Assembly: GCA_963733535.1 (NCBI GenBank)
Contig: CAVTDR010000002.1
Span: 111,775-175,774, forward strand
From: an uncultured Bacteroidota bacterium
GTDB lineage: Bacteria > Bacteroidota > Bacteroidia > Bacteroidales > UBA10428
Reading direction: 5' to 3'
DNA length: 64,000 nucleotides
A program made the translations under genes and the position numbers. The notes under the pieces were generated by a model, which had not been told where the DNA came from, did no database searches, and saw only the letters and a list, made by a program, of their open reading frames with translations. Each line of letters starts with the position of its first letter. Position 1 is the first letter of the stretch. Of the stretch, positions 1 to 64,000 are shown piece after piece.

Positions 1-710
1 ATGCCGAGGCCGATCCCACCTTGGATGTTAGCGGCGGAGATGCAGCCCATAAACTCATTATTTTAATGAAATTGGCCTTTGGTATTGATATTACCATGGA
101 ACAATTGCAATATCAGGGCATTGAAAATATATCCAGTACGGATATGGAGTATGCCCGTGAAATCGATGCCCGATTTAAGCTGATTTGTTTTGCACGTCAG
201 GACGGTGATTATGTATATGGAAGTGTTTGTCCGATGATGGTGAAGAATGAAAATATTTTGTCGGGGGTAAACGGTGCTACCAATGCGGTTCGTACCATTA
301 ACAAATATGCCGGAAAGCATATTCTTATTGGTGCTGGGGCAGGATCTTCTGAAACTGCAAGCTCCATTGTTGCTGATATTTTGTTTGTAGCCCGGTTTGG
401 AGAACAGATGAACAATACTTTGCCTACGGCGAATCTTCAGTTCAAGAGTCTTGAGCAATATTCACTGCCCTATGCCATTACCTTTGAAACAGAAGACCGG
501 CCGGGGATAACGGGTCTTGTAACTACAGAAATCGGGAAGCAGAATGTAAACATTTATACGGTAACCCATAACCGGCATGTATCGGATAAGGCTTTGTTTT
601 CAATTGAAACACAATCCTGCACCCTGGGACAGATTCAGGCAGCGATTACTGAAATAAAAACCAAAGGGGTGCTAAAATCCGATCCCAAGGTATATCCGAT
701 TTTGTATTAA
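1..710 (+). CDS. hom: Homoserine dehydrogenase, C-terminal part with ACT-like tail (5' end outside window)
   Basis: The reading frame is open from the window edge. It contains the LDVSGGDAAHKLIIL motif typical of Hom, followed by an ACT-like regulatory segment (ITFETEDRPGITG). Confidence 0.8.
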   Translation, partial: AEADPTLDVSGGDAAHKLIILMKLAFGIDITMEQLQYQGIENISSTDMEYAREIDARFKLICFARQDGDYVYGSVCPMMVKNENILSGVNGATNAVRTINKYAGKHILIGAGAGSSETASSIVADILFVARFGEQMNNTLPTANLQFKSLEQYSLPYAITFETEDRPGITGLVTTEIGKQNVNIYTVTHNRHVSDKALFSIETQSCTLGQIQAAITEIKTKGVLKSDPKVYPILY

Positions 711-781
711 GCATTGACGGGAACATCAGCGATTTTGGATTGACCAAAACGAATACAGCATATAATTTCTGAAATGAATAT

Positions 782-2869
782 ATGAAGCGCATTATAAATC
801 TAATTTTATCTTTTGCGATTCTTTCAGTTTTCACTGCAAAATCGCAGAATATAAGCCGGTTTTTCCCCGAAAAGGATTTGGTAACAACCGGAATATATTA
901 CTATCCCGAACATTGGGACGAAAACCAATGGGAACGTGACATTAAAAAAATAGCTGATATGGGATTTGAGTTTGTCCATTTGGCTGAGTTTGCATGGTAT
1001 AAAATGGAACCCGAAGAGGGTAAATTCGATTTCGTATGGCTGGATAAGGTCGTAAACCTTTGCGTCAAGTATCATTTAAAGGTTCTGATGTGCACACCTT
1101 CGGCCACAACACCTACATGGATGCGCTTGAATTATCCTGAGACTTTCATTATGGACGGCCATTATATAAGGGCAGAGAACGGGACGCGCGGTCTGGAATC
1201 AATCGTTAACCAAAAATACCGCTCGTTTGTGGAAAAAGTCGTAACTGAAATGGCCACACGTTATGGAAATAACGAGCATGTAATGGGCTGGCAGATCGAC
1301 AATGAACCTCCTGCTTTACCTGACTACAGTCCTGCTTCGCAAGAGGCATTCAGGCTTTGGCTGAAAAATAAATATAAAACAATAGAAGCTTTGAATACAG
1401 CATGGGGAACAGCATTCTGGAGTCAGTGGTTCAGTAGTTTTGAACAGATTATCATTCCGAATACAAATTTAGTAGGCTGGTCGGGTAATAACCCACATGC
1501 TTTACTCGATTTTAAGCGATATACAGCGGATTCCCAAGCGGATTTTTTGGATTTTCAGGCAATTACACTACGTAACTTTATTTCGAAAAACCAGTTTATT
1601 ACCACCAATTATACTGCAGTTTGCACAGGTTCCGATCCAAGGCGTACAAAAAAGCTTGATTTTGCAACTTATACTGCCTACCCAAATGGAGGCAGCGATA
1701 ATATTGGCGAAAATGGCTTCAGACTGGGGAACAGCGATGTGATCCTTTTTGCTTCAGAATATTTCAAATCTGTGGGCGGGGAAAGCGGAGTAATGGAATT
1801 GCAACCCGGTCCCGTTAACTGGGGGTGGTACAATCCACTTCTTCTGCCAGGTACGGTGCGTATGTGGCTTTATCACAGTTTTGCTGCAGGAGGAAAATTG
1901 GCTTGTTCCTATCGTTTCCGCCAAATCCCTTATAGCGCAGAGCAATATCACTCGGGTATTGTTCAAACCGATGGAGTAACTGCTTCTCCCGGCGGCGAAG
2001 AATATATGCAGTTCATGAAAGAAATAAGGGAGCTTAGGATTCAGGCCAAATCTGAAGCCAAAATGCCTGAAAAACTCGAATCCCGAACAACTGCTATTAT
2101 CTGGAACCTTGAAAACTACTGGAGCATTGACAGGCAAAAACAAACGTACCAATGGGATACCTGGAATTACCCGATTAAGTTTATGCAAATAGCCCGGTCA
2201 TTGGGAGCTCCTGTGGATGTTATCGCGGAGACAGCCGATTTATCGAGATATAAATTTATCATCGTCCCGGCTTATGAGTTGAGTGACTCTGACCTGGTGC
2301 AGAAATGGAACGATTATGTTATTGCCGGCGGCCATTTGGTAATAACCTGCCGTACATCAACAAAAGATCGTGCAGGTCATTTTTGGGAAAGCGAATGGGC
2401 TGCACCCATTTCTGGTCTTATTGGGGCACATGTTAAGGCCACTGATATGCTATCGGACCACGTCAATGGAGGTATTGTGATGAACAATTCCCAATACTAC
2501 TGGAACAACTGGGCCGATTTGCTTGTGCCAGATAAAGGAACAGATGTATTGGCAACTTACAACAATCAGTTTTACAAAGGACATGCTGCGGTTGTCAAAC
2601 ACAATATAGGAAAAGGTACCGTAACCTATATTGGTGTTGTTACAGATGATTCGAAGCTTGAAAAAGACATTTTAAGGGATATTTATAAAAGCTCAGGCGC
2701 TACTATTGAAAATTACCCTCAAGGCGTTTTTGTATACTGGCGCAACGGTTTTTATATTGCGGTGAACTATTCTTCTGATAGTTATAAATTGAATTTGCCT
2801 GAAACAGCTAAAATCATTATTGGAGAAAGTACGCTGCCACCTGCCGGTGTTCTGGTCTGGAGCGAGTAA
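782..2869 (+). CDS. GH42-family beta-galactosidase with signal peptide
   Basis: 695 aa with an N-terminal hydrophobic signal. Contains YYYPEHWDENQWERDI...LAEFAWYKMEPEEGKFDF and a GWQIDNEP acid/base-type motif. Confidence 0.8.
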   Translation: MKRIINLILSFAILSVFTAKSQNISRFFPEKDLVTTGIYYYPEHWDENQWERDIKKIADMGFEFVHLAEFAWYKMEPEEGKFDFVWLDKVVNLCVKYHLKVLMCTPSATTPTWMRLNYPETFIMDGHYIRAENGTRGLESIVNQKYRSFVEKVVTEMATRYGNNEHVMGWQIDNEPPALPDYSPASQEAFRLWLKNKYKTIEALNTAWGTAFWSQWFSSFEQIIIPNTNLVGWSGNNPHALLDFKRYTADSQADFLDFQAITLRNFISKNQFITTNYTAVCTGSDPRRTKKLDFATYTAYPNGGSDNIGENGFRLGNSDVILFASEYFKSVGGESGVMELQPGPVNWGWYNPLLLPGTVRMWLYHSFAAGGKLACSYRFRQIPYSAEQYHSGIVQTDGVTASPGGEEYMQFMKEIRELRIQAKSEAKMPEKLESRTTAIIWNLENYWSIDRQKQTYQWDTWNYPIKFMQIARSLGAPVDVIAETADLSRYKFIIVPAYELSDSDLVQKWNDYVIAGGHLVITCRTSTKDRAGHFWESEWAAPISGLIGAHVKATDMLSDHVNGGIVMNNSQYYWNNWADLLVPDKGTDVLATYNNQFYKGHAAVVKHNIGKGTVTYIGVVTDDSKLEKDILRDIYKSSGATIENYPQGVFVYWRNGFYIAVNYSSDSYKLNLPETAKIIIGESTLPPAGVLVWSE

Positions 2870-2972
2870 ACAGGGAGGGCAGACCTGTATGCAGGAAGCC
2901 TTGATTGATAATTATGAGAATAATGACTGGCTTTATTTGCGGACGTTAGTAATTTGCAGACACTTTTATGAT

Positions 2973-3620
2973 ATGGCAGAAAATAAAAATAGGACATTTG
3001 AACAGATCCTCAAATCGAGATGTTCCACAAGAAGCTTCTCAAAAGACACTATACCCAGAGAATACGTTAATGAAATCATGCAGGCGGGCATTTTGGCTCC
3101 TTATGCGAATCCGAACGGACTAACTTATAATGAAATCAGGAAGGTTTTTATTTTTAAACAGAACACTGATTCCATGACGTTGGCAAGGGATATTTTATCC
3201 TCGCAGATTAAAAGGTATACATGGATGATTCAAACTATTTCAAAAGTCTTTCCTTTTCAGAGGAAGAAATTTCAGCATTTTGCTGCTAAATTAAACGCAA
3301 ATTCGCGGATATCCGCACTTTACGACGCTCCCTATTTTATAGTGGTTGCAGAAAAATTAGGATTCCCTGCCAATCAAAAACAATCGATAGGTCATTGTCT
3401 GCAGAATATGTGGCTGGCAGCCACGAATCTGGGATTGGGGTTTCAAATGGTTTTTATGACAGCAGCCTTGTCCAAAAACAAGCCATTTATGAAGCTTCTC
3501 AACCTAAAAAAAGGAGCATATGCTATTGATGGGTGTGTTATAGGCTATCCATTAAAAAATACCAACAACAGAAAAGAACATAAAGTCGAAGCGTTTGTTA
3601 CTTGGATAGATTCGTTCTGA
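2973..3620 (+). CDS. Nitroreductase-family protein
   Basis: The internal ATG at 2973 gives MAENKNRTFEQILKSRCSTRSF, a typical nitroreductase N-terminus. The upstream part of the 2820 ORF overlaps the GH42 gene. Confidence 0.7.
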   Translation: MAENKNRTFEQILKSRCSTRSFSKDTIPREYVNEIMQAGILAPYANPNGLTYNEIRKVFIFKQNTDSMTLARDILSSQIKRYTWMIQTISKVFPFQRKKFQHFAAKLNANSRISALYDAPYFIVVAEKLGFPANQKQSIGHCLQNMWLAATNLGLGFQMVFMTAALSKNKPFMKLLNLKKGAYAIDGCVIGYPLKNTNNRKEHKVEAFVTWIDSF

Positions 3621-3832
3621 TTTTTGAAGGAATTACTTTTTTTATGTTGTTTTATGGATAAATCAAAGATTTTATAAGATTCTTAAAAAACCCATACACC
3701 TCTATTCCAGGGTGATTGAGAGAAGTAAAAAACTTTAATGAAAAATAAAAAAACGAGATAAAAACATAATTTCAAGATTATCAGAATAATTATCATACCT
3801 TTGAGCTATTAAATATTTTATTAAACAACATT

Positions 3833-4024
3833 ATGAACAACGGAACAGTTAAATTTTTCAATGAATCGAAAGGTTTTGGATTCATTAAAGATGCAAATTC
3901 ATCAAAAGAGTATTTTGTACATTCTTCAGGATTAAAAGAAAATATCCGCGAGAATGATGAAGTTACATTTGATTTAGAAGAAGGAAAAAAAGGATTGAAT
4001 GCAGTAAATGTTAAACTTGCATAG
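3833..4024 (+). CDS. Cold-shock protein (CspA family)
   Basis: 63 aa with GTVKFFNESKGFGFI (RNP1-like) and a long AT-rich 5' leader. Confidence 0.9.
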   Translation: MNNGTVKFFNESKGFGFIKDANSSKEYFVHSSGLKENIRENDEVTFDLEEGKKGLNAVNVKLA

Positions 4025-4052
4025 TTTAAGATATATCAACCTTTAAATTTTA

Positions 4053-4081
4053 ATGTCCCGTATTTTACGGGACATTTTTTT
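4053..4081 (+). terminator. Intrinsic terminator after csp
   Basis: ATGTCCCGTA-tttt-TACGGGACAT hairpin followed by a T-run. Confidence 0.8.
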
Positions 4082-4156
4082 TGCTCCAAAGCGGAATCTT
4101 TTCTTCAGAAATATGCCACCCACCCGTATATCTGAAATTCAATCAGGCTATAGTTG

Positions 4157-4211
4157 AGACGCACGGCGTGCGTCTTTAATGAACATTTTTTTAGACGCAC
4201 GCCGTGCGTCT
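4157..4211. repeat. Two inverted copies of the REP-like palindrome AGACGCACG..CGTGCGTCT
   Basis: AGACGCACGGCGTGCGTCT lies at 4157-4175 and its complement-loop version at 4193-4211. The same stem recurs at 11673, 12946 and 16651, with a variant at 26444. Confidence 0.85.
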
Positions 4212-4337
4212 CTACGATCTAAATTTAACCATACAATATCTAAAACCAAGATGATTTGTGGTTAAACAAATTTTATTACTTTCACATTCAAGCGTTATAA
4301 AATAAATCCATCATTATAAATACCAAGATTATTTCAC

Positions 4338-5189
4338 ATGAAGTACATTGCTTTTTTTGCATTTGTCTATCTTTCATCTCTTTCCGTAAGTTTTTGTCAG
4401 CAACTCAGTGGTACCATCCCCTCAATTGATGATTTCAAAACCGAACCGGTAAGCGTGGGAATTTCATTCAAATTTCACTCAAAAATTCTGAATGAAGATC
4501 GCATTGTTATGATATGCCTTCCTGATGATTATGATACAACCAGCAACCATTATCCGGTTCTTTATATGCCCGACGGGCAATGGCATTTTACACACACTAC
4601 CCAGGCAGTAGGCGGACTTTCAGGTAATAAAAAAATACCTAAAATGATTATTGTTGCTGTACAAACCCTGGATCACCGGTCCAGAGATCTTGCAGCCAGC
4701 AAAGATTCTTCAGGCAAACTGGGCGGTGGCGCTGATGTGTTTTTAAGTTTCATGAAAAAAGAACTGATTCCCTTTATTGAAAAAAATTACAGAACCTATC
4801 CGTATCGGATGCTGTCGGGGAGTTCTTTCGGTGGAATATTTACCATGCATGCCTTTTTTGATGATCCGGATTATTTTAAGGCTTATCTGGCCTATAGTCC
4901 CAGTATGTGGTGGGAGAATAAATACTACATTAAGAAGATGGATGAGCTATTGTCTGTAAGAAAAGATTTGAATACCTGTTTCTATATTAATGTTGCCAAT
5001 GAAGGCAAAGGAATGGGTGTAAACGAATTGGCCCAGGTTTTTGCCGATAAAGCGCCTAAAAATTTTAAGTGGAAATTCGAAGAGTTCCCCGACGAAATTC
5101 ATGAAACTACAGCTTATAAGGCAACGTTTAACGGCATGAAGTTTATCTTTTCGGATTGGAAACCCGGAAAATTGAATTTTTCGAAATAA
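4338..5189 (+). CDS. Secreted alpha/beta-hydrolase (putative esterase family)
   Basis: Signal peptide plus a GSSFGG nucleophile elbow. The overall layout resembles PF00756-type esterases. Confidence 0.6.
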   Translation: MKYIAFFAFVYLSSLSVSFCQQLSGTIPSIDDFKTEPVSVGISFKFHSKILNEDRIVMICLPDDYDTTSNHYPVLYMPDGQWHFTHTTQAVGGLSGNKKIPKMIIVAVQTLDHRSRDLAASKDSSGKLGGGADVFLSFMKKELIPFIEKNYRTYPYRMLSGSSFGGIFTMHAFFDDPDYFKAYLAYSPSMWWENKYYIKKMDELLSVRKDLNTCFYINVANEGKGMGVNELAQVFADKAPKNFKWKFEEFPDEIHETTAYKATFNGMKFIFSDWKPGKLNFSK

Positions 5190-5220
5190 ATAAAACAAAG
5201 AACCATATAACATACATTCC

Positions 5221-6390
5221 ATGAACTCAAATACTACAGGCAGGCTTCAGGTTGTTGATGCCCTCAGGGGATTTGTAATAATTTCTATTATGCTGTTGCA
5301 TAATATTGAACACTTTGACTTTGCGTATTTACCTGAAAACCTTCCGATATGGATGGTAAAGCTTGACAAGGGTATCATGGATACGATGTTTTTTCTTTTC
5401 GGAGGAAAATCCTATGCTATTTTTGCCTTACTCTTCGGATTAACCTTTTTCATACAATCGAATAACGAAGAGAAAAAAGGAAAAGATTTCAGAGCACGGT
5501 TTGCCTGGAGAATGGTGTTATTATTATGTTTTGCATTTATCAATTCTGCTTTCTACCAGGGTGACATCCTTTCTATTTATGCAGTATTGGCGTTTTGTTT
5601 AATTCCTGTTGCTAAGCTCTGCAATAAAGTAGTTTTTTTCATTGCACTGTTCTTTCTCATTCTTCCGAATGAATGGATCAATCTTTTTGCAGCCATTCAA
5701 AATCCGGATATGGTGATCAGCGATCCAGCCTCATGGGCATATTTTGGCAAAACAGCTGAGCATTTTACCAAAGGCTCATTGATTAATACAATTATCGGTA
5801 ACCTGACAATTGGCAAAACTGCAGTTGTACTTTGGTCCTGGGAGATGGGAAGAGTAATGCAGACGATCGCATTATTTATGCTGGGTATGCTTGCTGGTCG
5901 AAAATATCTGTTTGTACCCTCTGAGGACAGCAAACGCTTTTGGATGAGAACGATTATTATAGCCCCAATAGCATTTATAGTTTTATTTACCTTAAAGAAC
6001 AACGTGGATAATTGGATTACCAGCCCTGCCATTCAAAGACCACTCACCACAATGCTGAGTTCATGGGCCAACTTTTCATTTATGTTGGTATGGCTTTCCG
6101 GTTTCACGCTTTTATTTCAGACGGATGCCTTTTACCGGATTCTGAATATATTCTCTCCGTTAGGTCGGATGAGTTTATCCAATTACATGATGCAATCCAT
6201 TATAGGAGCGATTATTTATTATGGTTTTGGTTTCGGTTTATATCAGTACACAGGAGCAACTTATTGTCTGTTAATTGGCATTACTCTCGCTGTTCTGCAA
6301 TGGCATTTCAGCAACTGGTGGATGAAAAACCACAAACAGGGACCCATGGAAACCATCTGGCACAAAGGGACATGGATTAATCGCAAATAA
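5221..6390 (+). CDS. DUF418/YeiB-like multi-pass membrane protein
   Basis: 389 aa and highly hydrophobic. The N-terminal R..VVDALRGFVIISIML motif is typical of this family. Confidence 0.6.
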   Translation: MNSNTTGRLQVVDALRGFVIISIMLLHNIEHFDFAYLPENLPIWMVKLDKGIMDTMFFLFGGKSYAIFALLFGLTFFIQSNNEEKKGKDFRARFAWRMVLLLCFAFINSAFYQGDILSIYAVLAFCLIPVAKLCNKVVFFIALFFLILPNEWINLFAAIQNPDMVISDPASWAYFGKTAEHFTKGSLINTIIGNLTIGKTAVVLWSWEMGRVMQTIALFMLGMLAGRKYLFVPSEDSKRFWMRTIIIAPIAFIVLFTLKNNVDNWITSPAIQRPLTTMLSSWANFSFMLVWLSGFTLLFQTDAFYRILNIFSPLGRMSLSNYMMQSIIGAIIYYGFGFGLYQYTGATYCLLIGITLAVLQWHFSNWWMKNHKQGPMETIWHKGTWINRK

Positions 6391-6413
6391 TTTTATATGG
6401 GATGGTTTTCCTT

Positions 6414-7409
6414 TCAGGTAAAAACAACCAGGGAAAACCATCGGTTTTTATCCGTATAAATATGTTCAATGTTTAAACAGCTGATTGAAGCAAAAGCTTT
6501 AATATCTGCAAAGGTGTATTTGTGGGAATTCTCTGTATGAATGGTTTCGCCCTTTCTTATTGAAATTGCTCCAGGGAATAGCTCACTTTTTACTTTCATG
6601 TCTTCAGTTGCCTTTAAATGCATTTCGATACGGGCCTTTCCTGTATGGTAGAATGCATCATGCTTAAATAATCGCATATTGAAATTGGTTTTGGCATATG
6701 TGTTCACTACATTAAGGATATTCTTATTAAACCGGGCAGTGATTCCTTTTTGATCGTTATATGCTGCATTGAGGATATCAATGTCCTTTACCATATCCAA
6801 ACCAAGAAGTAACCTGTCTCCAGGTTTCATAAGGGCTTTTATTTCTGTTAAAAATTGAATGGCTTGCTTTCGGGTAAGATTACCCAGGGTACTTCCAAAG
6901 AAACATATCATGCGGTTTCCATCACCAGGAAGCACAGTCAGATGTTTCATAAAATCGGCCAGGAATCCATGTATTTTTAATCCGGGATATTTAGCTGTAA
7001 GCGTGCTGGCCGATTTCATGATGGCAGCCTCACTAACGTCCATAGGAATGTAAGTGATTTTATTCCATTCTTTTTCCGGGACCGTATCTAAAAGTATCGA
7101 TATTTTCGAGCAATCTCCGCTTCCCAATTCAATGATGTCAATCTGTTCTGAAGAGCAGATCATTTCCGTTGCATTGGACCTTAATATAGCTTTTTCTGTA
7201 CGGGTGGGGTAGTATTCCTGAAGTTCCGTGATTTTTTCAAACAGCAGGGAACCCAAGTCGTCATAAAAGAACCGACTTGAAATGTATTTTTGTTTTGCGG
7301 TAAGACCTTTGTAGATCTCTGTAATAACTTCAGCTTTGCTTTCTCTGGTAAGGTAATTACGGATGGCAAACTGGTTTTTATTTGGTATCTGAACTTCCAA
7401 AAAATCCAT
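6414..7409 (-). CDS. eanA: Histidine N-alpha-methyltransferase (EgtD/EanA-type)
   Basis: Contains FFYDDLGSLLFEKITELQEYYPTRTEKAIL and a SAM-binding IIELGSGD motif. It lies 20 nt downstream of the rhodanese-type gene on the same strand. Confidence 0.8.
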   Translation of the reverse strand: MDFLEVQIPNKNQFAIRNYLTRESKAEVITEIYKGLTAKQKYISSRFFYDDLGSLLFEKITELQEYYPTRTEKAILRSNATEMICSSEQIDIIELGSGDCSKISILLDTVPEKEWNKITYIPMDVSEAAIMKSASTLTAKYPGLKIHGFLADFMKHLTVLPGDGNRMICFFGSTLGNLTRKQAIQFLTEIKALMKPGDRLLLGLDMVKDIDILNAAYNDQKGITARFNKNILNVVNTYAKTNFNMRLFKHDAFYHTGKARIEMHLKATEDMKVKSELFPGAISIRKGETIHTENSHKYTFADIKAFASISCLNIEHIYTDKNRWFSLVVFT

Positions 7410-7429
7410 AATTTATCATTTAAAATGAA

Positions 7430-8737
7430 TTAATGCAGCACATTTGCCTTTTCTGGTACTCCGGTTTCAAAAGGATTACTTGGGTCGGCACTCCATTCGA
7501 ACCAGCCTCCATCATAAACCGATACTCTGGGCCACCCCATAAGCCAGGCATTAAACCATGCTTCACTGCCACGCCATCCTGTACCACAATAAAACGCAAG
7601 ATGCTTATCGGGGGTAATACCATTATTCATCCAGATTTGCGCTATTTCCTGAAATTCACGGGTAGTATGATCCACATTTCTGTAGTTTTCCATATGATAT
7701 GCATCAGTGCCACAATCAGCAAAAACAGAACCCGGAATGCGGCCCTTTGCCTCAATATAATTGTATCCGCTCACTTCACCAATATATTCAGCCCAACTCC
7801 TGACACAAACGAGTTCGGCATCCGGAGATGCTAGTATATGTTTGGCATCGGGTGTGTCTACTACCAATTCGGGATGTGCCGGTATAATCCTTCCAAATTC
7901 GGCTACCGGTTTTTTGGGTTCATCGGAATAAGAAATATCAAAGCCCTCATCCAGCCATGATTGAAATCCACCGTTTAAAACTCTTACATCTCTTACCCCG
8001 GCATAGATCATAATAAAAGCATTGCGAATAGCACCTATATCTCCGGCTGCACTGCCCGGGAATTCATCTGCATTATCAGGAAACATATATTTACCATATA
8101 AAACTATCGTAGTATCCGCTGTAATTCCATGGTTTTCAAGAGCATCTTTTAGCTCCTGGGGCGATCGCCTGTTCCATGTTTCAGGCGCTTCAAGAGCAAG
8201 GGTATCCATATCAATCGCGCCGGGAATATGCCCGGTCAGATAAGCTTCCCTATTTCTGTAATGTGCATGGACAATGACAAACTTATTATTATGATATTCC
8301 AATGGATGCCTTCCTTGAATAAGGTCGTTTACCCAGGAGGCAGAAACCAAATGGTTGTATCGTTCGAGCTTGTTTAGAGGAAGCGCTTTATTGGGCAACC
8401 ATTCCGTTACGAAGCCTGTGTATATTTGAATTTTCGTATATCCTGAATTCTGAAATCTTGAAGCAACACTTTCGATATCTGCGCTGCTATTGCCATATAT
8501 AATAATCGTATGTTCCGGCAAAATGCCTTTATGCCGGACTATTTCAATCCAGTCGACATACTTAAGCCATTTTACCGGAATACTTTTTGCATGTGGAATG
8601 TGACCACCGCGCGGTTCGTTATTCATTCGCCAGCCATTGTAAGCATCTGTCTGTCTCACGTCAATTATATGGTAACCAGGTTTATCATAAATATTTAACA
8701 ATTCCCGGGTTGAAATTTGTTTTATATGATCGGCCAT
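7430..8737 (-). CDS. eanB: Multi-rhodanese sulfurtransferase, EanB-type ergothioneine synthase
   Basis: 435 aa with HAHYRNREAYLTGHIPGA, PDNADEFPGSAAG and the C-terminal active-site loop FYCGTGWRGSEAW. Paired with the EgtD-like gene. Confidence 0.75.
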   Translation of the reverse strand: MADHIKQISTRELLNIYDKPGYHIIDVRQTDAYNGWRMNNEPRGGHIPHAKSIPVKWLKYVDWIEIVRHKGILPEHTIIIYGNSSADIESVASRFQNSGYTKIQIYTGFVTEWLPNKALPLNKLERYNHLVSASWVNDLIQGRHPLEYHNNKFVIVHAHYRNREAYLTGHIPGAIDMDTLALEAPETWNRRSPQELKDALENHGITADTTIVLYGKYMFPDNADEFPGSAAGDIGAIRNAFIMIYAGVRDVRVLNGGFQSWLDEGFDISYSDEPKKPVAEFGRIIPAHPELVVDTPDAKHILASPDAELVCVRSWAEYIGEVSGYNYIEAKGRIPGSVFADCGTDAYHMENYRNVDHTTREFQEIAQIWMNNGITPDKHLAFYCGTGWRGSEAWFNAWLMGWPRVSVYDGGWFEWSADPSNPFETGVPEKANVLH

Positions 8738-8932
8738 AGATTTCTTTTAATCGTTTCCTATTCGCTGTGTTTTATTTAAAACAGTTTTTGAAATCAAATG
8801 TTAAATATTATATGTGAATCATAAATTGAATGAAATAATCAAATCCTATTTCAGGAATAAAGAGATTCCTGGAATTGCGGTGGAAGACATAAAACTCCAG
8901 ATTATTGGAAAAACGAAAAATTAAAAACCGTT

Positions 8933-9337
8933 TTGGATAAAATGAATGTATTGAAGTTTATATACTTGTTATTTGGTACAATCTCATTGGGAATTGGGCT
9001 TATAGGAATTGTTGTACCCGGCTTGCCCACTACGGTGTTTTTTCTTCTGACAGCCGGATTGTATATGAAGAGTTCTGAAAAATGGTACCAAAAATTCATG
9101 GCCATTCCCTATGTAGGTTCCTCCATTTTAAAATATCAATCCAACAGAGGAATGACCCGCAAAGCCAAACTATCTGCAATTGCTACCATGTGGCTTATGA
9201 TTATCCTATCCGCCATTTTCTTCATTGCATCGCTTGAAGTAAAACTCATTGTATTATCCTTGGGATTTATAGGAACTATAGTAATAGGACTCTTCGTACC
9301 CACAGCCAAACCAGCAACTCACAATGAATCTGTATAG
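8933..9337 (+). CDS. DUF454/YbaN-family inner-membrane protein
   Basis: GIVVPGLPTTVFFLLTAGLYMKSS motif. The 134-aa protein has 3-4 TM segments. Confidence 0.65.
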   Translation: MDKMNVLKFIYLLFGTISLGIGLIGIVVPGLPTTVFFLLTAGLYMKSSEKWYQKFMAIPYVGSSILKYQSNRGMTRKAKLSAIATMWLMIILSAIFFIASLEVKLIVLSLGFIGTIVIGLFVPTAKPATHNESV

Positions 9338-9371
9338 TTATTTATCAATATTGCTAAAATCAAACTGTTAA

Positions 9372-11660
<2,289 letters not shown>

Positions 11661-11672
11661 AATCAGCATTGC

Positions 11673-11704
11673 AGAGACGCACGGATCGTGCGTCTCTTTT
11701 TTTT
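11673..11704 (+). terminator. REP-like hairpin terminator after katG
   Basis: AGAGACGCACGgatCGTGCGTCTCT followed by T8. Confidence 0.8.
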
Positions 11705-11804
11705 AACCGAAACAAAAAAGGTTTATATAGTGTTAATTTATGTAAATTCGATAAAAAGGAGTCCAGTTTCCAAACCTTAGAATTCACTTTAAAAAACAAA
11801 TAGT

Positions 11805-12929
11805 ATGAAAAGACGACATTTTATAGGCAGTCTTGTAACTACCGCAGGAGGATTGGTCTTTTTCTCAGGTTTACCATCCATATTAAAAGCAGCTGCAGCC
11901 CAAAAGGATAAGGGTAAATTAGGCATTGCACTGGTTGGCCTTGGAAGTTATTCTTCAGGACAATTAGCACCAGCCCTTCAGCAAACAGCACATTGTTATT
12001 TGGCAGGAATTGTAACAGGCACTCCGGAGAAGGAACAGCAATGGGCTAAAAAGTATAATATACCCGCAGCTAACATCTATAATTATGAGAATTTTGATCG
12101 GATCGCTGACAATAAAGATATTGATATTGTCTATGTAGTTCTTTCCAACAGCATGCATGCTGAATATACCATACGGGCTGCCCAGGCTGGTAAGCATGTC
12201 ATATGCGAAAAGCCCATGGCCAATAATGTGGAAGATTGTATGAAAATGATCAATGCATGTAATAAGGCCGGTAAAAAACTATCCATTGGTTACAGGTTGT
12301 ATTTCGATCCTTTTCACAAAAAAATGATGGAATTGGGACAACATAAGGTTTATGGGGAAATTAACCAATTGTCAAGTGGATTTGCATTTCATTTGAGAGA
12401 TCCCAAAGCCTGGAGAATCAATAAAGAATTAGCCGGAGGTGGACCATTGGTCGATTTAGGAATCTATAGTATTGAGGGCTCTATTTATACAGCAGGTGAG
12501 CTTCCTTTGAGTGTAACTGCAAAGGATATTACCAAAAACAAAGACTTTTTCAAACAGGTAGAAGGTTCATTGGAATGGGAAATGCAGTTCCCTTCCGGAT
12601 ACTCTTCTAAATGTTATACAAGTTATGAAGATCAGACTAATTATCTTAAAGCAGTAGCAGAAAAAGGCACATTTGAGCTATCTCAGGCTTTTAACTATGG
12701 AGGAATCCAGGGAAAGACTCCCGAAGGTGCCATGAATTTGACAGCCGTTAACCAGCAAGCCCTTCAAATGGATGATTTTGCGCTTTGTGTGAAACAGGAT
12801 AAGGCAACTAAAGTGCCGGGAGAATTAGGTATGCGCGATGTTTATCTGATCAGGAAGGTTTACGAAGCGGCTGAAACAGGTAACCGCGTTATGTTAAACA
12901 ATATGCCTGATTTTTTACCAAAAGTATAG
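11805..12929 (+). CDS. Gfo/Idh/MocA-family oxidoreductase with Tat signal
   Basis: KRRHFIG twin-arginine N-terminus, the GIALVGLGSYS Rossmann motif and an EKPMA motif. Confidence 0.8.
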   Translation: MKRRHFIGSLVTTAGGLVFFSGLPSILKAAAAQKDKGKLGIALVGLGSYSSGQLAPALQQTAHCYLAGIVTGTPEKEQQWAKKYNIPAANIYNYENFDRIADNKDIDIVYVVLSNSMHAEYTIRAAQAGKHVICEKPMANNVEDCMKMINACNKAGKKLSIGYRLYFDPFHKKMMELGQHKVYGEINQLSSGFAFHLRDPKAWRINKELAGGGPLVDLGIYSIEGSIYTAGELPLSVTAKDITKNKDFFKQVEGSLEWEMQFPSGYSSKCYTSYEDQTNYLKAVAEKGTFELSQAFNYGGIQGKTPEGAMNLTAVNQQALQMDDFALCVKQDKATKVPGELGMRDVYLIRKVYEAAETGNRVMLNNMPDFLPKV

Positions 12930-12945
12930 TTCAAAAATGATTTTT

Positions 12946-12976
12946 AGAGACGCACAACCGTGCGTCTCTTTTTTTG
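12946..12976 (+). terminator. REP-like hairpin terminator
   Basis: AGAGACGCACaaccGTGCGTCTCT followed by a T-run. Confidence 0.8.
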
Positions 12977-12985
12977 TCAATACCT

Positions 12986-13456
12986 TTAATTTTTATTATA
13001 GGCTGCAGTTTCTGACATTTCACCAAAAGAAGAAGAACTTGAAATGAATTTATAAATCAGATTCTCTTTGTCAAATGAGTATAATTCCAATAAACCGATA
13101 TCTCCAAAATCTTGTGTTTTTACAATACTGATAATCTTAATGGTTTTGTTATCATCCATAAGGGTTACTTTCGATTTTTTAACAGATTCCATGAAGCCGG
13201 GATTGGAGCATTCGCTGCCATCAAGCTTGAATTTTTCAGTCATGGCAATTTCCTGTCCCTGGAAATCAATTTTTTTCTCAAGAATCAGGACACTGTCGTT
13301 CTGATTGATCACACACATTTTAGGTGCCATGCTGAATTGCTCACTAAGAGCGCTTTTTGCAATATTGATTGTCCAGTTTCCAGATATATTAATGATCTGA
13401 CCGGATGTAACAGCAGAAAAAGCAACTGCCAGAAAAATAAAAACGACTTTTTTCAT
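12986..13456 (-). CDS. Small secreted hypothetical protein
   Basis: 156 aa with a signal peptide and beta-rich composition. I did not recognise a family. Confidence 0.5.
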   Translation of the reverse strand: MKKVVFIFLAVAFSAVTSGQIINISGNWTINIAKSALSEQFSMAPKMCVINQNDSVLILEKKIDFQGQEIAMTEKFKLDGSECSNPGFMESVKKSKVTLMDDNKTIKIISIVKTQDFGDIGLLELYSFDKENLIYKFISSSSSFGEMSETAAYNKN

Positions 13457-13602
13457 TGATAATAAATTTTAGTTTTAGGATAGAGTATTCAACTTTACCC
13501 AAAAATAAACTAAAATATGTAATTGAGGTGTTTTTTTAGAGTGCCCAGACTCTAATAGGATGATTGATTAATATTTATTTTAATTGAAGTACTTCATATA
13601 AC

Positions 13603-13720
13603 GTCCCTACGGGACTTTGGAAACCTTGTCAATCTCATTTTCTACCAATATCCGGTTCCTATCGGAACCATCCTGATGATTCTTAAAATAATCTATGCAT
13701 CTTATAGTCCCGTAAGGGAC
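13603..13720. repeat. Three short GC hairpins immediately 5' of the intron
   Basis: GTCCCtacGGGAC (13603-13615), GGTTCCtatcGGAACC (13654-13669) and GTCCCgtaaGGGAC (13707-13720). Confidence 0.8.
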
Positions 13721-13730
13721 GAAATATAGG

Positions 13731-15673
13731 GTGTGCCGGGCATGTAGTACATCTAAAGGGTGTGGGGATAAATACCCAAGTCCTGAAAGAACCGTAATGA
13801 CCGGAATCTTATAGCCGAGAGCAAGGGTGTCCCGGGCAACTGGGAATCTGAAGGAAGCAGTAGGCGAAAATTTGTTTTGACGAACAGAAACCAGATATGA
13901 GGCCTGTCTTTCCGGGTAACTGAGCCCTGGATCAGGAAGCCCGATAGTCATTCGGAAGGAAAGAGGGGTAAATCTGGCAGAACAAATGGAAAGAGGTACT
14001 ACTTACCCCGGGAGATCTTAACGAGCTCCGGGCAACCGGATAGGATACCGGGCAACCGGTAGACAACAGACGTAAAGAAGTCAGCAGAAGGCATATTAGG
14101 TAAGGACACGAGCCAGTAGAGAGCTGGAGGACTCACGAACTACCGAAGGCCCGAATTTATTAACAAAGGAAAGCTTCAAAGATGCGTAAAAGTAAGGGGC
14201 AGAAAAACGAAGCAAACCAGCAGCTAAAATTGTTCAGCTGGCGAGCAGGAGAACTAACCGAGACCACATCCGGCGGAACCGGAAACAGGACTATGGATAG
14301 AGCGGAATTACTTTCGATATTGGAGAGACAGCGAACCTTAACCGAAAACCTAATAGAAAGGATAGTAGATCATGGCAACCTGATGAGAGCGTACAAACAA
14401 GTGGCGAAGAACGCTGGTAGCAGTGGAATAGACGAGATGGAAGTGAATGAACTGCGACAATGGCTGGGAGGCAATATCCACAAGCTATGCGAAGAATTAC
14501 TCACAGAAAAATATGAGGTGAGTGCAGTACGCAAAGTAGAGATCCAGAAACCCGAAGGGGGCAAACGGATGTTGGGTATCCCGACAGTCAAAGACAGGCT
14601 CATTCAACAAGCCATGTATCAGGAACTGAACCGGTATTATGAGCCAATTTTCAGTGAAAGCAGCTACGGGTTTAGACCTGGAAGAAGTGCACACCAGGCA
14701 ATAGAACAAGCATCAAAGTTCATACAGGAAGGAAAGGAATGGGTAGTGGATATAGACTTGGAGAAGTTCTTCGACAAGATAAACCACGATCGGCTAATGC
14801 AACGACTAAGCAAAGGCGTAGGAGATAAGAAACTTCTAAGGCTAATAAATGCATTCCTTAAGGCTGGAATGATGGACGATGGTCTGATAGAGCAAAGAAC
14901 AGCCGGAACACCACAAGGAGGCCCTTTATCACCGTTACTGTCCAATATTGTATTAGACGAACTGGATAAAGAACTTGAAAATCGGGGCCACAGCTTCTGC
15001 CGCTATGCAGATGATTGCAACATATATGTTAATAGCAGGAAAGCAGGAGAAAGAGTGATGACCTCAATGACAGACTTCATCGAAAAGAAGCTAAAACTGA
15101 AAGTTAATCACGAAAAGAGTGGAGTAAGGCATTGCTCGGATGTGAAATTCTTGGGGTACACATTACTACCAAAAGGCGAGATTAGGGTAGCTGATAAATC
15201 CATAAAACGTCTGAAGGATAGGATAAGGGAAATTACTCGTAGAAATCGGGGGGTAAAACTCGAAACGGTCATCAAGGAACTTAACTTAACCATTACAGGA
15301 TGGACTAACTATTTTAGACTTGCGAATGTATGGTTATCTAACTTCAGGGACCTTGACAGCTGGATTAGAAGAAAACTGCGATGTTATAGACTGAAACAGT
15401 GTGGCAGACGCTACACCATCTTCAAGCTTCTATGCAGCCACAATATCCCCGAACGTAAAAGCTGGAATGCGGTAATGTACTCACAGGGCTGGTGGCAGAT
15501 GTCTAAGAAAATCGCCGTCAACCAAGCCATGAACCCGTTATGGTTCTCACAACAAGGTCTACAATCCATATACCTGAGATTGTCGGTTTAAGAGTTAATA
15601 GAAACCGCCGTGGTACGAAGTCGTATGCCCGGTGGTGTGGGGGGACAGCGGCGTGAGCCGCTTCCTACCCGAT
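13731..15673 (+). mobile_element. Group II intron, class-C-like (about 1.94 kb)
   Basis: 5' GTGTG at 13731, with about 450 nt of structured-looking leader before the IEP ORF. A D5-like hairpin at 15605-15635 has a CCGCCG/CGGTGG base containing CGC, a 2-nt 3' bulge and a 4-nt loop. A D6-like hairpin at about 15639-15670 has a bulged A. The intron ends ...GAT. Boundaries were inferred by eye. Confidence 0.7.
14182..15591 (+). CDS. Group II intron reverse transcriptase/maturase (no endonuclease domain)
   Basis: RT motifs including RYADDCNIY, and a maturase (X) region RRKLRCYRLKQ. There is no HNH tail. The start could instead be the Met at 14293. Confidence 0.9.
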   Translation: MRKSKGQKNEANQQLKLFSWRAGELTETTSGGTGNRTMDRAELLSILERQRTLTENLIERIVDHGNLMRAYKQVAKNAGSSGIDEMEVNELRQWLGGNIHKLCEELLTEKYEVSAVRKVEIQKPEGGKRMLGIPTVKDRLIQQAMYQELNRYYEPIFSESSYGFRPGRSAHQAIEQASKFIQEGKEWVVDIDLEKFFDKINHDRLMQRLSKGVGDKKLLRLINAFLKAGMMDDGLIEQRTAGTPQGGPLSPLLSNIVLDELDKELENRGHSFCRYADDCNIYVNSRKAGERVMTSMTDFIEKKLKLKVNHEKSGVRHCSDVKFLGYTLLPKGEIRVADKSIKRLKDRIREITRRNRGVKLETVIKELNLTITGWTNYFRLANVWLSNFRDLDSWIRRKLRCYRLKQCGRRYTIFKLLCSHNIPERKSWNAVMYSQGWWQMSKKIAVNQAMNPLWFSQQGLQSIYLRLSV

Positions 15674-15700
15674 TAGATTAATGATTCTGAATTGAATCAA

Positions 15701-15722
15701 AGTCCCGTAAGGGACGAAATAT
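15701..15722. repeat. Second copy of the 22-nt hairpin repeat AGTCCCGTAAGGGACGAAATATA
   Basis: Identical to 13706-13727. It lies 28 nt 3' of the inferred intron end and probably also terminates the minus-strand gene 15763-16515. Confidence 0.8.
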
Positions 15723-15762
15723 ACTTTTATTAATTGCTTGCTTATTCAGAATCCTTATTATG

Positions 15763-16515
15763 TTATTGTGTTCTTTTAATAAAACACTCTCCTTTACCAC
15801 ATTCTCCCGTTTCATTTGACTTTAAAACAAGGGTTATTTGATCATATTTCCCCATATTCTCAGGAACTTCTTTGGGCTTTTTTACCTGTACGATATAACC
15901 ATACATATAACCCCCTCTGGCGTATTCCGGAATTCTGATAATATTCACAACTTCTCCGTTTATCCCATTGATACGCACTTCCAATTCCTCCTTCCTAATT
16001 GCTTTTGGTGCTATGTTAATGGTGTCGTGTTGTGCCATAGCATTACTTTCTTTCTTCTTTTTATCTTCATTTCCCTGGAAGGCTAACGCTTTGGTCAGAC
16101 TCATCGGCCGGAAATAGATCATGTATGTTTCCCAGGGACCAACCTGAGGCTCGAATGCATTCACACCATATATTTCCATACGTTCGTACTGCGGATTGAT
16201 TTCCAAATCCGTTTCAGCGGGGATACTCCAGGCCCAGTATTCAAGTTTTGTTTTTCCGTAATCGGATATTTTAATGGCATATAAGCAATTATAGGACCCT
16301 TTTAAAACCTTCAATTCATAATTGCCATCTTTATCAGAAAGGGTATTATACAGATCCTCAAACTTCTTATTTTTCAATAATACCGACACACTATCAAGAG
16401 GTTGATTATTAAAATCGGTAACCCGGCCATAAATCCGGATGGAATCCTGCGCGAAAGACGTCATTATACCAAAGATCAGTAAAAGGAGGCTGAGTAACTG
16501 TTTCCTGTTGTTCAT
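15763..16515 (-). CDS. Secreted protein with carboxypeptidase-regulatory-like domain
   Basis: Signal peptide. IRIYGRVTDFNNQPLDSVSVLLKN...DKDGNYELKV is typical of CarboxypepD_reg folds. Confidence 0.55.
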   Translation of the reverse strand: MNNRKQLLSLLLLIFGIMTSFAQDSIRIYGRVTDFNNQPLDSVSVLLKNKKFEDLYNTLSDKDGNYELKVLKGSYNCLYAIKISDYGKTKLEYWAWSIPAETDLEINPQYERMEIYGVNAFEPQVGPWETYMIYFRPMSLTKALAFQGNEDKKKKESNAMAQHDTINIAPKAIRKEELEVRINGINGEVVNIIRIPEYARGGYMYGYIVQVKKPKEVPENMGKYDQITLVLKSNETGECGKGECFIKRTQ

Positions 16516-16650
16516 GTAAATTATTTAAATGGTAAGTACACCGTTATGATCCATAAGATCTCATGTACAGACGAGAACCATATAAAAAGGCTGCATTTCC
16601 TATTATTTAGGAAAATAAAGGGTACTGTTATTAATAATGAGGTGCTGTAG

Positions 16651-16669
16651 AGACGCACGGCGTGCGTCT
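16651..16669. repeat. REP-like palindrome copy
   Basis: AGACGCACGGCGTGCGTCT between two minus-strand genes. Confidence 0.8.
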
Positions 16670-16692
16670 TTCTTTTTACCCAATAACAATGA

Positions 16693-17499
16693 TTATCGAA
16701 TGGTCATGGTAAAAGCGAAATTAACGCCATACCATTGGTCTTCATTTTTCCCATACAGTCCAATGGGGGAGCTGATTACTATTAAAAAATTTTCGCCCGT
16801 TTCATAGGATATGCCAGGATGAATATCAATCATATACACATTTTTATTGGCGTCCCGATAAAAATGATTGCAATAGCCCATTCCGCAAATAAGTTGGATG
16901 TGTTCTTTTGGGTAAAAGCCAATATCCGTATTTATGAAAAGGTCGGAATGATTGTCAATTCCGGCATTGCGAAAAAGTTTTTGTCCTTGAATATCAATGT
17001 CCCAAAGAACTTTTTCGCTAAACTGGTGCGAAATAACGATCCCGCCCGCAAATGAACCAATATCATTCAAGGAATTACTTTTATCAGAATACACCCTGTT
17101 GCCCATAGGTAAATTAATACCTGCGATGAGCGAAACACCCGAATGATCCCTTGACCATATATTGAATTTTGCTCCCATGCTGGCCCAGGATACGTCGGAT
17201 GGTACTGAGATACCTATTTCTAACTTATCAGAAAAACCATACGTGCACCGTATAGCTAATTCGGAGGCCATTTCGGCACTGTCGGAAGTGGAAAATTTGT
17301 TGACCAGTTTGTTGTCCTGATCCCATTGTTTTGTGGATCTTGCAAAGCTATAGGAAGGTTCAAATTCCAAATCTTTTCCAGGAACTGTTCCTGCACAAAA
17401 GGTTCCTACTTTTGAGGCTGAAATACCCCCAACCTGAGCGTGGGTTAAATGGGTTAATGCAATGGCCCCCAATAAAATGGTCATTTTAAGAACTTTCAT
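16693..17499 (-). CDS. Outer-membrane beta-barrel protein (family uncertain)
   Basis: Signal peptide, alternating beta-strand pattern and an aromatic-rich C-terminus. Confidence 0.5.
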   Translation of the reverse strand: MKVLKMTILLGAIALTHLTHAQVGGISASKVGTFCAGTVPGKDLEFEPSYSFARSTKQWDQDNKLVNKFSTSDSAEMASELAIRCTYGFSDKLEIGISVPSDVSWASMGAKFNIWSRDHSGVSLIAGINLPMGNRVYSDKSNSLNDIGSFAGGIVISHQFSEKVLWDIDIQGQKLFRNAGIDNHSDLFINTDIGFYPKEHIQLICGMGYCNHFYRDANKNVYMIDIHPGISYETGENFLIVISSPIGLYGKNEDQWYGVNFAFTMTIR

Positions 17500-17585
17500 G
17501 ACAGTGCTATATTTAAGTGCAAATTAAAGTTTCTTCTAACCAATGCACAATACCTAGATGTAATGAATTATAAAAAATTATTTAT

Positions 17586-17922
17586 GTTTTTTAATCCCGG
17601 AGGGATTATATGTGTATAGAAAACATAATGATAGAATGATGTGCGACCCCGGCTGGGGTCGGATGTATGTCAGTTGATTATATTTCTATACTCATAAGAT
17701 GCCTCTGGCATCTGTGAACAATTCATGAATCGTTTATTGTACCAGGTACCAATACATTAAAAGATGTGATAATATTAATAAATCATACCTGTTTTTAATC
17801 CCGGAGGGATTATATGTGTATAGAAAACAAAATGATAGAATGATGTACGACCCCGGCCGGGGTCGAATATTTTCGTTCGATGATTTTCTAAACACATAAG
17901 ATGCCTCTGGCATCTGTTCGCT
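17586..17922. repeat. Two tandem copies (period about 204 bp) of a three-hairpin element
   Basis: AATCCCggaGGGATT occurs at 17593 and 17797. CGACCCCggc(t/c)GGGGTCG occurs at 17644 and 17848. AGATGCCtctGGCATCT occurs at 17697 and 17899. Confidence 0.85.
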
Positions 17923-18037
17923 ATTTCTCATACACAGTTCGATGATCAGATCTAATAATCCAAAAACATTAACTGGATCAGAAATGTTTATGAGGTTGGG
18001 GCATAAGAATTAATCACGGGAAAATATTTAATTCATT

Positions 18038-18334
18038 ATGAAAGCGTTATCGGATAATCAAGTTAAGGAATTCCTGTCGGACCATTTAAAAAATTGGTCG
18101 TTTGATGGAAATTGTATAAAAAGAGATTTTAAATTTAAATCTTTCGTAGAGGCATTTTCATTTATGACTGCCGTAGCCCTTGAAGCTGAAAAATTAAACC
18201 ATCATCCCGACTGGAGCAATGTGTATAACACGGTACATATAAATCTAAATACGCATGATGCGGATGGTATCACCCAATTGGATTTTGATCTGGCCAACAA
18301 AATTGATAAGGTACAAGATCATTATGCCAAATGA
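18038..18334 (+). CDS. 4a-hydroxytetrahydrobiopterin (pterin-4a-carbinolamine) dehydratase
   Basis: 98 aa with the ...EAEKLNHHPDWSNVYNTVHINLNTHD motif. Confidence 0.85.
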   Translation: MKALSDNQVKEFLSDHLKNWSFDGNCIKRDFKFKSFVEAFSFMTAVALEAEKLNHHPDWSNVYNTVHINLNTHDADGITQLDFDLANKIDKVQDHYAK

Positions 18335-18575
18335 TTTTCATGAAGTATAATTAAGTTCCTGTTCGCCATAGCATACGATCAACTTTCCATTCCCTTGATA
18401 TAGAAATGCAAGAAATCATTCATGGAGGCTGATGCGGGACCCCTGCAGTCGTCGGTTGGAAGGTAACTGGAATATGATCCCGGTGGCTGTGAACTATTGG
18501 TTAAAAAAAATACAATACCATTGATTCTAATTAAAGACAAAAAATATAGCTTTAAAGTTCATATAAATTTTAGCC

Positions 18576-21287
18576 ATGTTTTTATTTCCTGTTACTATAA
18601 AAAAAGTCCAAAACTGGGCTTCTAAAGGTAAATATGATCTGTTAATTGAAATCCTTGGTGACCCCAAGTGTAAAACTGACGTAAAAATCGAAACCATCAA
18701 TCTGCTTGGCAAAAAGCAAGTAGCAAAAGCCATTCCTGTTTTAATCGGCTTAATTAATGAGGTGCCTCTTAGAAAATCTTTAATTGCCTGTTATGGAAAT
18801 TTAAGGGACATCAGGATATATGATACGTTAATTAACCTGCTCCACCACAACAAAGAAAACGAGCCTGAAATTCTTAACGCTTTAGAGAATATCCATTATC
18901 CCGGAACAATACCCATCCTGTTAAAGATGGTTACCAGCGGTTCAGGAAATGATGCTATTTTTCATTCGATTGAGGTAATAGCTGACACAAATGAAAGCTA
19001 CGATGTCATACTGAAAAGTTTCAATCCGGATCAACCGACTTCTTTTTTAATCTCGCTTTGTAAAATATTGGCCGGCAATGAAAAAAAAGAAATCCAGGAC
19101 AAACTCAATGAATATATTTTTACGGAAAATGCTCTTTTAAGAAAAGAAATAGGCCTTGCAAAAAAAACTAAAAAAGAATATGAATGGGCCGACTGGCTGA
19201 AAGGTGATGCCGACGATTTCTGGCGACTGGCTGCTTCAGATAAGGACTATGTTTATGATATGCTCATGGATCAATATGAGAAAGGCAATAAGGTGTTGGG
19301 TCAATATCAGGATGTTTTTGCAAACCATATCTTATTTTTGGCTGATGCTGCATTCAGGGAAAGAGCGCTTTGCTTTATTGAAAAGCATAAACTGGTTAAG
19401 GCGGCCGCGGAACTTGTGAATCATATCCGTAATTATGATGGCCAAATTCGGCTGAGAATAGCTAAAACGCTGTCTGCTTTAGAGATTCGTGATTATAGCG
19501 ACGTGATAAAAGGAGATACACAGGATTTTATGCGTTTATTCGATCATAATCCCTTGGAAGGCGGAAATTTACTTAAGGAAATGGTGACGCGCACATTTCC
19601 GCTTACCAAGGAACAGCTACAAATCTTAGCTGAAATTATTTCCGATTTAGGGAAGTCAAATAAACCAGAAGCCGTTGATGTTTTAGTTGCCGGTGTCAAC
19701 GAGACATCATCAATAGGAGAAAAATGCTTCGACGCTATTCAGCAGGCCGGTAATGAAAAATTTGCTACCATTCTTTCTGATATGTTGATCTCTTATAAAG
19801 ACAAAACACGGATAAAAGCAGCAAAAAAGCTGGATCAGTTAGGAGATCATCGATGGGTGGATATTGTAAAGGGTGATGACAATGATATTGAACGCCTCTG
19901 TCTTGCAGGTTGTAAAACTGCAATCGACAAAGAAATTATTTGCCTTGGATTGGACAGATATAGTCGCGAAAAAGCAGCCAATATATTGTTGAAGGTATTG
20001 AAGAACAATCCCCAGGATGTTCTGAACTGGTCAGATATCGGGAAATCAATAACAACGCCTCATAAGGATGTACATGAAGACAATCATTCAGATCATGAAA
20101 GGACATCGGATTGCCATAGTGATAATGAAGGCCATTCCACACATGACGACTTGGGTTTTAGCCTGACTTTTAATAATGAACAGCTTCAATTTTTCAATGA
20201 GGTTGATTATGCTGAAAGACGCAAGAAGAATACCATTTCTGAGAAATATCTCATTGAGATGTTTGAGTCAAAGCAGGATTCTTTGCGGGATGATATGTTT
20301 GAAGATGCCAGACAGTTTTCCTCGAAAAAGTTGATTGAGGTAATAGGCAGATTGGTTGAGAAAGAGGGTAAATATTCAAAAAAGGCATTTGAATATCTGT
20401 TGCTTCATAAGGTTGCCGCTTTGCCTTATTTTATAAAATCATTGTTATCCTATAGGGATGAAGACATCATCAGGGAAATTTTAGCTGCCGGTGAGCCATC
20501 TTACAAACTTCTTATTAATTTATTATCTGAAAGCAAAAAAGTTGAATATGTAATAGAAGTGTTGGGGTTGCTTGGTAATAAGCAGGCCATTGATCATATA
20601 TTTCCTTATTTAACCTTGTGTGAAAATAAAGGGATCAGAAAGAGTGCTGCAGGTGCCATGATCAATCTGGGTGAAACGGATTGGAAAGATATAATATTTG
20701 GAGATGACAATGATTTTGAGCGACTTGTATTGAAGTGCGATGTCAGGCTGCTAAGTTGGTATAAAACCTCCTTTGCTGACATTCAATATAGTTATCTTAA
20801 AGTACTTCTTGCCAAAACTTTAGCCCGGTTGGGTGAGAAGGAATTAGCAGGAGGAGTTAGAGAGCTGTTGATATCATCAAATCATAGCGTTACGGATGTT
20901 GCCGGGGCTCTGGCCATGATTGACAGTACCGACTGGAGCAAGGTGATCCTTGGCAACGAATCGGATTTTGAACGAATTGCCGGGGTTGGTAATATGGATG
21001 CTGTTAAAGTATTGCTTGTCTTTTTAAAAGCCGCTGAACGGAAAACAAGGGCAGCTGCTGCAGAAAGCCTGATCTCTATCGCCAAGGTAAATTTTTCTGT
21101 TGTCCAGGATGAATGGAAATCTATAACAGCGACAATCGCACAAAAACATGAGGACAGCAGCAAACACGTGAGTCATTGGGCCGAAACACGGTCGGGTGAT
21201 TGCCATTCCGACTTTATTTCACATACTGATACGGGACTGGGATTGGCAATCCCAAATGATTTAGATTTGCGGGCTGATGACAAATAA
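18576..21287 (+). CDS. HEAT (PBS-lyase-type) repeat protein with two internal His/Asp/Cys-rich modules
   Basis: 903 aa with repeated R..AA..L..LG helices. Five copies of (D/T)W..(I/V).(K/F/L)G(D/N)..D(F/I).R(L/I). DCHSD occurs at 20109-20123 and 21198-21212, each within a His-rich stretch ending ..GLG/LGF. Confidence 0.7.
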   Translation: MFLFPVTIKKVQNWASKGKYDLLIEILGDPKCKTDVKIETINLLGKKQVAKAIPVLIGLINEVPLRKSLIACYGNLRDIRIYDTLINLLHHNKENEPEILNALENIHYPGTIPILLKMVTSGSGNDAIFHSIEVIADTNESYDVILKSFNPDQPTSFLISLCKILAGNEKKEIQDKLNEYIFTENALLRKEIGLAKKTKKEYEWADWLKGDADDFWRLAASDKDYVYDMLMDQYEKGNKVLGQYQDVFANHILFLADAAFRERALCFIEKHKLVKAAAELVNHIRNYDGQIRLRIAKTLSALEIRDYSDVIKGDTQDFMRLFDHNPLEGGNLLKEMVTRTFPLTKEQLQILAEIISDLGKSNKPEAVDVLVAGVNETSSIGEKCFDAIQQAGNEKFATILSDMLISYKDKTRIKAAKKLDQLGDHRWVDIVKGDDNDIERLCLAGCKTAIDKEIICLGLDRYSREKAANILLKVLKNNPQDVLNWSDIGKSITTPHKDVHEDNHSDHERTSDCHSDNEGHSTHDDLGFSLTFNNEQLQFFNEVDYAERRKKNTISEKYLIEMFESKQDSLRDDMFEDARQFSSKKLIEVIGRLVEKEGKYSKKAFEYLLLHKVAALPYFIKSLLSYRDEDIIREILAAGEPSYKLLINLLSESKKVEYVIEVLGLLGNKQAIDHIFPYLTLCENKGIRKSAAGAMINLGETDWKDIIFGDDNDFERLVLKCDVRLLSWYKTSFADIQYSYLKVLLAKTLARLGEKELAGGVRELLISSNHSVTDVAGALAMIDSTDWSKVILGNESDFERIAGVGNMDAVKVLLVFLKAAERKTRAAAAESLISIAKVNFSVVQDEWKSITATIAQKHEDSSKHVSHWAETRSGDCHSDFISHTDTGLGLAIPNDLDLRADDK

Positions 21288-23640
21288 CCTGATTTCCTGT
21301 TCGGCCCGTATTCATAATAATCCTCATTTTATGGTGATTCCCAGTAATGCATGCAATGCTTCATGCCATTATTGCTTTGGACCCAACAAAGGAAAAATTA
21401 TCAATGAAGAGCAATTCAGGGAGAATATCAGTTTTATTGAAAAGGTCGTTCAAACTACACAACAAGCCAAGGTAAACATAACATTCCATGGAGGTGAGCC
21501 GCTGATGGCTCCGCTGAATATTTGGAAGAGCGGATTAAGATTAATAGACCGGACTTTCAAAACACAAAAGATAAAGCTTCAAATTCAAAGCAATTTATGG
21601 AACTTAACCCAGGAACATTGTACTTTATTCAAGGATTATGGTATTTCATTCAGTACCAGTCTTGATGGACCTGAGGAAATAAATGATTTGCATCGTGGGA
21701 AAGGCTATTTCTCCAAAACAATGAACGGTGTTGATCTTTTGCGGAAAAACAATATGAAGATCGGGTCAATAGCCACTTTCTCTCCAAAAAACAGGGTTAA
21801 GTTAAATGAGATCTTTACTTTTTTTGTAAAGCAAAGGCTTTCATTTGCTGTGCATGCTTCATTACCACCTCTAACTGGTAAGACAAATTCTTTTGTTTTG
21901 AGCCCTCACCAATATGGAACATTGTTATGTGACCTGTTTGATTTGTATGTGCCCAACCGCAAGTATATCAGTATTTCATCCTTTGATCAGCTTTGCCAAT
22001 CAATCACAGATAACAGTGGCAAAGTCTGCACATTCAAGGACTGTACAGGTTCCTTTCTGGCCATAGATCCGGAAGGAAACATATATCCCTGTCAACGGTT
22101 TTCGGGGAACCCGGATTATCGCCTTGGAAATGTAATCGATCTGGAAATAATCAACGGCTTGCAGAATAACCCTGTTACTAACAGCCTGGTTACCCACCAT
22201 AAACAAATAAAAATTGAATGTAAGGATTGTGATCATATTAACTATTGCAAGGGTGGGTGTTATTACAACAGCAAAGCATCAAAAGAAACCAAAGATCCTT
22301 ACTGCGAATCGTATAAAATGATTTTCAACAAAATCCGGAATAGCCTGTTCGAAGAAATGAGCAGTCCTGATAATTTCCGGGAAATTGTAGATAAACCTTT
22401 TACCAGCAATGGGAATCCGCTCCTTCGAAAAGGTCCTGTGATTGAACTTACGCAAAAGCCACATCCGGTGACAAAAGCGATAAACTCGGCTAAAATTATT
22501 TCGGTTGTTGCCTTATCGCGATCAGCTTCAATAGACGAGGCCCATCATTCGTTGAAAAATCTGGGCATTGGTGTTGAAAAATCTTACCTTGAAAATCTGA
22601 ATGAACAGTTCAGCAGCAACCATTTCAAATTAAATAACTGCTACATACATACTACCTTTAATTGTCAGTTATCATGCACCCATTGCTATGCAAAAGCAGG
22701 AAATTCTACCGGCGAATCAATGCATATATCACAGATAACCGATATTTTAATGCAGGTGAAAGAAAACAAATTCAGGCAGGCAATTATTACCGGTGGTGAA
22801 CCGCTGATCTGCGATGATCTGAATGGTTTTCTGGATCGCATGATTGAACTTCGTCAGCAAATAGAGCCTGTAATTATTGTGCTTAGGACGAATTTCACCA
22901 TGCCATTGACAGACGGATTACTAGCTAAAATAGCCCAGTCATTTCATCAGATTGTTGTAAGTGTTGACGGCGACAAGAATTATCATGAAAATCGGAGAGG
23001 GGAAGGAACTTACTCCAAAGTAACTGAAAACATTCAAAGATATCAGCATGTTATCCAAAATGTAAATAAGCCTGCTGAGTTATCTATTGCTTGTGTAATG
23101 CCGGCCAATGATATTCATGGTGAACCGGGTCAAAGTGTCCGCGATTTCGCTTATGCAAACAACATAAGGAGAGTTAGGTTTAAACCTCTTTTGCCCATTG
23201 GTAGAGCTGCCGACACATACACTTCCCTGGTTTCTGAGGCTCTGGATAGTTATGTCGACGTAGAGGAAGCCATAAAATATCCGTTTAAACCATTTAAAAC
23301 CTGTGGTATTGGTTATAATGTATACATAGAGCCAACAGGTAATGTTTTTCCCTGTTATGCGTTTCATAAACCCCATACTTTTATTGGCAATGTATTTGAA
23401 TCGGGCTTGAATGGAGTAGTGATGAGCGAGCCTTTTAGATCTTTATCTGAACATAATGTGGATACCAACTCAAAGTGCAAAAAATGCGGATATCGCTATC
23501 TGTGCGGAGGCGCATGTCGTGCCTGGGGTCGGAATTTTACGCAGTATGATCTGGATGCACCCCCTCCCGACTGTGAAGGTCTGTATAAAAAGGCCGAAGA
23601 TATCTATTTGGCTGCACTGGACTATCTGAATAGTAGGTAG
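21277..23640 (+). CDS. Tandem-duplicated radical SAM/SPASM enzyme
   Basis: 787 aa. CNASCHYC lies near the N-terminus and a second CQLSCTHC at 22663-22686. Two SPASM-like Cys clusters are present (CKDCDHINYCKGGC and CKKCGYRYLCGGAC). The start overlaps the upstream stop by 11 nt. Confidence 0.8.
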   Translation: MTNNLISCSARIHNNPHFMVIPSNACNASCHYCFGPNKGKIINEEQFRENISFIEKVVQTTQQAKVNITFHGGEPLMAPLNIWKSGLRLIDRTFKTQKIKLQIQSNLWNLTQEHCTLFKDYGISFSTSLDGPEEINDLHRGKGYFSKTMNGVDLLRKNNMKIGSIATFSPKNRVKLNEIFTFFVKQRLSFAVHASLPPLTGKTNSFVLSPHQYGTLLCDLFDLYVPNRKYISISSFDQLCQSITDNSGKVCTFKDCTGSFLAIDPEGNIYPCQRFSGNPDYRLGNVIDLEIINGLQNNPVTNSLVTHHKQIKIECKDCDHINYCKGGCYYNSKASKETKDPYCESYKMIFNKIRNSLFEEMSSPDNFREIVDKPFTSNGNPLLRKGPVIELTQKPHPVTKAINSAKIISVVALSRSASIDEAHHSLKNLGIGVEKSYLENLNEQFSSNHFKLNNCYIHTTFNCQLSCTHCYAKAGNSTGESMHISQITDILMQVKENKFRQAIITGGEPLICDDLNGFLDRMIELRQQIEPVIIVLRTNFTMPLTDGLLAKIAQSFHQIVVSVDGDKNYHENRRGEGTYSKVTENIQRYQHVIQNVNKPAELSIACVMPANDIHGEPGQSVRDFAYANNIRRVRFKPLLPIGRAADTYTSLVSEALDSYVDVEEAIKYPFKPFKTCGIGYNVYIEPTGNVFPCYAFHKPHTFIGNVFESGLNGVVMSEPFRSLSEHNVDTNSKCKKCGYRYLCGGACRAWGRNFTQYDLDAPPPDCEGLYKKAEDIYLAALDYLNSR

Positions 23641-23703
23641 ATTACCTTAGTAACGCAACCTGGGAAAAAACAAATTTTCGTCAAAAAAAACAAAAATTTC
23701 TTG

Positions 23704-23754
23704 ATATATAAGAAACTTATATATTATATTTGCATATATAAGTTTGTTATATAT
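23704..23754. promoter_or_regulatory. Two 21-bp palindromic candidate PadR operators
   Basis: ATATATAAGaaaCTTATATAT (23704-23724) and ATATATAAGtttGTTATATAT (23734-23754) are spaced 30 bp apart, directly upstream of padR. Confidence 0.5.
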
Positions 23755-23769
23755 TAAATAAGTTTAAAT

Positions 23770-24114
23770 ATGATTACTACTGAATTACTCAAAGGTTCAC
23801 TAAAATCAATTGTACTAAAACTCCTGGCTGAAAACGGCAGGATGTATGGTTATGATATTACCCGTAAAGTAGAAGAAATAACCAACGGGAAGATTAAACT
23901 CACTTATGGTGCCTTATATCCAGTACTTCATAAACTCGAAGTGGATGGGGCAGTCATTACGGAAGCAGAAAATTTTAACAACCGAACACGAATCTATTAT
24001 AAGCTTACACCGAAAGGTAATGGATTTGCCACGGAAAAAATCAGGGAATTACAGGAATATCTTGAAGTAATGGCGATGCTGTTAAAATCAAATCCTGAAC
24101 TTGGGATTGAATAA
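23770..24114 (+). CDS. PadR-family transcriptional regulator
   Basis: 114 aa with LLAENGRMYGYDITRKVEE...GALYPVLHKLEVDG. Confidence 0.9.
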   Translation: MITTELLKGSLKSIVLKLLAENGRMYGYDITRKVEEITNGKIKLTYGALYPVLHKLEVDGAVITEAENFNNRTRIYYKLTPKGNGFATEKIRELQEYLEVMAMLLKSNPELGIE

Positions 24115-24154
24115 AACCAGCCCTTGTTTCAATCATAATTTCCAAATTCTGATT

Positions 24155-25470
24155 ATGGATTACATTTTAAATATATCGAATATCGAGTTCCTCAAAAAAG
24201 AGATAGGCTAGTTCCGGACTTACCTATTCTCATTTGATGGATGAACTGATAGATCATGTTTGTTGCGATGTCGAATACGAAATGCGCAATGGTTTACCTT
24301 TCGCAAAGGCCTACGAAATGGTAAAAAACAAAATTGGCATGGAAGGTTTGGAACGCATACAGCATGAGACCCTTTATTTAATTGATAAAAAATATCGAAT
24401 TATGAAAAATACGATGAAGATTTCGGGAATGATCGCGCCCATCTTGCTGGCCTTTGGATCACTTTTTAAAATTCAGCATTGGCCGGGGGCCGGTGTTTTG
24501 TTTGTATCTGGCTTCTTTTTGCTTTCGTTTTGTATTCCTGCCCAGCGCCATTTATGTCAGCTATAAGGAAGTGAGCAACTTTACAAGAAAATGGACACAT
24601 ATTATCGGTTTTCTTGGAACCTTTTTCATTTCAATCGGGTTCTTGTTTAAAATCCAGCACTGGCCTTTGGCAGGTATTGCCTTAAACATTGGCATTATAG
24701 TAACCTGCCTGCTTTTTTTGCCCATGGTGCTCCGAAACCAGCTGAAGGATCAAAATAATCCTGTTCCAAAGCTTGTTTATGTAATTGCATTTGCCGGATT
24801 CATTGGAGATCTGGCCGGATTTTTATTCAAAATTATGCATTGGCCCGGGGCAGGAACTATTTTGATAACCGGATGCATTTTGCTTGTAGTCGTTGCATTT
24901 CCATTATATGTATATCATGCCTACAAAGATCATCTGCACATTGCAAATAGCTTTGTATTTATTCTGATTGTAATGGTATGGTTTATCATTCCGATAACCC
25001 TAACCTCATTGAATCTTTCAAGGGGAGTTTTGAGGAATGTGTATGAACAAAACCAGTCATTGGAAAATGATCTTGAATTCCTGGAAGAGATGAATCTCGT
25101 CACGGTTGATGGCATAAAGGATAATCAATCTGTTAATGATCAATCAAAGAACCTGATGGAATTCATAGGAGAAATGAAAGCTAAATTACAAGATAATGAA
25201 ATGCCGGATAGTGATGAAATGATTCAATTGACTAACCGGGTTCATGAATATAAAAGTCAATTGATGTCTTTAGTAAATGATGAAAAATACCGTGCAGTTA
25301 TTAGCCGGACACTTGAAGAACCTTCAGGTTTAAGAGATCATCCATTTGATAATCCTGAATTGCTTCTGAATCATTTAATCTTTCTTCAAATGAATATCGG
25401 GATAGCTGAACAAACCGCTTTAAGGCAGTTGGAGATGAAAAATAATCAGGCAATCCAGGCAATCAACTAG
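24155..25470 (+). pseudogene. Frameshifted PadR-partner membrane protein (DUF1700-like N-terminus plus FKIxHWPGAG TM hairpins)
   Basis: Three reading-frame pieces. MDYILNISNIEFLKKEIG-stop sits at 24155-24211. ORF 24234-24566 and ORF 24454-25470 join as ...FFLLSF|VFLPSAIY across a T-run at about 24516-24531. The paralog reads LLFLSLIFLPVAIA at the same position. Confidence 0.55.
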
Positions 25471-25485
25471 TAAAATCATAAAGAA

Positions 25486-26433
25486 ATGAAAAACAAAATA
25501 TATTATCTCGGAATATTTTCAGGAATAGTAACCGCATCTGGCTGCATTTTTAAAATTATGCACTGGCCATTGGCAGGGATATTATTAACAATTGGATTAC
25601 TATTTCTATCGTTAATTTTTCTTCCTGTTGCCATTGCAAACATGGTCAAAATGGAGAACGACAGGAAACTTAAGATTTTTTACATCCTGACTGCCATTGT
25701 TATGGCTATTAATTTTATAGGAGCCTTGTTTAAAATATTGCATTGGCCCGGTGCAGGTATTATCATGATGATTGCTATTCCTTTGCCGTTTGTTGTTTTG
25801 TTACCTGTCTGGGTATATTCCAATGGAGCAGTTAATAAGATAAATTGTAAAAATATCTTAGCTGTAATGTTCTTCTTTGCATACTTTGCAGCGATATCAA
25901 GCATACTTGCACTCGGTGTATCCAAAAGTGTAATTAAAGATTTTGATACATCCGCACGTATTTTACAGGAAAAGACGATGACATTAAAGGAGAATACAGC
26001 ACTGTTTTCAAAGTATTCTGATATAAATAATCCGGTGAACCATGAGGCAGAAAGACTGTGTAATAAAATTGCATCTGTGGAAAGCATAATTCTTAAAGGC
26101 GGCCAACAGGAATTATCTTCAAAACATGCTGTATACACGGATGTAAAGCCGGTGATTGAAACCCGTTATCTGACCGAGTTAAAATCAGAAATTATCAATT
26201 TCAGCAATCTGGTTCAAAAGCAGTATAGTTCAGACAATCGGATTTGCAAGTATGTTGAAGAAACTTTTGCGATTTATTCTGATAACGCTAATGATGTTCG
26301 TTGGGAAGATGCCTGGTTGAGCAGCAACGTCATTGCCTCAGCCATACAAAGTCTCAACCTTTTGGAATTCAGGGTTAGGATGATCGTATTGCAGGTGAAT
26401 ACCAAAGAAACGATTGACAATATGGCTGATTAA
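25486..26433 (+). CDS. Membrane protein, paralog of the preceding gene
   Basis: Contains FKIMHWPLAGILL and FKILHWPGAGIIM TM hairpins, then a soluble helical C-terminal half. Confidence 0.7.
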   Translation: MKNKIYYLGIFSGIVTASGCIFKIMHWPLAGILLTIGLLFLSLIFLPVAIANMVKMENDRKLKIFYILTAIVMAINFIGALFKILHWPGAGIIMMIAIPLPFVVLLPVWVYSNGAVNKINCKNILAVMFFFAYFAAISSILALGVSKSVIKDFDTSARILQEKTMTLKENTALFSKYSDINNPVNHEAERLCNKIASVESIILKGGQQELSSKHAVYTDVKPVIETRYLTELKSEIINFSNLVQKQYSSDNRICKYVEETFAIYSDNANDVRWEDAWLSSNVIASAIQSLNLLEFRVRMIVLQVNTKETIDNMAD

Positions 26434-26443
26434 TTGACAATAA

Positions 26444-26473
26444 AGCAGAGATGCGCAACGGTGCATCTCTGCT
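26444..26473. terminator. Bidirectional hairpin (variant of the REP family); inferred native mnmE terminator
   Basis: AGCAGAGATGCGCaacgGTGCATCTCTGCT lies between the stop of 25486-26433 and the displaced mnmE 3' remnant. Confidence 0.7.
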
Positions 26474-26491
26474 TTATTTCCCGATACAGAA
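26474..26491 (-). other. Displaced native 3' end of mnmE (encodes F-C-I-G-K-stop)
   Basis: The minus strand reads ttc tgt atc ggg aaa taa. The intact mnmE ends ...NFCIGK-stop at 49242-49259. The shared core CCGATACA is at 26481-26488 and 49249-49256. Confidence 0.7.
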
Positions 26492-26529
26492 AGTAATTTT
26501 TGTTGCTATATCTGACTTTGAGTGTAGTC

Positions 26530-26550
26530 GGGCAACAAATAGGCAACAAA
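26530..26550 (+). repeat. Arm-type direct repeat GGGCAACAAATAGGCAACAAA (left end)
   Basis: Matches 49123-49143 at 20 of 21 positions. GCAAC/GTTGC motifs are clustered at both ends. Confidence 0.7.
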
Positions 26551-26661
26551 AATCAACTTAAAATGTATTATCAGGAGATAAATATAAGAAAATAGGAAGG
26601 AATTTAATTGCGCCTGGGTAAATATAGAAAGAAATCCTTTTGGTTGTTTTTATATCAAAAA

Positions 26662-26681
26662 TGCAGTCCCGAAGGACTGCA
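26662..26681 (-). terminator. Hairpin terminator after 26710-27351
   Basis: TGCAGTCCcgaaGGACTGCA, followed on the minus strand by a T-rich run. Confidence 0.6.
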
Positions 26682-26709
26682 CTCTCGACAACATACTCGA
26701 TAAACCCGT

Positions 26710-27351
26710 TTATGCAACAATAAGTTCACCAACATACTTACTGTTCGAAACTTCTTTTCTGTCTTCGCTAATGAAAGCAATAAAAGTGTAAACAGTGTCT
26801 CCTGAATACTGGTCAGGAACCGTTAAGGTGTGGTTTCCGATGCTTCTGGCTGAACCATCAGTAACATACACTGCTTCATTTCTTGCAGGGTTATAAACCA
26901 GAACCATAGCCCTGTCAGTAGGTCTTGCATTTCCATCAATCGAGTTATCAACCCAATTAAACTGAACCTGACCAACTGCGGGTGAATTTACAGTTGGATT
27001 TAAAGCTCCGGTAAGACCACCACGGCTAATCAGTGCGCTTTCAAAGTCAATTACATAATCAGGATAAACCCCGATAACAGCGTTTTTAACGTTGTAAGAC
27101 ATGGCACTGTTAAATTCGGTCATCTTTATGGCATAACCACGAAAACCGATTTTAAGAAAGCCCCTGAGAGGTTGCAAGAACCCTAAAACAGTTGAGAACT
27201 TCGACCGTTGGTCAACCTGACCCTCGGTTTGTGGATTTGATACACTGGCAGGACGGACCCTCATGTAATCAATTCCTTTCCAGTTTCCCCCGATAACGTT
27301 TCCAACCTTACCTGAGAAACCGCCTAAGATACCTTGAGAAATTTTACCCAT
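26710..27351 (-). CDS. Hypothetical protein (possibly DUF6266-like)
   Basis: 213 aa with the Gly-rich N-terminus MGKISQGILGGFSGKVGNVIGGNWKGIDYMR. The family assignment is from memory only. Confidence 0.5.
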   Translation of the reverse strand: MGKISQGILGGFSGKVGNVIGGNWKGIDYMRVRPASVSNPQTEGQVDQRSKFSTVLGFLQPLRGFLKIGFRGYAIKMTEFNSAMSYNVKNAVIGVYPDYVIDFESALISRGGLTGALNPTVNSPAVGQVQFNWVDNSIDGNARPTDRAMVLVYNPARNEAVYVTDGSARSIGNHTLTVPDQYSGDTVYTFIAFISEDRKEVSNSKYVGELIVA

Positions 27352-27558
27352 TTTTTGACGATTTTAAATTAAACAATTCGGTTTTTGCTTGGACTTGGCA
27401 CGGGGAAAACTCGGCTTTGTCCTTGCTTTATATGGGAAAATTATATCAAAAATCAGGCATTACTATGATTTCCGGTTCTTATGCAAGTCTTTGCACTTGT
27501 TTGCTTTTCAGGTCTTTAATTTGTGTCAGAATGGCGTTTAATCCGGGTATATCATATC

Positions 27559-27790
27559 TATTTTTCAAAAGAAGAAAGAAAAAACAGAAAAAAAGAAAAA
27601 AGAAAGCCTGTCAACAGGCGGGTGAGGCGTGGTGTCAAGGTTTTTGCGATATTTTTTGATACCCTGGGATTAAATGGTAAAAACATCAAAAAATATTGCA
27701 AAACCCAGAGGGCTTGACCTTGACAACACTTTGAGCGATGGCATTGAGCGAACCCGCCTAACTTTGTTTTCTTCTTTTTATTTTTCAAAA
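27559..27790. repeat. MITE-like imperfect palindrome flanked by the 12-nt direct repeat TATTTTTCAAAA
   Basis: The direct repeat is at 27559-27570 and 27779-27790. A polypurine arm (AAAAGAAGAAAG...) opposes a polypyrimidine arm (...TTTTCTTCTTTT). Internal pairings are GGCGGGT/ACCCGCC, TGTCAAGG/CCTTGACA and TTTTGCGATATTTTTTGAT/ATCAAAAAATATTGCAAAA. Confidence 0.6.
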
Positions 27791-28229
27791 TGCTTTTCAA
27801 TGGTCAGACAAGGTGGTACTGATTTGCCAAAAAAAAGTAAGCCACCCCCTAAAAGGGCAGCTTACTAATTGAGAACGAAAGCCACAAGAGCTTAATGTAG
27901 TACCAGCCAGTATGACGAAGTAAATAGCAACGAAAACCAGCAACACGATAAGCGTAAACGAGCAGCCACCAGCTACCCAATTTACAACGAACTATACAGC
28001 GAAACATAATGCCCTTGCGGTCACAGGATGGGGGACAAAGATGCAAGGGCAGACCAAAAAATACTCTTTTTGTTTTGACCTCTTGGTTTTCGGGCAAAAG
28101 AAAAAGGAAGATTTTTTGAGGCTGGCGTAGCGAACCCTTGTCAGCTTTGGCAACCATGCCTGTAACTTTGCTATTATGTTTTGGTGTATTAGAACATATT
28201 CTGATTTCTTTATTCCTGTCGGTTTATAA

Positions 28230-28830
28230 TAATTTCAACTGTGGGGTCGGAAAAAGCAGGTTATACAGCCCTGAGCAAGCGTCGGCATAAGCGGATGCAA
28301 TGAGTGAGGTACGAACGGGTTGCAGACGCTGTGGGCGCGAGCCGTCTGCGAGTGGAGCAAGGGTGGTGCAAAAAATAGCATGAGGAACGAATGCGCTTTG
28401 CAGCTACTGTTTACAGCAAGGTTTTGGCGGAGTTTTTGACATCGAGGGTTGGCATTGTGGGTAGGCTCAAAAACTGTGACAAAACCGCAGCCCGCAGCGA
28501 CCCGCAGGCGAGCCTATTATTGGCAGCCGATGGACTGCAAGTGGCTGAAACGAATGTAGCCGGAATGGAACGAAAGGTGTTGAGCGCAGCGAAGCCCTGT
28601 AGTGCAATGCAGGCGAAATGAGTAAAGCGGCTTGCAGGACAAAAAAGGCTGCCGTGACGATGACGATTGAGCTGCAAGGATTGTGACAGCCTTGCGATAG
28701 CAACCCGAAGGGCGTGGCAATTTTTGCCAATACCTTAGAAAATAAAATACATTATTGGCAAATATTGAAACGGGCTGGCGCAATGCTTGCCGAAAGAGGA
28801 AGAGGAACACCATATAACCTGCTTTTTGCG
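28230..28830 (+). ncRNA. Candidate structured RNA (GC-rich, ORF-poor segment); strand and ends uncertain
   Basis: There are no convincing ORFs, and GC looks markedly higher by eye than in the adjacent AT-rich cargo. Many local stems are present (GCAGACG..CGTCTGC, GCAAGG..CCTTGC, TTGCCAAT..ATTGGCAA), along with GNRA-like loops on the plus strand. Confidence 0.2.
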
Positions 28831-28872
28831 GTGGGTAACAATCGGAAGAGGTATAGTTAGAAATATATAAAT

Positions 28873-29964
28873 CTACCATTCGGCTATATACCCCTCAGGA
28901 TTTGGTTTTTCAATTGATATATCTGATAAATCTGCTATATCGGAAAATTGTTTAATTGAGGCTTTTAGTATAGGCCAAGCTAATGATGCACCTGTACCTT
29001 CTCCTAATCTTAACCCTAAACTTAAGATTGGAACTTGACCAAAATATTCATAAATAAATCTATGACCAGGTTCAGTTGATTGCGTACAGAATATTAGATA
29101 GTCCTTGATATTAGGATTAATAAATGTTGCAGAAAGAGCGGCGGTTGATGCAATAAAACCATCTACTAAAACAGGTTTATGGTGTTCGCAAGCACAGATT
29201 ATGGAACCTATCATACCATTTAATTCATGACCGCCAACCTCAGATAAAAGAGATATTACATTGTTTTTAGGTAAGGATTTAATTCTATATAAAACCTTTT
29301 TGAGTATGTCTATTTTATGTGATAAACCTTTAGGATTTAAACCTGAACCTGGACCTGTAATATCTTCAATTGGGATTCCTAATAAAATTGATGAAATTAA
29401 TGATGCAATGCTGGTATTACCAATTCCCATTTCACCAATCCCAATAGCATCTATATTATCAATATTTTCATTAGTAATTTTATACCCACTATAAATCCCC
29501 TGCAAAACATCGTCAATTGACATTGCAGCTTCATGCATACAATCCTTTGTGCCATTAGCAACTCTGGAATTATAAAACTTTAAATTTGAATTAATTTTTT
29601 CAGGAATTATTATTTGAGAAGCTATACCAATATCAATGATTATTAAATTAGTACCTGTAGAATCTGAAAAAGCATTAATTGTTGATTTACCTTGCAGCAT
29701 ATTTAATACATTGTAATATGTAATCTTATGAGTATATGCTGATACACCTTGTTTAGTTATACCATGGTCACCTGCATATATAAATATAGTGCAAGACTTA
29801 AGAGGTGGGTTTAAATTATTAGTTATATTGACTATTTTCTTTGCCAAAGAATGGAGATTGCCTAAACTACCTAGTGGCATCGCTAAATTCGAAATCTTTT
29901 TTTCCGCTTTTGCACTTAAAAGATTAGTAACCTTGTCTATTTTAATGTTCTCTATTTTAAACAT
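28873..29964 (-). CDS. cobT: Nicotinate-nucleotide--dimethylbenzimidazole phosphoribosyltransferase
   Basis: Contains GDHGITKQGVSAY, GIGEMGIGNTS, VDGFIASTAAL and LRLGEGTGA. The start is placed at the internal Met (MFKIENIK...) to avoid overlap. Confidence 0.85.
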   Translation of the reverse strand: MFKIENIKIDKVTNLLSAKAEKKISNLAMPLGSLGNLHSLAKKIVNITNNLNPPLKSCTIFIYAGDHGITKQGVSAYTHKITYYNVLNMLQGKSTINAFSDSTGTNLIIIDIGIASQIIIPEKINSNLKFYNSRVANGTKDCMHEAAMSIDDVLQGIYSGYKITNENIDNIDAIGIGEMGIGNTSIASLISSILLGIPIEDITGPGSGLNPKGLSHKIDILKKVLYRIKSLPKNNVISLLSEVGGHELNGMIGSIICACEHHKPVLVDGFIASTAALSATFINPNIKDYLIFCTQSTEPGHRFIYEYFGQVPILSLGLRLGEGTGASLAWPILKASIKQFSDIADLSDISIEKPNPEGYIAEW

Positions 29965-29977
29965 TTTAAAATTATTT

Positions 29978-30664
29978 TTAAGGAATTGACTTAAAAAAGT
30001 CAAGGACAATATTTATTTTTTCTGGTATTATTTTTTCACCAACGACAAATGAAGGTATAAAGAGTAGTAATATTAAAAAAACATCACCAATGAATGAATA
30101 TGTGAATGGACCTAATGATTTTAATTTAGGTCTACTAAAATTCCATTCAGAACTAGTATTAATTCCACCCTTTTCGTAGGTAACTAAATTTATTTGTTTG
30201 CTTACTAGTGTTGCTTCCAACATGAAATTAGAAAAAGTTGAAGTAATTAAAGAAGTTTTTTTAAAAAAACTTGTTGAATGCCACCTGGTACCTAAAACTA
30301 AGAATGTATCTGAAAATCTTTCAACAATAACCGTAAATAGACGGATTCCATAGTAAATTGAGTATTCAAGTTTAGAAAAAAGCTTAAAAGACCCATTTTC
30401 CAAACTTTCAAAAAGATGAATAAGAAGCCCTGAAAATGCGACAATTCTAAGAGATAGAATCAAATTGTCATTAAATGGTTTATTGGCTAAAAAATAATTC
30501 AGTATAAAAAGTAAAGATGCAAAGATTATTGGATACACCTTAAAGAGTTTAATGCTTCGTTCACGATATGCCGCCCTAATAAATAGGCATGAAACAGGTA
30601 TTAAGAAACACCAAACTGTGTTTGCGAATAATAGCCATAATATTATTAGTAAAATAAGTATCAT
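29978..30664 (-). CDS. ECF-transporter T-component-like membrane protein (divergent)
   Basis: Multi-TM protein positioned between an ECF-type ATPase and cobT. The ORF could extend to 30712. Confidence 0.5.
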   Translation of the reverse strand: MILILLIILWLLFANTVWCFLIPVSCLFIRAAYRERSIKLFKVYPIIFASLLFILNYFLANKPFNDNLILSLRIVAFSGLLIHLFESLENGSFKLFSKLEYSIYYGIRLFTVIVERFSDTFLVLGTRWHSTSFFKKTSLITSTFSNFMLEATLVSKQINLVTYEKGGINTSSEWNFSRPKLKSLGPFTYSFIGDVFLILLLFIPSFVVGEKIIPEKINIVLDFFKSIP

Positions 30665-30665
30665 T

Positions 30666-31988
30666 TTATATGTATTTAATTGTTCTACATAAACCCGATA
30701 TTGCTTTGTCATGATTAAAAATTATAATAGCTTGATTTTGAAAGCTATTAAGCAGTTTGATAAAAGCAATTTTGCTTTTATAATCTAAACCTGTTGTTGG
30801 TTCATCTAATATTGTGAGTGATTTCGAGTAATATAAAGCACAGGCTATACTTAGCAATTTTTGCTTTGCTCTACAAAGATTTCTTGGGTGAGATTGCCAT
30901 AAGCTTTCGTCAATGCCACATAAGGTTAATAATTTATTAACAGGTAATTCATTCCATATTTTCCAATGGATGAATGACCTTTCTGGAAATTGAAGTGAAA
31001 TACCCGGTCTAATTTTTTTCTTTGATTTTATAAGTTTACCGTTATACTTTTTAATTTTTCCAGTTAATATGCGACCTAAAGTTGTTTTACCACAGCCATT
31101 ATTACCTTCAATAATTACTATTTCGTTTTCTTTTAATTCAAATGAAATAGGTTTTGTTCTGTTCTCAACATAGACATCTATTACGTCTAACAAATTGTCA
31201 CCAATTACACGATATAAAAGATTATCTTTTAGTTTTTTACCTACGATATCATCAGGAAGAAATATTTGCGAATCATAAGGAGAGTCAGTGATAATTCCAT
31301 TTTTATCACCATATAATTCTTTTACACCATGTCCAATAAGTTTGATTTCTTCTGGAGAAAGGCCATGAAGAATAGCGGAACCACCCAATAGGACGTATTC
31401 ATTTAGCCATTTTAGAAATGCTGTTAAAAAGTCTTTGTCTAAGTTTGAAGAACTAAAATCAGCAATAATTAATTTGGGTTTTCTTTCAAATGCATTTGCA
31501 CAAATTAAACGATGTTTTTCACCACCTGAAATAACCTCGGTTTTTCTATCAATTATCTCATATAAACCATATCTAATAAGGTCAGTAGAATGTGGAGTCT
31601 TATTTATTAAAGAAAAAGAATAAAAAAAGTCATCTCTTACTGTTCGTCCAAAAATTGCAATATCTGGATTTTCGTAAATGAAACTTATTTTCTGAGCTCT
31701 TTCTTTTTTAGGTATTTTATATAATTCAATTCCTTCGAGCTTAATAAAGGATAATTCTTCAAGATTAATTTCAATAGGCTGTCTTTCAAGATTATTATCT
31801 TCACCAGGCTTTGTGAGATTTCTCGCAGTATGTAAACCTGAAATTAGGAATAAAAAGTCTTGAGAACTGAATTCAGATTCCGCAAATAGATGAATTATTT
31901 CACCTTTGTTTAAACAAAATCCACTTGAGGAATATTTTTTGTCTTGAATTTCATAACTAAATGCATCACAGGTTAATAAAGGATTCAT
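30666..31988 (-). CDS. Fused double ABC ATPase (ECF A-A' type) with one degenerate site
   Basis: NBD2 has Walker A GNNGCGKTT and Walker B ILDEPTTGLD, but its signature is LCRAKQKL. NBD1 lacks a Walker A (AESEFSSQDF) but keeps the signature SGGEKHRL. Confidence 0.75.
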   Translation of the reverse strand: MNPLLTCDAFSYEIQDKKYSSSGFCLNKGEIIHLFAESEFSSQDFLFLISGLHTARNLTKPGEDNNLERQPIEINLEELSFIKLEGIELYKIPKKERAQKISFIYENPDIAIFGRTVRDDFFYSFSLINKTPHSTDLIRYGLYEIIDRKTEVISGGEKHRLICANAFERKPKLIIADFSSSNLDKDFLTAFLKWLNEYVLLGGSAILHGLSPEEIKLIGHGVKELYGDKNGIITDSPYDSQIFLPDDIVGKKLKDNLLYRVIGDNLLDVIDVYVENRTKPISFELKENEIVIIEGNNGCGKTTLGRILTGKIKKYNGKLIKSKKKIRPGISLQFPERSFIHWKIWNELPVNKLLTLCGIDESLWQSHPRNLCRAKQKLLSIACALYYSKSLTILDEPTTGLDYKSKIAFIKLLNSFQNQAIIIFNHDKAISGLCRTIKYI

Positions 31989-31992
31989 CTTA

Positions 31993-32505
31993 TTATAAAT
32001 TTGAAATTTTTGTTCTAACGATTAAAAGATATGCTATGATGGCCATAATAATGTTTGCTGCGGCAGCAAATAATAAAAATGGAATCAAAGAAGTTGCTAC
32101 AGCCTTTTCAAGATTAAAAACTGGTGTAATCATTAATAATAGAGGACCAATTATGCCATTTAGCAAAACAGCTATAATTCCACTAATAAAAAGGTAAATT
32201 TTTTGACGTTTAATTTTTGAAATGTATCCAAAAATCAGACACCAGAAAAACATTTCTACAGCAACATAAATATGTAAGCCTCCGAAAGGAAAACCAGCAG
32301 TAGCAGCAGAGCCAATATGACCAATTAATCCTACAAAAGCACCAACTAATGGAGTAAAAAATACTGCGGCGAAAAAGGCAGGAGCTGAATCAAGTGCTAT
32401 AGAACCTGCAGGACCAGGAATCTTAATAAGACCTAGTGCTGTTGAAACAACTGAGAAAATGATTATTGCAATCAAATTTCTGCTTGAAAATGAGTCATTC
32501 TTCAT
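31993..32505 (-). CDS. ECF-transporter S-component-like membrane protein
   Basis: 170 aa with 5-6 TM segments and Gly/Ala-rich helices. Sits immediately upstream of the ATPase. Confidence 0.55.
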   Translation of the reverse strand: MKNDSFSSRNLIAIIIFSVVSTALGLIKIPGPAGSIALDSAPAFFAAVFFTPLVGAFVGLIGHIGSAATAGFPFGGLHIYVAVEMFFWCLIFGYISKIKRQKIYLFISGIIAVLLNGIIGPLLLMITPVFNLEKAVATSLIPFLLFAAAANIIMAIIAYLLIVRTKISNL

Positions 32506-33355
32506 AATTATAGGTTTTTATAATATTAATAAATTGGAAATAGTTTTCATTAAAAGTGAAGGATTCAATAATAGGAAGACCATCAAATGATAAAATATAC
32601 TCATATAATTGCTTCGTAGTATATATTTCGACCATAAGCCTTAAAATTCGATAATTGGGATGTTTATCAATCTTGTTGGAGAATATTGTAGAATTCATTG
32701 CTTTAAGCTTAAAATCAACGAGTAAAGAAATTATATCTCTTAAAGATGTAATATTCTTAGTAATTAATCTACTTAATTCGTCTTCTTCAATTGATGGCAC
32801 TTGTATTAAATTGATACATGATTTTTTTATTTCATTGAGAAAATTATTCATCGATTTGACGATACTGCCATTAAGCTTGGGATTAAACTCTCTATAGCTC
32901 GTATAATAAAAAGATTTATACAATGTGTTCCAAAGACTATAAAAGTCAAATGCTTCTTCTTTTTCTAATTCCTTTATTAAAGAAGTTTCTTTTATATAAT
33001 CTCTGAATTCCTTTCTATGTAAAAAGTAGTTTTTCAAATTTTCACTTTCCTTATAATTCTTTAATTGATAGTTTGTTCTTTTTAATGTCTCTTCATTTTG
33101 ATTAAGTCTTACAATCGAAACTTTTATGGTAAGAACAGTTATAAAAGCAGCAGCGATTTTAATGCTTGTGCTGTATATAGAAATAAAATTATTAATTCCT
33201 TCTATGCTAAAAAGTAGCTTCAGAGGCCATTCTTCTTTAACAGTTACAAAAATTGAAACAATTAGAATTATAAATAATAAGGCTATAATTGCATTAATTG
33301 CTAAAGTCCAAAGTTTTAAACTAAAGCTGGGTGAGTTATTTAAATCTACTTCCAT
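32495..33355 (-). CDS. Hypothetical membrane-anchored protein
   Basis: 286 aa with 2-3 N-terminal TM helices and a helical soluble tail. It overlaps the S-component start by 11 nt and lies 17 nt after pAgo. Confidence 0.5.
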   Translation of the reverse strand: MEVDLNNSPSFSLKLWTLAINAIIALLFIILIVSIFVTVKEEWPLKLLFSIEGINNFISIYSTSIKIAAAFITVLTIKVSIVRLNQNEETLKRTNYQLKNYKESENLKNYFLHRKEFRDYIKETSLIKELEKEEAFDFYSLWNTLYKSFYYTSYREFNPKLNGSIVKSMNNFLNEIKKSCINLIQVPSIEEDELSRLITKNITSLRDIISLLVDFKLKAMNSTIFSNKIDKHPNYRILRLMVEIYTTKQLYEYILSFDGLPIIESFTFNENYFQFINIIKTYNYEE

Positions 33356-33372
33356 ATATAGAAATCTTTATA

Positions 33373-35478
33373 TTATAAAAACCACAAATTATCTTTCCCG
33401 AATGGTGGTATTTCGTGCCCTTCGAAGTGAGGGAACATTTCGGCCACTAATTCGGGGTATTTAATTGTTACTGGTAAATTTTGTTGCCTAACGGATTTCC
33501 AATACATCCGACTGAATTGATAGACCTGGTTTAATAGCTCTTTTATGACTTTATAATCCTTTTCAAGCTCTCTTTTATTACAGGTAATCTTAACCTTAAT
33601 GGGGAAGGGGAACCCGTCTTTTACATTGAAATTACTGTTTTTATAGCGTGTATTGTTGAACAGGAGAAACTGATTATATCCTATGTTTATAAATGTTCCG
33701 CTATGTGGCATTAGGTTATCAAAGTTATTGTCGAAAGCAACAATATCGTGCGATTCGGTTTTATTGATTGATACTATGTAAACAGGTACGTTTATTCCGA
33801 GGTTTTTCAAACCATTTTCTATGGGTTCAAGCTCTTTCTGGCTAATGTTTTTGTAAAAATGAATGATTAGTCTTTGTAGATTCCGGTTTACTGATGCGTA
33901 TTCTTTAACAGACCTGATTATTGAACCAGCAAGTTCATCAATCTGGTTATTCATAAAACATTCGAAACGGTTGAATTTTCCATTGTTGTTAAAGCTAAAG
34001 GCACTGCCAATGTATTGTATGTTTTCATCCAAATTCCGGAAAGCACCAACGCCCACGATTAACTCGTTACGTAAAGGAACATCCAAACGCCAGGGAACGC
34101 CGTCTAATTTGGCTAAAACAGCAATTGAAATGTTATTAAGGCTAAATATATAGCTGGTATTGCTTTTAATCTTTTGAGCGTCTATTGTCTGTGAGGTTAT
34201 TTTGTGTTTTAACAGTAATTCTTTAATCTTATAATAAATGGCCTTTTCCGATTTGGTGGCATTGTCTTTGGCAAAGGGGCTTATATATATTGCTATGTAG
34301 CGTACTTCGTCTTTAAATTCACGCTTACGCAGATATTCTTCGATTTCGGGTAGTGGGTTCTCTTGATTATTAAACACAATACTAAAGCCCGGCAAGGTGA
34401 AAAACGGAACTTTGGCAAAGTTTGTAAGGCCTTTGAATGAGATGTTATCGAAGTGTAACCCTTTTTCAAGAAATTCCTTTAATTGTGTGGCTTTGTCTTT
34501 ATCTGAATTGTGGCAAATAAAAAAGAACTGTACTTTATTGTATGGCGATACTTCGAGCGGACCATGTTTGTCCATTCCTAAATAGGGTACACTGTGGTAT
34601 TTCTTATCGCCAAATAAAAGCAGGTTGCTGTTATCGGCTACTTCACCAATTTTAACATCTTCAACCGGAATAAAACTATCCGATACAAGGGGAATTACTT
34701 TTTTGAACTCCTCAGTATTCAGGTAGGTAATGTAAAAATCAGTTATATGCTTTTTGAATTTTAGATAGGGGTTTGTTTTATCTGGTTTATCGCCTGGCTG
34801 GTTTAAGGCATCCCTGATATCGAAATTCCAAACAGGAAACACTACGTTCAGGTTTCTTTGCCCTTCTTCTGATAAATCTTCGTGCCGGATTAAATTATTC
34901 CGAAAAATAACCCAGTTAAAACATTCAGGGGCAACCTCCGACATTAGCGTAACAATACTTTTACGGAATACCTTTGAAACACCGGCATAGGCTATGAGCA
35001 ATTCGGGGTCTCCGGTAATGCGGCCAAACTGGACTTTCAGCGTGTATTTTTCAAAAAGGTTGTATTCGTTATTTATCTGTTTTGAAGCTATCCAGATTTC
35101 GGTATCGCAAACAAAATTAGGGTTTACAATAAATCCATTGCTTTTAAAATAATCGTGTATTTGCTTATTGTAATATCGTTTTAAAAGCGAGGCTGTAAAG
35201 GCCGAGTTTTTAACCTTAACAGTTTTTTCTTCATCTTCTTCGGAAGTAATGTAAGTCGGTATGCTGTTTTTGGTTACAGCAAACAAACCGCTGTGGTTAT
35301 TGGTATATTGGGTATAATAGTGTTCCTGTTCCCCAAATTGTTCTCTTACCTCATTGGGTACTAATGTATGAAACACCCTGAAAGAATTTTCTACTTCTTC
35401 ATTCGAGAAATGAAAGGTGTATTCATCCGAAGGATGTTTAAAAGTTAGGATATTAAAGGTAAGATTTGGCGTACTCAT
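33373..35478 (-). CDS. Prokaryotic Argonaute, long and catalytically inactive (long-B-like)
   Basis: 701 aa. MID-like AIYYKIKELLLKHKITSQTIDAQKIK and PIWI core NISIAVLAKLDGVPWRL. Catalytic positions are substituted: IVGVGAF replaces G-x-D-V, and IIHFYKN replaces ..RDG. Confidence 0.8.
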   Translation of the reverse strand: MSTPNLTFNILTFKHPSDEYTFHFSNEEVENSFRVFHTLVPNEVREQFGEQEHYYTQYTNNHSGLFAVTKNSIPTYITSEEDEEKTVKVKNSAFTASLLKRYYNKQIHDYFKSNGFIVNPNFVCDTEIWIASKQINNEYNLFEKYTLKVQFGRITGDPELLIAYAGVSKVFRKSIVTLMSEVAPECFNWVIFRNNLIRHEDLSEEGQRNLNVVFPVWNFDIRDALNQPGDKPDKTNPYLKFKKHITDFYITYLNTEEFKKVIPLVSDSFIPVEDVKIGEVADNSNLLLFGDKKYHSVPYLGMDKHGPLEVSPYNKVQFFFICHNSDKDKATQLKEFLEKGLHFDNISFKGLTNFAKVPFFTLPGFSIVFNNQENPLPEIEEYLRKREFKDEVRYIAIYISPFAKDNATKSEKAIYYKIKELLLKHKITSQTIDAQKIKSNTSYIFSLNNISIAVLAKLDGVPWRLDVPLRNELIVGVGAFRNLDENIQYIGSAFSFNNNGKFNRFECFMNNQIDELAGSIIRSVKEYASVNRNLQRLIIHFYKNISQKELEPIENGLKNLGINVPVYIVSINKTESHDIVAFDNNFDNLMPHSGTFINIGYNQFLLFNNTRYKNSNFNVKDGFPFPIKVKITCNKRELEKDYKVIKELLNQVYQFSRMYWKSVRQQNLPVTIKYPELVAEMFPHFEGHEIPPFGKDNLWFL

Positions 35479-35492
35479 GCTATTAATGTTCT

Positions 35493-36836
35493 TTATATAT
35501 CATCGAATTGCTCTATTATTTCTTTTGCTGTGATTACTGAATTCATACTCTTTATTGTATCAATAATTTGGGATAGCAATAATTTGTCTTTGGTTTTATA
35601 GGCTAACAAGTACAAAAGAGCTTCTGAAGTCAATAGTATAAATCTCTTTACTTGTGTATTCCAGGTAATTTCATCAATAAAGTTGGTTAGGTCTGATTTA
35701 AAGGAATTACTTACGATAATAAAACCAATCTTTCTAAATCCTTCTTTTTCGAGCTTTGGGCAATAATAACTGATATATTCCCGGATAGCCCTATCATCGG
35801 TGCCTAATGTATAACCACTACCATAAGCTTTAGCATCAACAATAAACGCAGTGTGTTCTTCTCTGAATTTAATAATTGCATCAGGGTTGCGACCTGTTCC
35901 TTGCCCAAGTATTTCAACCTCAAAGTCCATCAATTTAAAAATTTCGGCCACCATTTGCTCATACTCGCTTCCTTTAGCTGAAGCTGATTTTTCAGAATGG
36001 TTACCTAATTCCACCAATTTGGCTACTTTGGGTATCAGGTATTCATAAATATCAAAATTTGCTTTAAGTTCAATTGTTTCAGCAGTTTCTGAAACACTGG
36101 CTTTATTCTCAGTTTGTTCGTGTTTTGTCTTTTTATGTGCCACAATTGGCTTTCCAGTAAAGTTCCAAAAAGCATGTTCGGCATCCCAATTGGTAATATC
36201 TTTTTTAGTATGTGATTTTAATACTTCTTTTATTTCTTCGTTAAGGTTATAGAAATATTCATATGTAGCACTCTGGGATTTCTGTTCTTTCCAAATATTG
36301 AGTTCTTTAAATGCATTGATTAAAGAAGTATAAAGTATAGGCCATTTTTGATTATTATGTATTTGCCAGAAATATGATAGGAAATAACCTGTTGAACCAG
36401 GATTGGGAGCCTTTCGTTTGTCTTTTGCCTTGATAAAATAGCTGTTTGCATATTTCTCTAATGCTTCTATCTTTTTGAGAGCATTAGGCAGGTCTTTAGG
36501 CAAGGTAATGGTTTCTTTTATAAGAGCAGTTATTTGTTCCATGTTCTGTTCGCTACTATTTGTTAGCTGGTTAAAAAACATTTGCCCTTTTGTAGCTGTA
36601 AAGCCCCAAAGATTATTACGTTTATTAAAGCTGTCGATATTCGTTTTAAACTCAATCAGAGTATACTCACCTTTTAAGAAAGTACCGATATATTCCTGCA
36701 ACTTTGTAAATGCTTTTATCCTATTGCTATCAATATTTTCAAGAGGTTTACCTTTAGTATCTAAAACTGTTTGATTTGCTTTTATATAGGCATCCCAAAT
36801 TGAGTTTATTTGTTTAATTGTATTTGATGGTATCAT
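35493..36836 (-). CDS. pAgo-associated nuclease with FokI-type PD-(D/E)xK cleavage domain
   Basis: The C-terminal GRNPDAII...FIVDAKAYGSGYTLG resembles the FokI catalytic segment (..KPDGAIY...IVDTKAYSGGYNL, recalled from memory). The start is set at the Met 1 nt after the upstream stop. Confidence 0.7.
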   Translation of the reverse strand: MIPSNTIKQINSIWDAYIKANQTVLDTKGKPLENIDSNRIKAFTKLQEYIGTFLKGEYTLIEFKTNIDSFNKRNNLWGFTATKGQMFFNQLTNSSEQNMEQITALIKETITLPKDLPNALKKIEALEKYANSYFIKAKDKRKAPNPGSTGYFLSYFWQIHNNQKWPILYTSLINAFKELNIWKEQKSQSATYEYFYNLNEEIKEVLKSHTKKDITNWDAEHAFWNFTGKPIVAHKKTKHEQTENKASVSETAETIELKANFDIYEYLIPKVAKLVELGNHSEKSASAKGSEYEQMVAEIFKLMDFEVEILGQGTGRNPDAIIKFREEHTAFIVDAKAYGSGYTLGTDDRAIREYISYYCPKLEKEGFRKIGFIIVSNSFKSDLTNFIDEITWNTQVKRFILLTSEALLYLLAYKTKDKLLLSQIIDTIKSMNSVITAKEIIEQFDDI

Positions 36837-36837
36837 A

Positions 36838-37482
36838 TTAGAAATCTTCAAGTGAACTACTTTTAAAAGTTTTATTTCTTCCAAAGGCATAAGCAAAAGC
36901 AATAAGGACAACTGTTCCTAGAAAAATAGTTAGAAGCGTGTTTTTTATTTTTATAGAGAAAAAGATTGTATGAAAAAGACCAGCAACAAACCATACAAAA
37001 AGAAACACTTGACCAATTGAGATATTTATTTTAGACACTGAATAAGCTCCAGCCTCTTTAGAAAAAATACTGTTTTTAAACTTGTTTCTTTTGTAAAATT
37101 TAAGATTTGGATAATTAAAACCTCCTATTTTACTTGCTTTTTTGGTAGTATATTTTTCATCTGTTTCAAGCGCTCCAATTGCCTTCTCATAATTTTCGTA
37201 CCAGGCTTTTGAGCCTTTACCCATTTTAATCCAAAGAATTGAAAAAACTATACCTAATAATGAAATGATATAACCTAATACATTAAGAAATATAAAGCTA
37301 TCAATGTTTTCTGGTTTCAAATAATCAGGAATTTTAATTAAGACTGCTCCATAGCCGGTAAAGCACAACACAAGAAATGCAGTTAAAAAAATTGAACGCT
37401 GCCATAAATTGGAAAGCTCAAAATCCCGACAACGCCAAAATGTTTCGTGAATATCCCTTATATCAATTTTATCTTCCTTCAT
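36838..37482 (-). CDS. Four-TM hypothetical membrane protein
   Basis: 214 aa with two TM pairs separated by a soluble loop. Wedged between the specificity subunit and the nuclease. Confidence 0.5.
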   Translation of the reverse strand: MKEDKIDIRDIHETFWRCRDFELSNLWQRSIFLTAFLVLCFTGYGAVLIKIPDYLKPENIDSFIFLNVLGYIISLLGIVFSILWIKMGKGSKAWYENYEKAIGALETDEKYTTKKASKIGGFNYPNLKFYKRNKFKNSIFSKEAGAYSVSKINISIGQVFLFVWFVAGLFHTIFFSIKIKNTLLTIFLGTVVLIAFAYAFGRNKTFKSSSLEDF

Positions 37483-37486
37483 ATAT

Positions 37487-38896
37487 TTAACCTAATATCA
37501 TTTTTTCAACTTCCTGTTTTGCAGAATCTAATATACTTATTGCATCTTCTTTTTGGGATTTAGCTTGTAAATGTATATCTTGAATATGTTTAGCAATTTC
37601 GTTTTGTTTTTCTATTGGAGGTAATGGGATTTTTAACGATTTTAATAAATCAAGACCTATGCCTGATTGGTTATTCCAGTTTGTACAAATGGAATAAAAT
37701 ACTTTATGCCTTTGATACAGATTAAGCATTATCCATAAGTAGTCAGGATTTATCTTCTCTTTAGCAACCTTAATTTTAGTAATATGGTTGGAATAACACA
37801 GTTCTATTTGCTCTTTAAGAATGGCTGTTTTTCCAACTAATTCCTGACTATTAGTATTATTAAAAAGAACATCATCAACATCAAGGCAGTCGAATTCTGA
37901 ATCATAAGGAATATAAACATTTCTATCAAACTTAAGCAGGCCGTTTTCGTCAATATTTGTTGGCCGTATTTGTATAATTCCATTTCCGTCTATTGCTTGG
38001 TCTTGTTTTCCAGCACCTATACCAGACTTAAATTTTATGGCTATTTCTTTCAATTCTATACTTTGATAGCTACCCGAATTGAATTTTGATAAATCTGATG
38101 CGTAAAAAATAGGGTCTAATCTTTCGCCAGTAACTTTACTAAACAATGTAGTGAAAATCCTACTTTCTAATGAGTTGTCCTTTTCATGCAAATGAATCCC
38201 TAATTCATTTAATAGATAAGTATCTATACTTGCCATAAGTTTGAAGGCTTGCGTCTCTTTTATTTTTTTTGCGGCGTAAGAGCTTTCAATTAAATCAACA
38301 ATTTTTTGTTGTATTTTTATTGGAGGAATAGGAATCATTAAAGATTTGTACTCCTCTGCATTTATGTTTGGCTGACCAGCTGCTCTTTGAATTGACTTAA
38401 CCCAATTTTGGTAAGGTGATAGCTGCGAGTAAGTAAAAAAATAGCTAGGTAAAATAAGGGTTTCATCTACTACAATTCTAATCATATAACCTGCAAAAAA
38501 ACAATCATAGGTTACGTTATTCTTATTGTGAAGATATGCTTTGCCTACAGTTGCACCGCTTCTTGCCAATAAAATATCATTATTATTTAAAATATATTTT
38601 TCTTCAATTGTCTCTGCTGTTACCCCTATTGAGTCCTTTAAAAGCCCATATTCATCAATATCTGTAATCCTAATATATCGTGCTTCAGATAAAGATTTTC
38701 TTTCAATTCCACTTTCATTTGCGCCATATTGTGGCGCTTTTTTTAATAAATTCTTAAGAGCAATTGAATTGAATTTAAAGGATTTAGTTTTTCTATTGTA
38801 TAAAACCATTTCTGGGTCAATTCTACCTGCCAATTCAGACCGATTGACGAGAAAAATCTTATTTGGAACATTATGTATAGATAGACTGAATATCAT
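37487..38896 (-). CDS. Restriction-modification specificity subunit (HsdS-like, two TRDs)
   Basis: Conserved central (IPPIKIQQKIVDLIE) and C-terminal (LPPIEKQNEIAKHIQ) helices. Confidence 0.85.
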   Translation of the reverse strand: MIFSLSIHNVPNKIFLVNRSELAGRIDPEMVLYNRKTKSFKFNSIALKNLLKKAPQYGANESGIERKSLSEARYIRITDIDEYGLLKDSIGVTAETIEEKYILNNNDILLARSGATVGKAYLHNKNNVTYDCFFAGYMIRIVVDETLILPSYFFTYSQLSPYQNWVKSIQRAAGQPNINAEEYKSLMIPIPPIKIQQKIVDLIESSYAAKKIKETQAFKLMASIDTYLLNELGIHLHEKDNSLESRIFTTLFSKVTGERLDPIFYASDLSKFNSGSYQSIELKEIAIKFKSGIGAGKQDQAIDGNGIIQIRPTNIDENGLLKFDRNVYIPYDSEFDCLDVDDVLFNNTNSQELVGKTAILKEQIELCYSNHITKIKVAKEKINPDYLWIMLNLYQRHKVFYSICTNWNNQSGIGLDLLKSLKIPLPPIEKQNEIAKHIQDIHLQAKSQKEDAISILDSAKQEVEKMILG

Positions 38897-40389
38897 AATT
38901 CGTTATATTTTACCTTTAAAATCTCAGGAAGATTATTTTTTATAATTGATTTAATATCGTTGTAATAGCCAGTACTTGAATAAGGTATATATTGAAGTTT
39001 ATCCATATCAAAAGGTACTTTACCTGCTGACTGCACATATTCTTCATTTTTATCAAAAGGTACTTTAATAACGTCATTTTCAGCTTTAATAAGTATCATT
39101 GGCTTATTATTACCTTCGGCAAGTCCTATCTCATAAATAACATTGTCATTGCAACTTGTAAGGTCTGCAATGAATATATCGCATTCTTTAATTTTTTTAA
39201 TTAAGCGTTGGTCTATTCTTTGACTTGCCCCTCTAAATCTCATTATGGGAATTAACTCTAATTCTACCTTTTCTTTTTCTTGAATTTCTTTAAGAACTTC
39301 CTTAAAGAGTTTATTGTACTCATTTACTTGTTTATGAGAAACATAAGGCATTGCAACAAAAACATTATATGGCCCTTTTTTGTGGGTGTTTTTATAAAAA
39401 TCAATTATACTTACAGGAGAAGCCTCTTGAATATTAAATAATTGATTACCAACAATCCAGTCCTTAAATCTGAAATAATTGGACTCATCATTAATCCTAA
39501 AGTATAAAAGAGACAGTAGGATATTTATATTGGGATTGCTTTTTAATTTATCATTTTCGTAATACTGAGTATCTATATATAAGAGCGAACGCTTAATTTT
39601 CTCAAAGGGTTGTGGTTCAATAAACAATTTGAAAAATGCGACACAAAATGAATATATTTCGTTTTTAATAATTTTTTTAATTTCTGAGTATTCACAACCT
39701 TCAATTTCTTCAGCTAATTTTTCAATATTTAAAGCATTGCTACCTAATAATTTTTCTTTTTCAGGGTCAGTAAAATTGGGATTTGTTAAAATTGCTTTTA
39801 AATTCTGTTCTGTAGTAAGAGGTTTTGCCTGAGAATTAATTAGATAGAAAAAAGCAGTTTCATATTTTGTTGCTTCATCAGATTTACCTTGAAGTAAAAC
39901 CGAGAATGGAACGGTAATATTACCGATAGTCTGTTTCAAGCTATGGGAATCTGAATCTGTGTTTTCCGAACTTAAAATTTCATCAACAGCGCTTAACCTG
40001 TGATTACCATCGATTCTTGATAGATATTTTCGATTTGAGTTGGTAAACTCAAGAGATATAACTTTTACACTTGACTTTTTCTCAAAGTTTTCTTGAAATG
40101 AGAATTTACCTTTAACTAAACGGATTTCATCAGTAAATACCTTATTTGCACCCTCCCTAATAGAATAAATAGCATCTGAATCATTGAATTGCATACTAAA
40201 TATTAATTCTGGAAAGAATCTAAAGGTTCCATTTCTCAAGAAATCAATAATGTTTTCAATTCGAGTTGTATCAACCTCACGCTGATATGAATCGGTTTTT
40301 GAAATATTCGCCAAGTCTTTTAGTGATGCATATCCTCTAAAAATCAGCATTCCACCAAATGTCTGTTCAATTATGCCTTTTAAAATCAT
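38893..40389 (-). CDS. Fusion protein: ParB/DndB-like DGQHR-type domain plus nucleoside 2-deoxyribosyltransferase/TIR-like domain
   Basis: N-terminal ..SYQREV...RIDGNHRLSAV. C-terminal YNVFVAMPY...CDIFIADLTSCNDNVIYEIGLAEGNNKPMILI. It has 4-nt overlaps with both neighbours. Confidence 0.6.
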   Translation of the reverse strand: MILKGIIEQTFGGMLIFRGYASLKDLANISKTDSYQREVDTTRIENIIDFLRNGTFRFFPELIFSMQFNDSDAIYSIREGANKVFTDEIRLVKGKFSFQENFEKKSSVKVISLEFTNSNRKYLSRIDGNHRLSAVDEILSSENTDSDSHSLKQTIGNITVPFSVLLQGKSDEATKYETAFFYLINSQAKPLTTEQNLKAILTNPNFTDPEKEKLLGSNALNIEKLAEEIEGCEYSEIKKIIKNEIYSFCVAFFKLFIEPQPFEKIKRSLLYIDTQYYENDKLKSNPNINILLSLLYFRINDESNYFRFKDWIVGNQLFNIQEASPVSIIDFYKNTHKKGPYNVFVAMPYVSHKQVNEYNKLFKEVLKEIQEKEKVELELIPIMRFRGASQRIDQRLIKKIKECDIFIADLTSCNDNVIYEIGLAEGNNKPMILIKAENDVIKVPFDKNEEYVQSAGKVPFDMDKLQYIPYSSTGYYNDIKSIIKNNLPEILKVKYNEL

Positions 40390-42566
40390 AATTCATTATT
40401 TTCGATAGCATTAATAAATTTGGTCAATTCGTCACCAATAATATCTAACTCGTTATTATTAGTTTTCTTACCAGTTGCATCATAACCAATATCATCAGCA
40501 ATAGCCATGAAAATTTGATAATCATCAAGTTGAGTTTGTTTAGCTACAATATATTTATCGGTTAAATCTTCTTTAAGTTGGTTCACTTTTTCATTAAACT
40601 GATTCTGTAATTCTGTTTTGTCTTCTTTGATAAGCTCACCAATTTCTTTTTTGGATGCTTTGGGATTTTGCTTTTTAATGTTGTCTTCTAATTTTTTAAT
40701 AGCAATATTTTTCTCTTTCTCCCATTGCTCCACATTTAAAATGTATTTATTATCGGTAAGTAAATAGGATTTTATACTTTGTTTTTTTGCTTCAATAGCT
40801 ACACTTTTTGATTTATTGTGTTTCCTCAAGAATAATACAGAACTTTTAACCCCAGCACCCGTTGCTGAGAAAGCTGTTTGCGGCATCGAAACTACGGCAA
40901 CAATACGAAACATTTCTTCGATATTATCACGAACATATTGCAAGCTACTATTGGTTAATATACCATCTGGCACAACAATAGCCAAATAACCACCTTCTTT
41001 AAGAAAATTATGACATTGTTCGATAAAAAGTATCTCTGTACTTTGGTTATCTCTTTGCTCTTCTCTTGTAGCTTTAACAGCTAACCAGTCTTCCTCTTTT
41101 TTGCCTAGTTTAAACTCTCTTAAGTATGCTTTTTCCGTTTGGCGGATAATGCTACCAAAAGGTGGATTTGTAACAATAAAATCGAAATGATTGTACTTAA
41201 AGCCAGTGTTTTTAGTTATTTTCTCAATTTCGGTAGGCGCTAAGAGACCATCGGATGTTATTACGTTTGTATGACCATCATCGTGAATAATCATGTTCAT
41301 TTTAGCTGCACGAGATATTTGCTCGTTGATTTCTATCCCATATAAATTCTTTTCAGCAAAGTCGTGCCAAAATTTGTAGTGCTTTTGGTTTTGCTTTACA
41401 TCGGTTTTATAATTAGGATATAGTTTATTGGCTTGTTCACGCACCTTATTCAAAGCATACAATAAAAAGCCTCCACTGCCGCATGAAGTATCTAATACAA
41501 ATGAATCATTTTTAATTGGAAGTGCATCGGTAGCAAATTTTACAATTGGACGTGGTGTAAAATATTGACCAAAATTACCACGGAAGAATGAACCCATAAA
41601 GGTTTCAAAAGCACGGCCTTTGCTGTCGAGGTCAGTTTCTCCTAGATTTATACTTTCTAAGTAACCTACAACAGTTCTTACTTTTTCGGGTGTTAAACGA
41701 ATGTTATCTCTGAAAACTTCGGCATCTTTTTTACGGCCTTCTTCATATAGCGCCAATACACGATTGAACAAATTTTTATTCTCTTTATCTCTACGTTTAT
41801 TCGGGTCAGGTTCTTCATTTATACTTACAGTTATTATTTGAAAATCGTAAGGTTGACCTGGAGTTCTGTCTTTTCTTTCATCCCAAATTTTGCAAAATAT
41901 CAATTTATCCAATTCGTCAAACGCTTCGGAAGGATTCAACTGACCGCCTGCCCAAAGCGCATCATGTGCTTGTTTAAAACGACGTGTCAATTCTTCTTGG
42001 TCAATAGTTGTAAGGTCGAAGAAATTTTGCTTACCAGCTTCTTGCTTCAAAGAATTAGCATCGTAAGCATATTTATAATTTGCTAAATATTTTACACCAA
42101 ATTGTGGAATGTCGGGAAGAGTATTTCGAAAAAGTTTTGCTTTATCTACTTCAAAATATTCATTCTTAATTTCTGATGTTACCCATACATATTTTACTTC
42201 GTTTGGCAATGCATAAGCGTAACTATATGCTTGTTCAATTGCTTGTAAAAATTCTTGTTCACTAACTTCTTGTTTTTTACATTCTACTAAAATATGAGGG
42301 TGTAAGCAAGCATCATCATTAAATACAACTATATCGGCCTCCTTTTTTTCACTACCCATAGTAACCATTTCGAATTGCTTAATTCGTTCAGGTTTGTAAC
42401 CATAATGAAAAATCAACTTTAGAAAAGCTTCAGCTTGTACTTTTTCTTCGGGACTTTTGTAATTACGCTTTTTACCTTGATTTAAGTAAATAATTTGTAC
42501 AATTTCTCCGTTTTCTTCAATTGTAGAAATAAGTTTGCGCTTTATACCGTCGTTTATAAGACTCAT
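40386..42566 (-). CDS. Nuclease-methyltransferase fusion (HSDR_N-type PD-(D/E)xK plus gamma N6-adenine MTase)
   Basis: N-terminal EADIVVF...ILVECKK. Motif I is VLDTSCGSGGFL and motif IV is VTNPPFGS. The tail is a coiled coil. No SF2 HsdR motor is present in the island. Confidence 0.75.
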   Translation of the reverse strand: MSLINDGIKRKLISTIEENGEIVQIIYLNQGKKRNYKSPEEKVQAEAFLKLIFHYGYKPERIKQFEMVTMGSEKKEADIVVFNDDACLHPHILVECKKQEVSEQEFLQAIEQAYSYAYALPNEVKYVWVTSEIKNEYFEVDKAKLFRNTLPDIPQFGVKYLANYKYAYDANSLKQEAGKQNFFDLTTIDQEELTRRFKQAHDALWAGGQLNPSEAFDELDKLIFCKIWDERKDRTPGQPYDFQIITVSINEEPDPNKRRDKENKNLFNRVLALYEEGRKKDAEVFRDNIRLTPEKVRTVVGYLESINLGETDLDSKGRAFETFMGSFFRGNFGQYFTPRPIVKFATDALPIKNDSFVLDTSCGSGGFLLYALNKVREQANKLYPNYKTDVKQNQKHYKFWHDFAEKNLYGIEINEQISRAAKMNMIIHDDGHTNVITSDGLLAPTEIEKITKNTGFKYNHFDFIVTNPPFGSIIRQTEKAYLREFKLGKKEEDWLAVKATREEQRDNQSTEILFIEQCHNFLKEGGYLAIVVPDGILTNSSLQYVRDNIEEMFRIVAVVSMPQTAFSATGAGVKSSVLFLRKHNKSKSVAIEAKKQSIKSYLLTDNKYILNVEQWEKEKNIAIKKLEDNIKKQNPKASKKEIGELIKEDKTELQNQFNEKVNQLKEDLTDKYIVAKQTQLDDYQIFMAIADDIGYDATGKKTNNNELDIIGDELTKFINAIENNEL

Positions 42567-42586
42567 ATATATAGTAATTTTATACT

Positions 42587-42862
42587 TTACAAATTATTTG
42601 AAGCAATATTTAATGCATCTTTCGCTGCATCTTCATTTTTCACTATTTCCAATATTTGGTTTGCCAACCAGATAGCGATTAATTCTTTTGGGTCAACTTT
42701 ATAAATTTGTGCGAGTTTTAAAATAAATTCACGTTTAATATTCTTTTTTCCTTGCTCCATTTTACTAATGTAGGCAGTGTCAACTTCAAGCTCTGCCGCC
42801 ACCTGCCGAAGCAGAAGACCCTTTTGCTCACGTAATTCTCGTAGTTTCTTGCCGATTATCAT
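42587..42862 (-). CDS. XRE-family HTH regulator (controller-like) heading the cargo operon
   Basis: 91 aa with LRELREQKGLLLRQVAAELEVDTAYISKMEQG. Confidence 0.8.
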   Translation of the reverse strand: MIIGKKLRELREQKGLLLRQVAAELEVDTAYISKMEQGKKNIKREFILKLAQIYKVDPKELIAIWLANQILEIVKNEDAAKDALNIASNNL

Positions 42863-42981
42863 CTTTTTGTTTTTTTACTTGTCATAATTAGTCAAATATA
42901 TAAAATAAATGCAAACAAAAGAAAGCAGTTAGTAAATAAATACCAACCAGATATTAACCAAGCTGTGAATAAGTTATGCCT

Positions 42982-43008
42982 TGCAAAGTTTGCAAAGTAT
43001 GCAAACTA
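42982..43008 (+). repeat. Three tandem 9-bp iteron-like repeats TGCAAAGTn
   Basis: TGCAAAGTT TGCAAAGTA TGCAAACTA, with an inverted copy (ACTTTGCAT) at about 43050-43058. Confidence 0.6.
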
Positions 43009-43015
43009 TACGAGC

Positions 43016-44791
43016 TTAATTTTTTTGCCCGTTTTGAACGGATTGCACACTTTGCATGTTTTGCTTTTTGTACTTGCCATAAACCGGGTCTTTTAAAAGG
43101 TTTGATGGTGTTAACTCATTCAGGTATTTATCGGCTGTACGGGGCTTTATATTCAATTTTGCAGCTATTTCAATGGCTTCTTTACGAAGGAACTCTTCGG
43201 GCAAAAGGTTGTAAAACTTGTCTTTCATAGTTTCCTGTTTCACCTTTTTAGAGGTAGTCATTAATTGCAAATAGACTGTTTTAGCATGTTCCAACAATAC
43301 ATTACCTATCTTCATTACATTGTTAAAATCTACATCGCTGCAATAGAACGCTTGCGGTAATTCACCTGTATCGAGTATTCGTAAAACTGTCATTATCATT
43401 GCTGTTCTGAAACAAATAAGCCCCAATCTTCGGACATTGGCCACGGATTCAGGGCCTAACAGGTTAATAAACTCAGTTTGCCAGGCTTCAAATTGTTGGT
43501 TAAAATGTGCCTTTTGAGCCTGGGTAAAATGGAACTCCTTTTCAGGAAAAGACATTAATTGCCTGTAAAGGTCGAAGTAGCGACGACCCAGCGAATTAAA
43601 ATATTCTTCAAAACCTGTATCGGTTTGCTTTTGGAATACATCAGACCAAATGTTTGTTAATGAAAAGCGGTAATACATGAACCGGGAAAATAAACCGTCC
43701 TCGGCATCGGGGATAAGGTTTATAATTTGCCGGGGCGTTCCGGTAAGCACAGCCGAAAGGCGTGGGGTTTGAATATCGACATATTCACGGTTAGTGCGGC
43801 GGTAGTAGCTGATATTCTCGTGGTGAAAAGCCTTGCGGAAACCATCACTATAATTACCATAATCGGTTTTAAAGATAAATGCCAGTGTATCGCCTTCCGT
43901 TTCGAATAATAATCCTTTACCGTCGCTATCATCAAGCAATTGAAAAATACCTGTGGAACTGTTATTTGCCGGAAGGAAAAGCATTTTATCTTTCGGTTCC
44001 GTTGGTTTTACTAGTGTTGGGTCTTTCTTTACATGCTGCAAATACTGGTTTAATTCAACCTGATATTCTGCTTTATAATTAGCAGATTGCTCACGCAACT
44101 GCATGTGTATTTGATGAACCAACCTTTTACAATGTTTTAATGAGCCCTTGCCGGCAGATGCCTGGGCTGTTATGAATAAGTAAAGATTTGAAAAAACTTT
44201 ATCGTTGTGATAAATGCCATAAACATTAGGCATAGCACTGCTAATTGTAACTATCGAACCCAACAGAATTATATCCTTTTCCCTGGCTGTAGGAAATACT
44301 TTACAGGCATCGGCCAGTAATCCGGGCAATTGAGAATATATTTCTTCCGGGAAAAAAGGTGTTTCAATAAATTCATCGAACTGAACATTGGAGCTTTCAA
44401 CAGGACGGGCAGGGGATATATTAATCCCCGCCCGGCGTGCCATATCGAAAAATGTTCTTTTGGTAACTCCGTTACCTTTTGATTTTAAGCAATTATCAAA
44501 CTGTTTATCACATTCACCAGCATTGTAATCGCTGTAAAATTTACTAATACGATGGAAATAATCACGTCCAGCCTCATGCAGCATGTCAGCCAAAGCAAAA
44601 CCACAAGCCAGCCAGTCCTTGTAATCCGGGGCAATATCAATATGTTTTGCTTCAATTTGTGTAACTACTTTTTCAATATCGGCTGTAAATGAATCTGTAT
44701 CGTTGGTGTTCTTCTGAACTGTATTATTTGTATTTAAACCTCCTTTTTTCCACTGCGAAGGGTCAAACATTTTCTTGTTTTGCATAATCAA
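43016..44791 (-). CDS. DUF3987-like P-loop protein (primase-associated helicase-like)
   Basis: 591 aa with Walker-A-like AQASAGKGS. This context is typical of Bacteroidota integrative elements. Confidence 0.6.
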   Translation of the reverse strand: MIMQNKKMFDPSQWKKGGLNTNNTVQKNTNDTDSFTADIEKVVTQIEAKHIDIAPDYKDWLACGFALADMLHEAGRDYFHRISKFYSDYNAGECDKQFDNCLKSKGNGVTKRTFFDMARRAGINISPARPVESSNVQFDEFIETPFFPEEIYSQLPGLLADACKVFPTAREKDIILLGSIVTISSAMPNVYGIYHNDKVFSNLYLFITAQASAGKGSLKHCKRLVHQIHMQLREQSANYKAEYQVELNQYLQHVKKDPTLVKPTEPKDKMLFLPANNSSTGIFQLLDDSDGKGLLFETEGDTLAFIFKTDYGNYSDGFRKAFHHENISYYRRTNREYVDIQTPRLSAVLTGTPRQIINLIPDAEDGLFSRFMYYRFSLTNIWSDVFQKQTDTGFEEYFNSLGRRYFDLYRQLMSFPEKEFHFTQAQKAHFNQQFEAWQTEFINLLGPESVANVRRLGLICFRTAMIMTVLRILDTGELPQAFYCSDVDFNNVMKIGNVLLEHAKTVYLQLMTTSKKVKQETMKDKFYNLLPEEFLRKEAIEIAAKLNIKPRTADKYLNELTPSNLLKDPVYGKYKKQNMQSVQSVQNGQKN

Positions 44792-45725
44792 TGTATTTTG
44801 GATTTATGAAAATATTGTTGTCGTAACCTAAAAAGCAGGCACGTGAAATGTCACGCCCTGATTTATCGATTTGTAAATGGTATGTTTGCCAGATATAGTT
44901 TTGAATGGCTTCAAAGTATTCGGCATGTGAATACTCTGATAAATCAACGGGAATAATCCATTTAAGGCCATTGCCGGAAGGCGAGACAAAAAGTAAATCA
45001 GTTTCAAAGTATTCGTCTTTCAGCAAATCGGCTTTTAAGCGGTCTATATTTGCCACGTGGTCAAAATCTATGGTCATTAAACCACTATGTTTTATGAGGG
45101 CTTTATCTTCACGCTTATTGAAAGTGCCTGAAAACGTTACATAATCGAAATTGTTAGCTTTGAATTTTCGTGCTTCATCTTTGCCTGGTATGGACCTTAA
45201 TTTTTCACTTATCAGTTTAAAATCAGGGCTTTTAATTAACCTGTAAACATCCAGTATATTCACATCTTTTGCAGGTGCAGTGTTGGTGACCGGCCTTTTA
45301 AAATAACTGAATACAGGAATTACCAGAGCTTGCTTATCTTCTTTCGGAATCTCTGATTTAACAGGTTTTTTAAAATATTCACTGTTCCCGTAAAAACTGC
45401 GTTTCTTCTCTAAATCCAGATTGAGGCACTCATTGAGTTTTATCAGCAATTCATCACCTGAAATTTTAAAGTACAGTTCAGCGAAGTCGAACGGGTCGCC
45501 TTTAAAATCGGGTGTCTCATCATCTTCATACAAGAAAACATTGTTAATACAACGAATCATCAATGTTGGCGTTTTCGAGTTGGTGAATGGGTTTTTAATC
45601 CAGGCACATTCACGGCCAGAAAGTTTCAGAACTACTTCACCGGGTCGGAATTGCCGTAACACATAAGCATAAATATTTAAGCCGTAATGTGTTTTATCGA
45701 GTATATTGTCTTTTGTGATTGCCAT
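44763..45725 (-). CDS. BT4734/VirE-N-like primase-polymerase domain protein
   Basis: 320 aa with the acidic motif LMTIDFDHV. Paired with the DUF3987 gene. Confidence 0.5.
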   Translation of the reverse strand: MAITKDNILDKTHYGLNIYAYVLRQFRPGEVVLKLSGRECAWIKNPFTNSKTPTLMIRCINNVFLYEDDETPDFKGDPFDFAELYFKISGDELLIKLNECLNLDLEKKRSFYGNSEYFKKPVKSEIPKEDKQALVIPVFSYFKRPVTNTAPAKDVNILDVYRLIKSPDFKLISEKLRSIPGKDEARKFKANNFDYVTFSGTFNKREDKALIKHSGLMTIDFDHVANIDRLKADLLKDEYFETDLLFVSPSGNGLKWIIPVDLSEYSHAEYFEAIQNYIWQTYHLQIDKSGRDISRACFLGYDNNIFINPKYIDYAKQENV

Positions 45726-45730
45726 ATTCT

Positions 45731-46036
45731 TTAGGATTTAAAAGGTTTTACATTATCCCGGTGGTAATTCAGGGAATAGTTTTTATCAAGTAAATCCTTT
45801 ATATCATCGGCTTTGTAATAGAATTTGCCGTTAATACGGGAATAAGGCAGCGTCTTGCTGTCACGAAGACTTTGTAAGCTCCGTTTGCTGATGTGCAGCA
45901 ACATCATCACATCCTGACCATCGAGCCAAGCCCCTGAAAGAGGGTGAGGGGCTGGCTTAATTATTCTGTCAATGGCTGTTTTAATGTCCTTTAAATCCTG
46001 TTTAAAGGAGTTTAAGACTTTTATTACTTCAATCAT
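45731..46036 (-). CDS. HTH_17 (excisionase-family) DNA-binding protein
   Basis: MMLLHISKRSLQSLRDSKTLPYSRINGKFYY. Confidence 0.65.
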   Translation of the reverse strand: MIEVIKVLNSFKQDLKDIKTAIDRIIKPAPHPLSGAWLDGQDVMMLLHISKRSLQSLRDSKTLPYSRINGKFYYKADDIKDLLDKNYSLNYHRDNVKPFKS

Positions 46037-46335
46037 AGCTGAACCCTCCCTTTCTTCATGAGATATTCAGAGGCTTGCTGTTCGATATCGTCCTTGGTGT
46101 CGTGACGATTGCTCAGTAACCATTTGTCTAACTCAGCACGATTGAAATACAATTTCTTACCATTGGGTTTGTACGATGGCACAAAGCCCGAACTTGTCAA
46201 CTTATAAAGGTGTGAATGTGAAACTTCCAAATACTCGGCAGCTTCATTGAAGTTTAACACTTCTTTTTTAAGCAGATTCTGCTCAATAAGCATCTTTTCG
46301 ATGCTTTCCAATTTTGTTAAAATAATAGAGTCCAT
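46033..46335 (-). CDS. HTH_17 (excisionase-family) DNA-binding protein
   Basis: LNFNEAAEYLEVSHSHLYKLTSSGFVPSYKPNGKKLYF. Confidence 0.7.
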   Translation of the reverse strand: MDSIILTKLESIEKMLIEQNLLKKEVLNFNEAAEYLEVSHSHLYKLTSSGFVPSYKPNGKKLYFNRAELDKWLLSNRHDTKDDIEQQASEYLMKKGRVQL

Positions 46336-46449
46336 TTCTTTGAACTATTAAAATTGATAATGGACTTCAGCGCTGAAATCATCATTGATTTTCAATGACG
46401 GTGTAAATTTATATTTAGAAAAAGCCCTTATTTGGTGGTACTTTCAAGG

Positions 46450-46475
46450 GGTGGAGTGGAGTGCGGAGTGTGGAG
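46450..46475. repeat. Clustered (G)TGGAG pentamer repeats
   Basis: GTGGAGTGGAGTGCGGAGTGTGGAG, plus another GTGTGGAGT at 46557-46566, in the promoter region of the HTH_17 genes. Confidence 0.5.
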
Positions 46476-46565
46476 CAATGAAAACAAAAGAAGATTCAGC
46501 CTATGTTTGGATAAACAAAGGCAAATAAAGAAGTAATAAAAACTAATAAGGATAGTAGTGTGGAG

Positions 46566-47591
46566 TTAGACCAAATTCTCAGCGATTTTCTCTAAAAGTG
46601 CGCTTTTTGATTTAGGCTTCTTTTGTTCTTTCAACTGTTGGCGGTCGAATGGAATGCCATCAGGACGGATGAAACATTTACAAGCTACTTCCCATTGATG
46701 TTGTTTGAGGTCAACTACCGATTTATTGATATTGTGGATTAGCTTAATGAAATAATGTAAATCACTTATAGTTCCTGACCAGGTAACAGGGTTGGTAATC
46801 TCTTTACCCGAAAAAATCTTTTTAAAATCGGTCTTGCTGGTATTAACAGCAATAAAATTGTGGCTTTTTAAGCCATCGTATAAATCATTAATATAATCGG
46901 GGTTTTTATTTAATTGCTTGTATGTGAATGAGTTAAATATATTGTCAGTCAGAATGTTATCCGGTTTTATTTGCACAACGGGCGTAACTTCTTCAATTGT
47001 GATGGGCTTTGGAATTAGTTTTAAGAATGATTTTTCCGGAATTGTCTCATTTAGTAATTGGGTGTAGAAGTCATCTTCAATGAGTATATCACCATTAATA
47101 AGCGATTTAAAGACCTCCTGTATTTCAAGGTATGTTTTTATTAATGCTACTTTCAGGAGTTGAAAAACATAGGTATCTGTCTTGTGGTCGGCATCTTTAT
47201 CGAATGTAAGCTTATGAGGATTGATATAAACCAATGAATAATCGTTCTGGTGAATCAGCTTGCCAACTTCCTTAATTCGGGTTTTAAGCCTCTTATTTAA
47301 CGTGTCGTTGAGCCAATATTTCATTAACTGCTCGTTCTCATCCTCATTTATCAGCTCTACAATGCGATTACAATAGCTGTTTGTTTCGTTTAATATGAGT
47401 TTGCTGTAATACTTGGTTTTATTATTAAAAGGCCGGATAAAATCAATTTCATACAACAACCGAAATGCCGGATTGAAAGTTTTCACACTGCTTACCATAG
47501 GTGTGAACTTTGCATCAGGTTTATTTGAATCAAGCCATGGCCTCAAATCGCCGTGAATAATATTTTCAAAAATTTCGGGTACGTTGTTCAT
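46566..47591 (-). CDS. Hypothetical protein
   Basis: 341-aa ORF with a 4-nt overlap with the integrase gene. I did not recognise a family. Confidence 0.5.
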   Translation of the reverse strand: MNNVPEIFENIIHGDLRPWLDSNKPDAKFTPMVSSVKTFNPAFRLLYEIDFIRPFNNKTKYYSKLILNETNSYCNRIVELINEDENEQLMKYWLNDTLNKRLKTRIKEVGKLIHQNDYSLVYINPHKLTFDKDADHKTDTYVFQLLKVALIKTYLEIQEVFKSLINGDILIEDDFYTQLLNETIPEKSFLKLIPKPITIEEVTPVVQIKPDNILTDNIFNSFTYKQLNKNPDYINDLYDGLKSHNFIAVNTSKTDFKKIFSGKEITNPVTWSGTISDLHYFIKLIHNINKSVVDLKQHQWEVACKCFIRPDGIPFDRQQLKEQKKPKSKSALLEKIAENLV

Positions 47592-48682
47592 AGGTTTAGT
47601 TTAATTCGGTTTGCAGCCTCTTTTTTCTTTAAATCAATAACTTTTGCATATACTTCTGTTGTCTTTAGTTCTTTATGCCCCAACATTTTAGATACCGTAT
47701 AAATATCAGTTCCCAAAGTTAATTGAAGCGTTGCAAAAGTATGCCTTGCACAGTGAAAAGTTATATGCCTGTCAATTCCAGCCCTTAACATCCATTCTTT
47801 TATTAAATGATTGTTGTAATCGCTATAAACAAGGCCTAAAAATACCTTTTCTTCATTGCTTTTACGCTCACCAATAAGAGCTTCAACATCATCGGGAATA
47901 GGCAAGGTTTCCTGACCTTTGGTTTTCTTTTGTTTAAAGCGTAAGAAATAACCGGTTTCATTGGAGTGCTGCACTTCCTCCCAGGTTAGTTTTTCAATAT
48001 CAGAAAATCGCAATCCGGTAAGGGCACTAAATAAAAAAGCACGTTTTAAGGTTTCATTTTCACACATTGCTTTTGCTGCAGCTTGTAATTCTTCGTAAGT
48101 TAAAAATTCTCGTTTGGTTTCAGCTTCTTTAATGCTTTCGACATCTTCCGTAGGATTGCGCATGATGATACCATCTTTTACAGCTTGTTTCAAGGCCGCA
48201 CGAACCTTGTTAAAATATGAAACGCAGGAATTTTGTGATAATGCCCTTTTTCCGCTGGTTTTTGCTTCATGCACCAAGTATTCTTTGAAATCTTCAAGCC
48301 ATTTTTTATCAATTTCGGAAAACTTCACATTAGCACGGGGAAAGTTGCGCAAATGCTTTAACGCACTTAGCCAGTTTCCATAATTGCCGTCGCTTTCCTG
48401 TCGCTTATCAGCTAAAATCTCAAAATAAGTAATGAAATTTGAGTTCATTTTTTCGAGGTCGGCAAAACCGTAGGTGCCGTTTTGAATCTCAATTTGACGT
48501 TTGGCCCTTATACTTTCGGCTAATTTGAGTGTCTTGTTGTTCAATTCCCTTTCTTCGGGTGTCCTGGGCTTTGGTTTCAGGTACATGCCCAAATATTCAA
48601 GTTTGCGTTTACCTTTTTGGTAATAATCGAGGTAAAGACTGGTTTTACCGTTTTTGTCCCGTTGGCGTAATGCTACTTTCAT
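47588..48682 (-). CDS. Tyrosine site-specific integrase
   Basis: Contains LTGLRFSDI (R), HCARHTFAT (HxxR) and LGHKELKTTEVYAKV (H..Y). Confidence 0.9.
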   Translation of the reverse strand: MKVALRQRDKNGKTSLYLDYYQKGKRKLEYLGMYLKPKPRTPEERELNNKTLKLAESIRAKRQIEIQNGTYGFADLEKMNSNFITYFEILADKRQESDGNYGNWLSALKHLRNFPRANVKFSEIDKKWLEDFKEYLVHEAKTSGKRALSQNSCVSYFNKVRAALKQAVKDGIIMRNPTEDVESIKEAETKREFLTYEELQAAAKAMCENETLKRAFLFSALTGLRFSDIEKLTWEEVQHSNETGYFLRFKQKKTKGQETLPIPDDVEALIGERKSNEEKVFLGLVYSDYNNHLIKEWMLRAGIDRHITFHCARHTFATLQLTLGTDIYTVSKMLGHKELKTTEVYAKVIDLKKKEAANRIKLNL

Positions 48683-49029
48683 ATTGAAAAGAGTTTATCG
48701 ATTTCACTTCGTTTTATAATGGTCCTGCTGCCAATTTTAGCAGCAGTAAGTTTATTATCTGCAATAAGCCTGTAAATAGTCCATCGGCTGGCACCGATTA
48801 ACTGGCAAGTATCTTCCACGCTTAAAAATTCTTTTTGCTTTACAATAGGGTTGAATGGGGTTTGTTGCTTTTCCCTGTCGATGGCATTTAAGATTTTGCC
48901 ATCACGCTTGCGCTTTTTATAACTTCTCTTGGCGCACATATCAGAGCAAAATTGAGTAACAGTAGTCTTGGCGGTGAAGGATTTTCCGCAAAACTGACAG
49001 GTTTTATCTATGCGAATGTTACTACTCAT
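48679..49029 (-). CDS. Zinc-ribbon plus HTH_17 excisionase-like protein
   Basis: CQFCGK...CSDMC, then LSVEDTCQLIGASRWTIYRLI. It has a 4-nt overlap with int. Confidence 0.65.
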   Translation of the reverse strand: MSSNIRIDKTCQFCGKSFTAKTTVTQFCSDMCAKRSYKKRKRDGKILNAIDREKQQTPFNPIVKQKEFLSVEDTCQLIGASRWTIYRLIADNKLTAAKIGSRTIIKRSEIDKLFSI

Positions 49030-49122
49030 ATTTGTTGCTCCGTGTAGCTACATGTAGCAGAGTGTTGCTGTATGTAGCATAATTTCACCCTTAGTGTTGC
49101 CCGGCAACAAATATTGTTTTTA

Positions 49123-49143
49123 GGGCAACATATAGGCAACAAA
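49123..49143 (+). repeat. Arm-type direct repeat GGGCAACATATAGGCAACAAA (right end)
   Basis: Partner of 26530-26550. Surrounded by further GTTGC/GCAAC motifs (49030-49170). Confidence 0.7.
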
Positions 49144-49241
49144 TATAAACAAAAAAAGTGATTTTAGGCAACAGAAATGAGAAAATAAAACATTGTAAAT
49201 GCTAATAAATAGAGGCACTTAGATAAAAAGAAGAGTTAACT

Positions 49242-50645
49242 TTACTTTCCGATACAAAAATTCTTAAAGATATTCCCCAATACCTCGTCGGTGGTGATTT
49301 CACCGGTAATTTCACCCAGGTAATGAAGGGCTTCGCGGATATCCTGGGCGAGAAGGTCGCCGGGAAGGTTTTGATTTAACCCCGAATTTGCTCTTTTAAG
49401 AGCCTCCAGGGCATTTTTAAGGGCGTCGTAGTGACGTACGTTAGTAATGATAACATCGTTATCCTGGGTGGCGCTGATGCCTGAAATTTCAGTGAGTGCT
49501 TGTTCCAAAAGCAACAGGTTGGTACCGGATTTTGCTGAAAGTGGAATCAGTATTTCTCCGGGCGAAAGGAATTTCCTGAAAGCTTCGGCAGCCTGATGGA
49601 GTGCATCGGCAGGTAGTCGGTCGATTTTATTCAATACCACAATCCGTTTCGCCGCATCAGTAGATTCAGCCATTTTTGCTGCCAAAGCAACAATCTCCTG
49701 TGGATCATCCGAAGGATCCATCACCTGAATGATGATGGCAGCCTGTTCTATTTTTTCCCAGGTGCGCGCAATACCCAGTCGCTCAATAATATCTTCGGTA
49801 TGCCGTATTCCGGCAGTGTCAATCATTCGGAATGGCACACCCCGGATACTTATAACGTCTTCAATGGAGTCGCGTGTGGTACCGGCGATCTCTGAAACAA
49901 TGGCTTTTTCTTCACGGAGTAACAGATTCAGAAGGGTAGACTTACCTGCATTGGTATTTCCTATAATGGCTACCGGAATTCCCTGCTTGATCACATTTCC
50001 AAGGGCAAACGAATTGCTGAGGTTTTCCAGGGTGGAGATGAGATCATGGATAAGTTGCTGCAATTGCCGCCGGTCGGCAAACTCCACATCTTCCTCGCTA
50101 AAATCGAGTTCGAGTTCTACCAGTGATGTAAAGCTGAGCAATTTATCGCGCAGTTTCTTGATTTCTTTGGTAAATCCGCCCCGCATCTGATTCATGGCAA
50201 TGCGATGTGCTGCCTGTGATCCGGATGCAATCAGATCGGCCACCGCTTCCACCTGCGTAAGATCGAGCTTGCCGTTTAAAAAGGCCCGCATGGTAAATTC
50301 CCCTGCAGTGGCCATTCGTGCTCCGGATTCTACCAGCAGTTCCAGTATTTTCTTTTGAATATAGACAGAGCCATGACAGCTGATTTCTATAATATCTTCG
50401 CCCGAATAGGAATGGGGTGCACGAAACACTGCAGCAACAACCTGATCGATTACCTGATCGCATTCATATACCGAGCAGAAATGAATGGTATTGGCAGCTA
50501 CTTCCGAAAGCTTTTGTTTGGAAGGCAATCGAATTATTTTGTCACATATGGCCAACGTATTTTCCCCACTGCATCTGATTACAGCAATGGCCCCTTTGCC
50601 GGGTGGGGTAGAGATGGCACAAATGGTATCGTCTTTTGAATACAT
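49242..50645 (-). CDS. mnmE: tRNA modification GTPase MnmE
   Basis: Contains DTICAISTPPGKGAIAVIR, GNTNAGKSTLLN, DTAGIR and a C-terminal FCIGK. The ORF could start 7 codons earlier, at 50666. Confidence 0.9.
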   Translation of the reverse strand: MYSKDDTICAISTPPGKGAIAVIRCSGENTLAICDKIIRLPSKQKLSEVAANTIHFCSVYECDQVIDQVVAAVFRAPHSYSGEDIIEISCHGSVYIQKKILELLVESGARMATAGEFTMRAFLNGKLDLTQVEAVADLIASGSQAAHRIAMNQMRGGFTKEIKKLRDKLLSFTSLVELELDFSEEDVEFADRRQLQQLIHDLISTLENLSNSFALGNVIKQGIPVAIIGNTNAGKSTLLNLLLREEKAIVSEIAGTTRDSIEDVISIRGVPFRMIDTAGIRHTEDIIERLGIARTWEKIEQAAIIIQVMDPSDDPQEIVALAAKMAESTDAAKRIVVLNKIDRLPADALHQAAEAFRKFLSPGEILIPLSAKSGTNLLLLEQALTEISGISATQDNDVIITNVRHYDALKNALEALKRANSGLNQNLPGDLLAQDIREALHYLGEITGEITTDEVLGNIFKNFCIGK

Positions 50646-50777
50646 GAGGTTGATTCCGATGGACAAAGTTACAAACTATCGCGAAATTGTACGGCATAAT
50701 AATCAGATGCTTTAAAAGATGCCGGGCCGGGACTTATTTTTGCAAAAAGATTTTGATTCCTTTATCTTTATGTTTTA

Positions 50778-51674
50778 TTGAATCTTATGAGTACTCCTGT
50801 TATTTCGATCCGGCAGCTTTCCAAACGATACGGTAAAGCGCGGGGAATTGAAGACGTTAGTCTGGAAGTTCCGGAAAACGATATTTTTGGATTCATCGGT
50901 CCCAATGGCGCCGGTAAATCCACCACCATCCGGATTTTATTGAATCTGATATTTCCGAATTCCGGCACAGCACGAATCATGGATATGGACGTTTCCAGGC
51001 AGCACAAATCCATTATGCAACATGTAGGTTATATACCTTCAGATGCCAATATTTACGCGGGTCTTAAAGTAAAGGAGTTTCTCCGGTATTGCAGTAATTT
51101 TTATGAGCAGAAACCGGATACAAAACGGATATCTGATCTCTGCGCCTGGTTTGAGCTTGATATAGAACGGAACGTATCTGAATTGTCACTCGGCAATAAA
51201 AAAAAGGTTTCAATAGTGCAAAGCCTTATTCACAGCCCAAAATTATTGATTTTGGATGAACCCACTACCGGATTGGATCCCTTGATGCAGTCGCGATTTT
51301 TTGAATTGATCCGGAATGAGCATAAAAAGGGCATGACGGTTTTCTTTTCTTCCCATAATCTCAGTGAGGTACAAAGCCTGTGTAAAAGCGTGGCCATTAT
51401 CAGAGAGGGAAGAATTATTAAAGTGGAAGAAATTGATACACTTCGCAAAAAACAATTGAAGAAAATACAGATCGAATTTTCCAATTCTTCAGATCTCTCA
51501 GCTTTTTCCCTGAAAGATGCTGCACAAAATCTGATTGTTTCAGGTAATACAGCATCATTTATGTATTCCGGCGATGTAAATGATTTTATTAAGGCTTTGC
51601 AAAACAAACCTATAAAATATCTTACCATTGAAGAGCCCAGTCTGGAAGAGATTTTTATGCATTATTATAATTGA
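50778..51674 (+). CDS. ABC transporter ATP-binding protein
   Basis: GPNGAGKSTT, LSLGNKKKV and LILDEPTTGLD. Confidence 0.9.
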   Translation: MNLMSTPVISIRQLSKRYGKARGIEDVSLEVPENDIFGFIGPNGAGKSTTIRILLNLIFPNSGTARIMDMDVSRQHKSIMQHVGYIPSDANIYAGLKVKEFLRYCSNFYEQKPDTKRISDLCAWFELDIERNVSELSLGNKKKVSIVQSLIHSPKLLILDEPTTGLDPLMQSRFFELIRNEHKKGMTVFFSSHNLSEVQSLCKSVAIIREGRIIKVEEIDTLRKKQLKKIQIEFSNSSDLSAFSLKDAAQNLIVSGNTASFMYSGDVNDFIKALQNKPIKYLTIEEPSLEEIFMHYYN

Positions 51675-52492
51675 ACCGTTGCATGAATAAGAACTTATTT
51701 TTTAGAGAGCTGCGTTTTGGTTCGGTCAGTTTCCTTTTATGGACTGCCATCATTTCGGTTCTGATTGGGATGACGCTTTCCGTATTTCCGACATTTATGG
51801 AAAACCAGTCGAAAGTGATGGGAATGATCAGCCTGATGCCAAAATCCGCACTCGAATTTAAAGGGATCTCCAATGTAGCAGATCTAACGTCTGTATTGGG
51901 CTTTTATTCGATAAACAACATCATCTACATGATGGTATTGGGCAGCATTTTCAGTATGGTTTTATCTTCTAATATATTGCTGAAAGAATCCTATCATAAA
52001 ACAGCGGAATATCTGATGACAAAACCTTTGACCCGGACCCGGATTTTTTTAACAAAGGGGGGCGTGGTTGTTTTGCAGGTAGTATTGTTAAATGCGATTA
52101 CGGCAACAATAGGTTTTGTAAGTATGAAAATGGTTCAGCAGGGAAATTTAAATGTGCGTTCCTTTTTGATTTTATCTGTGTACACATGCCTATTGAATCT
52201 TTTCTTTGCTGCCTTGGGCTGGTTTCTTTCCATGCTGGTAAAAAGGCCCCGGTCGATCACTACGCTGGGTATCGGAATTGTATTGTTTTGTTACTTTCTG
52301 TTTACCATATCAAAAATAACGGAGGGAGCTTCAAAGATAGGCTATATAAGTCCCTATAAATACGTGCGTACCGATATTTCAGCTGCTGATTATTCTCTGG
52401 ATGGCTGGCGTATGATTTTTTTCATTGGTATACCGTTACTTCTAACACTGATTTCATATGGAATTTACCGGAAAAAGGATATCTATACTTAG
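51671..52492 (+). CDS. ABC-2-type permease
   Basis: 273 aa with 6 TM segments and a 4-nt overlap with the ATPase gene. Confidence 0.7.
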   Translation: MNRCMNKNLFFRELRFGSVSFLLWTAIISVLIGMTLSVFPTFMENQSKVMGMISLMPKSALEFKGISNVADLTSVLGFYSINNIIYMMVLGSIFSMVLSSNILLKESYHKTAEYLMTKPLTRTRIFLTKGGVVVLQVVLLNAITATIGFVSMKMVQQGNLNVRSFLILSVYTCLLNLFFAALGWFLSMLVKRPRSITTLGIGIVLFCYFLFTISKITEGASKIGYISPYKYVRTDISAADYSLDGWRMIFFIGIPLLLTLISYGIYRKKDIYT

Positions 52493-52584
52493 GGTTTAAC
52501 GGATTCCATCAGTTTTTTTATTTGAAGGGCCAAACAAATCATTTTTATATTATTTTTGACGATCTTTCATAAAAAAAGGGTTAA

Positions 52585-53460
52585 ATGAGTATTCTGGTCA
52601 ATAAAAATTCGCGGGTCATTGTGCAGGGCTTTACAGGTGGAGAAGGCACTTTTCATGCACAGCAGATGATAGAGTATGGAACACAGGTAGTAGGTGGTAT
52701 TACCCCTGGGAAAGGCGGACAAAAGCATCTCGATCGGCCCGTATTTAATACGGTTGCGGATTCTGTAAAAGAAACAGGAGCAGATACTTCAATTATATTC
52801 GTACCTTCTGCATTTGCAGCAGATGCCATTATGGAAGCAGCAGAAGCCGGTATTAAAGTAGTTGTTTGCATAACAGAGGGAATTCCAACCCTGGATATGG
52901 TTAAGGTAAAACAATATCTTACCGGCAGGAATACCCGACTGATTGGACCGAACTGTCCCGGTATCATCACACCCGGTGAAGCCAAGGTAGGTATTATGCC
53001 CGGATTTATTCATAAAAAAGGCCACATAGGAATTGTATCCCGTTCGGGAACCCTCACTTATGAGGCTGTTGATCAGGTTACCAAAGCTGGTATGGGACAA
53101 TCCACATGCATTGGTATTGGTGGCGACCCGATCATCGGAACCACCACGTTGGATGCCATCAAACTGTTTATGGAAGATGCAGAAACAGAAGGTATTATCA
53201 TGATTGGGGAGATTGGTGGCAGTATGGAACCTGATGCTGCACGCTGGATTAAAGAAAACGGAAAGAAACCGGTTGTTGGGTTTATTGCAGGGCAAACTGC
53301 ACCAAAAGGAAGAAGAATGGGTCATGCCGGTGCTATTATTGGTGGTGCTGAAGATACAGCAGCAGCAAAAATGAAGATTATGCAGGAATGTGGGATTTTT
53401 GTCGTGGAGTCACCGGCCAATATTGCTGCAACTATGGTTAAGGCAATTAAAAACAGATAA
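52585..53460 (+). CDS. sucD: Succinate--CoA ligase subunit alpha
   Basis: [32 protein letters not shown] and GHAGAII. Confidence 0.95.
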
Positions 53461-53465
53461 ATACT

Positions 53466-54023
53466 ATGCAGGTTAAAGGCACCGCACTTCGGACGACCCG
53501 GGATTTTGTCCGTACAAATTTCACCGGATCGTATGATAAATGGTTGAATTCACTGACTCCGGAATCTCAAAAAATCTTTACTTCCACTCTGGATGCCACA
53601 GCCTGGTATTCCTTTAAGGATGGCTACTTAGTTCCTGTTGGAAAAATCATGGAATTATTTTACAATGGAGATAAAAAACGTGGAGGAGATGAACTGGGAA
53701 GCTGGAGTGCTGAGCTTGGCTTGAAAGGCTTCTACAAGGTTTTTCTATTGATTGCATCCCCCCAATTTCTCTTACAGCGGGCTTCCAAAATCTTTACAAC
53801 CTTTTATGAGCCGAGTCAGATTGAGGCTACCATTATTGGTAACAATCAGGCCATTCTGCGGATAATCAAATTTGATGAAATTGATGAAGCTGTAGAATAC
53901 AGGATTGCTGGCTGGACGCGTAAAGCGCTCGAACTTGCAAATTGTAAGGAGCCAACTTACGAGATTAAAAAATTTCTCTCTAAAGGGGATAGTTCAACAG
54001 AAATTCATTTTTACTGGCAGTAA
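53466..54023 (+). CDS. Hypothetical protein (possibly DUF2378-like)
   Basis: 185-aa ORF lying 5 nt after sucD. The family recall is uncertain. Confidence 0.45.
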   Translation: MQVKGTALRTTRDFVRTNFTGSYDKWLNSLTPESQKIFTSTLDATAWYSFKDGYLVPVGKIMELFYNGDKKRGGDELGSWSAELGLKGFYKVFLLIASPQFLLQRASKIFTTFYEPSQIEATIIGNNQAILRIIKFDEIDEAVEYRIAGWTRKALELANCKEPTYEIKKFLSKGDSSTEIHFYWQ

Positions 54024-54025
54024 TT

Positions 54026-54769
54026 TTACTGCTCAAGTGCTTTAAAATTCCATTTGGTAAAATCCTTGCTGCTTTCCAGTTTGGTTTCAAGTTCGTCGGG
54101 AAGCGCAGGAAAAAAATCAATCCCGGTAATTTTTTCCAATTCGTCCACTGAAACAGCAAATGCTCTGGGTGCACCTGAAGCCACATTGCTGCGCAATACA
54201 AAGGCAATGGCACGTTCACCGGTTACATCAAGAAGAACTTTGTAATAGCGTTCAGGAATACTGATTTTATTCGATCCGAATGTACCAAACGGGGCATCAG
54301 TTAAAACCGGACCGGCGACAATATAAAGGGTATTTCCTTCAGCTGCCCATTCACGGATGAGCATTTCCATTTTCTTCCATACATTTTTATTGAATACGGG
54401 TTTATGAGGAACCGTATTGGATGTGAGGAAAGTTTCTTCCACTGCCTTTTGTAAAGTAAACATATCTTCGGGTGGAACCAACTGGCCCATGATAAATCCT
54501 GCGTCTTTATAGTCTTTCACAGATGGAGAGCCTGTAGTGACCAGTGGGTCTTCGGTGTATTTTTCTTTAAATGTACCTGTTACCCTGGCTTGCTCGGGCG
54601 TCAGCTGATAAGCCGCCCACGAGGGAAGCTCATATCCTTCGTTATATGAAAGTGTAAACATAGTGTGTTTTACCAGTTGTTCACGGACTCCGGTGGCAGG
54701 CAATTCATATTGCTGGGCAATCGAAGGTAAACACAATGCTCCTGCGATTATGAGAATAAATGGCTTCAT
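54026..54769 (-). CDS. DNA/RNA non-specific endonuclease-like protein lacking the DRGH catalytic motif
   Basis: Signal peptide and a family-like layout (YELPSWAAYQLT, ..TSNTVPHKPVFNKNVW..). AGFIMGQLVPP occupies the position where SGYDRGHLAP is expected. Confidence 0.6.
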   Translation of the reverse strand: MKPFILIIAGALCLPSIAQQYELPATGVREQLVKHTMFTLSYNEGYELPSWAAYQLTPEQARVTGTFKEKYTEDPLVTTGSPSVKDYKDAGFIMGQLVPPEDMFTLQKAVEETFLTSNTVPHKPVFNKNVWKKMEMLIREWAAEGNTLYIVAGPVLTDAPFGTFGSNKISIPERYYKVLLDVTGERAIAFVLRSNVASGAPRAFAVSVDELEKITGIDFFPALPDELETKLESSKDFTKWNFKALEQ

Positions 54770-54844
54770 GGAATTTTCAGTTTGATATTCTCTTACGAAA
54801 TAATACTGATTTGGGTTCTCCTTTCTCCTTTTTCCTTTTCCCTT

Positions 54845-57784
54845 CTAATATCTCGGGTCCTTACAAAACGGCAATTTCGCCATTTTTTCCACGGTAATTG
54901 AGGGAAAGCCAAATTCTTCGGTAACCAATCCCAGAATCAGGTATACACCATAACCCCGAAAGGGATATTGCTTTAATGAATTGGGGAAATTTACCGTATC
55001 AAAGAAAGCGCCCTGAGTATCCAGAAAGCATCCGAAATGCATCCATTCCCCTTTCACGGTATGTACGTATTTGATGGTTACCAGATTTCCAAGCATTTTT
55101 ACTTTTTTACCCACGTGCTGCATCAGATCGGAAGCCACAATATTTCCTCTGAATCCGGTTTCGAGCATTTCAAAACGTGTCATGGAAATCGGAAAGCCGA
55201 GCAGTTCAATTTCATCATATGCATCTTCAATCCGGGTTTGCTCGAGTTGGGGCAACCGGAATTCCTTTGGTTTTTCACAGAATAATGCAGGCATATCTGT
55301 ATCTCCCTTGCTGGCCCCCAGAAATAAATGGGCATCCCACAACAGCTCTTTTTTTGGTTTTCCGGTAAAGCGAAAGGCATCGAGGCGGATAAGAATTACC
55401 AGCTGCTCAATTCCTATAGGTACGCGACGGATAAAATCCTCCAGGTTAAGAAAGACACCGTTATTTTTGCGTTCATTCAGGATGGATTCCGTTACTTTGC
55501 TTTCCAGGTTAGCAATATGGATGAATCCCACATACACCTCACTGCCGTAAATACAGGTTTTGAGTGTGCTTTTGTTGACGCAGGGAAGGTGAATGGAGGC
55601 ACCCGATCGTTGAGCCTCGTTGAAATAAACCCAGGTATGGTAAAACCCGCCGAAATTATTGATTACGGCAACCATAAACTCGAGTGGATAATACGTTTTC
55701 AGAAACAGGCTTTGATAACTTTCTACGGCATACGATGCAGAATGTGCTTTTGAAAAGGCATATCCGGCAAACGATGCTACCTGACGCCATACTTCTGATG
55801 TAAGCGATTGGGGATATCCGCGTTCGTCGCAATTGTCGAAAAATCGCTGACGGATCCGCTCAAATTCTCCTTTGGAACGGAATTTTCCCGCCATGGCCCT
55901 TCTCAGTATGTCGGCATCAGCAAGGTCAAGTCCTGCGAAATGATGACAGATTTTAATTACATCCTCCTGATATACCATAACACCGAAAGTTTCATTCAGT
56001 TGCTGTTCCATAACAGGATGCAGGTAATTGATATGTTGCGGGTTATGAAAACGCTTGATATACTCCTTCATCATTCCCGATTTGGCCACTCCGGGCCGGA
56101 TAATGGAACTGGCGGCGACGAGGGTAAGGTAATTATCGCATCGGAGTTTTTTAAGAAGTCCCCGCATGGCGGGACTTTCGATATAAAAACATCCAATGGC
56201 TTCTCCGTTGTAAAGGCGATGATTGACCTTCTCGTCTTTTTTGAAGTCCGCAATCCGGTGCACATCTACTTTAACACCCCGGTTATGCCGGATGATATCC
56301 ACGCTTTCATTGATGTGTCCGATGCCGCGCTGACTCAGGATGTCGAGTTTTTCAAAACCGATGGCTTCGGCCACATACATATCGAACTGGGTAGTCGGAA
56401 ATCCTTTTGGAGGAAGGTCCAACGCCGTATAACAGGTAATGGGCTCTTCGGAGATCAGTACACCTCCGGCATGAATGCTCCTGCTGTTGGGATAGTCCAT
56501 CAATTGGTTTCCCATATGGAAAATGTTCCCGGTTATATCATCCGCATGCGCAGATGCCGGCGCATCCACAAGCTTATCGATTTCCTCCTTAGGCAATCCA
56601 TACACCTTTCCCAGTTCGCGGAATATCGACCGGTCCCGAAATGTCGTAACCGTACCCAGTAAGGCTGTATGCTTATTGCCGTAGCGCTTGAAGATATAAT
56701 CCTGTATCTCGTCACGGTCGCGCCATGAAAAGTCGATATCAAAATCGGGTGGGGAAGTCCTTTTGGGATTAATAAACCGCTCGAAATACAGGTTTAGCTC
56801 AATGGGGTCCACGTCGGTAATTTTCAGACAGTAGGCTACAATGCTGTTTGCTCCGCTACCGCGACCCACATGATAAAAGCCACGGCTCATTGAATACCGG
56901 ATGATGTCCCAGGTGATCAGAAAATAGGATGAAAACCCCAGTTTGTCAATCACTTCCAGTTCATGAAGGATTCTTTTGCGTGCTTCCTTATGATTGGATC
57001 CATAGCGGTAGGCCATGCCATCGAAGGCCAGTTTTTCAAGCAAGAGTTTGTCGTCGTAACGGCTCGCTGTAAAGATGCGTTTGTTCTTAACGGAGTTAAA
57101 GTCCATGCGGATTTCACAGGCATCTATCAGTCGCTCAGTATTCCTGACAATCTGAGGATAATCAGAATAGATAATGGATACGAAATCCTGAGGTAAAAAA
57201 ACCTCTTTTGGTGAGGCAATATCGGCAGAGGTAACTTTGCTCAGGAGGGTATTTTTTCCGATAGCGCGAAGATGACGGTGCAGTTCAAACTCTTCTTTAC
57301 ACGCAAAGGTAACCGGAAGCAAGGCGATCAGATGTTGCTCATAATAGCGGTAGCGCGAACGAACCAGCTTATTAATCTCTCCGGGCTGGATGCCTATAAA
57401 CTCGTTCTCTTCGGGTTTAAAAGAGACAGGATTGTTAAAGGGATAAATGACATTCACGTCATTGAACCGGGGGGCACGAAGTGGGAGGGGTATCTTATCG
57501 AGATTGTGACGGGTAAGAAAGTCATTTATTTCCCGGAATCCATTATTATTTCGTGCAATGGCGATGTATAACAAATGAAATTGCGCATCGCGGAATTCAA
57601 TTCCAGCAATGGGTTTAATGTTTGCCTTCCTGCATTCGCTGATAAAGTCCATCATCCCCATGGTGTTATTGATGTCTGTCATTGCCAGCGCATGCACATT
57701 ATTCTTTTGCGCTTCTGCAACCAGTTTTTCCACAGGCATTGTTCCATATTGCAGGCTATAATATGAATGGCAGTTTAGAAACAT
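54845..57784 (-). CDS. dnaE2: Error-prone DNA polymerase III alpha-type subunit
   Basis: PHP N-terminus MFLNCHSYYSLQYGT.., about 979 aa, adjacent to dinB and an S24 repressor. The first 30 codons of the ORF-track ORF lie in a repeat element and are excluded. Confidence 0.85.
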   Translation of the reverse strand: MFLNCHSYYSLQYGTMPVEKLVAEAQKNNVHALAMTDINNTMGMMDFISECRKANIKPIAGIEFRDAQFHLLYIAIARNNNGFREINDFLTRHNLDKIPLPLRAPRFNDVNVIYPFNNPVSFKPEENEFIGIQPGEINKLVRSRYRYYEQHLIALLPVTFACKEEFELHRHLRAIGKNTLLSKVTSADIASPKEVFLPQDFVSIIYSDYPQIVRNTERLIDACEIRMDFNSVKNKRIFTASRYDDKLLLEKLAFDGMAYRYGSNHKEARKRILHELEVIDKLGFSSYFLITWDIIRYSMSRGFYHVGRGSGANSIVAYCLKITDVDPIELNLYFERFINPKRTSPPDFDIDFSWRDRDEIQDYIFKRYGNKHTALLGTVTTFRDRSIFRELGKVYGLPKEEIDKLVDAPASAHADDITGNIFHMGNQLMDYPNSRSIHAGGVLISEEPITCYTALDLPPKGFPTTQFDMYVAEAIGFEKLDILSQRGIGHINESVDIIRHNRGVKVDVHRIADFKKDEKVNHRLYNGEAIGCFYIESPAMRGLLKKLRCDNYLTLVAASSIIRPGVAKSGMMKEYIKRFHNPQHINYLHPVMEQQLNETFGVMVYQEDVIKICHHFAGLDLADADILRRAMAGKFRSKGEFERIRQRFFDNCDERGYPQSLTSEVWRQVASFAGYAFSKAHSASYAVESYQSLFLKTYYPLEFMVAVINNFGGFYHTWVYFNEAQRSGASIHLPCVNKSTLKTCIYGSEVYVGFIHIANLESKVTESILNERKNNGVFLNLEDFIRRVPIGIEQLVILIRLDAFRFTGKPKKELLWDAHLFLGASKGDTDMPALFCEKPKEFRLPQLEQTRIEDAYDEIELLGFPISMTRFEMLETGFRGNIVASDLMQHVGKKVKMLGNLVTIKYVHTVKGEWMHFGCFLDTQGAFFDTVNFPNSLKQYPFRGYGVYLILGLVTEEFGFPSITVEKMAKLPFCKDPRY

Positions 57785-57796
57785 GAGGGGGTACAG

Positions 57797-57950
57797 ATTC
57801 TGGATATCGGATACTGGATGCTGGATGTGTGGGTGATAGGAGTTATGGGATTGGGGTAGGTGGGAAGACCCCACACCCTTATCTCAATCCCACACATCCA
57901 GTATCTGGCATCTAGTATCCAGCATCCAACATCTCATATCTGATATTTTT
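57797..57950. repeat. Solo IVS-like palindromic element
   Basis: Left arm ..GGATACTGGATGCTGGATGTGTGGG..; right arm ..CCCACACATCCAGTATCTGG..TATCCAGCATCC. Same family as the flanks of the four-helix-bundle gene. Confidence 0.75.
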
Positions 57951-58136
57951 ATGCACGGAAAGTGCCCGTAAGGACCGGCCCGGGTTTTCTGTAATCAGAT
58001 AGTTCCGGTAATTTTTACGCTCCATCATTGCATATGCCCAAAGCACCAAATCATCATGTGATGCAGAAAGGAGTCCTCCGCTCATTTCATGCTCAAACCA
58101 ACCATCGTGGTTTAAAAAGAATAATCGCTTGTTCAT
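57912..58136 (-). CDS. Hypothetical 74-aa protein
   Basis: ORF directly downstream of the shared operator. Its last codons and stop lie inside the palindromic repeat. Confidence 0.35.
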   Translation of the reverse strand: MNKRLFFLNHDGWFEHEMSGGLLSASHDDLVLWAYAMMERKNYRNYLITENPGRSLRALSVHKNIRYEMLDAGY

Positions 58137-58143
58137 AAAAAAA

Positions 58144-58160
58144 TGATTAAATTATAATCA
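58144..58160. promoter_or_regulatory. Candidate repressor operator TGATTA-N5-TAATCA
   Basis: AATTTGATTATAATTTAATCAT on the minus strand. A 21/22 match lies upstream of dinB. Confidence 0.5.
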
Positions 58161-58226
58161 AATTCACAGACTATAATATAATCATTTATTGAAACAGCAG
58201 TTGTTTCTTTAACTTTTTTAACACAT

Positions 58227-59093
58227 TTATTCGCCGGAAATAATGGAGCCTGTACCCGTAATATTTTTTACCACATCGGGATTTCCATAATAGGTAATAT
58301 TGCCGGTTCCAGCCAATAAAGCGCTTAGATTCTGGCTTACAGTTGTTCCGATATTTCCATAACCTGTAAGCGTACAATTCACAAATTTTGCACTGAGTCC
58401 GGTCAGATCCATACTGCCTGATCCTCCCAGGTTAGCGGTAAGGTTTTTTGCTTCACCATATGCAAAAATATAGCCATCTCCTTCCATATCTACAAAAAGA
58501 TCATCAGATGTGACAGCGGACCGGAATACCATTTTTCCGTTGCCGCTAAGAATTATTTCTGAAAGTTCGTTGAGCGGGGAAATCACATTGATATTCCCTG
58601 TACCGCTTAATATAAGAGAATAGAGGGGATCGGGGGTAGTAATATAAATGGTAAGCCGGCTATTTTTTACACAGGTGTCAGCATACGCGATGATCAGTCG
58701 TTGATTTATCACTGAAAAGGAGGCAAGGTCCACCAGGTTTTCATAATCAGAAACGCTTACAGCATATTCCGAACCACTTGAAATTTCAACATTGCCGATT
58801 TTTTTAAGTTCGATTTCGGTAAAGTGGGTAACAGGAATATTTTTGGTGATCAGGGAACCTTTTCCCTGTATCGTAAATTTCCCTACTGTATAGATACTGA
58901 AAACAGCATTCCCGGTTTGGATGGTGTCGGCCGAAGGCGAATGGGCGAATGCAGGTACAGTATCCGACTCTTTTTCACACGATGTTGCCAGAAAAAGTAG
59001 CAGCAGCAGAAGCGAAGCAATCTGAAAGTACTGTGTATATCGGTTTTTGTTTTTCATTTTTCCTTTTTTAATGATTCGGTTTTTAACTGTCAT
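58227..59093 (-). CDS. Lipoprotein with repetitive beta-helix-like (head GIN/DUF4097-like) domain
   Basis: Lipobox ..LATSC, with repeated G.G.I/G.G.M segments. The start is possibly the Met at 59057. Confidence 0.55.
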   Translation of the reverse strand: MTVKNRIIKKGKMKNKNRYTQYFQIASLLLLLLFLATSCEKESDTVPAFAHSPSADTIQTGNAVFSIYTVGKFTIQGKGSLITKNIPVTHFTEIELKKIGNVEISSGSEYAVSVSDYENLVDLASFSVINQRLIIAYADTCVKNSRLTIYITTPDPLYSLILSGTGNINVISPLNELSEIILSGNGKMVFRSAVTSDDLFVDMEGDGYIFAYGEAKNLTANLGGSGSMDLTGLSAKFVNCTLTGYGNIGTTVSQNLSALLAGTGNITYYGNPDVVKNITGTGSIISGE

Positions 59094-59215
59094 GTTATTA
59101 ATAATTTAGCACCGTTTTCTTCCTAATCCGGCCTATAAATCAAATAGTTATTGTAACATGCAGATATACGGAGCCCTATAAAGATAAGTTGCATTTAAAT
59201 TGACGAAGATCAATT

Positions 59216-60385
59216 TTATCGTTGATCTACGACACCACGCGAGATGATATTTCGCCCGTATCTTTTTCGCATTTTATCGATTTCCTGATACAGGTGTACC
59301 AACTCTGGCGTGTCTTCAAAGAGATTCAGCTGGGGGGTTCCGCGTACGAGGTGACTGAATTTAACGCCAATGAGCCTGATAAGCATGCGGCGTTGGTATA
59401 GCTTTTCAAAAAGCGACTTGGCAAGGGAAAGCAGCTTATGGTCGAAACAGGTATAAGGAATACGCTGCTGTAAAGTATGGGTGTCAAAATTGGAATACCT
59501 TATCTTTACTGTGATACAAGAGGTGAGTTTTTCTTCGGAGCGCAATTCATAGGCGATTTTTTCGACCATTTTGACGAGTGTGCTATTTAGTAGGGTGAGA
59601 TCCGTAGTGTCGGTATCAAAGGTGCGTTCAGCACTAATGGATTTTTGCTCCCAATAGGGAATCACCGGCGTACTGTCAATGCCATTGGCCTTTTTCCATA
59701 TTTCAATGCCATTTTTTCCCAGTACTTTTTCAATCATTTCGGGCGGAATCTGTCCCAGTGTACCAATAGTTGCCACTCCCATTGAACGCAGCAGATGAAA
59801 GGTTTTTTCGCCGATCATGGGTATTTTACTGATGGGAAGCGGGTTCAGAAAAGGCTTTACAAATTGGCCGGGAACTTCCTTTTCGCCATTGGGTTTAGCT
59901 TCGCCCGTGGCAATTTTTGAAACCGTTTTGTTTACCGATAATCCCCATGATATCGGCAATCCGGTTTGTTTTATGATTTCCCTTCGTAAATCCTGTGCCC
60001 ACTTCTGACTTCCAAAAAAACGGTCCATCCCCGTCAGATCAATATAATGCTCATCAATGGATGCCTTTTCATATACAGGCGACCTTTCTGCAATAATATC
60101 CGTAACCATACCCGAATATTTACTGTACAAGTCCATATCGCCTCTCACCACAATCGCATCGGCACATAATTGGCGAACCATTTTCATGGGCATCGCCGAA
60201 TGCACACCAAATTTGCGGGCTTCATAACTGCAACTGGATACCACGCCGCGACCCGATAAACTTCCAATTACAACCGGTTTACCGTTTAACTTACTGTTAA
60301 TCAGCCGCTCCACCGATACGAAAAAGCTGTCCAGATCCAAATGGATAATGCTGCGCCGCCCCGTATTTTCATCTCCCAACATCAT
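59216..60385 (-). CDS. dinB: Y-family DNA polymerase IV
   Basis: IIHLDLDSFFVSVE and SIDEHYIDLTG, with the catalytic acidic residues present. Confidence 0.85.
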   Translation of the reverse strand: MMLGDENTGRRSIIHLDLDSFFVSVERLINSKLNGKPVVIGSLSGRGVVSSCSYEARKFGVHSAMPMKMVRQLCADAIVVRGDMDLYSKYSGMVTDIIAERSPVYEKASIDEHYIDLTGMDRFFGSQKWAQDLRREIIKQTGLPISWGLSVNKTVSKIATGEAKPNGEKEVPGQFVKPFLNPLPISKIPMIGEKTFHLLRSMGVATIGTLGQIPPEMIEKVLGKNGIEIWKKANGIDSTPVIPYWEQKSISAERTFDTDTTDLTLLNSTLVKMVEKIAYELRSEEKLTSCITVKIRYSNFDTHTLQQRIPYTCFDHKLLSLAKSLFEKLYQRRMLIRLIGVKFSHLVRGTPQLNLFEDTPELVHLYQEIDKMRKRYGRNIISRGVVDQR

Positions 60386-60440
60386 ACTCCCCACACTTTT
60401 ATAATTGGCGTCTGTCTGATTTGTTAATAAATTTCCAATA

Positions 60441-60457
60441 TGATTATATTATAATCA
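60441..60457. promoter_or_regulatory. Candidate repressor operator TGATTA-N5-TAATCA
   Basis: AATTTGATTATAATATAATCAT on the minus strand, upstream of dinB. Confidence 0.5.
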
Positions 60458-60595
60458 AATTATATGATGATATGTTAATCATTTTTTGTTATATTTGCAA
60501 GGAAAATGGGGAAAATGATGCTGGATGTTTGATGCTGGATACCGGATGTGAGGGGAGTGAGACAAGAGTGTGGGTTAGGTATTACTAAATTAAAT

Positions 60596-60976
60596 ATGAT
60601 GAGTTATAGAAATTTGGAAATATGGCAGCTGTCTCGTGAAATCTCTATTAAAGTTCACGATTTAACGATTAAGCATTTGCCAAAATTTGAAATATTTGAA
60701 GAGGGTAGTCAAATAAGAAGATCTTCAAAATCAGTCAGAGCATTAATAGTTGAAGGATATGGAAAAAGATATTATAAGCAGGATTTTATTAAATATCTTA
60801 TTAGTGCAATGGCTTCGAATGATGAAACGCTGGACCATCTTGAAACCTTATATGAAACCGGATCATTAACTGATACCGCTATCTATCAGGACTTGTTTGA
60901 AAAGATCAATCTCTTGGGAAGAAAAATGAATCTTTTTATCGAAGCAGTAAAAAAAACGCATATCAGCACAAAATAG
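60596..60976 (+). CDS. Four-helix-bundle protein (23S rRNA intervening-sequence protein family)
   Basis: MMSYRNLEIWQLSREI..., ..RRSSKSVRALIVEGYG.. and ..SNDETLDHLE. Flanked by inverted GGATG(T)G(T)GGG-type repeats. Confidence 0.8.
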   Translation: MMSYRNLEIWQLSREISIKVHDLTIKHLPKFEIFEEGSQIRRSSKSVRALIVEGYGKRYYKQDFIKYLISAMASNDETLDHLETLYETGSLTDTAIYQDLFEKINLLGRKMNLFIEAVKKTHISTK

Positions 60977-60980
60977 TTCT

Positions 60981-61175
60981 AAAATCTAACATCAAATCTA
61001 ATATAACTCAAATCCCAAAACGCTATACCCACACATCCAGTATCTAGTATCAAATCTAACATAACTCAAATCCCAAAACGCTATACCACACATCTAGTAA
61101 CAAAATCTAACATAACCCAAATCCCAAAACACTATACTCACACATCCAGTATCTAATATCCAGTATCCAGCATCA
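60981..61175 (+). repeat. About 3 tandem copies of a 55-60-bp unit
   Basis: Unit AAATCTAACATAACTCAAATCCCAAAACGCTATACCCACACATCCAGTATCTAGTATC, repeated with small differences. Confidence 0.8.
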
Positions 61176-61214
61176 ATTACAACCATATTATCAATAACTT
61201 AACAATTCACCCTT

Positions 61215-62018
61215 ATGTTCTTCTCCTCCAATATTAAACTGCTTCGTAAGCGCAAAGGCCGCACTCAGGACGATGTGGCATTTGCCCTTGGAATGAAACG
61301 TTCAACACTGAGCGGATATGAAAATGAAGTGAGCCTGCCCACCATACAGGCCCTGATTTCATTTTCGAAATATTATGGTATCGCCATGGATACCCTTGTG
61401 AAAATCGACCTCCGGAACCTGTCGGAGAGCCAGTTTTCACAGCTTGAAAGAGGTGGCGATGTGTATCTCAAAGGCAGTAACCTGCGCGTCATGGCTACTA
61501 CTGTAAATAGCAGCAATGAAGAAAACATCGAACTGGTTTCTGAAAAAGCCAAGGCCGGATACGCAACAGGCTTTGCTGACCCGGAGTTTATTAAAGAATT
61601 GCCCGTATTCCAGTTGCCTTTCCTTTCCCGACAAAAAAAGTACCGTACTTTCCAGTTGAATGGCGACTCCATGCTTCCCATACCTGACGGCTCTTATGTT
61701 ACTGGAGAGTTTGTGCAGGACTGGAACAGCATTATCAGCGGGCATGGATATATTGTACTTACTCTCGATGAAGGAATCGTATTTAAAATTGCCGAAAACC
61801 TGCTGAAAGAAGATCACAAACTCAGACTTTTTTCCCTGAATCCTATTTATGAACCCTTTGAGGTAAATGCAGGTGAAATTAAAGAGATCTGGAAATTTGT
61901 AAATTATATCAGCTCCGAAATTCCCGATCCCATGATTCCCCCCGAAGAGTTGATACGAACTGTAGCCGGACTTAAAAAAGATCTGAACATTTTAAAAAGC
62001 CGGATGGGAAGGCAATAA
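61215..62018 (+). CDS. XRE-HTH plus S24 peptidase repressor (non-canonical LexA-like)
   Basis: N-terminal LRKRKGRTQDDVAFALGMKRSTLSGYE and C-terminal LNGDSMLP (Ser nucleophile) followed by a downstream Lys. Confidence 0.8.
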   Translation: MFFSSNIKLLRKRKGRTQDDVAFALGMKRSTLSGYENEVSLPTIQALISFSKYYGIAMDTLVKIDLRNLSESQFSQLERGGDVYLKGSNLRVMATTVNSSNEENIELVSEKAKAGYATGFADPEFIKELPVFQLPFLSRQKKYRTFQLNGDSMLPIPDGSYVTGEFVQDWNSIISGHGYIVLTLDEGIVFKIAENLLKEDHKLRLFSLNPIYEPFEVNAGEIKEIWKFVNYISSEIPDPMIPPEELIRTVAGLKKDLNILKSRMGRQ

Positions 62019-62138
62019 GTACATTCCTTTCTTGCTTTTGCCCATGGTATCGAAGGTCTAAAATATTGATAGATAGTCGTTTTATGTACACTAAAATAGG
62101 AACCTAAACCATACCTGAACGTATACCCGGTATCACAT

Positions 62139-63398
62139 TTGTTTATGTTCTACCGGTATAAAATATTTTTCTGTCTGTTACTGACTGCTTTTTTCCTATC
62201 CGTATTACGGATTCAGGGACAACCGGTTGACCTGCAAACCAGCGCCAATAATTTTTTCGACAGCATTGACCATCGTATCAATGCCCTCCAACAGCAAATA
62301 GAAAGACTTAAACAAAAACGCGACGTGGCTTATCTGAACCTTCAGCGTGAACTTGACCACACCATTTTTGTAAAATCCTTTGAAGAATTTGTAATTGATG
62401 AAAATCTGGAGAAAGCCAAAGATTTGGTGGAGGAGCGAATCAAAAAATCTGATTTTCGAAAAGACCAGTCATCCGTTCTGTATTACCGAACCTATGAGGA
62501 TAAGGTATATACATTGATTAAACAACAAAAAATTCATTATCAGCAATTGTTTTTAAAAGAGAAAAATTTTAAAAAAGAATTCGAACGGTATACAGAACCG
62601 GGAACACTAGCTGCCTATCAAAAGGCACAAAGAATTGTGCAGCTCGCAATGAAATACGCTGAAGAAAATAAGCTTGCTGAAACTATTCTGTTTCTTAAAA
62701 ATTATGAATCCTACACCAAAGCATTAATTTTTGATGCAAATTCAGATTACGATTTGGCCGAACTTACAAATCATTCAAAGAGCTTTGAAAGTGTTTTTTT
62801 ACCACTGGTTACAAGCGATAGCCTCGATGGTGTAAAAGAGGCAGAAAATCTTCTGGGCCATTGTATCAATTATGGACGATTGACAAGCTCATCGTTGAAT
62901 AGTGAATACTTTAGAAAACAGAAATTGATGGTTTCGTCGGCCTTATCGGATATTTTGGAACGTCAGGGAAGGGAACAGGAACTTGCCAAATATACAGATC
63001 AGTCGGTTGTTGCCCAATTCGATTCGTTAAATCCCTGTGGGGTATTTAAATGGCACGACCAGATTGTAGTAATTGATGAGTTTACACCTTCCTCGGGAAT
63101 GGAAAATGTAAAAAAGGGAGAGGCCATATTGCATGCCGACCGCATGCTGGCAACTTACCTGCAAAAAAATAAACTGTGCCAGTCTCCCGAAGACCTGAAA
63201 TTGGGTTATGCTTTTATTATTCCCTATAAATCAAATGCGAAAAACTCTTCTTTTTTTTATAATAAATCCAATCAGAAATGGCAATTTATTGCCTGTTATC
63301 AGATTATTGAAAATCCCGATTATACAGCTCAGGTAAGCCGTTATATGCCACCGCTGTTTTTCGAAGATGAAATGACCGCTTCTCCCGGAAGTTTGTAA
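62139..63398 (+). CDS. Hypothetical secreted protein
   Basis: 419 aa with a signal-like N-terminus and a helical composition. I did not recognise a family. Confidence 0.5.
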   Translation: MFMFYRYKIFFCLLLTAFFLSVLRIQGQPVDLQTSANNFFDSIDHRINALQQQIERLKQKRDVAYLNLQRELDHTIFVKSFEEFVIDENLEKAKDLVEERIKKSDFRKDQSSVLYYRTYEDKVYTLIKQQKIHYQQLFLKEKNFKKEFERYTEPGTLAAYQKAQRIVQLAMKYAEENKLAETILFLKNYESYTKALIFDANSDYDLAELTNHSKSFESVFLPLVTSDSLDGVKEAENLLGHCINYGRLTSSSLNSEYFRKQKLMVSSALSDILERQGREQELAKYTDQSVVAQFDSLNPCGVFKWHDQIVVIDEFTPSSGMENVKKGEAILHADRMLATYLQKNKLCQSPEDLKLGYAFIIPYKSNAKNSSFFYNKSNQKWQFIACYQIIENPDYTAQVSRYMPPLFFEDEMTASPGSL

Positions 63399-63440
63399 AC
63401 ATTTGAATGAACCGCTTGTTATGCTTTAAAGACATTTACA

Positions 63441-64000
63441 ATGCAACGGTTCATTTCATTTTCTATTATCTTTATGTTTTGTTTGCAGGGGACTTCCTGT
63501 GCTCAAAATACGAACAAGAATTCAAATCAACTATCCATGGCAAATGCGGAACAAATGGAAACGGTAACCCTGGGTGCCGGGTGTTTCTGGTGTGTAGAAG
63601 CAATCTTTGAGCAATTGAAAGGTGTATCCAAAGTGGAATCGGGATATTCAGGCGGACATATTAAAAATCCTTCATATAAAGAAGTATGCACAGGTACTAC
63701 AGGTCATGCCGAAGTATGCCAGGTTACTTATAATCCTGCCGAGATTTCATTTAAGGATATCCTTGAAGTATATTGGCAAACACATAATCCAACCACGCTA
63801 AACCGACAGGGTGCTGATGTCGGTACCCAATACCGTTCGGTTATCTTTTATCATAACGAAGAACAGAAAAGAATTGCTGAAGAAATGAAAAAACGTCTCG
63901 AGACAGCCAAAGTCTGGGAAGATCCGATTGTAACACAGATTGTTGCATTTGATTCATTTTACAAAGCGGAAGATTACCACCAGGAGTATTACTTTAACAA
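63441..64000 (+). CDS. msrA: Peptide-methionine (S)-S-oxide reductase (3' end outside window)
   Basis: Lipoprotein-like leader [20 protein letters not shown], then [17 protein letters not shown]. The frame stays open to the window end. The ORF-track entry 63407-63610 is in another frame. Confidence 0.85.

Follow-up and report, generated by a model that had tools for sequence, protein, structure and literature searches.

A HEAT-repeat protein and a double radical SAM (rSAM)/SPASM enzyme are encoded by an undescribed gene pair that recurs in several phyla and is therefore probably a protein-maturation system. In the reading we favor, with a probability of about 0.6, this uncharacterized, widespread system has the HEAT protein as its substrate, and the enzyme cross-links the modules of that protein, short segments of His-x-Asp (HxD) triplets that usually include a Cys. 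The example analyzed here lies in a 64,000-nt stretch of DNA (the window), to which all nucleotide positions refer. Both genes are on its forward strand: the HEAT-repeat protein ORF (18576..21287, 903 aa) encodes the putative substrate, and the fused di-domain rSAM/SPASM maturase ORF (21277..23640, 787 aa) starts 11 nt before the HEAT-protein ORF ends. Coordinates, lengths and overlap are as given in an earlier interpretation made from the letters of this DNA alone (the sequence-only reading), and the profile searches that it proposed with PF04055, SPASM and HEAT_PBS all match the expected proteins. PADLOC reports generic rSAM (viperin) and HEAT similarities only; a promoter/terminator scan, using a sigma-70 consensus ill-suited to Bacteroidota, gives counts at the level of shuffled sequence.

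The HEAT-repeat protein

The PBS-lyase-type HEAT make-up proposed for the 903-aa protein is borne out by Pfam, in which HEAT_2 (E = 1.4e-18) and HEAT_PBS match, and AF2 models the fold as an all-alpha solenoid. Its likeness to CpcE and CpcF is, as far as profile scores tell, that of generic PBS-type HEAT repeats only: a phycobilin lyase/NblB identity was rejected at 34.6 and 21.6 bits against an equivalog cutoff of 300-330. Pfam finds no peptidoglycan-binding domain in the protein, and its N-terminus, inspected by eye, is not signal-peptide-like.

A motif that the sequence-only reading had counted five times is present at aa 204, 307, 427, 703 and 787 and proves to be a family signature, W...(I/V).GD..DF.RL, found in 82 of 90 module-bearing relatives. 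Its copies lie on the forward strand at 19185..19229 (WADWLKGDADDFWRL), 19494..19538 (YSDVIKGDTQDFMRL, where Tyr replaces Trp, at aa 307), 19854..19898 (WVDIVKGDDNDIERL), 20682..20726 (WKDIIFGDDNDFERL) and 20934..20978 (WSKVILGNESDFERI).

The bipartite architecture described earlier also stands: blastp shows homology between the two halves (E = 1e-11), each with a His/Asp/Cys stretch that contains DCHSD, and two module-bearing units are fused in the protein. Joining two module proteins into one chain leaves one module internal and the other terminal. P0002, P0003 and P0124 are orthologs of the HEAT protein, and in orthologs with identities of 89%, 51% and 44%, the modules, including the internal one, are among the best-conserved stretches; within GTDB representative genomes, a full-length ortholog is present in one species only, an uncultured Bacteroidales MAG.

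The His-x-Asp/Cys module

Both modules are on the forward strand. Internal module 1 (WSDIGKSITTPHKDVHEDNHSDHERTSDCHSDNEGHSTHDDLGFSLTFN, 20028..20174, aa 485-533) has five HxD triplets and one Cys; C-terminal module 2 (WKSITATIAQKHEDSSKHVSHWAETRSGDCHSDFISHTDTGLGLAIPN, 21114..21257, aa 847-894) has three HxD triplets and one Cys, ends in a GLGL(A)IP terminus and fits the family consensus. The DCHSD copies at 20109-20123 (aa 512-516) and 21198-21212 (aa 875-879) lie in modules 1 and 2, respectively. By itself, such a 5-mer repeat is unremarkable, being found in 36% of shuffles of the HEAT protein. The similarity of the two ~50-aa modules as wholes is another matter: their Smith-Waterman score of 72 compares with 28.9 +/- 5.9 for shuffles, 0 of 2000 of which reach 72. 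All eight HxD triplets of the protein fall inside the two modules (8/8), with 2.0 +/- 1.3 expected over the whole protein, and the module HMM matches module 1 at E = 5.1e-16 and module 2 at E = 1.4e-19. AF2 confidence is also lowest in the modules (pLDDT 26-39); module 1, at pLDDT 26-36, is therefore predicted to be flexible, and module 2 has a pLDDT of 28-39.

Across the family, the module comprises ~45 residues with the consensus W..I...I..PHxD..HxD..SSDC.HxD..HxDxGIGLxFP and many HEAT-repeat proteins have it at their end, among them 91 of the top 152 relatives. Its constant part is PHxD ... HxD ... HxDxGIGLxFP, with two to five HxD/E triplets per module. The scaffold varies in length from ~100 to >1500 aa, the module being what stays constant; the Parabacteroides scaffold has no Pfam HEAT match. 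Cys is present in 87% of modules and missing from 7 of 94; the HxD triplets and GIGL are more constant. The residue before the Cys is D/E in 59/94 modules, usually in the context SDC, and the Cys contexts are CX2D (18), CxHxD (17), other CX3D/E (10) and other (42). The window modules, with C-H-S-D, have CX2D spacing. The His/Asp/Cys segments are conserved, in support of the sequence-only reading, but DCHSD itself is a lineage-specific form rather than the conserved unit.

The module has no counterpart among the Pfam and NCBIfam models, even at E <= 1. Its family came to light in an exhaustive phmmer search; a word-indexed homolog search with the HEAT protein as query returned three proteins, and a word-indexed search with a 48-sequence module profile returned seven short fragments and is uninformative on family size.

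The double radical SAM/SPASM enzyme

The 787-aa chain contains two complete rSAM/SPASM units, as the sequence-only reading held: Pfam Radical_SAM (PF04055, E = 1.2e-31 over two stretches), SPASM (PF13186) and Fer4_12 each match twice, and CX3CX2C, the motif for binding the SAM-cleaving [4Fe-4S] cluster, occurs twice. The AF2 model is of high confidence (pLDDT 87.8, pTM 0.82), and nearly all of 365 homologs have a matching two-domain length. The N-half (21277..22362, forward strand, aa 1-362) has its CX3CX2C at aa 26-33 (nt 21352-21375) and a SPASM region at aa 251-343 with eight Cys (C251, C256, C272, C315, C318, C324, C328 and C343). The C-half (22633..23637, forward strand, aa 453-787) has its CX3CX2C at aa 463-470 (nt 22663-22686) and a SPASM region at aa 676-766 with seven Cys (C676, C693, C734, C737, C743, C747 and C766). 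The enzyme thereby shows the C-terminal seven-Cys pattern of the SPASM subfamily, CX9-15GX4C ... CX2CX5CX3C ... C, which serves the auxiliary clusters. Among 27 homologs, the SPASM Cys of both halves are invariant or nearly so, the C-half CX3CX2C is invariant and the N-half copy is kept in at least 90%; 25 homologs that seemed to have lost the N-half cluster proved to have miscalled start codons.

The halves are of different kinds. The N-half scores 366.6 bits with TIGR04083 (cutoff 300, aa 17-363), which places it in that family. By sequence, it matches anSME best in the PDB (97.8 bits), and all eight anSME cluster Cys align; Foldseek gives a target TM-score of 0.82 for anSME, with ChlB as the second-best structural match; NCBIfam models rank it near DynA, anSME, PapB and YhhB. 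The best PDB match of the C-half is CteB (5wgg, 53.7 bits), with the SPASM Cys aligned, and this likeness, together with the seven SPASM Cys, points to an open iron site on auxiliary cluster I. With 22.6% identity and different SPASM subtypes, the halves are not the product of a recent tandem duplication, contrary to the duplicated maturase pictured earlier.

Between them lies a conserved helical linker (22363..22632, forward strand, aa 363-452), which contains PLLRKGPxIEL...PHP. The linker accompanies the C-half even when this stands alone: the stand-alone C-half of locus L095 starts with the linker segment. Assignment to the leader-dependent RiPP maturases was considered and dropped, as Pfam finds no PqqD/RRE match in the enzyme and AF2 predicts an all-helical linker, not a canonical RRE. 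Nor is there a natural module-enzyme fusion among 120 homologs.

Linkage and distribution of the pair

The module HMM matches ORFs in 16 of 19 rSAM-family loci, almost always on the rSAM strand; 66 control loci (640 kb) that contain rSAM/SPASM genes of other kinds give no match. HMM training included sequences from the tested loci L001, L006, L008 and L020 and from the window; the matches in L013-L016, L018, L021, L097 and L098 are independent of it. In two further long-contig loci, scored later and likewise matched by the HMM, a module protein overlaps or abuts the rSAM stop. Looked up from the module side, an rSAM gene is adjacent in both long-contig cases; the contigs of P0133, P0128 and P0143 are too short to show neighbors. 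The start and stop of the pair overlap in the window, L001, L009, L097 and L098, and the genes around the conserved pair vary from locus to locus. The two genes are conserved neighbors, as expected, kept together and usually translationally coupled in otherwise differing flanks. Locus L098 has a second module protein on the opposite strand, L009 has ABC/RND export genes downstream, L008 has a bare module-only reading frame, and L096 is an example of the system embedded in a T6SS locus.

The matching of two modules to two maturase halves, from which the sequence-only reading had argued, does not hold as a rule. A double rSAM enzyme is found with one module protein in L096 and L020, with two in L008, L013 and L016 as well as in L012 and L009 (second copy by eye), and with at least three in L091 and, by eye, in L015; the stand-alone C-half of L095 has one module protein. 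A strict 2:2 stoichiometry is rejected because the number of module proteins per enzyme varies, from one to at least three. By analogy, tandem paralogs in sets of one, two or three per enzyme look like multi-copy precursors.

The system is well delimited and recurs widely, with hundreds of protein clusters; among the source names are Planctomycetota, Hydrogenedentes, Pseudomonadota, Clostridiales, Desulfovibrio and Bacteroidales. Literature on TIGR04083, on HEAT/PBS-lyase proteins with radical SAM and on tandem radical SAM gave nothing relevant, in line with the earlier statement that no such system had been described; no paper was found describing the module or the HEAT/double-rSAM pairing.

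Proposed mechanism and alternatives

The data show the linkage of the genes, the conservation and predicted flexibility of the modules and the completeness of the domains. From these genomic data, we infer every functional step: what the enzyme acts on, by which chemistry and to what cellular end. The HEAT-repeat protein would be the substrate; in most relatives, the helical-repeat scaffold has one predicted-disordered module at its end. In line with a substrate role, the module stays constant as the scaffold varies, several module paralogs can accompany one enzyme, and AF2 confidence is lowest in the modules. The enzyme unites two different rSAM/SPASM maturases, an anSME/TIGR04083-like N-half and a CteB-like C-half, and both would act on each module to make intramolecular cross-links. 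The HxD repeats suggest a His-centered three-residue cyclophane, a chemistry that the sequence-only reading did not consider, and the most likely cross-links would join His C2 to Asp C-beta on the HxD triplets; the module Cys possibly adds a thioether. As a precedent, cross-links from His C2 to C-beta have been demonstrated for HTK, HAA and HNR motifs (PMC11499958) and for a HAS motif (PMC12912966); in the papers examined, no HxD cyclophane is documented. A point against this reading is that the models of characterized cyclophane, thioether and anSME enzymes all score below their curated cutoffs on the enzyme; for the cyclophane models, the bits and cutoffs are 157.7/445 (YhhB), 118.7/310 (GrrM/OscB), 109.9/370 (FxsB) and 117.3/425 (AmcB).

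Such chemistry would stiffen the floppy tail into a knot that plausibly binds metal and stays on the HEAT scaffold inside the cell. We suggest only tentatively that the HxD/Cys module matures into a multiply cross-linked His/Asp(/Cys) knot that gives the scaffold, at its tip, an integral metal site or redox cofactor. By analogy with HXS (see below) and with the T6SS-embedded L096, proteins matured in this way may have a role in conflict or defense.

The same substrate could be matured by a different key reaction, formation of a thioether between the module Cys and an Asp/Glu carbon, as in QhpD, PapB and sactipeptides. This was the proposal of the sequence-only reading, and we consider it unlikely as the main event, even if most modules do have a Cys, usually flanked by Asp (SDC; D/E before Cys in 59/94), the C-half has the seven-Cys SPASM pattern and the thioether synthase CteB as its best PDB match, and PapB (181.6 bits) and QhpD (138.7 bits) scores are substantial. 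The latter are sub-threshold (cutoffs 340 and 453), as are those of all thioether-family models, and the absence of Cys from 7 of 94 modules, together with the variable Cys-to-Asp spacing over the 94, argues against one fixed thioether ring. Thioether formation may coexist with cyclophane formation, not replace it.

A less probable alternative still, also raised earlier, is that the HEAT protein assists the enzyme as a metal binder or a scaffold: its HxD/Cys tail would coordinate Fe, Zn or Cu, or dock onto the enzyme, whose target would be something else. Clustered His, Asp and Cys are classic metal ligands, and tails rich in them can bind metals unmodified; HEAT solenoids are typical scaffolds, and neither a protease nor an exporter regularly accompanies the pair. 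Yet two to three tandem paralogs per enzyme would be unexpected for accessory subunits, and the SPASM subtypes in question modify peptides or proteins. The flanks offer no other conserved substrate gene: a small precursor ORF beside the pair was sought and rejected, none being conserved beyond the 89%-identical locus, which favors the large protein as the target, as the sequence-only reading had it.

We regard as improbable a RiPP pathway with a giant leader, in which the HEAT domain would be the leader and the modified module would be cleaved off as a small peptide. The module is C-terminal, where a core peptide is expected, and both the export genes of L009 and the module-only frame of L008 would fit; however, the conserved core of the system lacks a peptidase or transporter, one module of the window protein is internal, and the large, variable scaffolds with their own conserved signature suggest an independent function for the scaffold. 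Least probable of all is oxidation of the module Cys to formylglycine by an anSME-like N-half: for all that anSME is its closest solved structure (97.8 bits; TM-score 0.82) with eight conserved cluster Cys, the TIGR03942 score is 235.1 against a cutoff of 349.45, the HEAT protein has no C/S-x-P/A-x-R motif, no sulfatase family matches that protein or the scanned flanking ORFs, and the second rSAM domain and the conserved HxD/GIGL would be left unexplained.

Implications

Much new peptide chemistry comes from radical SAM/SPASM enzymes, nearly all characterized examples of which act on short, leader-guided peptides; here, the apparent substrates are large HEAT-repeat proteins. The maturation system we favor would offer a test case for new cross-link chemistry on a protein and for SPASM substrate recognition without an RRE. 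In the enzyme, two different maturases are naturally fused, and why two rSAM activities are used is a testable question; genetic work is possible in Parabacteroides sp. PF5-9, a carrier in culture. If real, the cross-linked knot would mark out a new class of proteins, spread over several phyla, that mature post-translationally.

Comparison with known systems

TIGR04083, a hypothetical equivalog of NCBIfam, has the N-half above its cutoff, and several homologs are so named by NCBI. The model describes a single domain of ~376 aa with a hypothetical function, whereas the enzyme adds the helical linker and a different rSAM/SPASM domain, and the name is silent on the HEAT-module partner. With anSME (PDB 4K36-4K39), the closest solved structure to the N-half, the enzyme shares the eight cluster-binding Cys, a whole protein as its putative substrate and the lack of an RRE; it differs in scoring below the family cutoff, in the lack of the target motif in the HEAT protein and in the lack of a sulfatase-family match among the ORFs scanned at its locus. 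The C-half shares its seven-Cys SPASM with CteB/SCIFF, and the occurrence of Cys near Asp in the putative substrate recalls CteB, the PapB ranthipeptide system and QhpD. These differ from the present case, in which there is no fixed CXnD spacing, 7% of modules have no Cys, Pfam finds no PqqD/RRE and the linker is predicted to be all-helical.

The triceptide synthases of His motifs comprise HtkB (HTK), HaaB (HAA), YhhB (HNR), MicB (HAS) and ChlB (PMC11499958, PMC12912966). The likeness would lie in a SPASM-type rSAM enzyme working on repeated aromatic-X-X triplets, His among them; ChlB is the second-best structural match. The substrates are short leader-plus-core peptides there, the putative substrates here are proteins of 100 to >1500 aa, HxD is unreported as a motif, and the present enzyme has a second rSAM domain.

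By analogy, the conceptually closest known system is HXS, an antiphage system in which the His-Xaa-Ser repeats of HxsA are matured by the rSAMs HxsB and HxsC, along with HxsD (PMC13128918). The pair is not itself an HXS system: the HxsB model scores 128.8 bits against the enzyme (cutoff 370), the triplet is His-x-Asp (the window HEAT protein has one HxS), the two rSAMs are fused in one chain, no HxsD-like small gene is conserved beside the pair, and the scaffold is a HEAT solenoid in place of a protein with a peptidoglycan-binding domain. What the two would have in common is two radical SAM activities, a full-size protein with repeated His-x-(small polar) triplets and a modified protein that is itself the product, and the pair described here would extend this very recent precedent.

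The gene pair and its repeated module

The HEAT protein, a 903-aa ORF at 18576-21287 (+), matches Pfam HEAT_2 (E = 1.4e-18) and HEAT_PBS. The 787-aa enzyme (21277-23640, +), which starts 11 nt ahead of the HEAT protein stop, matches Radical_SAM, SPASM and Fer4_12 twice each and carries CX3CX2C at aa 26 and aa 463. ORF positions and Pfam searches thus bear out the overlapping genes, and the two radical-SAM/SPASM units in one chain, described by the sequence-only reading. The two DCHSD copies that it described lie at aa 512 (nt 20109-20123) and aa 875 (nt 21198-21212). Because 36% of shuffles of the protein contain a repeated pentapeptide, the repetition of DCHSD by itself means little. The surrounding segments of about 50 aa are alike beyond chance, with an alignment score of 72 vs 28.9 ± 5.9 in shuffles (0/2000 reach 72); the halves of the protein are homologous to each other (blastp E = 1e-11), and all eight of its His-x-Asp (HxD) triplets fall inside the two segments, against a whole-protein expectation of 2.0 ± 1.3.

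Full-length orthologs are rare (89%, 51% and 44% identity; only one GTDB species representative carries one), and both His/Asp/Cys segments are among their best-conserved stretches, as had been anticipated. An exhaustive phmmer search of 1.84 billion representatives finds 267 relatives at E <= 1e-3; the module is present in 91 of the top 152, nearly always at the C-terminus. Its consensus (n=94) is W..I...I..P-H(96%)-x-D(89%) ... H-x-D ... S-S-D-C(87%). H-x-D ... H-x-D-x-G-I-G-L-x-F-P, with 2-5 HxD/E triplets per module, and no Pfam-A or NCBIfam model covers it. Since seven modules are Cys-free and the distance from Cys to the next acidic residue varies, DCHSD is one lineage's version of a wider motif, in which the HxD triplets and the GIGL terminus stay constant. 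The motif previously seen five times and not recognized, W...(I/V).GD..DF.RL (aa 204, 307, 427, 703 and 787, with Tyr replacing Trp in the second copy), proves to be a family signature found in 82/90 module-bearing relatives.

An AF2 model of the HEAT protein (3-sequence alignment, pLDDT 67) shows an all-alpha solenoid in which the two modules are the lowest-confidence parts (10-residue block means 26-39), which fits flexible, accessible segments. Many relatives have further terminal features. A C-terminal -Asp-Phe (LDF, RDF, PDF, TDF) is present in 54/90 module-bearing relatives (P0124-P0272), seven of these 54 with a CxxC…CxxC zinc-ribbon between module and terminus; the window protein has neither. 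Many N-termini (P0125-P0272) are basic or aromatic, of the type MFxxLKxWWYxRRL, with an MF start in 41/131; the window N-terminus (18576-18640) reads MFLFPVTIKKVQNW. This basic/aromatic segment may be a recognition element.

Linkage of module and enzyme

Orthologous HEAT-enzyme pairs lie in neighborhoods that otherwise differ. Among six-frame ORFs, a module HMM matches 16 of 19 enzyme-family loci, always on the enzyme's strand, and none of 66 control loci (640 kb) carrying other radical-SAM/SPASM genes, so the proposed conservation of the two genes as neighbors holds. Among the three loci missed, inspection by eye shows a variant module in one, while the sequence of the other two is short or fragmentary. 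In two further loci (contigs of 818 kb and 900 kb) module proteins begin at the enzyme's stop, and in both module-side look-ups on long contigs a radical-SAM gene adjoins. No conserved small ORF was found beside the pair, and genes for proteases or exporters do not accompany it consistently.

In one subfamily, an AAA_28 (PF13521) P-loop protein of about 200 aa is a third recurrent gene (L015 12467-13171; L016 6842-7474; L019 195-851; L094 1664-2287; L095 10797-11603; L096 11561-12196), absent from the window and Bacteroidales-type loci. One set of radical-SAM, HEAT-module and AAA_28 genes (L096 1-21560) sits mid-way through a type VI secretion gene cluster (VipA/B, Hcp, TssF, VasE, DotU, IcmF).

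Number of modules per enzyme

The sequence-only reading had matched two modules to two maturase halves. Across loci, module proteins per double enzyme range from one (L096, L020) to three, the latter being tandem paralogs downstream of the enzyme in L091. Two are matched by the HMM in L008, L013 and L016; in L012 one match is strong and the other weak, and in L015 inspection by eye adds at least two module-like C-termini to a single HMM match. The L008 enzyme comes after two separate HEAT proteins (615 aa, 362 aa), both module-terminated. In L009 (Parabacteroides sp. PF5-9) there are two helical-repeat proteins without Pfam HEAT matches; the enzyme gene overlaps the second, which is module-terminated (one HMM match), and the first has a degenerate-looking module end (by eye). 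A stand-alone C-half including the linker accompanies one module protein in L095. For the window HEAT protein, the best reading is that two single-module substrates have fused, and both enzyme halves more probably act sequentially on every module, rather than one half per module.

L008 also has a module that lacks any scaffold (…SAKCMTHYDTMKHADTGIGLEIPPELKV*), encoded in a stop-to-stop frame of 43 codons just upstream of the enzyme (7805-7933, +); this module could be either a remnant or a short substrate in its own right.

Two dissimilar halves in the enzyme

At only 22.6% identity the halves are too far apart for a recent duplication: the enzyme joins two different maturases in one chain. 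In NCBIfam, the N-half (aa 17-363) exceeds the curated cutoff of the 'peptide-modifying radical SAM enzyme' model TIGR04083 (366.6 bits vs 300), followed by sub-cutoff matches to DynA, anSME, PapB, YhhB, CbpB, QhpD, HxsB and SCIFF maturases, in that order; its nearest solved relative is anSME (97.8 bits), with all eight cluster-binding cysteines aligned. The C-half is nearest to the thioether synthase CteB, and its SPASM domain has the canonical seven cysteines with no eighth upstream. In CteB this seven-Cys arrangement gives auxiliary cluster I an open iron site, able to bind a substrate cysteine, and it suggests a similar site in the C-half. An AF2 model of the enzyme (27 homologs; pLDDT 87.8, pTM 0.82) is confident and renders the conserved linker (aa 363-452) all-helical, unlike an RRE-type winged helix; the top Foldseek match is anSME (target TM-score 0.82), followed by the cyclophane synthase ChlB, then CteB, TigE and SuiB.

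The fused architecture is common among 365 homologs (almost every one of the top 120 spans 750-900 aa), from sources including Thermoguttaceae, Hydrogenedentes, Planctomycetes, Pseudomonadota, Clostridiales, Parabacteroides sp. PF5-9 and Desulfovibrio; among 120 homologs, no enzyme is fused to a module. Apparent loss of the first CX3CX2C in some homologs reflects start-codon miscalls.

Proposed maturation

The tight, multi-phylum gene linkage, the variable scaffold bearing a conserved, flexible terminal module, the multi-copy behavior of module proteins, typical for maturase substrates, and the two intact radical-SAM/SPASM domains of peptide- or protein-modifying types together suggest that the enzyme would cross-link the module. 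We give the maturase-substrate reading a probability of roughly 0.6, and hold any particular chemistry with much lower confidence. Ranked first is a His-to-Asp three-residue cyclophane on the HxD triplets, the most constant repeated feature of the module: the N-half counts YhhB and ChlB among its closest relatives (NCBIfam models; Foldseek), and His-x-X three-residue cyclophanes, joining His-C2 to X3 C-beta, are established for HTK, HAA and HNR (PMC11499958) as well as for HAS (PMC12912966). A Cys thioether made by the CteB-like C-half could be a second step compatible with the cyclophane, or an alternative to it. Formylglycine formation, the anSME-type Cys oxidation considered earlier, is unlikely despite the anSME resemblance of the N-half, because the HEAT protein lacks a C/S-x-P/A-x-R motif and the anSME model score is sub-cutoff. 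The N-terminus of the HEAT protein seems unlike a signal peptide (by eye), and the modified product probably remains scaffold-bound in the cytoplasm.

Genomic surroundings

The HEAT gene is directly preceded by a gene for pterin-4a-carbinolamine dehydratase (18038-18334, +), which is missing from the called genes of related loci and so probably has no connection with the pair. Downstream, a PadR-family regulator (23770-24114, +) precedes paralogous membrane ORFs (region 23770-26433), whose downstream counterparts in an 89%-identical locus (L003) match Pfam GldL_N; there a MatE gene separates them from the radical-SAM gene. A group II intron (13830-15591, +) comprises matches to Rfam RF02001 (13830-14002, +; 136.6 bits) and RF01998 (14041-14151, +) followed by a 469-aa reverse-transcriptase/maturase ORF (14182-15591, +). 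G+C is 0.29-0.33 at 30001-42000 vs 0.36-0.46 elsewhere in the window, and this stretch may be a compositionally distinct island.

Relation to known systems

Searches of Pfam, NCBIfam, PADLOC and the literature returned no description of the substrate family, the module or the fused architecture, in agreement with the first impression of novelty. The closest concept is HXS, in which two radical-SAM enzymes mature a His-x-Ser-repeat protein into an antiphage effector (PMC13128918). The window pair differs from HXS in its triplet (HxD instead of His-x-Ser), its HEAT-solenoid scaffold, the fusion of the enzymes into one chain and the absence of HxsD, and the enzyme scores under the HxsB model cutoff. 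The pair fits within the general class of radical-SAM/SPASM-dependent peptide or protein maturation.

Follow-up and report, generated by a model that had tools for sequence, protein, structure and literature searches.

Twelve co-directional genes linking restriction-modification, Argonaute and ECF-CobT modules on an integrative element: an operon probably formed by accretion

In a 64,000-nt stretch of DNA from an uncultured Bacteroidota bacterium, hereafter the window, twelve genes lie head to tail on the minus strand between positions 42862 and 28873 (Table 1). They combine a restriction-modification (RM) system, a prokaryotic Argonaute (pAgo) and an ECF transporter with a CobT-type enzyme, which raises the question whether they form one immune system or a collection of unrelated modules. 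We consider it likely that the string is the cargo of a tyrosine-integrase element in mnmE, an operon built by accretion in which the ECF-CobT genes form an autonomous cassette.

A tightly packed string of genes

All twelve open reading frames described in an earlier note on this DNA were found, and its domain calls were upheld by Pfam, NCBIfam and PADLOC. With the start codons chosen there (ATG 36836 for the nuclease, ATG 30664 for the T-like gene and ATG 29964 for cobT), the successive junctions again measured 20, -4, -4, 4, 1, 14, 17, -11, 4, 1 and 13 nt. If the longest-ORF starts are used, the two 1-nt junctions turn into overlaps of 47 and about 53-75 nt, which leaves the picture the same. 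Elsewhere in the window, 35% of same-strand junctions (12 of 34) are 20 nt or shorter; a run of 11 such junctions has a probability of about 1e-5 under independence and is thus non-random.

Scanning of the minus strand revealed no convincing terminator inside the string. The sole terminator-like match (32070-32054), within the S-component gene, has a 7-bp stem with three G-C pairs and a poor T tail, and the first strong intrinsic terminator follows 1 kb past cobT. The exact Bacteroidetes -7 motif TAnnTTTG occurred five times on the minus strand of the 15.3 kb scanned, against about nine expected, and only one occurrence precedes any gene of the string, TATATTTG, 38 nt 5' of the XRE ATG. The junctions are, as judged in silico, too short to house promoters. 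The proposal of a single transcription unit is therefore supported in silico by one canonical promoter, the lack of an internal terminator and several overlapping stop and start codons, and the twelve genes are probably transcribed together.

Table 1. Features of the integrative element and its cargo; positions are counted from the first nucleotide of the window.
Feature	Position	Strand	Evidence
Integrative element, 22.8 kb, in mnmE 3' end	26474..49260	-	direct repeat at both ends
First strong intrinsic terminator 3' of the string	27836..27866	-	14-bp stem, T7 tail
G+C-rich backbone segment, apparently non-coding, cargo to terminator	27867..28832	-	92% identical to L001
Five-gene ECF-CobT cassette, 4.5-kb insert	28833..33369	-	blastn and junction alignments vs L001; GC 0.29
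Cassette gene 5, CobT-type NaMN:base phosphoribosyltransferase, 363 aa	28873..29964	-	Pfam DBI_PRT 1.9e-97
Cassette gene 4, divergent EcfT/CbiQ-like membrane protein, 228 aa	29978..30664	-	family consensus
Cassette gene 3, fused AA' ABC ATPase, 440 aa	30666..31988	-	Pfam ABC_tran, 2 stretches
Cassette gene 2, ECF S component, 170 aa	31993..32505	-	Pfam ECF_trnsprt 9.5e-10
Cassette gene 1, 286 aa, 2-TM membrane anchor and ~200-aa soluble domain	32495..33355	-	orthologues in other cassettes
Long-B-type pAgo, catalytically inactive, 701 aa	33373..35478	-	PADLOC pAgo 2e-263
Nuclease, 447 aa	35493..36836	-	Pfam FokI_cleav_dom 1.5e-8 and Mrr_cat
8xMP-family membrane protein, 214 aa	36838..37482	-	Pfam PF24838 5e-23
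Specificity (S) subunit, 469 aa, two target-recognition domains	37487..38896	-	Pfam Methylase_S, 2 stretches; PADLOC Specificity_I 1.9e-52
Guest gene within RM locus, 498 aa	38893..40389	-	DGQHR (DndB-like) N-domain; nucleoside 2-deoxyribosyltransferase (NDT)/TIR-like C-domain
N6-adenine methyltransferase with N-terminal PD-(D/E)XK-like HSDR_N_2 domain, 726 aa	40386..42566	-	Pfam N6_Mtase 2e-36, HSDR_N_2 6e-16
XRE/HTH_3 regulator, 91 aa	42587..42862	-	Pfam HTH_31/HTH_3 E 4e-14
Bacteroidetes-type promoter candidate	42893..42930	-	-33 TTTG, -7 TATATTTG at 42900; motif scan and sequence

An element with exchangeable cargo

A direct repeat that encodes FCIGK, TTTCC(C)GATACA(G/A)AAA, marks both ends of the element, so that the 3' end of mnmE (FCIGK*) is duplicated there. 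Its backbone consists, in this order, of HTH_17, the tyrosine integrase (47588-48682), DUF6617, two further HTH_17 genes, a BT4734-like gene, a DUF3987/PriCT primase, the cargo and DUF6266; the G+C-rich segment behind the cargo gave no Rfam match, and its ORFs gave no Pfam match. A sister element (L001) has a backbone that is 85-92% identical at the nucleotide level and retains the XRE regulator (71% amino acid identity), the methylase, the S subunit and the pAgo (88%). Missing from L001 are the genes for DGQHR-NDT, 8xMP and the FokI-like nuclease as well as the entire ECF-CobT block; the position behind its pAgo is taken by AraC, DUF6448, 2-hydroxyacid dehydrogenase and hemerythrin genes. Breakpoints between the two elements were located at the ATG of the pAgo gene, 3 nt behind its stop codon and about 40 nt past the stop codon of cobT. 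Within the methyltransferase gene, the first ~420 nt are 85% identical and the remainder 68% (61% for the M protein). The GC3 of the pAgo gene (0.385) is close to that of the backbone (0.35-0.37), whereas flanking inserts and neighbours range from 0.18 to 0.27.

These comparisons suggest a family of elements in which XRE, the methylase with its nuclease-like N-domain, the S subunit and the inactive long-B Argonaute would be anchor genes. Three variable slots would lie between and after them, with cassettes swapped almost exactly at ORF boundaries: the first, between methylase and S subunit, would here hold the DGQHR-NDT/TIR-like guest gene, the second, between S subunit and pAgo, the 8xMP gene and the nuclease with recognition and FokI-type domains, and the third, after pAgo, the five-gene ECF-CobT cassette. 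As the inserts brought hardly any flanking DNA with them, the XRE promoter would serve all twelve genes, a result of accretion and not of a co-evolved pathway. P2/P4 elements are known as variable defence and cargo hot spots (PMC9122126). Like these and the BT4734-like (VirE_N)/DUF3987 elements of Bacteroidota, the present element joins a conserved backbone to slots that exchange unrelated defence or accessory cassettes, with tightly packed, co-directional genes. Unlike in such hot spots, one slot holds a transporter and biosynthetic-enzyme cassette with essentially no spacer, and owing to this spacerless insertion the metabolic module is probably read from a defence promoter.

Most likely, the defence genes provide distinct layers of protection, namely methylation-guarded restriction, a guest effector, a nuclease that is either stand-alone or linked to pAgo, and guide-directed sensing by pAgo. 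The XRE protein is likely to be the controller of the RM genes. The methyltransferase matches the PADLOC MTase_I model (7.7e-184) and a D...ECK motif is visible in its translation; since HsdR is absent, its architecture would be BcgI-like or Type I-like. The guest gene overlaps its neighbours by ATGA at both ends. Its DGQHR domain was recognized by NCBIfam with 7e-10 at 39 bits, under the curated cut-off of 58.85 bits, and its C-domain by Pfam Nuc_deoxyrib_tr (1.2e-6) and a PADLOC TIR effector model (5e-7). We take PrrC in the EcoprrI locus and RhuM or Abi genes between hsd genes to be precedents for Type I RM loci with embedded guests. The present locus resembles them in that a non-RM gene sits between M and S with overlapping stop and start codons, and the sister element similarly carries RhuM inside its RM-pAgo string. 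In contrast to PrrC loci, the guest is a fusion of DndB-like and NDT/TIR-like domains instead of an anticodon nuclease, and unlike in Type I guest loci the HsdR gene is missing and M has its own PD-(D/E)XK-like N-domain, as in BcgI-like Type IIB enzymes.

The Argonaute and the nuclease upstream of it

The catalytic positions of the pAgo read VGVGA and HFYKN, and its nearest solved structures are AfPiwi, EcAgo (BPAN) and RsAgo. Long-B pAgos of the BPAN, BPAS and BPAM systems act together with PD-(D/E)XK nucleases or TM proteins, and the effectors known so far are encoded downstream of pAgo and co-evolve with it (Song et al., 2023, PMC10620215; EcBPAN structure 23wq). The present locus shares with these systems a full-length PIWI protein without catalytic residues and a PD-(D/E)XK nuclease and membrane proteins nearby. 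It also matches the arrangement in which VirE_N (og_54) genes are found 2-8 genes upstream of some long-B pAgos (Song et al., PMC10620215), here as the BT4734-like gene. However, the conserved downstream effector is missing. The 286-aa TM gene at this position does not belong with the pAgo but is the first gene of the ECF-CobT insert, and in four other relatives unrelated genes follow the pAgo. The post-pAgo slot of L020, L021 and L022 contains HSP20/DnaJ genes, a Gabija-like pair or other genes; in L021, a repeat of 66 nt from the pAgo 3' end borders the Gabija-like pair, indicating that the post-pAgo site gains cassettes.

In the nuclease, the C-terminal domain is of the FokI-cleavage/Mrr type with PD...VDAKAY motifs in the translation, and the N-terminal domain is common to the N-terminus of a McrB-like AAA_5 ATPase; tblastn identified a Natronosalvus plasmid gene (E 2e-29) that has a Pfam AAA_5 match. 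Possibly this nuclease, perhaps with 8xMP, is a dedicated pAgo effector in a BPAN/BPAM-like abortive infection system with the effector upstream, as would fit the 14-nt junction between the two genes, the partnership of long-B pAgos with such nucleases or TM proteins (PMC10620215) and the presence of PD-(D/E)XK-like genes (NOV_C, DUF5655/NucS-like) a few genes upstream of other pAgos of the clade. We nevertheless regard this as rather doubtful. The earlier note had treated pAgo and nuclease as one module, but neither the nuclease nor the 8xMP gene was found beside any of the five pAgo relatives examined, and the GC3 of the nuclease is unlike that of the pAgo. Unlike the adjacent nuclease of BPAN, it is upstream of pAgo, FokI/Mrr-type instead of RecB-like and not conserved among close relatives, whereas effectors on record are downstream and co-evolving (PMC10620215). 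A recognition domain joined to a FokI cleavage domain, with an N-domain as in McrB-like ATPases, is moreover typical of a self-sufficient restriction enzyme.

The ECF-CobT cassette

Six further distinct contexts contain the S-AA'-T-CobT core, and in four of these it is headed by the same first gene. Homology extends over all five genes in L003/4, L005/6, L007/8/9 and L015-17, and the GC-rich loci L011/12 and L013/14 contain the core. The related loci are a handful; genome and metagenome scans gave few matches, and no copy was found in phage-derived or plasmid collections. Neither a pAgo nor an RM system accompanies the cassette in the six other contexts. In the low-GC clade, the cassette has a lower GC content than its flanks, and one 99.95%-identical cassette is followed, from 322 nt past cobT, by three different sequences. 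Judged by these comparisons, the cassette is a rare, divergent, mobile and self-contained ECF+CobT unit.

The S component is the best-conserved protein (63-71% identity in the low-GC clade, 46% to the distant clade); it has no close characterised S family, with 4hzu_S as best PDB match (E 0.4). The AA' ATPase combines one consensus and one degenerate ATP site in all seven cassettes aligned. Gene 4 is only weakly identified as T subunit: the studied copy has neither Pfam nor PDB matches, and its family, 27 clusters among 1.84 billion representatives with ARGG in the consensus, matches CbiQ weakly in three of 27 members. In CobT, the motifs GEMGIGNT and LGEGTGA align to solved CobT, and the full-length DBI_PRT domain with conserved phosphate-loop and catalytic-Glu motifs argues for predicted competence. 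The CobT clade is small and divergent, with 56-60% identity within it and at most 44% to its next best relatives. Orthologues of the first gene (37-43% identical) lead the cassette in L003, L005, L007 and L015.

The most likely, putative role of the cassette is import and activation of a cobamide lower-ligand base. The S component would bind a small heterocyclic base or its riboside, and uptake would be powered by the dedicated single-site AA' ATPase with the divergent T subunit. CobT would then trap the base as alpha-ribotide using NaMN, and this could feed host CobS/CobC for lower-ligand attachment or remodelling, as family knowledge suggests. If so, the cassette would confer an accessory metabolic trait and be carried along by mobile elements as a hitch-hiker. 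Precedents for ECF transporters in the uptake of B12 precursors are ECF-CbrT for cobalamin and cobinamide (PMC5997447) and CblT/CblS for salvage of DMB or alpha-ribazole (PMC8123684). The cassette resembles these and CbiMNQO in having a small S component, an ABC ATPase pair and a T subunit, and cobamide ECF systems in the genomic coupling of importer and lower-ligand enzyme; CbiN is a precedent for additional small membrane subunits. It differs by its dedicated, group I-like module with a fused AA' protein and one degenerate site, a T subunit scarcely recognisable as CbiQ, an added membrane-anchored protein of ~280 aa, carriage on mobile elements and the lack of a riboswitch in the loci scanned. 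The cassette CobT keeps the fold and catalytic motifs of the enzymes in canonical cobC-cobU-cobT-cobS operons, to which the next-nearest CobTs (P0013, P0015) belong, but its clade is at most 44% identical to canonical CobTs and in no case was cobU, cobS or cobC found adjoining. No cobalamin riboswitch was found in the window, L001, L003, L004, L005, L007 or L008. Lower-ligand salvage, which the earlier note had named as an alternative, is now better supported than its main proposal, though the missing riboswitch and cob neighbours and the extra conserved membrane-anchored protein count against it.

Alternatively, the cassette could be a pAgo-independent conflict system that serves phage defence or either wards off or employs a toxic base analogue. 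In such a system, CobT would use up NaMN/NAD or generate an alpha-ribotide that is toxic or acts as a signal, and the membrane proteins would be sensor or effector. Rarity, mobility, foreign composition, variable or defence-like neighbourhoods, the differences from canonical CobT loci and the unusual ATPase, T subunit and CobT clade are compatible with this idea, as is one weak match of the two-TM first gene to the retron type IV/Ec48 2TM effector (PADLOC 2TM_IV). We think it unlikely, because this match was not repeated in the six other first-gene proteins scanned, the distant clade has an unrelated polytopic membrane protein as first gene, and S, AA' and T are arranged as in an ordinary importer. 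In addition, the catalytic motifs of CobT are those of a biosynthetic enzyme, the other genes match no defence models except generic ABC, and no copy of the cassette was found in phage-derived or plasmid collections.

According to the main proposal of the earlier note, RM, pAgo and ECF-CobT form one immune operon. Its NDT-like enzyme, CobT and importer would act on bases or nucleotides, be it by modifying DNA or nucleotides, by forming an unusual alpha-ribotide or by consuming NaMN/NAD, and RM and pAgo would use or trigger this chemistry. The proposal agrees with the tight packing, the single promoter without internal terminator, the membership of NDT-like protein and CobT in families of N-glycosidic-bond chemistry and the known immune strategy of NAD or nucleotide depletion, but is very improbable, since in all relatives examined the modules are found independently of one another, pAgos of 88-90% identity occur without cassette and NDT gene (the ECF-cobT block is absent from L001, L020, L021 and L022), the cassette occurs in six other contexts without pAgo or RM system, insert edges coincide with ORF ends and composition differs between modules. 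We found no evidence for CobT/ECF chemistry as part of pAgo or RM immunity; a functional interplay particular to this copy, with modules co-regulated if co-transcribed, is conceivable. Several cassette neighbourhoods are defence-like, with SLFN_AlbA_2, a NERD helicase, RadC/GIY-YIG or, as here, the genes of the present island.

Gene order, junctions and transcription of the string

All eleven junctions in the single-strand run of twelve ORFs are overlapping or at most 20 nt long, and the spacings listed in the earlier note (20, -4, -4, 4, 1, 14, 17, -11, 4, 1 and 13 nt with the start codons chosen there) were recovered. Elsewhere in the window, 12 of 34 same-strand junctions (35%) are 20 nt or shorter. 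Against this base rate, an unbroken run of eleven is far from chance, with a probability of approximately 1e-5 when junctions are assumed to be independent. Since GldL-like, DUF6266, BT4734-like and DUF3987 genes mark the host as a member of the Bacteroidota, promoters were sought with the Bacteroidetes -7 motif TAnnTTTG instead of a sigma-70 scan, taking exact matches on the minus strand over 15.3 kb. Five matches were present compared with about nine expected, and the only one preceding a gene was TATATTTG, which is accompanied by a -33 TTTG and lies 38 nt 5' of the XRE start. The in silico scan detected no convincing minus-strand terminator within the string, as the earlier note had also stated, and the first strong hairpin with a T-run follows 1 kb past cobT. 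The short junctions, the one promoter motif at the head and the lack of an internal terminator all agree with the proposal of a single transcription unit, and co-transcription of the twelve genes appears to be the most economical reading.

Genes of the string and further features of the window
Feature	Coordinates	Description
String	42862-28873	twelve minus-strand ORFs
Gene 1		XRE regulator
Gene 2 (M)		N6-adenine methyltransferase with N-terminal PD-(D/E)XK-like HSDR_N_2 domain
Gene 3	38893-40389	DGQHR (DndB-like) and nucleoside-2-deoxyribosyltransferase/TIR-like fusion (DGQHR-NDT)
Gene 4 (S)		S subunit with two TRDs
Gene 5		8xMP-family membrane protein
Gene 6	35493-36836	447-aa nuclease, C-domain of FokI-cleavage/Mrr type (PD...VDAKAY)
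Gene 7		701-aa pAgo
pAgo 3' end region	33373-33522	putative recombination/insertion anchor
Cassette	28833-33369	five-gene ECF-CobT unit
Gene 8 (cassette gene 1)		286-aa 2-TM protein
Gene 9 (cassette gene 2)		ECF S component; PF12822 9.5e-10, PF07155 2.7e-6
Gene 10 (cassette gene 3)	30666-31988	fused AA' ABC ATPase, 440 aa, two ABC_tran stretches
Gene 11 (cassette gene 4)		228-aa membrane protein, T-like
Gene 12 (cassette gene 5)		CobT
TATATTTG	42900	sole TAnnTTTG motif preceding a gene
Hairpin/T-run	27866-27836	first strong terminator after cobT
G+C-rich stretch	27867-28832	apparently non-coding
mnmE end	49242	...FCIGK*
Element end	49242-49260
Second FCIGK*-coding remnant	26441-26493	copy at 26474-26491
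GGCAACAAATA repeats	26531, 49103, 49135	near both element ends
GldL-type genes	24454-26433	just beyond the element end
Group II intron	13830-14151	Rfam D1-D4 matches
RT/maturase ORF	14182-15591
HEAT-repeat/radical-SAM genes	18576-23640
Polymerase genes	54845-60394

The carrier element and its exchangeable modules

The mnmE gene ends at one border of the region, and a second remnant coding for FCIGK* is found at the other, ahead of the original terminator hairpin of mnmE. Repeats of GGCAACAAATA near both ends are probably integrase arm sites. The mnmE-flanked region is a 22.8-kb integrative element with the order HTH_17 genes, tyrosine integrase, DUF6617, BT4734-like, DUF3987/PriCT primase, string, non-coding kilobase and DUF6266. 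Song et al. described VirE_N (= BT4734-like_N) genes two to eight genes upstream of some long-B pAgos (PMC10620215), and this neighbourhood is the backbone of the element in the window. The two adjoining genes just beyond the element end are paralogous and both encode GldL N-terminal domains. In a Muribaculaceae MAG (L002), only the C-terminal 316 codons of pAgo are kept (L002:9845-10942, 94% aa identity), fused directly after homologues of the genes of the window's integrase region and located at the same mnmE site, so that L002 is apparently a deletion derivative of the element.

A sister element with a common backbone, L001, is present on a MAG contig of Bacteroidetes HGW-17 and matches the window over 46568-42147 (85% nt identity) and 28835-26589 (92%). 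Amino acid identities are 71% for XRE, 61% for M, 30% for S and 88% for pAgo. Between S and pAgo, L001 contains a 116-aa gene, a DUF5655/NucS-like protein and RhuM, while the more widely spaced genes after pAgo encode AraC, DUF6448, a 2-hydroxyacid dehydrogenase and hemerythrin. Homology between window and L001 breaks at the pAgo ATG, 3 nt past the pAgo stop and about 40 nt past the cobT stop, and these breakpoints delimit the ECF-CobT genes as a discrete 4.5-kb insert. The G+C-rich (46%) stretch of about 1 kb between cobT and the terminator is 92% identical in L001; its ORFs had no Pfam match, an Rfam scan by E-value returned only chance-level microRNA matches. Candidate roles of this stretch within the element are an oriT, a regulatory region and an uncharacterised RNA.

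Other relatives of the pAgo have different neighbours again. L020 (pAgo 90% aa identical) has DISARM-like genes upstream and HSP20/DnaJ downstream, L021 (62%) has NOV_C upstream and a Gabija-like pair (OLD-family ATPase and UvrD helicase) directly downstream, and L022 (62%) has NOV_C, DUF5655 and SLFN_AlbA_2 upstream. In none of these three loci nor in L001 did the pAgo occur with a homologue of any ECF or CobT gene, the FokI-like nuclease, 8xMP or DGQHR-NDT. The modules assort independently and do not co-occur in related loci, hence the conserved neighbourhood by which a functional linkage would be recognised is lacking. The third-codon-position G+C content (GC3) agrees with this reading of independent modules derived from the comparison of neighbourhoods: pAgo (0.385) is close to the backbone (0.35-0.37), in contrast to the M, NDT, S and 8xMP genes (0.21-0.24), the nuclease (0.27) and the cassette (0.18-0.22). 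The earlier note had asked whether pAgo or FokI-like genes stand beside cobT or ECF genes elsewhere, and we found no pAgo next to cobT or ECF genes in L001, L020-L022 or the six other contexts of the cassette. Its speculation that CobT, the ECF importer and the NDT-like protein contribute base or nucleotide chemistry to pAgo/RM immunity is not upheld, because the ECF-cobT block is missing from the related islands examined, an outcome that the note itself had named as a refutation.

Four of the five relatives compared are 86-91% identical to the window at the nucleotide level over the last 146 nt of pAgo. L021 is among them, although its pAgo protein as a whole is only 62% identical; in L022, just the final 23 nt matched. 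In L021, a 66-nt repeat of the pAgo 3' end (L021:4895-4960 and 9068-9133, 89% identical) brackets the Gabija-like insert. The 3' end of pAgo thus appears to be a candidate anchor for recombination or insertion of cassettes. Since the inserts arrived without spacer DNA, the XRE promoter would read all twelve genes, and near-zero spacing and a common promoter in such a cargo bay do not amount to a common mechanism. Where cassettes are spliced at ORF boundaries, guilt-by-operon inference can mislead the discovery of defence systems. The element family may be defined, in a testable manner, by the fixed anchors XRE-M, S and long-B pAgo together with three swap slots.

pAgo, nuclease and restriction-modification genes

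The pAgo matches Pfam Piwi (2e-16), covers the PADLOC pAgo model end to end (2e-263) and has its best PDB matches in AfPiwi, EcAgo (BPAN) and RsAgo. When aligned to AfPiwi, it has VGVGA at the 'GxD' position and HFYKN at the 'RDG' position, the presumed catalytic positions of active Agos, and these residues indicate an inactive pAgo of the long-B type. The inactive long pAgo recognised in the earlier note therefore stands as a prediction, with the DEDX catalytic tetrad evidently lost and the nearest relatives being long-B. Effectors of long-B pAgos (RecB-like nuclease, Sir2 or TM protein) are encoded immediately downstream and co-evolve with the pAgo (PMC10620215). In contrast to these BPAN, BPAS and BPAM systems, the pAgo of the window is followed by cassette gene 1, which also occurs without pAgo, and the downstream gene differs across all relatives. 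This case would define a testable long-B clade without a fixed effector partner.

The N-terminal approximately 250 aa of the nuclease are homologous to L024:6001-6753 (30% identity, E 2e-29), the N-terminal part of a McrB-like ATPase (AAA_5) encoded on a haloarchaeal Natronosalvus plasmid. This suggests a DNA-reader domain common to different restriction effectors, and the occurrence of the same N-domain in a McrB-like ATPase points to a self-contained restriction enzyme, combining recognition and cleavage, rather than a dedicated pAgo effector. For the adjacent gene, a literature search for '8xMP' returned nothing relevant.

M and S are present but no HsdR-like ORF was found in the string or among the element ORFs scanned, and the full Type I set is thus incomplete. 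As HsdR is absent, we liken the RM part to a BcgI-like (Type IIB) or an R-less Type I-like system. The resemblance to BcgI concerns domain architecture only, with HSDR_N_2 and N6_Mtase joined in M, which contains a D...ECK motif, and a separate S with two TRDs. Residues 119-429 of the DGQHR-NDT protein align with L023:6001-6945 (24% identity, E 4e-15), where a Leisingera plasmid encodes the C-terminal half of an N6 DNA methylase, and the association of this domain with methyltransferases may be a recurrent one. The defence genes of the string would act as separate layers.

The ECF-CobT cassette and other features of the window

CobT is a full-length DBI_PRT protein (PF02277, 326.9 bits over 326 of 329 profile positions), and its phosphate-loop motif GEMGIGNT and the LGEGTGA motif with the catalytic Glu are intact in the alignment to the 1j33 CobT, consistent with the identity proposed before. 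In the fused ATPase, the N-domain lacks Walker A but retains an intact LSGGE signature in all seven cassettes aligned, whereas the C-domain has Walker A and B and a degenerate signature (7/7). This asymmetry would leave one consensus composite ATP site, as in a single-site ECF energiser. The T-like protein of the window had no match in Pfam or PDB, a word-indexed homologue search found only the protein itself, and its single-sequence AlphaFold model reached a pLDDT of 46. A single-sequence search of representatives gathered a family of 27 clusters among 1.84 billion, with an EcfT-type ARGG in the consensus (EKGG in the window copy) and CbiQ as the only recurrent Pfam match (3/27 members, weak, best E 0.0035), and the protein is probably the ECF T subunit. 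Hence the S component and both ABC ATPase domains (A and A') of the importer claimed in the earlier note are accounted for, together with a probable T subunit.

Profiles of the T-like and first-gene families gave chance matches only when compared with PDB sequences. The 286-aa protein matches the 2TM effector of retron Ec48/type IV in PADLOC (2.5e-7) and, below the cut-off, in NCBIfam (2e-4). This match was found in none of six other first-gene proteins scanned, four of them true orthologues. Restricted to the window copy, it does not make the protein a member of the 2TM family, and a role as BPAM-like or retron-like pAgo effector is likewise rejected, since the orthologues occur without pAgo.

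Among 5.8 billion proteins, the CobT clade of the window comprises six clusters at 56-60% identity, with the next relatives at 44% or less. All clade members looked up (L003/4, L005/6, L007/8/9 and L015-17) share one array that encodes a membrane protein of about 270-300 aa, a 170-aa S component, an AA' ATPase of about 440 aa, a membrane protein of about 230 aa and CobT, all five homologous to those of the window (33-71%). In the GC-rich loci L011/12 and L013/14, whose CobT is 42-43% identical, the genes for S, AA', T and CobT are retained and the first gene encodes an unrelated polytopic membrane protein. Within the low-GC clade, A+T content is higher in the cassette than in the adjoining DNA. 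Genes found at the flanks of the cassettes encode a BT4734/VapE primase, an IS3 transposase together with RadC/GIY-YIG, SLFN_AlbA_2 and a NERD helicase, and a LanM cluster also occurs there. One cassette, 99.95% identical at the nucleotide level, has three different continuations 322 nt past the cobT stop (L015:4585-4907, L016:2321-2644 and L017:1740-2063), one of them leading into a NERD/UvrD-type helicase, a difference explained by recent mobility or, alternatively, by a repeat boundary in the assembled contigs. Metagenome scans with the first protein and with the S component each yielded at most a single 1-kb fragment, and the S component had no match in viral-contig and plasmid searches; the census of the cassette consequently rests on look-ups of CobT homologues. 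These loci indicate that the ECF-CobT block forms an autonomous cassette, with the 286-aa gene as one of its members.

The six other contexts of the cassette contain no pAgo, RM system, cobU, cobS or cobC alongside, and no cobalamin riboswitch exceeded the Rfam gathering thresholds in the window, L001, L003, L004, L005, L007 or L008, ruling out at these thresholds a B12 riboswitch hidden in or near the cassette. Thus, neither cobU, cobS or cobC nor a riboswitch links the cassette to the cobamide pathway, in contrast to the next-nearest CobTs outside the clade (P0013 and P0015), which reside in canonical cobC-cobU-cobT-cobS operons. By analogy with CblT/CblS (PMC8123684) and CbrT (PMC5997447), the cassette would import a heterocyclic base or its riboside, and CobT would trap the base as an alpha-ribotide for CobS/CobC of the host. 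This rare ECF-CobT cassette with a single-site ATPase, which crosses phyla and lacks B12 regulatory hallmarks, could represent a mobile trait of lower-ligand salvage or remodelling and thereby bear on corrinoid competition in anaerobic communities. The missing riboswitch and cob neighbours, the additional membrane protein and the defence-like surroundings would also fit an unrecognised mobile conflict or competition module apart from housekeeping B12 metabolism, in which base import and alpha-ribotide formation, placed in defence-type hot spots across phyla, could detoxify or weaponise a base analogue, drain NaMN/NAD or re-tool corrinoids competitively. We consider this rather improbable, and in the literature searched, no publication connected CobT or ECF transporters with phage defence.

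Elsewhere in the window, the domains of a group II intron precede an RT/maturase ORF. The genes for a 903-aa HEAT-repeat protein and for a 787-aa protein with two radical-SAM-type domains and SPASM overlap, and the two products may act as a pair in the modification of peptides or proteins. A DnaE2-like Pol III alpha (1009 aa), a 288-aa gene and a Y-family polymerase (IMS/IMS_C, 392 aa) resemble the imuA-imuB-dnaE2 mutasome in their layout.
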